Assembly (NCBI RefSeq): GCF_000019605.1
Contig: NC_010482.1
Coordinates: forward strand, 450,001-482,000
Direction of reading: 5' to 3'
DNA: 32,000 nucleotides
DNA from: Candidatus Korarchaeum cryptofilum OPF8
GTDB lineage: Archaea > Korarchaeota > Korarchaeia > Korarchaeales > Korarchaeaceae
A program made the translations under genes and the position numbers. A model generated the notes under the pieces. The model had not been told where the DNA came from, did no database searches, and saw only the letters and a list, made by a program, of their open reading frames with translations. Below are positions 1-32,000 of the stretch, piece by piece (the first letter of the stretch is position 1; each line of letters opens with the position of its first letter).

Positions 1-1681
1 CCTTGTCTCGATGAAAAGAGGATTGAAAGTTTCCCCGTGAAACCGCAGAAAAATGCCGCTACACAGACGTCTCGATGAAAAGAGGATTGAAAGCGTGATA
101 GAGTTCATATTCACACCTCGATCTGAGGAGTGGTCTCGATGAAAAGAGGATTGAAAGAGGATGAGGATATCGAAATCCTCAAGGCCATAAAGAGGCGTCT
201 CGATGAAAAGAGGATTGAAAGTTTCTTCTATCTCATCGTAATGTGACTCTATGAAAACTGGTCTCGATGAAAAGAGGATTGAAAGTTGGTAATGTTGGTA
301 ACTTGGTAGGGCTCATGATCCAGTCTCGATGAAAAGAGGATTGAAAGGGCAGATATACTGCCACCACGTCGTCGCTAGCGGCCCCCGTCTCGATGAAAAG
401 AGGATTGAAAGTCAGTATGTTGTAGAGCTCATCATAGCTGAAGTTAACTGCGTCTCGATGAAAAGAGGATTGAAAGTTGACGCGTTTGAATATGAAACTC
501 ATCATCACAGTCTGTCTCGATGAAAAGAGGATTGAAAGCTAAGCATGTCATAGGCTATTTGTTCGAGCTCACCACGCGTCTCGATGAAAAGAGGATTGAA
601 AGCTAAGGATTGGCAAACTTGGTAAAGTTGGTAACTTGGTAGTCTCGATGAAAAGAGGATTGAAAGATATGTTAACTTGAGGAACGTCGCGGATCCGAAA
701 ATAGGTCTCGATGAAAAGAGGATTGAAAGTTCTGTCGAGTATCGTAGCCTTCTTTACAATGTCCTGTCTCGATGAAAAGAGGATTGAAAGTTGCTCTCCT
801 CGATCGTCTTCTTCATATCTCTGATCTTCGGTCTCGATGAAAAGAGGATTGAAAGAGCTCTATGTTCCTTATCCTCCTCAGGTCCTTCTCAGTGTCTCGA
901 TGAAAAGAGGATTGAAAGGTGGTGGAACGGGGACTTCAGAGTGAATATAATGCAAGTCTCGATGAAAAGAGGATTGAAAGCTAACACTTAATTTCTTCTC
1001 TGGCGGTTTTTCTTCCTCTGTCTCGATGAAAAGAGGATTGAAAGCCTCGTGGGCGTCCTCCAAGACGCCCCCGAGGTCAACCGGTCTCGATGAAAAGAGG
1101 ATTGAAAGAGCTCTATGTTCCTTATCCTCCTCAGGTCCTTCTCAGTGTCTCGATGAAAAGAGGATTGAAAGGTGGTGGAACGGGGACTTCAGAGTGAATA
1201 TAATGCAAGTCTCGATGAAAAGAGGATTGAAAGCTAACACTTAATTTCTTCTCTGGCGGTTTTTCTTCCTCTGTCTCGATGAAAAGAGGATTGAAAGCCT
1301 CGTGGGCGTCCTCCAAGACGCCCCCGAGGTCAACCGGTCTCGATGAAAAGAGGATTGAAAGTAAGAGGATCGGGAGCGATCAAATAACCGACCAAATTCA
1401 GTCTCGATGAAAAGAGGATTGAAAGCTCCGATCGTAGTGATGTTGGTAGTCGCTACGCATTACGGTCTCGATGAAAAGAGGATTGAAAGCCCTGATCAAT
1501 TATTCGGGTCTCCTCCTCCATATCATGTCTCGATGAAAAGAGGATTGAAAGAGTGGGGTCCAGTGGGGAGGAGCTGACCAAGTGGGGTCCGTCTCGATGA
1601 AAAGAGGATTGAAAGGCAGGACAGAGTGACGAGCGTTTTCGACCCAGAGATCCTCCGTCTCGATGAAAAGAGGACTGAGAG
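1..1681 (+). CRISPR. CRISPR array truncated by the left window edge. It has 27 copies of the 25-nt repeat GTCTCGATGAAAAGAGGATTGAAAG and 26 complete spacers of 36-41 nt, of which 22 are unique.
   Basis: Repeat starts were read directly at 5, 69, 133, 197, 261, 323, 387, 452, 514, 578, 642, 705, 766, 831, 894, 956, 1020, 1084, 1147, 1209, 1273, 1337, 1401, 1465, 1527, 1591 and 1657. The last repeat (1657-1681) is degenerate (GTCTCGATGAAAAGAGGACTGAGAG, 2 mismatches). The repeat 3' end ATTGAAAG matches the canonical 8-nt crRNA 5' handle, which argues for plus-strand transcription with the leader left of the window. Confidence 0.98.
856..1361 (+). repeat. Perfect tandem duplication of a 253-bp block (4 spacer+repeat units) inside the CRISPR array.
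   Basis: Spacers at 856-893, 919-955, 981-1019 and 1045-1083 recur identically at 1109-1146, 1172-1208, 1234-1272 and 1298-1336. The artefactual ORFs 878..1063 and 1131..1316 have identical translations offset by 253 nt. Confidence 0.95.
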
Positions 1682-1701
1682 AAAGATTGTAGCTACTTCG
1701 A

Positions 1702-2283
1702 TCATGAATGGAGAATGTGCATTACACGTTCCAAGGATTGACTGGCTTTCAATCGCTCCGCAAGTATGTCTCCTTCCCGTGCATATCCCCTGGTCACTTC
1801 GAATGAGAGTTTAGAGAGCTTATTGGCCACATCATCGAGTGACTCTACTCCGAGCGTCAGTTCGATTGGTAGACTCATGTCCCACATCCTAGCCTTCATG
1901 CTCAAGAGCACCTCCTTTACTATTGTAGAACGTGAAATAGCTTTTTCATCGCTTATGTAAATGCAGTAGATGTCATTGAGAAGATCTCCAGGTTCTTCAT
2001 ATAGTGCGATTACCTCCTTGCCAAGGAACCTGGCGGTCCTCAAGGACAGTACGGCCGCAGCGAGTTCCTCAGCATATCTCTTTATCAACCTCCTCATTAA
2101 CTCTTTATACTCTTTATAGGAAGCTTTAAAGCGTTCCTCCGCGCACTCCACATCGTAAATCCATTCATCGATGCACTCAGCCAGTAAGAGGGCTACTATC
2201 TTGCCATTAGAGATCTCTTCAAATTTCTCGTCCTTAACTAGTTTATCATGAGAGACCTCAGAGAGGAACTCGAGAATTATCAT
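1702..2283 (-). CDS. Hypothetical protein (193 aa) with no recognisable motif, sitting between the array end and the cmr-linked accessory genes.
   Basis: It is a long ORF with an ATG start preceded by AAGGTGA (SD-like). A TATA-like AATTATAAAAG lies about 60 nt upstream on the minus strand. The stop is 20 nt from the terminal degenerate CRISPR repeat. Confidence 0.6.
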   Translation of the reverse strand: MIILEFLSEVSHDKLVKDEKFEEISNGKIVALLLAECIDEWIYDVECAEERFKASYKEYKELMRRLIKRYAEELAAAVLSLRTARFLGKEVIALYEEPGDLLNDIYCIYISDEKAISRSTIVKEVLLSMKARMWDMSLPIELTLGVESLDDVANKLSKLSFEVTRGYAREGDILAERLKASQSLERVMHILHS

Positions 2284-2358
2284 AATTTCACCTTACTGCT
2301 CGCACTATACAGTAATCGAACTTAATTTTCTTTATCTCTTTTATAATTTCACTCTTCT

Positions 2359-2813
2359 TCACTCCGCAGCTCCCCCCAGTATGATAACGGCTGCAGTCTT
2401 GGGAATTGCCCCGCTAAAGCAGAAACACTCGTTAGAATGCAGATATCCATCTTTCTTCTCTTTGAATTTATTCACTATGGCTTCAACTTTCTCCCTCCTT
2501 ATACGTTTACACTCCACATGAACGCAGATATCCTTTTCCCCTTAACTTCTATCAATAGGAAGTAATCGAATTTCTTCCCTTTCTTCACCCAATCAGATGG
2601 GCAATATTTGTGTTTAAAATTCCCGTTAGCGAGTTGATCGATTCTACGTGCGAGAAGCCTTTCCACTTTAAGCCCGCCCCTAACTTTAGCCTCCTCCTCC
2701 CTCATATGATCTACTATCTCCATTAACGGCCCGCACTCCGGATCTTCCATATTCTCCTCAATTATCTCAAGTATCTCTTTAGAACATTCAGTCTCATCTG
2801 AGCGCTTCTTCAT
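2359..2813 (-). pseudogene. Possible full-length (~151 aa) Hjc-like PD-(D/E)xK nuclease gene interrupted by a -1 frame change at a G4A4 run.
   Basis: In the -1 frame, the sequence from the run AAGGGGAAAAGG (plus-strand 2532-2543) reads GEKDICVHVECKRIRREKVEAIVNKFKEKKDGYLHSNECFCFSGAIPKTAAVIILGGAAE up to a TGA at 2359-2361. The span is 455 nt, one short of a multiple of 3. Confidence 0.45.
2499..2813 (-). CDS. Small protein (104 aa as an uninterrupted ORF) with a PD-(D/E)xK-like motif set, probably the N-terminal part of a frameshifted nuclease.
   Basis: The motifs are KVERLLARRIDQL (acidic helix), CPSDW and FLLIEVKGK (ExK). The ORF overlaps the upstream ATPase gene by 20 nt, and it stops only 14 codons after ExK. 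Confidence 0.6.
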   Translation of the reverse strand: MKKRSDETECSKEILEIIEENMEDPECGPLMEIVDHMREEEAKVRGGLKVERLLARRIDQLANGNFKHKYCPSDWVKKGKKFDYFLLIEVKGKRISAFMWSVNV

Positions 2814-3921
2814 AAGCTTCTCTCTCCCTCCTGAAGAGCTCCGGACTCGTTATGTTCTCCTCGGTCAGTCTCTCCGCTCTCCCATCGTGGACGTAGTAAG
2901 CCGGAAACCCGCGCTTTATAGCTCTAGAGAGGAGGAGCCCCGTGTGCAATTCAGCTACGAATCTGATATTCTCTTTCTCCTCCATTAAGTCCAAGAGGTT
3001 TAGGAGCCAATCCACGTGGACTCCCGCATCGAAAACTTCTGTGAGTAGAACTCCTTTCAATTCGATCCCGAACTTCTCAGCATATCTCAAGAAGTTCTCG
3101 ATCCTGTAGGCGGAGATCAATATATTGAGTACTTGAAGGAAACCATCGCTCATGGAAGTTAGAGGGAGACAGGAGTTATCTTGGCATACATATATCCTTT
3201 TCCCGGGGATTATATCTTCTACTGAAACGGAATCTGCCGTCACACTATTCAGATCCTCGATGAATTCACCCACTCTAGCTCTCCCGAGCGAGTAGAGATA
3301 ATTCACGCCATCCTCAATGTTCTTCAGAATATCGTCATATGAGGGTCTGCGTAGATATAGATATGGTTTCTCAAAGCGACTCCTGAGCCTCTCAAAATCT
3401 CTAGAAAGCTCCGGAAGATCCCCTAGATCGATCCCTGCAATTCTGAGCGAGGAGATGTAGTCACTCTCTAGTAGGTAGGTCCCTTTGGGGGGAGGGAGTT
3501 TGTTCACTCGAAAAACGAGCCCCCCGGAGAGGACTTGGCTCCCTCTCTCCATATCGTATCTGTGGACAAATTTATATCTCTCGCTCTTCAGTTCAAGTCT
3601 ACTGGGCAATATAGACTCCTTCTCGACTAAAGGAGAAATTGGGAGGAGGTAGGAGTAATCTACTTCTAAGGAAACCTTATCTGAGAAAGGTTCATCTAAT
3701 TGTGCCTCCAAGCTGAGTTTCGGGTTATCTATTCTAGCGTAATCCGAGAGATCAGGATAATCATTAATGGGCCCGAGAATAGTGCATAGCAGGAGATCTA
3801 TCGCTCTCAATATACTCGATTTTCCCTCGCTATTCGGCCCGTATAGTAGCGTCACATTCCCTATTTCGATATCGGCCTCGATTATCCTGATGAGGTTCCT
3901 CACTCTTATCTCACTTATCAT
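2794..3921 (-). CDS. ABC/SMC-like (AAA_15/AAA_21-type) ATPase of 375 aa; not a core Cmr subunit.
   Basis: It has Walker A LLYGPNSEGKSSIL at the N-terminus, a signature-like LTSMSDGF, a Walker-B-like GVLLTEVFDAGVH and a distal ELHTG. It starts 8 nt after the cmr6 stop. Confidence 0.75.
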   Translation of the reverse strand: MISEIRVRNLIRIIEADIEIGNVTLLYGPNSEGKSSILRAIDLLLCTILGPINDYPDLSDYARIDNPKLSLEAQLDEPFSDKVSLEVDYSYLLPISPLVEKESILPSRLELKSERYKFVHRYDMERGSQVLSGGLVFRVNKLPPPKGTYLLESDYISSLRIAGIDLGDLPELSRDFERLRSRFEKPYLYLRRPSYDDILKNIEDGVNYLYSLGRARVGEFIEDLNSVTADSVSVEDIIPGKRIYVCQDNSCLPLTSMSDGFLQVLNILISAYRIENFLRYAEKFGIELKGVLLTEVFDAGVHVDWLLNLLDLMEEKENIRFVAELHTGLLLSRAIKRGFPAYYVHDGRAERLTEENITSPELFRREREAYEEALR

Positions 3922-3929
3922 GATACCAC

Positions 3930-4682
3930 CTACAGCTCCATGAGCCCGTAACCTACTAGGGTCTTCGCTCCGATCCCTCTCCTGAGGACCTCCATCATGA
4001 ATTGTCCTAAGAAGTCACCTAATCTCCTACCCTTCCCCCTCAACCCAATAATCATCCTGAATGTCACGTCCTTATTTATAACGGGATATATCACTGGCTT
4101 CGGCTCAGCTTTCACTTCCCTAACTCCCTTAGCTCCGTATATGGGGGTGGTGACCTCGGGCACTAATAAATTGCTCTTGGAGCTGACTGGGTAGGAATCG
4201 AGGAAGATTATTGAAGAAGATTCCGATTTAGATCCGAGCAATGGGACAAGATCCGGCCTCTCTGACTCCAGATAGGATCTGAAGGCCCCTTTCAATGAAG
4301 ATCCTGGTATATAGGGGAGATTTAGGAGAGGATCCCAGGATAGGCCCACTTCGAATATCTGCTTCCCGAAGATCTCGCTCGCCATCCCAACTATCAATCT
4401 AGACCTCGTCACGGCTAGGAAATCGAATACGTCATAACCACAAGATTTGAGAGCAGATTTCTGCATATCTAAGAGATTTGAGGCTTTTTTGAAGACCTCA
4501 TTCAAATTATCGGGTGAATATGCTGTGAATAGGTCCTCTAGAATTCTCCTCCTCTCCTCGGATTCCCCACCCCTCTCCGCCTTATCCCTCAGGTATTTCA
4601 GGCCCCTGATCCTCATCCAGGAGAGGGTATTCATCGAGGAGGGATTCAGGGGGATCTTCCCGATCTCCTCGATCAGTCTCAT
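3930..4682 (-). CDS. cmr6: Type III-B RAMP subunit Cmr6.
   Basis: It carries YIPGSSLKGAFRS and the C-terminal glycine-rich GIGAKTLVGYG typical of Cmr6. It overlaps cmr1 by 4 nt. Confidence 0.85.
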   Translation of the reverse strand: MRLIEEIGKIPLNPSSMNTLSWMRIRGLKYLRDKAERGGESEERRRILEDLFTAYSPDNLNEVFKKASNLLDMQKSALKSCGYDVFDFLAVTRSRLIVGMASEIFGKQIFEVGLSWDPLLNLPYIPGSSLKGAFRSYLESERPDLVPLLGSKSESSSIIFLDSYPVSSKSNLLVPEVTTPIYGAKGVREVKAEPKPVIYPVINKDVTFRMIIGLRGKGRRLGDFLGQFMMEVLRRGIGAKTLVGYGLMEL

Positions 4683-5878
4683 AAGTAGATCACCTCGCTC
4701 TCATATCCGATCCTATCGAGATACTCCAGAAGGCTCGAGACCGACGTGATGTAAGCTTTCTTCACCTCTAAGCGATCTATCTTCAGATTCTTCCTTCTCC
4801 TCCCTATCCAAACAATCTCGGTCGGCCAGTCACCCGAGAGGAAGAATGTGAAGAGGGCTCCCTCCTTATGGACCGCTAGATGGACGGCGCTCGCCCTCCT
4901 CCCATCGTAAATATATCCAGTCATCTTCTGCATTCTCGGGAGGCCGAGGAACCATGCCAACCTCTCCCTAGTTATGTCGTCCCTGCTCTCATCAGCGCTG
5001 CTTATCCTGTATTTCATTCTCCTCAACCTAGCGGGCCTGTAGAAGAAATCTTGAAGCTCTATAACCATATTATCTATACTCTTATCTTCCCTCGGCTTGG
5101 CTCTCACTATCATGAAGACCGGAGTTTCCCTCAAGTTGATGAGCCTCACACCAGGTACAATCCCGGAGAGGTCGATTTTAGCTTCCGATATGCAGTCTAT
5201 CGGAGGTATCTCACTCGGTTTTCCCCTATCGAGATCCAAGTAAGACCTCACGGATTCCATAGTCTCCCTTATCAACTCCCTGAGCTTGCTGTGATCCAGC
5301 TTCCCGTTCACCAAGAAATCCCCATTGAAGCCCTCTACTTCCACAGAGAAAGTCCCGAGGCCCCTCCTCCCTCCCTTCCCCAGCCCGTTGAGGGAGAGAG
5401 CCGTGAGAAGGGATCCTATTACTACTTTTATCTCATTTTCATCGATCCTTTTCACGTGTGGAGACTTCTCAATTATTATCTCAGCGTATGCCTTATCTCC
5501 ATAACTAATCTTCCCTCTCTTCCCCATGGAGAGGAGCCTTATCCTCTGTGCAGCGAATTCATCCTCCTTACGATCAGCTTTAGCTCTGTTGATAACTATC
5601 CTGAATTTCGAAGCTGATCCCTGGCTTCCCAGAAGATCCCCTGTCTTCTCCACTATTTTCTTGAGAGATTCGGGATCGATCCCGCAGACGAGATCCCCCT
5701 CCTCCTTGCACTCCAGGAGGCCCGCGTCGTACATAGCTCCGGCTATGTAAGCTCTCAGCCAATACCTCCAGAGCCCCTTGAGGGATTGAGTCCTGAAAGG
5801 ATCTTCCTCGTGGAACTGGGTATCGTAACCACCCAGATAAAGCCTGCTCTCCCCATTGAGCTTGAGCAATATACTCAT
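4679..5878 (-). CDS. cmr1: Type III-B RAMP subunit Cmr1.
   Basis: RTQSLKGLWRYWLRAY matches the Cmr1 R-x-PS-[IL]-KG-x-x-R-W-W-x-RA motif. It also has LGLPR and RRASAVHLAV in the C-terminal half, and it sits within the operon. Confidence 0.85.
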   Translation of the reverse strand: MSILLKLNGESRLYLGGYDTQFHEEDPFRTQSLKGLWRYWLRAYIAGAMYDAGLLECKEEGDLVCGIDPESLKKIVEKTGDLLGSQGSASKFRIVINRAKADRKEDEFAAQRIRLLSMGKRGKISYGDKAYAEIIIEKSPHVKRIDENEIKVVIGSLLTALSLNGLGKGGRRGLGTFSVEVEGFNGDFLVNGKLDHSKLRELIRETMESVRSYLDLDRGKPSEIPPIDCISEAKIDLSGIVPGVRLINLRETPVFMIVRAKPREDKSIDNMVIELQDFFYRPARLRRMKYRISSADESRDDITRERLAWFLGLPRMQKMTGYIYDGRRASAVHLAVHKEGALFTFFLSGDWPTEIVWIGRRRKNLKIDRLEVKKAYITSVSSLLEYLDRIGYESEVIYL

Positions 5879-6810
5879 CTCCCATCACCCCCGACAGGGA
5901 TGACGGAGCCGAAGCCCAGCTCCCTCCCCACGCCTATCCCCTTCTCATATACCTCGCGTCCCTCCACACCTCTCTCCAAGAATATCACACTTCCCGGGAG
6001 GAGGGCTTGATAAATGGGCTTCCTCCTCTTCCTGATTTCACTGTATCCCGTTCCTAAGAGATCTATCTTACCGTAAACTTCAGCTTCCCCTATCTCCTCC
6101 CTCAAGATCTCAATGAAATCCCTCCCCGTCTCATAAAGGATGGGGGATAGCACGTAGAGTAGGTGTGCTCTCTCCGGTATATCGCAGATGTAATTATCGG
6201 CTTCAGATATCTCGAGCAAGGATACCCTTCCCTCCCCTCCCAGCCTCACCACGTACCTCCCCGTCTCGATCTCCCCCGATACTAAATCGAACTCTATCGT
6301 AGTGTCTAGCTCCATGTCGGAGAGGTAATCTATGAAAGTAGCTGTGTAAATGAGCCCCCTATCCTCATCAGCTACCTTCAACATCTCCCTCCTAGTTTTG
6401 AGCCCTATTCCCGTGACCGTTAGCTCCTTCGGGGAGAATCCCCTGCTTAAAATTTCCCTCAACTTCTCCTCCGACCCCTTGCTGAGATCCCTCTTGAGGC
6501 GACAGTACTCCTCGACATCCTCGAGCCTAATGAACTTCCCATCCACTCTATCCTCCACGTATATCACGGATCCCTTCCTCAGGTAGGGCCCCCTCATCCT
6601 GACTCCCAGGACCCTCGAGTAGGCCTCATCCCAGCTCATGGATCCCGTATCAATATGCTCGCGTACAGTCGCCAGGGCTCCGGCTGTAGTCGATGGACTC
6701 GGGGCTAGGAGCGAGCTAGCCCATGAGTAAACGCCCCTAGCGCTCGGATCGAACTCCCCAGGACCCCTGAAGAGGTAAGGCTCTAAAGACCTGAAAGCAG
6801 CTCTGTACAT
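5875..6810 (-). CDS. cmr3: Type III-B subunit Cmr3.
   Basis: The N-terminus LEPYLFRGPGEFD...ASSLLAPSPSTTAGALATV matches the Cmr3 pattern (LLFR..RPF....A.S..P.P.T.AGA.R). The gene abuts cas10. Confidence 0.85.
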   Translation of the reverse strand: MYRAAFRSLEPYLFRGPGEFDPSARGVYSWASSLLAPSPSTTAGALATVREHIDTGSMSWDEAYSRVLGVRMRGPYLRKGSVIYVEDRVDGKFIRLEDVEEYCRLKRDLSKGSEEKLREILSRGFSPKELTVTGIGLKTRREMLKVADEDRGLIYTATFIDYLSDMELDTTIEFDLVSGEIETGRYVVRLGGEGRVSLLEISEADNYICDIPERAHLLYVLSPILYETGRDFIEILREEIGEAEVYGKIDLLGTGYSEIRKRRKPIYQALLPGSVIFLERGVEGREVYEKGIGVGRELGFGSVIPVGGDGR

Positions 6811-9612
6811 TCAATCACCCCTCAAACCGCTGTAGAGGAGCCTGCACGACTTGAATAGATTCAGGAAGAAGGGTTCCTCTCCATCGCGATCACGCCTCCT
6901 GACTCCCTCATATCTCTTTATATACTCCATTATCTCCCTCAGGATATCTTCCCTCCTCTCTCCTCTCTGTATGTGTCTCCCTATCATGTACTCGATGACC
7001 TTATCGAAGATCTCCATCTTCCCCATGCTCCAAGCCCTCTCAGCGGTCTCCATGAAGTTACCTCGGGAAGCTTCATAGAGTAAGCTAACTGAGATATCCC
7101 CGGACCTGATCTTCCCGATGAGATCGTCCAGGAATCGGAGGTCCACCGGAGATAGCCCGGGATCCCTCAGGGAGAGAGGGAGTATAGAGCTCTCCGAGGA
7201 TCCTCTAGCTGAATAAGTTATGATCAGAGAATCCTTCTTCCTCTCCCTCCCATCTACCCAAACGGAGCCCTTAGCTACCTCTAGCTTAAGTGAGGAATCG
7301 CTCACCACGGCGTAAAGCGGATACCTGTAATGCGTGATGTAGAGGGAGTAACTCCTCCCAGCGTCTCCCATAGATGGTATCAAGTAATTGCCTAGCTTGT
7401 GGAACCGACCGGATCCATCGAGACCACTGTAGCCACGCCTGCTCCCATCGATTATCCTGATCGCTGAACTCACGGGAGCTATTGAGAGTAGATCGTCACC
7501 TCCCGCGTATATGACGATGCCATTGTTGTCCTCGATTTGCTTTATATCCCTGAGAGCAGATATTATGAGGGCCCTAGAGATCGAGACGTGATAAGATAGA
7601 CTCACTGGAATCTTCCTGCTCGATATAATTTCATTTAAGAATTCCTTGGTCTTACGTAAGTTCTCCTCATTGAGATTCTCCTCCTTCGCTATATCTTTCA
7701 ACTTCTCATAATCAGAATCCATGATCCTCAGTACTACCTCCCTGGATTTCCCCTCGAATGAGCTCACTATGTAATCCTTCACATCGATCCCGATTACTCC
7801 TACTTCTCCACTTAGGATACTCCCCATGTCATCCCCATCTGCCCTTATTAACGCGTAATACATCCCTATAGGAGGTATAACGATGCCTTTTTCCTCCAAA
7901 TACCTTCTCAATTCAGACCAGAGCTTCCTCTTCTCCTTCCCAAGTATAGCTACTTCGGACTCCGCCAATAGAAAGCCTAGGAGCCCCCTCTTCAGATCCG
8001 GATCTATACTAGATTCCCCTATCTCCTCGAACTTCCTCAATTGGTATTTCCAGGCGAGGACTCTCTCCTCATACTGGGACTCTAGAACTCTTCCCATCAA
8101 CTCCCTGATCTTCCCATCCTTCCAAAGCTTATCTAAAGACGGAAGATCTCTTAAGAAGCCATCCTTGAACTCAAAAGTAGCTATATCGGCGAGGGATGGG
8201 TAAGATATCTTCACATCTCCCCCGTACCCTAGGATCCTGCGGAGCACAGGACCTGGCCTGCGGGAGAAGATCCTCTTCATCAAGCAATACGGGCAGAGCC
8301 TCTCTCCCTCCTCCAAGAACTCATCGGAGGCCCTTCCATCCCACCGTACTATAGCAGGGAGCTTCCCGCACATCGTACAGTAATCGAAGCCCCTCTTACT
8401 ATCAGCTAGGGAGCCCTTACCATCGAATATCTCCCTCGTGATCTCTGTTAGAGGGAGCATGCAAGCAGGATTCACCTTTAGGAGCTTTTTCTTCCTATTC
8501 TCATTCATCAGGGATTCGAATGCTTTCGCATAGACATTATCTCCGCCCTTCGAAGTATCCACGCGAACTGAGGATATTCTCATTGAGAAAGGAGGCACTT
8601 CCATGAACCCATAACGCATTTCCCTCTCTAGATCCCTGGACAGGGGTACATCGAGCTCCATTATACCCTCACAGAACTCCTTCCATTTCCTCCTGAAGCT
8701 CTCCTCAACGAGCACCTCGGCATCCGAGATGAATGAAGGCAGGACTAAAGTCATAGATCCGGGGATTACTGCGAACCTAGGAAAGGAAAATCTCTCGCAT
8801 AAGATCTCCTCAAATCCTTCTATCTTGATGATTTTCAAGTAATCTCCTATCGCTTGAACTCTGTTAGTGAGATCACAGTAGAAGAATGGGTTGAACCTGC
8901 ATGATGGTGTCAGCACGACATCAGGCCCATATCTGATGAGATTTAGCACCGTGCTCCAGAGGAGGGCTGAAATGATGTAACTTGATGCCCATAGATCCCT
9001 CAATCTCCTCGATTGTGCTATGAAGTCCTGGACGCCAGCTATATCTATGTGGAGGAGAAGGCCCCCTCCCTCATATGTCCAGTTCAGAGCGGTAGCTGTC
9101 GCGTAGAGGTGATCGAAAACCGTGTGAGTAGGTATCCTGGTATCTGCTGGGCCTGATGGGAGGCCCTTAGCAATCCATATGAGCTCATATAGGCCGAAGA
9201 GAGCGAGGTAAGCTTCTTCTACATTTTCAGTCTTCTTGAGCACACCATTTAATTCTCTCATGACTTCCTCTACTTTATCCTTCCCTAAATCGACTTGTAT
9301 TGAGTGCTCTATCCTCGGGTTTATCGGATTCTTCAATTTTATGGACTTCTCCGGGAAGGCGCCTCTCTTATCCCCTATGAGCTCCCCGAGCAGGACCCTA
9401 TCGACCGAGGCAGCGAGTCTATCCGCCTCCCTTACCCTTTCATCGGATAGCATCTCCCCCGCTTCACTCAGGGGAGTCCCGTCTAAAGCTATATGAGCGA
9501 GCTCCTCAGCCCATTTCTCATGCTTCTCTCCCCTCACCAAGCACCATGCTTTGTCAGGAGGGTCATGGAATAATGCCGCTGTCTTCAGGAGGATTAGCTC
9601 GCGTAAGTCCAT
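6811..9612 (-). CDS. cas10: Cas10 / Cmr2 large subunit (933 aa) with an HD motif, a Zn-finger and a GGDD cyclase palm.
   Basis: The N-terminal ALFHDPPDKAW is the Cmr2 HD signature. CTMCGK...CPYCLMKR is a treble-clef Cys4, IRADGDDMG is palm 1, and VIYAGGDDLLSIAP is the GGDD motif. Confidence 0.95.
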   Translation of the reverse strand: MDLRELILLKTAALFHDPPDKAWCLVRGEKHEKWAEELAHIALDGTPLSEAGEMLSDERVREADRLAASVDRVLLGELIGDKRGAFPEKSIKLKNPINPRIEHSIQVDLGKDKVEEVMRELNGVLKKTENVEEAYLALFGLYELIWIAKGLPSGPADTRIPTHTVFDHLYATATALNWTYEGGGLLLHIDIAGVQDFIAQSRRLRDLWASSYIISALLWSTVLNLIRYGPDVVLTPSCRFNPFFYCDLTNRVQAIGDYLKIIKIEGFEEILCERFSFPRFAVIPGSMTLVLPSFISDAEVLVEESFRRKWKEFCEGIMELDVPLSRDLEREMRYGFMEVPPFSMRISSVRVDTSKGGDNVYAKAFESLMNENRKKKLLKVNPACMLPLTEITREIFDGKGSLADSKRGFDYCTMCGKLPAIVRWDGRASDEFLEEGERLCPYCLMKRIFSRRPGPVLRRILGYGGDVKISYPSLADIATFEFKDGFLRDLPSLDKLWKDGKIRELMGRVLESQYEERVLAWKYQLRKFEEIGESSIDPDLKRGLLGFLLAESEVAILGKEKRKLWSELRRYLEEKGIVIPPIGMYYALIRADGDDMGSILSGEVGVIGIDVKDYIVSSFEGKSREVVLRIMDSDYEKLKDIAKEENLNEENLRKTKEFLNEIISSRKIPVSLSYHVSISRALIISALRDIKQIEDNNGIVIYAGGDDLLSIAPVSSAIRIIDGSRRGYSGLDGSGRFHKLGNYLIPSMGDAGRSYSLYITHYRYPLYAVVSDSSLKLEVAKGSVWVDGRERKKDSLIITYSARGSSESSILPLSLRDPGLSPVDLRFLDDLIGKIRSGDISVSLLYEASRGNFMETAERAWSMGKMEIFDKVIEYMIGRHIQRGERREDILREIMEYIKRYEGVRRRDRDGEEPFFLNLFKSCRLLYSGLRGD

Positions 9613-9614
9613 AA

Positions 9615-10091
9615 TTAACCCTCCGATGGTAGCGTAGCTTCAGCCAGTCTCTTTATCTCGAGGAGATATGGTATTAGGAGTGGAACTAGGGGCCTATCCA
9701 ATCCTTCAAGTGCCTTAATACATGAGAGGGGGTCTCTGAGATCCAAGTTCTTATCCGGTACGAGCCTGCTGATCTCGAGGAGGAGGAGGTGGAGGTAGGC
9801 AGCATAACCCCCTTCCTTTGAGTTAAGTCTTTTCAGATCTTTAGTATCTCCTTTCAAGCAATTTAAGAGAATAGCGTAAGTCCTCTCGGTAGCGTCATCT
9901 GTCTTAGCGTATATGAAACTCAGGCCGGATATCAACCCGACCTCGTAGAGGAAAGAAGGGGTCTCTCTGGCTCTGGATCTGAAGGACTTACCGAAATCTA
10001 CTATGTTCCCATCCAGGTAAAGCTTATATATCAGCTCAAAATCCCTCAAAGCTCTACCCTGAGGGCTGATCGCCTCCTTCTCTCCCATCAC
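9615..10091 (-). CDS. cmr5: Type III-B small subunit Cmr5 (Cas11 family).
   Basis: It is a 158-aa protein with helical-looking composition. It sits between cmr4 and cas10, with a 4-nt overlap to cmr4 and a 2-nt gap to cas10. Confidence 0.7.
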   Translation of the reverse strand: MMGEKEAISPQGRALRDFELIYKLYLDGNIVDFGKSFRSRARETPSFLYEVGLISGLSFIYAKTDDATERTYAILLNCLKGDTKDLKRLNSKEGGYAAYLHLLLLEISRLVPDKNLDLRDPLSCIKALEGLDRPLVPLLIPYLLEIKRLAEATLPSEG

Positions 10092-11005
10092 TCCACCTCC
10101 CTGAGCATCACGATCCCCCTTCCGACGCTCTCATCCCCTCCTATTATCAAGTACTTGACCTCCTTCAGTAAAGCATCTATGGGATCCTTCAGATCCTCTC
10201 GCTCCCCCTCCACTGCTTTCTTCAGGACGTCCCTCATATACTCGTAGCTATATCCGAGGAATACTGTTGAGAATAGGGCCCCAGTCGGGATGGCCTCCTC
10301 AGTCCATAGGCCTCCTCCAGCCACCGTCTTCGTCTCCCTATTCACTCTTATCCTCGTGATCCTTAGGAGGGATCTTTCGATGAGTTCCTTAGCCCTATCG
10401 TCATCTAAAGATATCAAGCTCTCACTATCGTCGAGGCCCATTAGTTTCCTGAGATAATCCATATCATCTCTCTCCTCTATAAGTTCCCTATCGATGCCTA
10501 TCTCCTCGCAGAGGAAGGCCTTTCCAAGCCCATCTACTACATGCTTTTCAATGAAGCCTTTAGTAGCTGGGAATTTCCCTGATATACTGGCTATGCTCTT
10601 TACTCTCTTCGAGATCTCAACGTACTTCTCATTAAGCACGGAGGCCATCTCTAAGTAACTGGAGAACCTCCTCAAGAGGAAGGGGGATGTGATATTCGTG
10701 TAGATACCTTTCAGACTCCTAACGGGGAATGAGAGGAGGTAAGATGTCGTTATCGCTATTGGAGATAGATATTTCTCCTCCTCATCAGGCTCTGGTCCCA
10801 GAAGAGCCATCAAGTTCTTATCCCTGTGATACAGGGCCGTCTTTATGGATCCCTTTATGCTAGATCCGTATATCACTGGAAAACCGACACTATCTCTCTG
10901 GACAGCTAGATCGACAATCTCCCCTCCTCTCCCAGTTCCAGGGTGAATGTCGCTCAGGCATTTTATGATGACAACTTTTGCAAATTTGTAGGGTTCAAAG
11001 GACAA
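10088..11005 (-). CDS. cmr4: Type III-B backbone RAMP Cmr4 (target-RNA cleaving subunit).
   Basis: IHPGTGRGGEIVDLAVQRDSVGFPVIYGSSIKGSIK parallels the Cmr4 N-terminus, including the catalytic Asp in VD..(I/V)QR. The start is TTG, preceded by GGGAGGT. Confidence 0.85.
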   Translation of the reverse strand: MSFEPYKFAKVVIIKCLSDIHPGTGRGGEIVDLAVQRDSVGFPVIYGSSIKGSIKTALYHRDKNLMALLGPEPDEEEKYLSPIAITTSYLLSFPVRSLKGIYTNITSPFLLRRFSSYLEMASVLNEKYVEISKRVKSIASISGKFPATKGFIEKHVVDGLGKAFLCEEIGIDRELIEERDDMDYLRKLMGLDDSESLISLDDDRAKELIERSLLRITRIRVNRETKTVAGGGLWTEEAIPTGALFSTVFLGYSYEYMRDVLKKAVEGEREDLKDPIDALLKEVKYLIIGGDESVGRGIVMLREVE

Positions 11006-11040
11006 TATCTCAACCTCCCTACCGGCGGATAGAGGAGAAT

Positions 11041-11057
11041 CGAAAAAATTTAAGCTT
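11041..11057 (-). promoter_or_regulatory. Candidate TATA-like element for the cmr operon.
   Basis: The minus strand reads AAGCTTAAATTTTTTCG about 44 nt upstream of the cmr4 TTG start, within a 278-bp intergenic region. Confidence 0.3.
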
Positions 11058-11283
11058 TGCGATCCCCGCTCATGCCTAAAATGAGTCCGACATTATTTTC
11101 AGAGACTGGAAGGAATTTATGCCCTAAAACATCAATCAGGTAGGTTCTCTCGCAGTACTCTGCGCTCGTAAGTAACCCGGTCCATAGAGAAGGGAGTCTC
11201 GCTATCCTTTGATGAGAAATTTAGTAGAGATATCAGCGATATGGGTAGCTGAACACGTTAAATATCTTTTTTGCGGATTTTAC

Positions 11284-12021
11284 TCACATTATCTCGCTCA
11301 GGAACTCGAGAATCTTCCTCCCGTACTCCGTGGGTATCGTCCTTCCCCCGCTCACTTGTACGAGGCCGAGCTGCTCCATTAAAACTGCCATGTTGAACCT
11401 CACCTCATCTCTCTTAGCCCCCCTCAGTACTTTCACAGCTTCCTCCAGGACCTCAGCGGGATATGGGATAGATGGAAGCCTTATGACACTGTATTCCGTT
11501 CTGGGGGGCCACATGAGTTCTTCGAACTCCTCTACAGATCTGTAGAAGGATAAGGGATCGCTAGCTTCATACAGCTCCTTTATCTTCTCCCTCAGGCTCT
11601 CCAGTAGCACATTAGCCACTCTCACGTCCCTGGCTACTACATGATACACGCCGCTCAATGGGAAGAAGAGGCTCATCATCGCCAGCTCCAAGCTCATGAC
11701 CTTCCTACCTCCGGATATGAGGAGGTATAAGCGGTATTTTCTCAGATCCGGGATCAATTTAGCTACTCTCATGAGGAAATCGAAGGCCCTCTCCTCATTA
11801 TCCACATCCTGGTACGGGAAGACCTCAGTATCCACCCTTATCCTGGGATATTTAGATTTCACAGCTACTTCAACGAGCTTGGATCCAGCCAGAACGTCTC
11901 TCTCTTCAGTGGAGAGCAGTACTATCCTCCTAACATCCTCCCCTTCCGATATTAAGTACTGGAGGAACTCGGTCACGACAGGAGGGGAGAGGCCCATAGT
12001 CGCAACTATAGCTGCTTGCAT
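11284..12021 (-). CDS. CARF-domain protein with a C-terminal winged-helix-like region (Csa3 / Csx14(NE0113)-like putative cOA-sensing regulator).
   Basis: The N-terminal VATMGLSPPVVTEFLQYL and LLISGGRKVMS are CARF hallmarks. The C-terminus AVLMEQLGLVQVSGGRTIPTEYGRKILEFL looks wHTH-like. The gene is divergent from csx1. Confidence 0.65.
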   Translation of the reverse strand: MQAAIVATMGLSPPVVTEFLQYLISEGEDVRRIVLLSTEERDVLAGSKLVEVAVKSKYPRIRVDTEVFPYQDVDNEERAFDFLMRVAKLIPDLRKYRLYLLISGGRKVMSLELAMMSLFFPLSGVYHVVARDVRVANVLLESLREKIKELYEASDPLSFYRSVEEFEELMWPPRTEYSVIRLPSIPYPAEVLEEAVKVLRGAKRDEVRFNMAVLMEQLGLVQVSGGRTIPTEYGRKILEFLSEIM

Positions 12022-12187
12022 CTGAATTACGATCTAGCGGGACATATAACCTTTTGGGGGATCTATCTTGCTACCGCTCTAACCGAGGGGAATGTTTCTC
12101 ATCTTAGCGGAGCTACGGGAATCTGTTAATAGAATTTTTCAATCACACCACTACGCTTTTATTATTAACATGCCCAAATGCTGCGAT
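12022..12187. promoter_or_regulatory. Divergent promoter region for the two CARF genes.
   Basis: CTTTTATTATTAA (12155-12168) is centred about 27 nt before the ATG at 12188. On the minus strand, TTATATG (12043-12049) is centred about 25 nt before the ATG at 12021. Both spacings fit leaderless archaeal transcripts. Confidence 0.45.
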
Positions 12188-13588
12188 ATGAGTGAGCGGA
12201 TTTGCATCGCTACATGGGGGAACCCCCAGGAGTGGAAGTTCGCCGAGTATTACTCAGAGGATCAACCTCAGAGGAGAGTACGCGCCTTCTCCACCCTCAA
12301 TATCCTCCATGAGATCGAGCAACCTTCGAAGACGATTATAATAGCCCTCGACACATTGGCAGACCCGGATAAGCTGGAGGAGTGCGGATCCGATTATAGC
12401 TGCATCGAGGCGAATGTCAGGGAGAAGATTGGAAAATACTTGTGCGGGATTGAGGCAGAGATTGTAGTGCTTCCTGGAGTCTTCTCGAAGAGGGAATCTG
12501 GAAGACAAATAATCTTCAGATCAGATCCCCAAAAGGAATTTTTACCTCTCCTAATTTATGAGCTTTACGACAGGCTGCTGAATGTGGACGGCGAATTGGA
12601 GGTGGTGCTCGATATAAGCCACGGTATAAATTTCATGCCGACTCTCGCCTATAGAGCGGTTACCGAGGTAGCAGCAGCTTTAGCGGTTGCGAGAGCAGAA
12701 CAGGTGAAACTGAGGGTTTATCAAGCTGATCCATACCCATCGTTACCTCGTGAGATCGGAAATAGACTTGCTAGAAGCGATGATCTGTGCAAGCCTGCAT
12801 CTGAGGATGAACCGCCGAGTTTACGTTACAATAAGATCGCTGAGGCTACTTTCAAGCTCTGGGATCTATCCCGTTATGTGGCTCATTATAGTGAGAGGAG
12901 GCTACTGACAGCTCCAAAGGATTATGACTTTGGCAACTCAGACGAGCTTTTGGAGAAAGCCTTACTACTTCTTGGTGCTTATAGGCTGGGTGCCCTCCTA
13001 CAATTGGGTCTACTAGCTAAAACTACTCACATAGAGGATTTAGAGCGGGTTATGAGGAAAGCAGTAGAGTTCTGGAGAAGGAAGAGGAGAGTAGTCAGAG
13101 AGATCAATGGTTTAAAGTTGGAGAGTGATAAGAAGTTCCTGACCGGCTTTTACTTACTATTACATGGGCATGCCGTGCTCAGAGGAGCAAAGAAGCTACT
13201 GTCTGAGAGCGAATCCGCCAGCCTAGATGAAGCTATCGTTACTTTTAAGGAGATCAACGAACTAAAGAAACTCCTAGAAGGCTCCAAGGTTGTGACAATA
13301 CTCGTGGATAGGGAGATTTCCAAACTTGATAATAAGGTTCGAAAATCAGGTAATATAATTAACGATTGGACATTGTATACGGATATACTGGAGAAGCCAG
13401 AGGAGAAATCAGATGGAGAGCCCCAGCGGGAGAGGGAAGATATGGAGATATTTAAGAGGAACTTCATAGCTCATGCAGGATTCCACGATGAAGTTGTCGA
13501 ACTTAGGATGAGGAATGATATAGAGCTTAGGGTGCGCCCAGGTGAGTGGGATAGAGTGAAGGGAGCTCTTAAGGAAGCGGTGGCATAA
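12188..13588 (+). CDS. csx1: Csx1 family CARF-HEPN ribonuclease.
   Basis: It has MSERICIATWGNPQEW (CARF N-terminus), LDISHGINFMPT and the HEPN R-x4-H motif KRNFIAHAGF near the C-terminus. The ORF is open from 12092, but the TATA position favours the ATG at 12188; an alternative ATG lies at 12170. Confidence 0.85.
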   Translation: MSERICIATWGNPQEWKFAEYYSEDQPQRRVRAFSTLNILHEIEQPSKTIIIALDTLADPDKLEECGSDYSCIEANVREKIGKYLCGIEAEIVVLPGVFSKRESGRQIIFRSDPQKEFLPLLIYELYDRLLNVDGELEVVLDISHGINFMPTLAYRAVTEVAAALAVARAEQVKLRVYQADPYPSLPREIGNRLARSDDLCKPASEDEPPSLRYNKIAEATFKLWDLSRYVAHYSERRLLTAPKDYDFGNSDELLEKALLLLGAYRLGALLQLGLLAKTTHIEDLERVMRKAVEFWRRKRRVVREINGLKLESDKKFLTGFYLLLHGHAVLRGAKKLLSESESASLDEAIVTFKEINELKKLLEGSKVVTILVDREISKLDNKVRKSGNIINDWTLYTDILEKPEEKSDGEPQREREDMEIFKRNFIAHAGFHDEVVELRMRNDIELRVRPGEWDRVKGALKEAVA

Positions 13589-13830
13589 AGATAATCTCCA
13601 TGCAATCTCATGCTTCGCATACTACCTTTCACTAGGGCTATAATCTCAAATTCCCTGACTGATCTACCTTTCTAAGATTTTCAGTTCATCATGCTCAAAT
13701 TATATTGAATTTGTCTGAATTAAGCTCACTCAATGATACTCTCGGAGCGAGAGCATCGAAAGGGTATAAAATTCTAAGGAATCTCGGAATAGAGAGGTGA
13801 ACTGAATGAGGAGATTGATCGGTGCAGCTA

Positions 13831-15069
13831 TTAATACTCCGATGGAGATTCGATTAGCCATTTCCACAGGGGAATAAGCTTTATCTCAACCCCATCGACG
13901 TTCCTCACTCCCTCCTCCCCCCTAGTTATTATGACCCCCTCCTTCACTCCCATCTCCTCGGAGCAGGATACCAGCTCCTTGATCTCCCTCTTCTCCGCCC
14001 TGAGTATACCGTAGGAGACCTGTATCATCCTCTCAACTCCGCTCTCATCGAGCAGCAGGAAGTCCACCTCCAGGCCCTCCCTGTTCCTCCAGTACCCTAT
14101 GCTCAGATCTGGCCTCCTCCTCTTTAGCTCTAGGAGAACGGCGTTCTCGAAGAGCCTGCCCATGTCAACGCTCCCCGATGCTGCATACATGAAGCCGGTA
14201 TCTCCGAGATAAGCTTTCCTGGGGTACTTGAGCCCGTCCTTGATGGATCTCGAGAATATGGGGATGAAGAAGAATAGGTAGCTCTCCTGAGATACCCTCT
14301 CCAGCTTGAGTACTGTATCCTTCCCGACCCTGAATCCGAGGTCTTTCAGGAAGTCGTGGCACTTCGAGGCCGTGAAGCGGGGATTCTCAACTACGTACTT
14401 CGAGAACATCTGTGTAAGAGCAGCATCCTCCCCTGCAGCCCCGGCGACTTCGGAGACTATCCTGTCGAAGTAGGAGCTCAGTATCCTCACTTTATCCATA
14501 CTCTCCTCGGATAGAACGACCTCGGGAAGGCCCCCGTAGAGGAGGTACTCCTCGAGAGCCCTCTCGAGCCTCCCTGTACCGCTATTATAATCGGCTTCCA
14601 GGCCCTTGAACTTCAGGAACTCCCTGAATGAGAGGGGATACATCTCACGGACGAGCATCCTCCCCCTGAGGCGCTCGTATGGAGCCATGCTCCTCGATGA
14701 GGTCACTACCATGAAGAGCTTCCCCCTCAGGAGCTCATGCGTTCTGAGGAGCCAGCTTTCCCAGCCATGAGCTTCGGTTATCTCATCCAGGAGGAGGTAC
14801 CCCGAGTACCCGAACCACTTTACCACATCATCCAGAGCCGTCTTAGATCCCCTCATCCTTATGTCCTCTAGGTTTACGTAAGCGGCCCTCTCACCCATCT
14901 TCAACAGCCTCTGCAGGAGCATCATGAGGAGGCTCGACTTCCCGGAACCCCTCATTCCAGTTATCGCGGTTATCTTATCCTCGCTTATCATCTTTAAGAG
15001 ATCTATTTCCCTCTCCCTGAACTCCCTCCTCGCGGCGTAGAGGTTCCACTCCTCGAGCGATGTTCTCAC
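13831..15069 (-). CDS. AAA+ ATPase, COG1373 type with a DUF4143-like C-terminal domain (paralog A).
   Basis: It has Walker A GMRGSGKSSLL and Walker B LLLDEI. The C-terminal EVDFLL...IQVSY...LIPLWKWL is shared with 17490..18749 and 19208..20521. The start is GTG. Confidence 0.8.
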   Translation of the reverse strand: MRTSLEEWNLYAARREFREREIDLLKMISEDKITAITGMRGSGKSSLLMMLLQRLLKMGERAAYVNLEDIRMRGSKTALDDVVKWFGYSGYLLLDEITEAHGWESWLLRTHELLRGKLFMVVTSSRSMAPYERLRGRMLVREMYPLSFREFLKFKGLEADYNSGTGRLERALEEYLLYGGLPEVVLSEESMDKVRILSSYFDRIVSEVAGAAGEDAALTQMFSKYVVENPRFTASKCHDFLKDLGFRVGKDTVLKLERVSQESYLFFFIPIFSRSIKDGLKYPRKAYLGDTGFMYAASGSVDMGRLFENAVLLELKRRRPDLSIGYWRNREGLEVDFLLLDESGVERMIQVSYGILRAEKREIKELVSCSEEMGVKEGVIITRGEEGVRNVDGVEIKLIPLWKWLIESPSEY

Positions 15070-15072
15070 ATT

Positions 15073-15123
15073 CCGTCCTGGTAGAGGACAGAATATAATA
15101 ATTTCTGTCCTACATCAGGACAG
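15073..15123 (-). promoter_or_regulatory. Promoter of paralog A, with two copies of the inverted repeat CTGTCCT-N5-AGGACAG flanking a TATA box.
   Basis: The distal inverted repeat is at 15105-15123. The AT-rich box AATATAATAATTT is at 15092-15104. The proximal inverted repeat is at 15073-15091 (one arm mismatch), ending 4 nt before the GTG start. Confidence 0.6.
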
Positions 15124-15329
15124 CCTCAGTAAATTTATAGGAGATGCTCAAAATATGAGGAGGATCTCTAGAATAGCATCCGTGCTAGGGTCAGGGGAAC
15201 TAACTAAGATTAGGATGAGGCGGGCGCAAGGGCTGGCGAGAGTATAGCTCTATAATGTCGTCGCAGCGAACTCATTCGGGAGAGTAAAATTTTACCAATC
15301 AAAGCTTGTTCCTATGCGTACTCGAAGGT

Positions 15330-16274
15330 CTATGGAAGCTCTCCCCTGTCTATCAACTCTATCACGGGCTTCGCCCTCTCCACAGCTCCATCTATCCAGG
15401 AGTAGCTGTTCGGCTCATCGCTCACTATGAGCAAGTAGTGTAGCTCGAAACTATCCCCCTTCTTCAGCATTCTCTCCTCATTCCCCAGCATGTGTATCTC
15501 TATGTTATCAACGTTGGGGCAGTTGCAGACAGTCGGATGAGCTTTCTGCGACGATCTAATGAGCACTAAGGCTGGGGATCCTCTCACATCACTGAGCGGA
15601 TTCACTAGAGCTATCCATCCGTAGCTCCCGAGGGTATATTCCTTGAGAGCATGCCCCGTCACGCCGCGCATATCGTAGGTTATGAGCCCCTCCTCGGTCT
15701 TAGAGACAGCCGTAGCGTAATAATCCGGATAGTTCATCAGCTCCACCCATATAGCTCCCACTGGGTCAGGTATATCTCTGAGCACCGTAAGATTCGTCTT
15801 CACGTACCTGAAGAGCAAGCCGTCCTCGACCCAGATGTAGTGAGTCGCTGCCGTGACGAAATAATCCCTGAAGCCCCACTCCCCTCTATAGACGATGAGC
15901 TTCCCACTGTCCTTAATAACCTCGAATCTAATCAAGAACTCCCCCTCCGACTCAACCCTATCGGTGAGCCATTTACCGGGGCTGAGCATCAGGAATTGGG
16001 ACCAGTGATGGCCGACCCTCCTTCCGCCGACCACAGGATAGACATCGGAGTTTCCCTGCCACTCATCGGGCTCTATGTACATGAGCATAGTTTCATCGGG
16101 CATCAACCTGACCTCGTAATGAGTAGCTCCAGCTTTAACGAGTCGAAGCTCTCTTTTACCGGTCATTATTTCTCTCTCTTGAGTTCCAGTCCCTTCCTGA
16201 TCTCTTCTCTGGGGTATCGATAAGTAAATCGCAGCTAGGATTAAGAGCAGTATCAGCAGGATCCTCTTCATCAA
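15330..16274 (-). CDS. Hypothetical secreted or membrane-anchored protein (314 aa).
   Basis: The N-terminal MMKRILLILLLILAAIYLSIP looks like a signal peptide or anchor. No family was recognised. Confidence 0.6.
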   Translation of the reverse strand: MMKRILLILLLILAAIYLSIPQRRDQEGTGTQEREIMTGKRELRLVKAGATHYEVRLMPDETMLMYIEPDEWQGNSDVYPVVGGRRVGHHWSQFLMLSPGKWLTDRVESEGEFLIRFEVIKDSGKLIVYRGEWGFRDYFVTAATHYIWVEDGLLFRYVKTNLTVLRDIPDPVGAIWVELMNYPDYYATAVSKTEEGLITYDMRGVTGHALKEYTLGSYGWIALVNPLSDVRGSPALVLIRSSQKAHPTVCNCPNVDNIEIHMLGNEERMLKKGDSFELHYLLIVSDEPNSYSWIDGAVERAKPVIELIDRGELP

Positions 16275-16348
16275 CTGAACCGCCGCCCTGATCCCTATAA
16301 ATATTTCTAAAGGCTGGAGCTCTCACTAGATATGATAGCCGCTGAATA

Positions 16349-17176
16349 TCACTTAGATCCAGTCTTCCCTATTATGACCTCTATGCCCTCCTCCCTCCCA
16401 ATCCTCCTGATCTCAGTCGCAACATCCTTTGGCGCTGTTAACACAACTAAAATCCTTCTAGATCTCCTTCCATACTTTTCCTCTGCCAATCTGGCTTTCC
16501 TCAGCAGCTTATTCACTTCTTCCACGCTCTCAGCGTGACCAGTTATCTCCCCAACTATCAGGGGATCGTCCAAGAAGATATCTATCTCCTCTCCATCTAT
16601 CTTAGCCCTAATGAGCTCCTTATCCTTTCCTATCTCCCCCAGCTCCCTCAACTGCTTCGTCAATAGCTTTCTCACGAACTCCTCGAAGGTGACTCCGGCG
16701 AACTTGCTCAGCTGACTGAATCCGTAGAGCATGGCCCCTCTGAAAGATTCATAAGTCTCCCTCATTCTCTCCTGTTCCCTCTTTATCTCGCTGATCTCAG
16801 TCTTCATCCTGCTGATTTCAGCTAACATTTTGTTGAAGTCCTCCCTCAGCTTCTTCTGCTCCTCCCTCAGCAGCTTTTGCTCCTCCTGCATTTTGTTGAA
16901 GTCCTCCCTCAGCTTCTTCTGCTCCTCCCTCAGCAGCTTTTGCTCCTCCTGCATTTTGTTGAAGTCCTCCCTCAGCTTCTTCTGCTCCTCCCTCAGCAGC
17001 TTTTGCTCCTCCTCTATCGAAGCAATACGCTCAAGCATCCTGTTGAAGTCCTCCCTCAGCTTCTCTATACTGCTCAAAATCTCAGTATTGAGAGCTACAC
17101 CGAGTTTCTCAGCTAGCTTCCTGGCGAGGTGAGGTTTCTCCTCAAGCTCCCTTATGAGCTCCTCCAGTAACGACAT
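16349..17176 (-). CDS. Coiled-coil protein with tandem 21-aa repeats and a C-terminal alpha/beta (possibly nuclease-fold-like) domain.
   Basis: It contains the repeats [20 protein letters not shown](Q/L). The C-terminus reads [21 protein letters not shown]...[10 protein letters not shown]. It resembles my recollection of archaeal COG5493-type coiled-coil proteins. Confidence 0.65.
16828..17013. repeat. Tandem repeat of a 63-bp unit, 2.95 perfect copies, inside the coiled-coil CDS.
   Basis: The unit TTTTGTTGAAGTCCTCCCTCAGCTTCTTCTGCTCCTCCCTCAGCAGCTTTTGCTCCTCCTGCA starts at 16828, 16891 and 16954. A diverged partial copy lies near 17040-17070. Confidence 0.95.
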
Positions 17177-17437
17177 CCTACTTACTCCTCAAGGGTTCCT
17201 CTAATTAAGCTTTCTCATCGCAATCTGGGGATCCCGAATTTTATTTATCGATGGACCGCTCATAGATTTTATTAAAAATCGCAGCTAAATGGAAATTTAA
17301 TATATGGAGCTTCGGATCCTATTATGCGAAAATATATTTTAATTCTAATAACTTTATGCTGTATGCACATCCAACCCTTCTCGGGTGCTCTATGATAGCC
17401 TTTAGTTCTCAAATTCATGCTGCCCTCTTCGGCCAGC

Positions 17438-17480
17438 AAGTGTTTCCCATGGGAAACACTTTTATCCAGGAAGTGTTTCC
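17438..17480 (+). promoter_or_regulatory. Promoter of paralog B: a 24-bp perfect palindrome, a TATA-like box, and a repeated half-site.
   Basis: AAGTGTTTCCCATGGGAAACACTT is at 17438-17461 and overlaps TTTTATCC. The half-site AAGTGTTTCC recurs at 17471-17480, 10 nt before the ATG at 17490. Confidence 0.6.
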
Positions 17481-17489
17481 TATAGATTA

Positions 17490-18749
17490 ATGGAGGGAAC
17501 GCTCAGATCCCTTATCTCGGAGTGGTTCTCCAGCGAGATACCTAAGCTTGTGAGGAGAGATATCTCCCTCCCAATTAGAGGGAATGCATTGGCCTTAATT
17601 GGCCCTAGAAGAGCTGGGAAAACTTTCATGATGTATCAAATAGCTTCAGATCTAATGCAGAGGGGAATCGCCAGGGAATCCATCGTTTACCTGAACTTTG
17701 AGGACCTTAGGCTCTCCAATCTGAGGGAAGAGGACTTTCCAACGTTCCTGAAGATATTGGCGGAGATGACCAAACCCCTGCCCTCGGGTGAGAAAGCGCT
17801 TCTACTATTAGATGAGGTTCAGAACCTGAAGGAGTGGGGGAGATGGGTCAGGTCCCTCCTGGATAGGGGGTATGCTGTCGTCTCCGGATCCTCCTCGAAG
17901 GTGGGGGTGAGGGAGATACCGACGGAGCTCAGGGGCAGGTACTTGGAGAGGCTGGTCTTACCCCTCTCCTTCAGGGAATTCCTGAAGTTCAGAGAGGTAA
18001 ATATAGACTATTTAGAGGCTCCCGAGAAGAGAGGTAGAATATTGAGATATTTGAGGGAGTATTTGATGCTTGGAGGCTTCCCTGAAGTTGTCCTAAATCC
18101 GGAGCATGCAAAGGAGCTTTTAAGGGTTTACAGGGAGACCGTCTTTTACAGGGACATCATCGAGAGATTCAGGGTGAGGGACATATCCTCATTCAGATTC
18201 TTCTTGGAGATGCTCGAGGGCAGCTTCGGTAGCTATTTCTCCCTATCCTCAGCTCAGAAGACGTTCAAAAGTATGGGGATTAAGAAGAGTAAGAAGACGC
18301 TTGCAAACTACTTTAAGTACTGCGAGGACTCCTTCTACATCTTACCCATAAGGAAGTTCTCATTCAGCAGAAAAGCGATGCTACAGCAGCCTAGGAAGGT
18401 CTACCCCATCGATACGGGCTATATGAAAGGAGAATCCATCGGGAGGAGGATGGAGAGCTCGGTAGCTATTGAGCTCATGAGGAGGGGGGATGAGGCTTAC
18501 TATATGAAGGAAGGCGATAGTGAAGTGGACTTCCTCCTGGTGAGGGACAGGACCGTTGAAGAGGCAATACAGGTCAGCTATTCCCTTGATGAAGTTGAAA
18601 AGAGGGAAATAGAGGGATTGAGAAAGGCTTTCGATCTTTTCGGCGGGATTAAAGCCTCAATCCTGACATGGGATCTGGAGGGAGAGAGATCCTTGGATGG
18701 GAGGACTATCAGACTGATCCCTCTCTGGAAGTGGCTCCTCTCCCACTAG
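17490..18749 (+). CDS. AAA+ ATPase, COG1373 type with a DUF4143-like C-terminal domain (paralog B).
   Basis: It has Walker A GPRRAGKTFMM and Walker B LLLDEVQ, plus the C-terminal EVDFLL...IQVSY...LIPLWKWL. Confidence 0.85.
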   Translation: MEGTLRSLISEWFSSEIPKLVRRDISLPIRGNALALIGPRRAGKTFMMYQIASDLMQRGIARESIVYLNFEDLRLSNLREEDFPTFLKILAEMTKPLPSGEKALLLLDEVQNLKEWGRWVRSLLDRGYAVVSGSSSKVGVREIPTELRGRYLERLVLPLSFREFLKFREVNIDYLEAPEKRGRILRYLREYLMLGGFPEVVLNPEHAKELLRVYRETVFYRDIIERFRVRDISSFRFFLEMLEGSFGSYFSLSSAQKTFKSMGIKKSKKTLANYFKYCEDSFYILPIRKFSFSRKAMLQQPRKVYPIDTGYMKGESIGRRMESSVAIELMRRGDEAYYMKEGDSEVDFLLVRDRTVEEAIQVSYSLDEVEKREIEGLRKAFDLFGGIKASILTWDLEGERSLDGRTIRLIPLWKWLLSH

Positions 18750-18879
18750 CCCGCGGAGGCTTCGAATCATTGATAATACAATGAGATCGCGGTGAAAATG
18801 GGGCGAGGACCCTAATAAGTAACGGAAGATTCTCCTAGAGAAAACGTCTGAGCATGCTCTCTATTGTTAAGACGGATCT

Positions 18880-18911
18880 TTTTGTGGTAATCGGGTTTTG
18901 TGGTAATCGGG
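18880..18911. repeat. Direct tandem repeat, 2 x 16 bp (TTTTGTGGTAATCGGG).
   Basis: The copies were read directly at 18880-18895 and 18896-18911, in the intergenic region between paralogs B and C. Confidence 0.9.
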
Positions 18912-19019
18912 CTCATTAAATCCCTTAATCCTTTGTCAGTCCTCGAGGGATATCATCCTACGATAATCGATTCGAGAGGGATCCAGAACTTTAAGAGTAC
19001 TTCCCTCTCAATCCCCGAG

Positions 19020-19105
19020 TCTATCCCCAAATTAGAGGGAATAACTTGACCTTAATCGTGGAAGAGCTGGGAAAACTTTTGATGTATCGCCTCCGATCTT
19101 ACGAC
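19020..19105 (+). pseudogene. Decayed 5' fragment (Walker A region) of a COG1373 ATPase, homologous to 17573-17657 of paralog B.
   Basis: AATTAGAGGGAATAACTTGACCTTAATCG..GGAAGAGCTGGGAAAACTTTTGATGTATCG aligns with AATTAGAGGGAATGCATTGGCCTTAATTGGCCCTAGAAGAGCTGGGAAAACTTTCATGATGTATCA. Indels destroy the GK(T/S) reading frame. Confidence 0.65.
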
Positions 19106-19151
19106 TGTACGGGCAGCTGGATGATGATATTATCCTCAATCGATCCTCTTA

Positions 19152-19195
19152 TTTTTGGGTCACATGTGACCCAAAAACTTATAAATTTGGGTCAC
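19152..19195 (+). promoter_or_regulatory. Promoter of paralog C: a 26-bp perfect palindrome, a TATA box, and a repeated half-site.
   Basis: TTTTTGGGTCACATGTGACCCAAAAA is at 19152-19177, followed by CTTATAAATT at 19178-19187. The half-site TTTGGGTCAC is at 19186-19195. The in-frame GTG at 19208 is about 25 nt from the TATA centre. Confidence 0.65.
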
Positions 19196-19207
19196 GTATG
19201 GTTACCT

Positions 19208-20521
19208 GTGAGGAAGGAGGAGATAATCTCCATACTCTCGGAGTGGAATTTCTGGGGAAGGGGCCTCGACACCGGGCACGAGAGGACGTTCTATCTGAAA
19301 AGAATTCTAAGCTTCTTGGAGGGAGTCGAAAAAGTGATTTCGATCTATGGTGTGAGGAGAAGCGGGAAAAGCTTTCTGCTGAGGCAGGTCGCCAGGGAGC
19401 TCTCCGAGAAGCTTGGTAAGAATAATGTGCTCTATGTAAATTTTGAGGAAGTTAGATTCGGCAGCAATGATGTTAGCATGCTCGTCGAAATTTATGATGC
19501 ATACAGGGAGTTCATAAGACCCGATAAAAAGCCCCTCTTAATCCTCGATGAGGTGCAGGAGATAAGGGAATGGGAGAGGTTCGTTAGGAGTCTGCATGAG
19601 AAAAATGAGGCCAGAATTATCGTTTCAGGTTCCTCCGCTAGGTTGATGAGCGAGGATCTGGCCACACTTCTGTCCGGCAGGGACATCCCAGTCGAGGTCT
19701 TTCCCCTGAGCTTCCGTGAGTTTTTGGAGTTCAGGGGCGTAGAAGTGGGCGGCGAGAGGGACGTAATTATAAAAAAATTTGAAATAATTCGGAATCTGAG
19801 GGAATACCTTGAGTTTGGAGGCTTCCCCGAAGTTGTCCTGGAGGGCGATGAGGAGAGGAAAAAGGCCATTCTCAGGAGATACTTCGAGACCATACTGGTG
19901 AAAGACGTGGAAAGGAGATTCAGGGTGAGGGAAAGGGAGAAGCTCGAGTTTCTGGCGAATTTTTACATGACAAATATCTCCTCACCAGTGACCTACACTA
20001 GCATTTCCAAAATTTTAAACATTCCTAGGAAAACTGTCGAAAGATTTTCATCTTATTTGGCAACATCTAGGGCATTATTCTTCATCAACAGGTTTTCGCC
20101 TACGCTGAAGGAACAGGAGAGGGCTGCAAGGAAGGTCTATTCAATAGATACTGGAATGAGCAATGCAATTGGTTTCAGGATTTTCGAAAACTATGGAAAG
20201 ACCATGGAGAACGTTGTGGCAGTTGAGCTCTTGAGGAGGTCCTCAACTTCTCCTGTAGTGAGGATCTACTACCTTAAGATCGATGGGAGGGAGGTGGATT
20301 TCGTCGTAAAGGAGGGAGTGAGGATAAAGCAGTTAATACAGGTGAGCTATGCGTCCAGCATGGGTGAAATAAACAGGAGGGAGATAGATTCACTGCTAAA
20401 AGCCAGCGAGGAGCTGAGGTGCAGCGACTTGATTGTGATAACTTGGGATCTGGAGGACCGGATCACGGTGGATGGGAAAGTCGTGAAACTCGTCCCCCTC
20501 TGGAAATGGCTCTTGATGTAG
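19208..20521 (+). CDS. AAA+ ATPase, COG1373 type with a DUF4143-like C-terminal domain (paralog C).
   Basis: It has Walker A GVRRSGKSFLL and Walker B LILDEVQ, plus the C-terminal EVDFVV...IQVSY...LVPLWKWL. The ORF is open from 19046, but that extension covers the promoter palindrome, the TATA box and the pseudogene remnant. With GTG 19208 the N-terminus RKEEIISILSEWNFW aligns with the N-termini of paralogs A and B. Confidence 0.8.
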   Translation: MRKEEIISILSEWNFWGRGLDTGHERTFYLKRILSFLEGVEKVISIYGVRRSGKSFLLRQVARELSEKLGKNNVLYVNFEEVRFGSNDVSMLVEIYDAYREFIRPDKKPLLILDEVQEIREWERFVRSLHEKNEARIIVSGSSARLMSEDLATLLSGRDIPVEVFPLSFREFLEFRGVEVGGERDVIIKKFEIIRNLREYLEFGGFPEVVLEGDEERKKAILRRYFETILVKDVERRFRVREREKLEFLANFYMTNISSPVTYTSISKILNIPRKTVERFSSYLATSRALFFINRFSPTLKEQERAARKVYSIDTGMSNAIGFRIFENYGKTMENVVAVELLRRSSTSPVVRIYYLKIDGREVDFVVKEGVRIKQLIQVSYASSMGEINRREIDSLLKASEELRCSDLIVITWDLEDRITVDGKVVKLVPLWKWLLM

Positions 20522-20601
20522 AAGAGGATAATCTCATTATGTACTCAAGAAGTTCAAGCGTTCTCTCAAGCCTCTCATCGAATGAAGGTAGAAGTTAATA
20601 C

Positions 20602-20892
20602 TTGCCATTGAGGAATGTGGAGAGGATAGCTAAAGCTGCTGAGGAGTTGATGCTTGCTGAGATATACGTCTTCGGGAGCGTCGTGAAAGGGGAAGCGACA
20701 GGGGGCAGCGATGTAGATATCCTCATAAAATCTAATGATCTTCCCAAGAGCAATCTTGAGAGGGCAGGGATAAAGATTAGGATAGAGGAGATGGCGGGCC
20801 TCCCCGCGTACCATCCATTCGAGATTCATCTGTCGGATGATGAGGAGATGGAATGGTACTCTAGGATAAAGGAGCTCAAACGCATCCATTAG
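20602..20892 (+). CDS. Minimal nucleotidyltransferase (MNT, Pol-beta superfamily) with no adjacent HEPN partner.
   Basis: It carries the YVFGSVVKGEATGGSDVDILI motif (GS-x9-D-x-D). The start is TTG at 20602 or GTG at 20617. Confidence 0.8.
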   Translation: MPLRNVERIAKAAEELMLAEIYVFGSVVKGEATGGSDVDILIKSNDLPKSNLERAGIKIRIEEMAGLPAYHPFEIHLSDDEEMEWYSRIKELKRIH

Positions 20893-20917
20893 GCTTTTTT
20901 CCTGAGAGAACTTCCAC

Positions 20918-21358
20918 CTAATGCTCATATTTCCGATAATCCCTCAGGTGCAGAGCTGGGATCTCCCCCTTAGCTTTCTCGTATAGCTCATCGTCTGCCG
21001 TCAGGAGGGTTGCCCCTATCTTCTTTGAGGCCATTACGTATATGCTGTCATAGTATGTTGCATTTTTCTCAATGCTCCACTCTAGAACCCCCTCATATTC
21101 TCTTTCATCAAGCTCTATTGAGCATATCCTGAGATCGAGGAAATATGAAAACTTCTGAACCGCCTCTCCTCGACTTATAAATCCCTGCCTGACAGCCTTC
21201 CACAGCGTGTTCCCAACCTCATATATCGCTAATCTCGGTGCTCTTAGATCGAATTTTCCCTCGAGAAAGCCCTCGAGGATTGATATCGCTTCCTCCGCTA
21301 GATCCTCAACTAGGAGGAATCTTGAAGAAACTGAGGCATCCACCACATAGACGGTCAA
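20918..21358 (-). CDS. vapC: PIN-domain toxin VapC.
   Basis: It has the N-terminal VYVVDASV and the C-terminal LLTADDELYEKA, with PIN-like acidic residue spacing. It overlaps the upstream RHH gene by 4 nt. Confidence 0.8.
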   Translation of the reverse strand: MTVYVVDASVSSRFLLVEDLAEEAISILEGFLEGKFDLRAPRLAIYEVGNTLWKAVRQGFISRGEAVQKFSYFLDLRICSIELDEREYEGVLEWSIEKNATYYDSIYVMASKKIGATLLTADDELYEKAKGEIPALHLRDYRKYEH

Positions 21359-21591
21359 CGGGTCTCCCTCATCCCCCTTATCGCCCTGTTTATAAATCCC
21401 CTTGGAACGGCATGCTTTCCCACTTTCAATTCCTCTAAAAGCTTCTTTGCTGCATTTTTCCTCTCCTCCATCTCTATTCTCTGCCTTATAGCTTCTCTAA
21501 TATACTCGGACCAGTTTATATCGATAGAGTCCATCTTCCTCTTAAGCTCCTCATCTACCTTAACTGTGATAGTACGCAATGGCATCACCAA
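21355..21591 (-). CDS. vapB: Ribbon-helix-helix (CopG-like) antitoxin VapB.
   Basis: RTITVKVDEELKRKMDS...WSEYIREAIRQRI shows the RHH pattern, and the gene is translationally coupled to vapC. Confidence 0.75.
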   Translation of the reverse strand: MVMPLRTITVKVDEELKRKMDSIDINWSEYIREAIRQRIEMEERKNAAKKLLEELKVGKHAVPRGFINRAIRGMRETR

Positions 21592-21900
21592 AATAATAAC
21601 GGTAAGTAATCTATTAAAGCATTACTAACGGTAATCCATGAGTACTATTTCACTTCGCACTAAATTTTTATCAAAGTCAGCACTAACTTAAAAAGGACTA
21701 GCTGATATTATCAGGAAATTGTTGTAATCATTAAAATCCTTAACTCGAGGAAATTATTTGGGGGATGACGTTCCTCCTCGGTATCATACGGTATTCTCGA
21801 AATCATTATCTAAAAAATAAGTATGATCTCCCCTTATTATGTAGGGAGTTTTTTTTCAACTTCTATCAAAGTTCCTCTAGTTTTCTGCTCTTAAATCTCC

Positions 21901-22570
21901 GTGAACAGCTCGAAATCACTTGATCCTGTCTTTATGAAAGGGGTTGAGCTGGAGAAAATTTGGGCAAGAGGCATGCTCGAGCGTAGAGGCTCAGTTGCAA
22001 AGATCGCATATGTGGGAGAATCTCCCGCCGGGCTGATCCAGTATACTCCTGTTCCTGATGAGATGGTTGTCCGCATAATCTGCATACTTGTACCATACAA
22101 GGAGCATCGGAGTAGGGGATTGGAAGAAGGCTCCTAACTAGTCTCATTGAGGATATTGAGGAGCCCTAAAAGCTGGTTCGGCGGTAGACCTCCATTAGCG
22201 CTCGTGACTGAGCCTTTTCCAGGGGAGATGCCCGGCCAGTTGTACTATCCTTCCAAGCACAACTTCGTCTACAGGCCCGTTAAGCGAAGCAGACCAAACT
22301 GCATGCCACAGGAGGATGACAAGGGAAAGGTGGTGATAATTTACGGCCCTTCCTTCTGTCCATGGTCATATTTATTCTTAAGAAGTCCGGGCAAGAGATA
22401 GAGAAGGCTGTACATAACGTGCGCATCAGATAAACAGTTTGTAGGAACCTGCCGGGGCTGAGAAAATCGGCATCTCCGAAGGTGTAATTGTAAACGGTAA
22501 ACTCATAAGTTCCTTCATACTATATGATAGGGAGGCTTTTATAAAGGAGGTTCCTGCTGCAGGAAAATAA
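21901..22570 (+). pseudogene. Decayed gene, apparently a GNAT acetyltransferase-like N-terminal part fused to a thioredoxin-fold-like C-terminal part, broken by at least 3 frame changes.
   Basis: Protein-like segments lie in different frames. They read ...VGESPAGLIQYTPVPDEMVVRIICILVPYKEH..RG(I), then SPKSWFGGRPPLALVTEPFPGEMPGQLYYPSKHNFVYRPV...KVVIIYGPSFCPWSY, then FILKKSGQEIEKAVHNVRI, then EKIGISEGVIVNGKLISSFILYDREAFIKEVPAAGK, ending at a stop at 22568-22570. Confidence 0.5.
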
Positions 22571-22726
22571 GTATAGCGCATCCCTGCCCGATGAAAGGCT
22601 GACAAATGAATCGTGAAGGCAGGAGCAATATTCCCATTCTCAGCTTTATAACCTGAATTTTATTAGTTGTCAGAAATTTTTGATATAAAAATTCATCTTT
22701 CTGGAGAGTTTCTTAAAATTTTGTTC

Positions 22727-23401
22727 TCATTGGATTCCGTAATACTTCCCCAGATCCCCCTTCCAGCCCTCATACTTGTACTCGGGCAGCTTCCTCACCC
22801 TTCTGATGGGCTTAGCTATTATCTCTCTAACCTCAAACTCCTCGAAGAATCCCCCGCTGTGAGAGGCCCTCACCACTAAGGCCGTGTCCAGGCCTTTATA
22901 TGTGCCAGCGCATGATATCACTTCCTCCCCCGGCTCCACCTCGCCAGCATCAGTAGCCATCAGGACTACCTCTATCGCTATCTTCGTCCCGGCCCCGAAT
23001 ACCTCCAAAGTCTTATCTATTATAGCCTCGGGGGTCGGGTAATCCCAGTTTATGCACCTTGATGGTGGTGCGAATGGCCTAGTTCCCTGCACTATCCTCA
23101 CACCGTTCTCCTCTAGTTTCCTGAGGGTCTCAGCATATTCCTTTCTCCTGAGCCCTATCGGTATATCCCCCCTAGGCCCCCAAGTCTTGCTGGGGTAGTG
23201 AGTCACTACTATCAATTTCACCCCCGTGTCCCTGAATATCTCGAGGGCTTTCACCGCGCTCCTCCCAGTCTCAGATGCGATTACGACCTTCTTTATCCCC
23301 CTCTCCTCGCACCTCGATTTAGCTGCGAGGAGGACCCTCTCAGTGTTTATCTCACCACAATATTGGAAATATATGACCTCGCTCTCGATATCCCCTTCCA
23401 T
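22727..23401 (-). CDS. Protein resembling the pyruvate kinase C-terminal alpha/beta domain (224 aa).
   Basis: YFQYCGEINTERVLLAAKSRCEERGIKKVVIASETGRSAVKALE resembles my recollection of the PK_C-like archaeal family. This was not verified by a search. Confidence 0.5.
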   Translation of the reverse strand: MEGDIESEVIYFQYCGEINTERVLLAAKSRCEERGIKKVVIASETGRSAVKALEIFRDTGVKLIVVTHYPSKTWGPRGDIPIGLRRKEYAETLRKLEENGVRIVQGTRPFAPPSRCINWDYPTPEAIIDKTLEVFGAGTKIAIEVVLMATDAGEVEPGEEVISCAGTYKGLDTALVVRASHSGGFFEEFEVREIIAKPIRRVRKLPEYKYEGWKGDLGKYYGIQ

Positions 23402-23542
23402 ATGGGACGGTGAACCGCTCCCTCTTATCCTTTTTCATGAACTGATGGAACTTATCCTATCTAATGGGAACTAAAGAAAGCTTAATTTACGGGAGCCTGA
23501 GGACACGAGAATTAGTTACTTAAAAATTTGTAATTTTAGATA

Positions 23543-23938
23543 TCATCCGCCCTCTCCCGTTACCAATATCTCCAGAGAGTCGAAATCGTGCTTCAAACTA
23601 GCTCTGACCTCAACTATAGCTGAATGACTTCCTACTTCGGAGGGGGCCCTTATCTCAAGCTCGTAATTAGAGCCAGAAGCCCTGAATCCCTCTATCTCAA
23701 CTTCATTACCATCGATGAAGACCTTAAAGTTCCTCTCCTCCAGATCCCCATCATTGATCTTCGCGAGGATCCTCACTCTCTCCCCGGGGCCGCAGGTCAG
23801 GAAATGCTTATCAAGTCTTATAAACCCTTCCACGGGCCTCCTGGATGCGGATATACCGAGTATCTCCAAAACAGCTATCGAAGCCCATAGTAAGGCTTCA
23901 GTTGGCCTGCAGGAGTGGATATCAAGGATAGCTAACAT
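23543..23938 (-). CDS. Hypothetical protein (131 aa) with a hydrophobic N-terminus and a beta-rich C-terminal part.
   Basis: Support comes only from the ORF and a coding-like composition. Confidence 0.4.
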   Translation of the reverse strand: MLAILDIHSCRPTEALLWASIAVLEILGISASRRPVEGFIRLDKHFLTCGPGERVRILAKINDGDLEERNFKVFIDGNEVEIEGFRASGSNYELEIRAPSEVGSHSAIVEVRASLKHDFDSLEILVTGEGG

Positions 23939-24203
23939 TATGAATGGGATAGCGGGGAGGGTCGCGCGAAGAGGAGGACCTTGGACCTGCTCATCGATTG
24001 ATAAATTAATGAGAATAATAATTTTGGTAGACTCTTCAAAAATTCATAAACTCAAACTGGGTTTATAAACGATTAAAGATCGCTGAGATCAGCTGGAGTC
24101 CTTGGGCTTCATCGGAATTAAGATCTTGAGCTGTCGGAGGGCATCCCTTTAACTTTTCTGATGGGAGAGTCGTGATTGATGCTTGAACAGAGCAACTTGT
24201 AAC

Positions 24204-24725
24204 TTATTTTAGGATTTTCTCCTTCATCAAGTTTATTATATCGGATTTTATAGAGGAGATCTCTCCCTGAAGGGCCCTCACATCTTCCCTCAGCTCATCT
24301 ATCCTCCTGTTCGTCTCAGCAATCTTCTCGCTCAAAGAGCTATTTATCTCATTCATTCTTTCGTTAAGAGAATCCCTCAGCTCATCTATCCTCTTATTAG
24401 TCTCAGCAATTCTCTCATTCAAAGAATCCCTGATCTCATCCACCCTCTTATTCGTCTCAGCAATCTTCTCGCTCAAAGAATCCCTCAGCTCATCCACCCT
24501 CTTATTCGTCTCAGCAATTCTCTCGCTAAGGGAATCTCTCAAATCATCTATCCTCTTATTGAGGGATTCGTTCATTATCTCCATTCTTTTATTCATCTGG
24601 TCAAGAAGAAGAACTATGATCTCGGTATCCGTTAGCCTTTTTCCTTCCGTGAGCTTTCTGGCTATCTTCTCCGAGAACTGCTTAAGGGCCTCCTCAAGAA
24701 CTGATGTGACCAGGACTTCCGCCAT
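24204..24725 (-). CDS. Coiled-coil protein (173 aa) built from 18-aa repeats.
   Basis: The repeats DSL(S/N)E(R/K)IAETNKR(V/I)DE(L/I)R occur in tandem. There is no globular C-terminal domain. Confidence 0.65.
   Translation of the reverse strand: MAEVLVTSVLEEALKQFSEKIARKLTEGKRLTDTEIIVLLLDQMNKRMEIMNESLNKRIDDLRDSLSERIAETNKRVDELRDSLSEKIAETNKRVDEIRDSLNERIAETNKRIDELRDSLNERMNEINSSLSEKIAETNRRIDELREDVRALQGEISSIKSDIINLMKEKILK
24288..24590. repeat. Imperfect tandem repeat of a 54-bp unit inside the coiled-coil CDS.
   Basis: Unit starts (CCCTCAG/CCCTGAT) are at 24374, 24428 and 24482 with a 54-nt period. More diverged copies lie at 24288-24373 and 24536-24590. Confidence 0.85.
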
Positions 24726-24913
24726 CGCCTAATTCGGCAGCAATTGAATATAAAGCTTGCATATTCCGTGAAAAACTGGGGTACTTTCGCCCACAAATAT
24801 TTTTACTCCAACAGCGATTCTCCTATGAGAAACTCTGGGGCTAGATTTTAGGAATTCTAAATGAATCGAGATCTTCACTGAACGCTATTAGCGAGATCCC
24901 TCATTTTGAGTAC

Positions 24914-25819
24914 TCAGACGGATATAACTTCATACCATCCGAACCCGAAGCTGCTCCTCTTCCCTATGTGAGAGAGCTGGCAGAACAGGAGTGGCCTCCT
25001 CATGTGCAGGGATGACCTCCCCGAGTAGACCAAATCCCCAGAGAGGAAGGTCTGATCCTCGCCCTTGTACTTGAAAGTCACCTCCCTCAGCCTCTCCCCC
25101 CTGAGCCTGATCCCCAAGCTATCCCCCAGGGCCTTCCTCACATCTATATCCAGAGCCCCCACGTACTGCTGCATTAAAGCCGAGTACTTCCTGAGCATGA
25201 AGGGGAAGAGGTTCCTGAAATCCAGATCCCTAACAAGATTTCCGTCCCTGACTAACCTGAATGGCGTTATGAACCTGAGCATGAAGGTGCTCCCTATCCT
25301 TCCGGATACGTCCTTGGTGCTTATCCAGATATCAGAATCGTATAGATCCCCCTCATATAAGATCTCCTTCCTCCTGAGGAATGGGTTCTCAACGCAAGCC
25401 CTCCTCAGCTCCAACCTGCCCCTCCTCTCCTTCGTGCCGAGCCCCTTCCTCCCCATCTCCAAGACGGCTGAGAGCAGCTGCTTCTCGAACTTAGCTGAGT
25501 CCCCGAAGAGCACTATAGAGAACTTGAACTCCTCCCCCTCAGAGAACTCGGTCCTCTCATCCGGGGGAGGCTTTATCACGTAAGGCTTGGTGAATCCGCT
25601 TATCTTCCTGAGCACCAGGCCCTTGGAAGGGGTCCTGTAGATGTAACCGTAGGGGCACCTGAAGATGAGGTTGCAGTTGGAACAGTCCCCATCCGATATG
25701 CAGAACTTCCTCATCAAGTGCATTCCAATAGCTCCCCTTATCAGATTCCCCTTCCACCTGGGGAGCTTGGCCCTCTCCCTGAACTCCATCTCGAACGTGT
25801 AGAGCTTAGCTATCCTCAA
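24914..25819 (-). CDS. cas6: Cas6-like crRNA-processing endoribonuclease (RAMP), located away from the cmr cassette.
   Basis: It has the C-terminal glycine-rich loop HIGKRSSFGFGWYEV, an N-terminal LPRWKGNLIRGAIGMHL, and a Cys cluster CSNCNLIFRCPYGYIY as in the Cas6 subgroup I recall as pfam10040-like. The start is TTG, 22 nt after the protease stop. Confidence 0.65.
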   Translation of the reverse strand: MRIAKLYTFEMEFRERAKLPRWKGNLIRGAIGMHLMRKFCISDGDCSNCNLIFRCPYGYIYRTPSKGLVLRKISGFTKPYVIKPPPDERTEFSEGEEFKFSIVLFGDSAKFEKQLLSAVLEMGRKGLGTKERRGRLELRRACVENPFLRRKEILYEGDLYDSDIWISTKDVSGRIGSTFMLRFITPFRLVRDGNLVRDLDFRNLFPFMLRKYSALMQQYVGALDIDVRKALGDSLGIRLRGERLREVTFKYKGEDQTFLSGDLVYSGRSSLHMRRPLLFCQLSHIGKRSSFGFGWYEVISV

Positions 25820-25841
25820 CGCTCCCCACTCCCATCGAAAA

Positions 25842-26246
25842 TTAATAAAGAAGATGCTGGGGGCATAACGCGAGCCTCGCTGTCTTAGCGCAATAATCTA
25901 GCTCTAGCTTGAAAGATTCTAAGAACTCAGCACCAACGACAAACTCATTAACTCCTTCAACAGTCTCTATGAAACCATCTACCACATAGGGCTCGAGGAT
26001 AGTTTCACCAAATACGCCTCTGGACCTCACCTTCCTGCCATCCGCTAGGATGAGCTCCCTCCTCTCGCTCTCAAGTTCCCCGAAGGTGGTATCGAACACG
26101 TCGCTGGGGATGAGGAGGAAGCCCTCATATCCAGTATCTATAATAGCTACTACGGAGCCCCTCTCGGGGTAAGCTCTGCCTGTGAAGGGATTCCTTATGA
26201 TCAACTCGATAGCTGGCGTGAGACCTATGAAGCGGGGCAAGATCAC
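25842..26246 (-). CDS. Retropepsin-like (clan AA) aspartic protease of 134 aa.
   Basis: It has the D-T-G active-site motif in VVAIIDTGYEGFLLIP. Its size and layout resemble archaeal AF_0612-type single-lobe aspartic proteases. Confidence 0.7.
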   Translation of the reverse strand: MILPRFIGLTPAIELIIRNPFTGRAYPERGSVVAIIDTGYEGFLLIPSDVFDTTFGELESERRELILADGRKVRSRGVFGETILEPYVVDGFIETVEGVNEFVVGAEFLESFKLELDYCAKTARLALCPQHLLY

Positions 26247-26563
26247 ACGCTCAGCCTATAGCCTCCCCTAACAGAGCCCTTGATACCACTGCTCCTCAAG
26301 ATCCTGAGGCCCCTCGGTTCAACACCTAGTTCTTTAAGTTTTTCAGCGAGTTCAGATAGAGTTGGCGCTTCCGCTAATATCTTCCCCTCCTTGAGAGCTA
26401 TGTATTTAGTTTCCCTCTCCTCCTCTAGCTTAGCTAAGTAACTTCTCAGGGCGTTCTCAACGATTTTCGACATCCCACCCCTCCTAGATCCATAAAATCT
26501 TTCAGCAGCTTTTCTCAATCGCTCCGCGAGCTCATCATCTATTGAGACCGTTATAGTGCCCAC
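26243..26563 (-). CDS. Ribbon-helix-helix (CopG-like) DNA-binding protein of 106 aa.
   Basis: TITVSIDDELAERLRKAAERF...MSKIVENALRSYL shows the RHH pattern. It overlaps the protease gene by 4 nt. Confidence 0.7.
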   Translation of the reverse strand: MGTITVSIDDELAERLRKAAERFYGSRRGGMSKIVENALRSYLAKLEEERETKYIALKEGKILAEAPTLSELAEKLKELGVEPRGLRILRSSGIKGSVRGGYRLSV

Positions 26564-26845
26564 ATGGGAGCGATGCGAACCCTCTATTTAAATTTTACTT
26601 ATTTATTAATTAATTCATTAATGAGCCTCTAGCTATAGCCAGGGGATCAGAGTGGAGGGTGCGAGCGCAAGCAGAGGATCCATGCGTTGATCTCAGGAGG
26701 CGGCTTCTCTAACTTTGAGGAGCGCAGGAGTACTAGGTTATGAAGGGTCATCAAGAGTTAAGTTGCTTTGAGCTTCTGCAATCGATGAGCGCTCAGACTC
26801 TCGCAATTCTCTAGAAATGAGTGCTATGAAGACTTCGCCCCAGTT

Positions 26846-27061
26846 ATGGGGATATTGAAGCTTTATCAAACATTTGGATTGACGATAGCCTCTATACGTG
26901 GCTCGATACCCTCAGAGAATTTACATGGGATCAAGAGAGGCGGAAGAGTCGCTGACATCTATATCGCAGTGAGCGGTTTTGAGAAGAGTATTGAGGAGAA
27001 TATCTCAAAGTTGATAGAGGAATGCTATGGAGAGAGTGGAACCGTCGAAAGGAGCGATTAA
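26846..27061 (+). CDS. Hypothetical small protein (71 aa), weakly supported.
   Basis: Support comes from the ORF only. A second short ORF (27027..27194) continues in another frame. Confidence 0.3.
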   Translation: MGILKLYQTFGLTIASIRGSIPSENLHGIKRGGRVADIYIAVSGFEKSIEENISKLIEECYGESGTVERSD

Positions 27062-27168
27062 GAGCTGGCTCAAGGGAAAGAATCTGAGGGATAAGGACCT
27101 CATAGAGGGAGCGAGTAAGGAAGCTCTGGAGAGATCCTTCCCCGGGATTGTCGCAGTTATAAGAAGAT

Positions 27169-27552
27169 TCATAGAGATGACTGAGAGTGATTGATGCCTA
27201 TTGATGTCCCCATCAGCTCTCTCCTCAATCCGGATGCGAAGTTTTTCAGGTTATCCACGAGCCTCTCATACTCCTCTATCCCCTTAGCGGTCAGCCTCGC
27301 GAAGACCCTGGGACCCCTCAATGTGGGCGTCCTCCTGAGCTCGATGTAACCTTCCCTCTTCATCCTCCTCAAGTGATTATCCACATCACCTAAACTCAAG
27401 TTGAGGGCTTTCGCTATATCCCCCACGCTCTTGGGGCCGAAGATGTAGAGGAGGGTGGCTATCATGAACCTCTTTGGGTTCATGAGCACCGGATCGAGCT
27501 TCTTCAGGTAGGGGAGGGAATCACTCTGAGAAGAGTTTCGCTGCTCTGACAA
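27169..27552 (-). CDS. Winged-helix transcriptional regulator (ArsR/HTH_34-like).
   Basis: LDPVLMNPKRFMIATLL...VGDIAKALNLSLGDVDNHLRRMKREGYIELRR matches the wHTH pattern. The start is TTG, and the gene overlaps the upstream membrane gene by 32 nt. Confidence 0.75.
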   Translation of the reverse strand: MSEQRNSSQSDSLPYLKKLDPVLMNPKRFMIATLLYIFGPKSVGDIAKALNLSLGDVDNHLRRMKREGYIELRRTPTLRGPRVFARLTAKGIEEYERLVDNLKNFASGLRRELMGTSIGINHSQSSL

Positions 27553-28111
27553 GAGCGTACACCCCCGCTAGGGAGTAGAAGAGGAGGCAGAGGCCCAAAG
27601 CGGCCATAGAATCTAAGTAAGGGGGTAGCGAGAGCAGGGCGGGGAAGCTCAGTAACATGAGGATCGAAGCGAGGAGGAATGGCTTAGCTTTAATGAGACC
27701 GTTCAATACCAGAGGCCTCTCTATCAAAAAGTGAACCAGGAGGAACGAGGCTCCCAGCGTCCCGTACCAGAGGGATGGGATTGAGTAGAGGGACCCGATT
27801 ATTATAGCTGCCGCTATGGGTATTATGAAGGAGACCATCCACCTGGCCCCCTCGTATGGTAGCCTCTCCCTCCTAATTCCGGGGACAGTTTTAGCTACTA
27901 AGAGAGCGCAGAGAAATACTAGAGGGATCACTCCCAAAGTTCCGCCTATGAAGATCCAGGGGGAATTGTAGAGGGAGCCTATCGAGAATATGAGCAGCCA
28001 GTATCCCCCGAAGATGGCTCCGTATATGAGGAAGGATATGCCCATAGATGCGGTCCTGAAGTAAACCCTGAGCTTCCTAGCGAACTCCCCCAGAGTGGCC
28101 GCATCCTCCAT
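27521..28111 (-). CDS. Integral membrane protein (196 aa, about 5-6 TM segments), operonic with the wHTH regulator.
   Basis: It has several long hydrophobic stretches and an ATG start 34 nt downstream of a TATA-like box. Confidence 0.7.
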   Translation of the reverse strand: MEDAATLGEFARKLRVYFRTASMGISFLIYGAIFGGYWLLIFSIGSLYNSPWIFIGGTLGVIPLVFLCALLVAKTVPGIRRERLPYEGARWMVSFIIPIAAAIIIGSLYSIPSLWYGTLGASFLLVHFLIERPLVLNGLIKAKPFLLASILMLLSFPALLSLPPYLDSMAALGLCLLFYSLAGVYALVRAAKLFSE

Positions 28112-28157
28112 GGAGACACCTAGAATAAAAGTGAGGAGATCTTATAATGACATATGA

Positions 28158-28176
28158 AGCTCTCAAATTGAGAGTG
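28158..28176 (-). promoter_or_regulatory. Operator-like inverted repeat upstream of the 196-aa membrane gene.
   Basis: AGCTCTCAAATTGAGAGTG has arms CTCTCA/TGAGAG and lies just upstream of the TATA-like ATTATAAG (plus-strand 28141-28150). It is nearly identical to the site at 28588-28606. Confidence 0.55.
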
Positions 28177-28186
28177 AACTCATGAA

Positions 28187-28543
28187 TCACTCGCTCCTCC
28201 GAAAACCAATTAGGCCAGCGAGCAGGATGAGGAAACCGACTAAAATAGTCCCTATGCCCGCTAGATATGGGTATATGAGCTCCGGTCTGTAGATCAGGAA
28301 GGACCCGCATGAGATCATGAGAGCGCCTACAACTAATAGGGAGAGCTGAGCGAAGGTTCTGGGCAGGCTTATAGTCAGAGGAGTCACCTCCACATTCTTC
28401 TCCCTTATTAGAGCCATGAGGAGGAACCCGAAGCCCATGCCAATAGCTCCACCGACATCCGGTCTACCGAATATCGAGCCTATACCGGCGCCGATGAACA
28501 TGCAGGCGACGAATAAGAGGCCCCTACGCTCATCGGACCGCAT
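28187..28543 (-). CDS. Small integral membrane protein (118 aa, about 4 TM segments).
   Basis: The composition is hydrophobic and Gly-rich. An ATG start is preceded by a TATA-like box at 28571-28584. Confidence 0.65.
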   Translation of the reverse strand: MRSDERRGLLFVACMFIGAGIGSIFGRPDVGGAIGMGFGFLLMALIREKNVEVTPLTISLPRTFAQLSLLVVGALMISCGSFLIYRPELIYPYLAGIGTILVGFLILLAGLIGFRRSE

Positions 28544-28587
28544 GCTTCACCCCTCGAAGCTCCATGGGACGGATTTAAATATATGAG

Positions 28588-28606
28588 GAGCTCTCAGATT
28601 GAGAGT
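28588..28606 (-). promoter_or_regulatory. Operator-like inverted repeat upstream of the 118-aa membrane gene.
   Basis: AGCTCTCAGATTGAGAGTG sits within a ~35-bp block (TATGAGGAGCTCTCAGATTGAGAGTGTATGAAT) that is conserved with 28153-28187. Its spacing to the TATA box and the ATG is the same as at the other site. Confidence 0.55.
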
Positions 28607-28826
28607 GTATGAATTTTTGAGCTCTAAACCCATGAGTTCATAAAAGCGGTTAGCGCGTGAAAGCTGAGTGGCTGAGCGGTATTAAGATTCCCTGAGCATC
28701 TAAGATGGCTAATGGGACCTCAGACCTAGATAGTTACCCGAGGGTCTATCTAGCTCATTTTCAAATAGGAGCATCATTCTCATGCATTTTTAACACTCAT
28801 TGGAAATGCGATGAGCTGCCTTAATC

Positions 28827-29216
28827 TCAGTGAACTTCCCTCGGCCCAGTCGCCTCCTCGACTTTCCCCAAGATGAACATCTGGATCGCCTCCTCTAGTG
28901 TGATAACTCTCTTATCTTCCGGAGTAATGTAATATATCTTTATCCCCGATTCTCTCACCTTATAGTAAGCTCCGTAGCCAATTTCCAGCGTTAAAAGTGC
29001 ATTTACTCCTCTGGCGATCAGCTCGTTGACTAGAGCTACACCCCTTCCATGCTCCCGGGTTATGTACTCATTCCTAAAGATCTCCACCAGATTGTACTTA
29101 TCCCCTTCAACATCGACTATAGCGAAGCTGGGAGCCCTCCCGAAGTGAGGTACTAAGATGCACTTCCCGCGTGATTCCACATAGGGTACAGCTATCCTCA
29201 TAAGGTCGCGTCTCAT
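28827..29216 (-). CDS. NifB/NifX-family (dinitrogenase FeMo-cofactor-binding domain-like) protein.
   Basis: The HFGRAPSFAIVDVEG motif and a size of about 125 aa are typical of this family. Confidence 0.65.
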   Translation of the reverse strand: MRRDLMRIAVPYVESRGKCILVPHFGRAPSFAIVDVEGDKYNLVEIFRNEYITREHGRGVALVNELIARGVNALLTLEIGYGAYYKVRESGIKIYYITPEDKRVITLEEAIQMFILGKVEEATGPREVH

Positions 29217-29273
29217 CGAGGTGAATTTATACTTATCGTGAACATCCCGCTTGAGAGTTGTTGAATGCGATCC

Positions 29274-29492
29274 TCACTTTCTTATCTCAACTACCTTTTC
29301 CCTAGATCTCTCCCCGCTTATTATTCTTATATCGCTCTTCTTAACACCGAAGAATTCTGCTAGAACTTCTATCACGGCCTCATTAGCCTTACCTTTGACG
29401 GGAGGTGCCCTCACGTATACCCTGAGGTGATCCCCCTCCTCAACTACCCCGTTCCTCCCGGCATTCGGGACCACTAGAACGCTTACCCTCAT
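29274..29492 (-). CDS. DUF167 / YggU-family small protein.
   Basis: VVPNAGRNGVV...LRVYVRAPPVKGKANEAVIEVLAEFFGVKKSDIRIISGERSREKVVEI matches the DUF167 consensus as I recall it. Confidence 0.75.
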   Translation of the reverse strand: MRVSVLVVPNAGRNGVVEEGDHLRVYVRAPPVKGKANEAVIEVLAEFFGVKKSDIRIISGERSREKVVEIRK

Positions 29493-29577
29493 CTCCGTCC
29501 CAGAGCCGGAGGTCCCTTTTTAAAATATGCTTCGCAATTCTGAACTCGTTTCGGGAAGATCGAGCGGATTGAGTACT

Positions 29578-30504
29578 TTATTCCAAATTCTTGATGATAT
29601 ATTCTATCCTCTTCTCCAACTTCGGATGATCCTCGCTCCCCCAGTCGAGAGGGAGGAGATCATGCTCATATAACTTCCTCAACGCCGATATGTACGCATC
29701 CTTCCCCACGGTGCGCGCTGCATGTAAGTCAGCCTTGAGCTCCACTCTCCTCCAGTAGTAAGACAGGGGAGGGCCGAAGAGGAGAGTTAGTATTAGCCCG
29801 AGCGTGAGGAAAAGGCTACTAAATTCATCTCCAGCGACGAATTCATAGTAGAAAGATAAGGCGAGGAGCTCAATACCGATTATCGATATCAAGAGCATGA
29901 CTAATATCTTCAAGTGATCCTTATGTTCGATGTGCCCTATCTCGTGGGCGATAACCCCCTTTATCTCATCATCATTTAAGAACTCGAATAGGGGAGAGAG
30001 GAGTATTATTCTGGGCTTGATTATCCCAGAGACGAAAGCATTGGCTTCCTTAATCCTCTCAAGCTTAGCTACATATACTTTGTAGGGAACTGGATAGTCC
30101 AATGGCTCGATTCTCGTGAATAAACCCAGGGGGAACTTAAATGAGAGGATGAGATAACCTATGAAGCCCAAAGGGGCGAGGAAGATGACCTCAAACGGAG
30201 ACCCAGCTTTCATAGAGGCGAAGAATGGGAATAGCATGATAGATTGGAATAAGAGGATCGAGAGGACTTCGTCCAGGAACTCCGGGCTCAGCAGTATTTC
30301 TAGGAGCTCCCCCTCATAGAGTCGCCTGTAGTAAATTGAGGAAGCGGATACAGCCAAAGCTATCGCTGAGAGCACTAAGATGAAGAGTGCGCTGAGGATG
30401 CTCAATAGACCGGAGATGAAAGCGATCTCTATAGCGATCGGGATCGCTATGAGAAGGGAGGAGAAGATTATTAGGAAGATTTTAATCTTTGTCAGCGGTT
30501 CCAT
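29578..30504 (-). CDS. Membrane-embedded M48-family (HtpX-like) zinc metallopeptidase.
   Basis: It has the HEIGH zinc motif (GVIAHEIGHIEHKDH) flanked by multiple TM segments. Confidence 0.8.
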   Translation of the reverse strand: MEPLTKIKIFLIIFSSLLIAIPIAIEIAFISGLLSILSALFILVLSAIALAVSASSIYYRRLYEGELLEILLSPEFLDEVLSILLFQSIMLFPFFASMKAGSPFEVIFLAPLGFIGYLILSFKFPLGLFTRIEPLDYPVPYKVYVAKLERIKEANAFVSGIIKPRIILLSPLFEFLNDDEIKGVIAHEIGHIEHKDHLKILVMLLISIIGIELLALSFYYEFVAGDEFSSLFLTLGLILTLLFGPPLSYYWRRVELKADLHAARTVGKDAYISALRKLYEHDLLPLDWGSEDHPKLEKRIEYIIKNLE

Positions 30505-30675
30505 ATTCCAGTCCCCGCACTGGTCAGGCTCATAGAGTCACAATCTAACAACTAATAAGAGATTAATAAAGTTTCTGACGGATTGAAATTAGAAAGTTCT
30601 TGCGGGTTCTGACTCTCATACCAACATAATTTTCCTTAAGCTCATTTCGGAGAGCAGACCTCAGATTTCCACTCT

Positions 30676-31107
30676 TCAATCGATTAGTCTCACTCCATAT
30701 ACTTCTTCCGCGTATGCAGCCACTATCTCTAAAATCTTTTTCGCTTTTTCGTATAACTCCTCTGCTTTTTTCAGATCGTATAGGCTGGATGGGATCACGA
30801 GCTTCCCGAACTTCCTCATCGGATACCTGCTCCTCAGCCACTCTTTCTCCAGATCTATCAGATCCTTGGCTATCTCCGATAGCTTTTCCGACCATTCATC
30901 AGGCGATCTCGATACCACAACGCTCACGAAGTGGGAGGCTACGAGTTGCTCTGTAACTACTATATCATTCAGCAGCAGTATAGATTTCACAATTTTCTCC
31001 GCCGCTTGTTGAGCGTGATATACGGAATCAGCATATAGTCCATTCTCGAGAAGAACTCTCGAGCTCCTTAGATCCTCCTTCGCCCTTCTCGCGAACTCCC
31101 TAGCCAT
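30676..31107 (-). CDS. HEPN-domain protein, the putative toxin partner of the upstream MNT.
   Basis: It has AKEDLRSSRVLLENGLYADSVYHAQQAAEKIVKSIL and WLRSRYP. The ATG at 31107 overlaps the MNT stop as ATGGCTAG. An alternative GTG start lies at 31128. Confidence 0.75.
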   Translation of the reverse strand: MAREFARRAKEDLRSSRVLLENGLYADSVYHAQQAAEKIVKSILLLNDIVVTEQLVASHFVSVVVSRSPDEWSEKLSEIAKDLIDLEKEWLRSRYPMRKFGKLVIPSSLYDLKKAEELYEKAKKILEIVAAYAEEVYGVRLID

Positions 31108-31477
31108 CTCCAAGTCGGGCAAAATCACGCACCCCTCCCTTGTCGACGTGAATGGATCTAGCTCTCCTCAACGCTTCGCTCGCTCTCTCAATCCAGAAGT
31201 AGACGGGATATCTAGCGTATATTATCTCATATCCGGATATGACTGCTGAAACAAGGGGAGAGGCCCTCAACATCTCCTCTATGAAATCCTGAAGGGAGAT
31301 AACGATGATATGCTTTCCCTCCCTGTAGATAACTTCACCTCCTTCGCTTCTCGTTATCACCAAGATGTCCTCATCAGATGATTCACGCGAATATCCCTTG
31401 ACCCTCGATCCGAACTTTATTATCCCCATCACATCATCTTGTCTCAGGCCTATCTCACTCAGAAGCTGAATTTCCAC
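31100..31477 (-). CDS. Minimal nucleotidyltransferase (MNT), the putative antitoxin of the HEPN-MNT pair.
   Basis: It carries the KFGSRVKGYSRESSDEDILVI motif (GS-x9-D-x-D). Confidence 0.8.
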   Translation of the reverse strand: MEIQLLSEIGLRQDDVMGIIKFGSRVKGYSRESSDEDILVITRSEGGEVIYREGKHIIVISLQDFIEEMLRASPLVSAVISGYEIIYARYPVYFWIERASEALRRARSIHVDKGGVRDFARLGDG

Positions 31478-31575
31478 AGATCAACCCGCCCTTCACAATA
31501 TAAATTTCATGAGGAGTACTTCTTTGGTAGCACAAAATTTCCAGATCTCATACCGCGAGGATTCTCTGCTGGAGG

Positions 31576-31824
31576 TCATGTGATATTCGGTATCCTCGCC
31601 CTATACCTGTGTTCATCGAACTCCCCTACTGTCATGCCGGCGATCTTCGCTGCCCTGTATATGTCCCCTCTCTCGATGAAGTAAATTAATGCTGCCCTTA
31701 TATGCGGAGGCTGGGCTTTTATGAATTCCCAATCAGCCTTACTCCTCCTTATCTCCCTGAACTCCCTATCCTCCCTCTCCCACTCCTGAATGAGCTCAGG
31801 AGGGGGCTCTACCTCTTCAACCAT
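31576..31824 (-). CDS. UPF0175-family (COG2886) small HTH protein, antitoxin-like.
   Basis: The C-terminus GDIYRAAKIAGMTVGEFDEHRYRARIP fits the UPF0175 pattern (S..kAAe.aGms..eF...l...gIp). Confidence 0.6.
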   Translation of the reverse strand: MVEEVEPPPELIQEWEREDREFREIRRSKADWEFIKAQPPHIRAALIYFIERGDIYRAAKIAGMTVGEFDEHRYRARIPNIT

Positions 31825-31991
31825 TCTTTGAGCCTCCTAGTCGCAGCATCAACCCTTCTCTTATTAAAAATGTGTCTTGCATCTTCCTCATACTCCCTCA
31901 AGATCTCAAGGAACTCGTCCATAGAGCTCACGCTGATCAGCCCATTGTAGATGGAGTTCTCGAGGACTTCTAGGGAGGTCCAGACCTTCAC
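31809..31991 (-). CDS. Hypothetical small protein, possibly extending beyond the right window edge.
   Basis: The ORF has a GTG at 31991, and the frame stays open to position 32000. It overlaps the downstream UPF0175 gene by 16 nt. Confidence 0.35.
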   Translation of the reverse strand: MKVWTSLEVLENSIYNGLISVSSMDEFLEILREYEEDARHIFNKRRVDAATRRLKEWLKR

Positions 31992-32000
31992 CCTCGAGTA

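Follow-up and report, generated by a model that had tools for sequence, protein, structure and literature searches.

The window analyzed here is a 32,000 nt stretch of Candidatus Korarchaeum cryptofilum OPF8 (NC_010482.1, positions 450,001 to 482,000), and the positions given below are those of the window. It carries a CRISPR array, a type III-B (cmr) effector operon and, at the 3′ end of this operon, an ATPase gene followed by two small genes that are termed gene 2 and gene 3. The features are the following.

5..1681, plus strand: CRISPR array of 27 repeats (GTCTCGATGAAAAGAGGATTGAAAG)
1702..2283, minus strand: gene 3, 193 aa, intact, the last gene of the operon; conserved with the ATPase and gene 2
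2288..2813, minus strand: gene 2, a probable pseudogene extending over three frames, by comparison with homologues and with the related locus L015
2288–2362, minus strand: third frame of gene 2, C-terminal end …KIKFDYCIVRAVR followed by the stop
2362–2541, minus strand: second frame of gene 2, with HVECK and the 52-aa open reading frame 2359–2517
2374..2376, minus strand: second frameshift of gene 2, a 1-nt deletion at about 2375 (window CTGGGGGGAG, L015 CTGGAGGGGAG)
2499–2813, minus strand: first frame of gene 2, a 104-aa open reading frame that is the first third of the gene
2532..2534, minus strand: first frameshift of gene 2, a 1-nt deletion at about 2533 (window GGGGAAAAGGAT, L015 GGAGAAAAGGGAT)
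2794..3921, minus strand: 375-aa ABC-type ATPase with an OLD/PtuA/RecF-like head, intact (Pfam AAA_15/AAA_21 and motifs)
3930..11005, minus strand: type III-B effector operon cmr4-cmr5-cas10-cmr3-cmr1-cmr6, tightly packed and directly upstream of the ATPase
11284–12021, minus strand: Csx14/Cas_NE0113-type CARF protein, a flanking accessory gene of the cOA pathway
12092–13588, plus strand: Csx1 CARF-HEPN protein, a flanking accessory gene of the cOA pathway

The genes of the operon follow one another closely. There is a 4-nt overlap between cmr4 and cmr5, a 2-nt gap between cmr5 and cas10, cas10 and cmr3 abut, and cmr3/cmr1 and cmr1/cmr6 overlap by 4 nt each. The ATPase gene starts 8 nt past cmr6 (gap 3922–3929) and shares 20 nt (2794–2813) with the next open reading frame. 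Every overlap and gap listed in the first-pass annotation, from cmr4 to the small open reading frame after the ATPase, was reproduced, and its assignments of the Cmr proteins were upheld by profile matches (Cmr6, TIGR01898, E-value 7e-27; Cmr1, TIGR01894).

A TATA-like sequence, CTTAAATTTT, is found about 45 nt ahead of the cmr4 start, and the 80 nt that precede the start of the ATPase contain no AT-rich box. The three starts of the trio are preceded by the SD-like motifs GGTGG, GGAGGGAG and AGGTGA, the last of which lies 5 nt ahead of the gene 3 ATG. An exact TTTAWATA scan gave a count at chance level, as did a sigma-70 promoter scan (16 against 12.1 ± 3.7) and an intrinsic-terminator scan (8 against 8.1 ± 3.0), both of which use models that are not applicable to an archaeon. 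The 8-nt gap, the SD-like motifs, the lack of an AT-rich box in that interval and the type III setting of homologues in 10 of 10 lineages (see below) bear out the proposed coupling to the Cmr effector operon. The proposal was for a module of two genes, but the third conserved gene at 1702–2283 belongs to it as well.

Read on the plus strand, the repeat finishes with ATTGAAAG, and thus the array converges on the cmr operon. Its last repeat, which is degenerate, ends 20 nt before the stop codon of gene 3.

The ATPase and its two small partners

The ATPase sequence scores above the Pfam gathering thresholds of AAA_21 (36.9 bits, cutoff 27) and AAA_15 (34.0 bits, cutoff 32.1), with further matches to AAA_23 and SMC_N. 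The best NCBIfam matches are RecF (TIGR00611, E-value 1.2e-4) and an SMC-related protein, and the best PADLOC matches are AriA (E-value 1.5e-10), PtuA, AbiLi, GajA and Old. A search of PDB gave OLD (6p74, E-value 1e-7) as the best match, PtuA (8ee4, E-value 1e-4) over the full length, and also Rad50. RecF and Rad50 are similar only in the Walker A head; the ATPase displays no coiled coil and has no Mre11 partner.

The ABC/SMC-like motifs noted earlier in this protein are real and take their expected places in the alignment with PtuA (8ee4). Walker A, GPNSEGKSS, is in register with that of PtuA; the signature-like LTSMSDGF (core SMSDGF) pairs with LSQLSDGL, the Walker B region GVLLTEVFDAGVH with GIVLIDEVDMFLH, and ELHTG with TTHS of the H-loop. 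Walker A, the signature-like motif and the H-loop are invariant across the ATPase clade. Walker B differs from that of PtuA, i.e. LLTEVFD in the window versus VLIDEVD, such that E stands in for D and Val for the catalytic Glu. Judged from alignments of the whole family, where V, G, N, I or T occupies this position throughout, the ATPase is invariably without the catalytic Glu after Walker B. Profile searches show no Toprim match in the ATPase, gene 2 or gene 3, and neither a CARF/SAVED sensor domain nor a Cmr-docking feature was identified in the module.

Intact homologues of gene 2 are single genes of 165–178 aa found at the same place. The 104-aa open reading frame at 2499–2813, which was annotated at first as a gene of its own, is a fragment of such a gene that has been frameshifted in the window. 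With L015, a relative of 98% identity whose gene 2 is intact, as the reference, gene 2 has sustained the two 1-nt deletions given above and a 9-nt in-frame deletion at about 2340, and in addition Cys56, which is otherwise invariant, is changed to Arg (C56R). The first frameshift is at the boundary of a G/A run and in the second an A is lost inside CTGGAGGGG. The ratio of nonsynonymous to synonymous changes is 13:1. This ratio and the C56R change, together with the settings of the two frameshifts, favor real decay over homopolymer sequencing errors. Four related contigs stop at about position 2720 of the window, which is a hint of heterogeneity in the population. With two frameshifts and the Cys56 to Arg change in its nuclease gene, the trio of this genome is probably a defective copy, i.e. 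non-functional or decaying.

In the alignment of the clade, D83, H99, E101, K103 and eight Cys residues of gene 2 are invariant, and the conserved motif reads D…H-V-E-C-K. The AF2 model (pLDDT 81) displays the order α-β-β-β-α-β, with strands at 84–90 and 96–105 and flanking helices at 30–45 and 110–122; the D falls where β2 begins and ExK is part of β3. The top Foldseek matches are the PD-(D/E)xK nucleases MUS81, HamA, BsaWI and EndoMS, all of them weak (E-value at least 0.015, TM 0.25–0.35). Gene 2 has no sequence match in Pfam, PDB, NCBIfam or PADLOC, none of seven gene 2 members matches any Pfam profile, Cas_Cas4 and PDDEXK_1 included, even at E-values up to 10, and profile searches gave no HNH match. 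A PD…ExK motif is also present in partner open reading frames of distant loci, e.g. PDLLII…YIIELK and FDIFIRI…CVECK. Gene 2 is described here as a Cys-rich protein of PD-(D/E)xK-like predicted topology. The pairing of an ATPase with a nuclease, as first proposed, agrees with the OLD/PtuA/AriA-like ATPase and the predicted fold of gene 2. The ExK put forward at that time was IEVK in the small open reading frame; it was rejected as the catalytic motif because homologues have R, K or T in place of its E, and the conserved H-V-E-C-K is in the second frame.

Homologues of gene 3 in the close clade are 177–196 aa in length. Gene 3 has no match in the PDB profile search, Pfam, NCBIfam or PADLOC, and fold searches gave nothing significant against PDB (best E-value 1.1) or viral structures (best E-value 0.68). 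No relationship to the third genes at the distant loci L030, L031 and L033 could be detected. Gene 3 is not a paralogue of gene 2 either (hhalign E-value 0.18). A few RRM/palm-like folds occur among the insignificant matches of gene 3, which is too little for an sRRM call.

Type III linkage and the catalogued archaeal modules

Among close and mid-distance homologues with readable contigs, the ATPase gene adjoins a type III cassette or lies within one in 10 of 10 lineages. Homologues are thus not found mainly away from type III loci. In the close clade (37%–99% identity) the ATPase directly follows cmr6 in every contig that reaches upstream, which that of L012 does not, and two small genes follow the ATPase wherever the contig is long enough. 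In L015, cas1-csa1-cas2-cas4 come directly after the trio. The closest named relative of the window ATPase is that of Ca. Methanodesulfokora washburnensis (52% identity). A search of genome contigs with the single ATPase protein gave no matches; with the ATPase alignment, only Ca. Methanodesulfokora washburnensis was found, together with bacterial matches confined to Walker A.

A profile search gave 392 hits. Distant homologues of the ATPase were found at profile E-values of 1e-47 to 1e-15, and those that follow are likewise in type III cassettes. One of these, P0026, is directly after a RAMP gene. The gene order is cmr4-5-1-6-ATPase-161aa-206aa in L030 and cas10-cmr3-ATPase-180aa-204aa-cmr4-5-1-6 in L031; the trio is similarly placed between cmr3 and cmr4 in L042, L046 and L057. 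In L033, from Saccharolobus caldissimus, it lies between two type III gene sets and csx1. Named organisms among the relatives are a Thermoprotei archaeon, S. caldissimus (P0047) and Thermoproteus sp. (P0052), and the window clade is homologous to a crenarchaeal group of ATPases of about 300 aa (hhalign 99.9%, E-value 1e-35).

A survey of metagenomes shows Cas10, RAMP, Cmr3 or Cmr5 in the fetched DNA at 18 of 31 family loci and at none of 18 control loci, which match in the Walker A region only (Fisher p = 3e-5). With the loci restricted to those of 5 kb or more, the figures are 8 of 13 and 0 of 11 (p = 0.002). The other five of these 13 wider-family loci, about one third, are without type III genes nearby; such loci adjoin helicases, a methyltransferase or a metallopeptidase-VWA gene. 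Two coupled small open reading frames follow the ATPase at most wider-family loci, and in one subgroup the partners are of 136–140 aa and 170 aa and do not have the D…ExK motif.

The catalogued Cas_RecF is an ATPase of the SMC/RecF type that neighbors archaeal type III cassettes; it is listed together with RFas and is always accompanied by small proteins (about 160–180 aa) that lack database matches (Vestergaard et al. 2014, PMC3973734 Table 5). Named members are VMUT_1481 and P186_0874 for Cas_RecF, and VMUT_1493, TTX_1229 and Pcal_0278 for RFas. The same module is cluster 17 with clusters 83/84/108/211 of Shah et al. (2019, PMC6546367). The earlier suggestion of an undescribed system thus does not stand, although the catalogued module (PMC3973734 Table 5; PMC6546367) is functionally uncharacterized; this is also the only family in which the profile searches placed the proteins, and not a characterized one. 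There is no dedicated PADLOC or NCBIfam model for the ATPase or its partners, crenarchaeal members included, and the module name is absent from the current PADLOC, NCBIfam and Pfam libraries.

The window trio has the RecF/SMC-type ABC domain, the type III context and the small partners without matches that characterize Cas_RecF + RFas. In both, an ABC ATPase is in or next to an archaeal type III cassette, small partners (about 160–200 aa) come after it and csx1 (MJ1666-type CARF) is often near. In addition, the window ATPase is homologous to those of P0047 and P0052, and the gene context of P0047 fits the published description. The trio matches this module in architecture, the likeness to its named members being one of catalogue descriptions (PMC3973734 Table 5; PMC6546367 sections 2.3, 2.5 and 3.1). 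There are differences, however. The window ATPase is 375 aa long, versus about 270–330 aa, with a different middle region, its lineage is Korarchaeia-like, and its position is strictly after cmr6. Also, the catalogues did not recognize the partner as PD-(D/E)xK-like and Cys-rich.

A second catalogued pair, Cas ABC ATPase + sRRM, occurs near type III systems of crenarchaea, and near some of type I, and its ATPase never lacks a small partner of about 150 aa (PMC3973734 Table 5). It resembles the window module in having an ABC ATPase near type III genes and a small partner, but the window partner has the D…ExK motif and a nuclease-like predicted topology with no evident RRM. The wider-family subgroup with partners of 136–140 aa and 170 aa may represent this pair.

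There are also similarities to other defense systems. The ATPase aligns end to end with PtuA of Septu (PtuA-PtuB, including the retron-associated PtuAB), which likewise has an adjacent nuclease gene; however, PtuB is an HNH protein and the window partner is PD-(D/E)xK-like, and the window module has a third gene, no catalytic Glu and a location within a cmr operon. Its NCBIfam PtuA score is 12.7 bits (cutoff 500). The AAA_15/AAA_21 ABC head is shared with PARIS (AriA-AriB), Gabija (GajA) and OLD-family nucleases, but the matches are mostly confined to the N-terminal head, the ATPase is only 375 aa in length and the module has no Toprim domain or Toprim partner. Cas4/RecB-type PD-(D/E)xK nucleases are, like gene 2, small multi-Cys proteins of CRISPR loci. 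Gene 2 has eight conserved Cys residues in another arrangement, versus four in Cas4, and is paired with an ATPase in an effector operon and not with cas1/cas2.

The reading preferred here, with a probability of roughly 60%, is that the 3′ end of the cmr operon carries a conserved three-gene accessory module, a divergent, Korarchaeia-like member of Cas_RecF + RFas, whose nuclease gene is broken in this genome. For the window itself the significance is more modest, i.e. the module has already been catalogued and this copy has a broken nuclease gene.

Possible function of the trio

The familiar effectors of type III CRISPR systems are CARF/SAVED proteins under the control of cyclic oligoadenylates. 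About half of the catalogued type III accessory genes, however, are non-CARF and, to our knowledge, these are almost entirely unstudied. The Cas_RecF + RFas-type module is among the non-CARF accessories most tightly linked to cas genes, being inside the core cmr operon in some lineages. The anonymous RFas now becomes a testable hypothesis, i.e. a Cys-rich PD-(D/E)xK nuclease under an ABC ATPase that does not have canonical ATP hydrolysis. If an ATPase-controlled nuclease proves true, type III systems would have a second, signal-independent route to DNA and there would be a bridge to defenses of the Septu/PARIS/Gabija type.

By analogy with ABC heads of the OLD/PtuA/AriA type, the ATPase would bind ATP and dimerize or oligomerize. 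With no catalytic Glu it would probably be a slow or non-hydrolyzing nucleotide switch and a scaffold, which may hold, load or license the nuclease partner, and gene 3 may be an adaptor. The Cmr complex would in this way gain a DNA-directed effector arm that does not rely on CARF/cOA sensing. In its full form the proposal is that a hydrolysis-dead ATP-occupancy switch and scaffold releases or loads a metal-cluster PD-(D/E)xK nuclease upon target engagement or upon a change by Cas10 of the nucleotide pool. This full form is tentative and rather unlikely.

It is also rather unlikely that the trio encodes structural or assembly subunits of the Cmr RNP, i.e. an ATP-dependent chaperone or recycling factor for crRNP assembly, remodeling or target-RNA release, with gene 2 a degenerate, non-catalytic nuclease fold. 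The location between cmr3 and cmr4 in L031, L042, L046 and L057, the family-wide absence of the catalytic Glu and the lack of an identified sensor domain are all consistent with such a role, and Shah et al. (PMC6546367 section 3.1) speculated that ATPases of this kind supply energy for target cleavage. However, the D…ExK triad speaks for catalysis by gene 2, since it does not vary within the close clade and is seen again in distant partners. Most type III-B systems work without the trio genes, and the cmr genes remain intact in strains where gene 2 or the ATPase is broken.

The trio could also be an autonomous defense system of the Septu/PARIS/Gabija kind that is located in the same defense island as type III genes, at times even in the same transcript, and does not depend on Cmr. 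The best PADLOC matches of the ATPase point in this direction, as do the five of 13 longer wider-family loci that lack type III genes and are near other defense-like genes, and cluster 17 has no more than a moderate Cas-association score (24.7, PMC6546367 Table 2). This explanation is doubtful in view of the 8-nt gap to cmr6, the placement of the trio between core cmr genes in other lineages and the type III context of all ten close and mid-distance lineages; moreover, Cas_RecF proteins are closer to each other than to other RecF-domain proteins, which has been read as co-evolution with the partner CRISPR-Cas system (PMC3973734). A RecF-like helper in DNA repair or adaptation, which would process DNA ends during spacer acquisition or mend self-inflicted damage once type III interference has taken place, is very improbable, since the N-terminal matches to RecF, Rad50 and SMC and the adaptation genes after the trio in L015 are outweighed by the confinement of the RecF/Rad50 similarity to the Walker A head, the lack of a coiled coil and an Mre11 partner, and the linkage of nearly all loci to effector genes and not to cas1/cas2.

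A cOA-independent effector arm of Cmr, if true, would link type III immunity mechanistically to the ATPase-nuclease defenses Septu, PARIS and Gabija. Gene 2 displays repeated breakage and fast divergence at the protein level among near-identical strains, and with such an arm this pattern would represent toxicity of the nuclease or an arms race with viral inhibitors.

The cmr operon and its accessory genes

The window carries a single tightly packed string of minus-strand genes, running from position 11005 to position 1702, in which the cmr genes are followed by accessory open reading frames.

Minus-strand genes and open reading frames (ORFs) of the cmr operon and its 3′ module
10088–11005, minus strand, cmr4
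9615–10091, minus strand, cmr5
6811–9612, minus strand, cas10
5875–6810, minus strand, cmr3
4679–5878, minus strand, cmr1
3930–4682, minus strand, cmr6
2794–3921, minus strand, 375-aa ATPase
2499–2813, minus strand, 104-aa ORF, part of gene 2
2359–2517, minus strand, 52-aa ORF in a different frame, part of gene 2
1702–2283, minus strand, 193-aa ORF, gene 3

The Cmr identities were confirmed by Pfam, NCBIfam and PADLOC, and the junction distances from cmr4 to the small ORF recorded in the first-pass annotation agree in every case with the ORF coordinates. Each of the three accessory genes has an SD-like motif ahead of it (GGTGG, GGAGGGAG and AGGTGA), the 80 nt 5′ of the ATPase start are devoid of an AT-rich box, and a TATA-like CTTAAATTTT is found about 45 nt 5′ of cmr4. 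Thus co-transcription of the accessory genes with the cmr operon is the simplest reading. A scan for sigma-70 promoters and terminators gave chance-level results, and in an archaeon such a scan carries no information. On its 5′ side the operon is flanked by a CARF gene of the Csx14/Cas_NE0113 type and by a divergent csx1.

At word-search sensitivity, 5.8 billion proteins yielded only ten relatives of the ATPase (37%–99% identity), one of them from Ca. Methanodesulfokora washburnensis (Korarchaeia). The ATPase gene follows cmr6 in every relative contig that reaches upstream (contig L012 does not), and is itself followed by a gene of 165–178 aa and another of 177–196 aa in every contig that reaches downstream. 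These three genes form a genuine accessory module that is conserved and coupled to Cmr. The pairing of an ATPase with a nuclease-like protein proposed from the sequence alone holds as a Cmr-coupled module, but its membership is three genes, not two, a result new from the present analysis.

The ATPase and its wider family

The ATPase scores above threshold for both Pfam AAA_21 and AAA_15; its best PADLOC matches are AriA, PtuA, AbiLi, GajA and Old. The clade profile matches an OLD-family protein in the PDB (6p74, E-value = 1e-7) and, over the full length, PtuA (8ee4, E-value = 1e-4). That alignment with PtuA brings Walker A, the H-loop ELHTG, the signature-like SMSDGF and, in FDAGVH, the D and the H into register. 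The PtuA Walker B sequence LID-E aligns with LVE-V in the clade profile, and the window protein reads LTE-V there; the acidic Walker B residue is retained and the catalytic glutamate is substituted. Every family member inspected has V, G, N, I or T in place of this glutamate. Judged from these alignments, absence of the catalytic glutamate is family-wide, which is also new from the present analysis. E-to-Q mutants of ABC ATPases trap ATP-bound dimers, and since the glutamate is replaced here we infer that the ATPase binds ATP and probably hydrolyzes it slowly or not at all.

The clade profile was run with HMMER exhaustively against 1.84 billion representatives; 392 proteins reached E <= 1e-3, 53 of them E <= 1e-10 and 7 E <= 1e-30. 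The wider family comprises a group of ~400 aa and a larger group of ~270–330 aa; its named members belong to a Thermoprotei archaeon, Saccharolobus caldissimus and Thermoproteus sp. Both groups are clear homologues of the window clade, since the similarity covers the C-terminal 116 columns (hhalign 99.9%, E-value = 1e-35) as well as the Walker A head. By sequence homology the family appears to extend beyond Crenarchaeota, which was first seen in this analysis.

The family member P0026 is encoded directly 3′ of a RAMP gene. Locus L030 (ATPase P0030) displays the order cmr4-cmr5-cmr1-cmr6-ATPase-161aa-206aa-501aa, past which more RAMP and cas10 genes follow, and locus L031 (ATPase P0036) the order cas10-cmr3-ATPase-180aa-204aa-cmr4-cmr5-cmr1-cmr6. 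In S. caldissimus, ATPase-202aa-196aa is bordered by two type III gene sets and csx1. The 501-aa protein of L030, a crenarchaeal locus (12291–13796), which comes after the trio and before the further RAMP and cas10 genes, is a fourth, conserved-looking protein without Pfam matches.

A metagenome scan provided 50 loci, whose ORFs were searched by phmmer and with HMMs built from the Cas10, Cmr3, Cmr5 and RAMP proteins of the window, L030, L031 and the S. caldissimus locus (L033). Loci matching the C-terminal signature were taken as family loci and Walker-A-only loci as controls. Type III genes were present in the fetched DNA of 18/31 family loci and 0/18 controls (Fisher p = 3e-5), and where loci were at least 5 kb long, in 8/13 versus 0/11 (Fisher p = 0.002). 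Where long family loci lack type III genes, the neighbors are helicases of the ResIII and DEAD_2 types, a methyltransferase and a metallopeptidase-VWA gene. Because of these counts and these long loci, the wider family is strongly, but not exclusively, linked to type III systems; the neighborhood survey suggested earlier thus shows the enrichment, with exceptions among the loci of at least 5 kb. Most loci have two tightly coupled small ORFs 3′ of the ATPase. One subgroup has a PD…ExK partner and another has partners of 136–140 aa and 170 aa without the motif.

Some loci away from type III genes (L038, L049, L054 and L037) have as neighbors helicases (ResIII/Helicase_C or DEAD_2), a fusion of D12 methyltransferase and glycosyltransferase, and a DUF2201 metallopeptidase-VWA gene; here the ATPase may belong to further kinds of defence locus.

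Gene 2 and gene 3

Alignment of the translated window with homologues shows that the small ORF first taken as a gene is a fragment of gene 2, the 165–178 aa gene. Gene 2 spans three frames in the window (2502–2813, 2362–2541 and 2291–2362). Compared with the 98% identical relative L015, which has an intact 178-aa gene 2, the window sequence lacks one base near 2533, another near 2375 and, in frame, 9 nt near 2340, and it has Arg in place of the invariant Cys56. Gene 2 diverges most from L015 (2.85 per 100 nt, against 1.55 for gene 3 and 0.35 for the ATPase), and its codon differences are 13 nonsynonymous and 1 synonymous.

Other strains also show lesions. P0018 is another gene 2 allele, broken at a different place. 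In contigs L016 (8325–9451) and L017 (7337–8463) it is the ATPase that is split, into 138 and 237 aa, by a change of GGGGGG to GGGGG; this G run (window ~3520–3530) is intact in the window. Four independent related contigs (L001, L002, L016 and L017; 98.5%–99.3% identical) all end at about window position 2720, inside gene 2. Contigs ending at one common point are typical of strain heterogeneity, and this suggests an assembly break from strain-level variation in gene 2. From the window lesions, the divergence from L015 and the lesions and contig ends of other strains, we conclude that gene 2, the putative nuclease gene, is a pseudogene in the window or at least a hypervariable locus, sequencing error being the less likely cause. 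Such strain-level decay or hypervariability, evident in the compared sequences, is a new observation.

Invariant residues of the gene 2 protein include E26-C27-G28, E41, C56-R57, C71, F82-D83, C97, H99, E101-C102-K103, C130-F-C132-F and an F-D-Y near the C-terminal end, with eight invariant cysteines in all. The conserved motif is HVECK, in the second frame of the gene, and not the IEVK proposed at first. The AF2 model (pLDDT 81, pTM 0.81) has a helix at 30–45, strands at 50–57, 84–90 and 96–105, a helix at 110–122 and a strand at 137–147. This αβββαβ order is that of PD-(D/E)xK nucleases, and the conserved D…ExK triad maps onto the predicted topology, E101/K103 lying in β3 and D83 where β2 begins. 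Foldseek ranked MUS81, HamA (Hachiman), BsaWI, EndoMS/NucS, MspI and FokI highest, none of them at a significant level (E >= 0.015), and there was no sequence-profile match in Pfam, PDB, NCBIfam or PADLOC. The D…ExK is in register in the first small ORF of distant loci (FDIFIRI…CYCVECK, PDLLII…CYIIELK and DWFILY…LIIECK), and hhalign identifies the L030 small protein as a homologue of gene 2 (94%, E-value = 9e-8). The model points to a Cys-rich PD-(D/E)xK-like protein, not recognized before this analysis.

Gene 3 is kept across the clade. Its model has a pLDDT of 81, and no fold or sequence match was obtained in any search run.

Relation to known systems, possible function and neighboring loci

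Vestergaard et al. (2014, PMC3973734, Table 5) catalogued two relevant pairs, Cas_RecF with RFas and, parallel to it, "Cas ABC ATPase + sRRM". The first of these recurs in a later set of clusters, where cluster 17 (Cas_RecF) is an SMC ATPase of ~330 aa with 31 members, and is invariably adjoined by clusters 83, 84, 108 and 211 (cas_RFas), which are ~160–180 aa, match no profile and rank with the most cas-specific families; these clusters often occur with MJ1666-type csx1 (Shah et al. 2019, PMC6546367). The window architecture is the same, and therefore the proposal of an undescribed system is not upheld. The window module is probably a new, Korarchaeia-like representative of a catalogued yet uncharacterized module; this assignment rests on the match to the published description and on homology to the Saccharolobus and Thermoproteus ATPases, the gene context having been read for the Saccharolobus homologue. 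No published function for the module was found in the literature searched, and Pfam, NCBIfam and PADLOC have no dedicated model for it. Septu, PARIS and Gabija share the logic of an ABC ATPase with a nuclease. The module falls outside them, as neither HNH nor Toprim domains are present and its scores are far below the equivalog cutoffs.

The ATPase may be an ATP-dependent dimerizing switch or scaffold that would control or load the nuclease, with gene 3 as a possible adaptor. The outcome would be a CARF-independent, DNA-directed arm for Cmr. A role of the trio in assembly or remodelling of Cmr is unlikely, though it is the best placed of the alternatives. That the trio is an autonomous defence system, merely co-located with cmr, is more doubtful still, and a helper function in repair or adaptation is highly improbable.

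A CRISPR array of 27 repeats (positions 5–1681) converges on the cmr operon and is read on the plus strand because its repeat ends in ATTGAAAG. The last repeat is degenerate, and its end is 20 nt from the stop codon of the 193-aa ORF. Positions 856–1336 are an exact tandem duplication of a four-spacer block with its repeats (spacers at 856–1083 equal those at 1109–1336). The spacers at 286–322 and 603–641 have in common a TTGGTAA…GTTGGTAACTTGGTA-like core, as if targeting a repetitive protospacer. Synteny with L015 stops exactly at the gene 3 stop codon (window 1700, L015 2223 onward), beyond which the window has the array and L015 has cas1-csa1-cas2-cas4-csa3 and a type I-A-like cassette. This boundary marks a rearrangement of the locus.

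Three paralogous AAA_14 + DUF4143 ATPase genes adjoin the CRISPR-Cas locus (13831–15069, minus strand; 17490–18749 and 19046–20521, plus strand), and a related AAA_14 gene flanks the locus in L001. A PIN-domain gene (20918–21358, minus strand) with a small upstream partner (20575–20928) suggests a toxin-antitoxin pair. The Cas6 gene (24914–25819, minus strand) is ~14 kb from the cmr operon, and an M48 peptidase gene is found at 29578–30504 on the minus strand.
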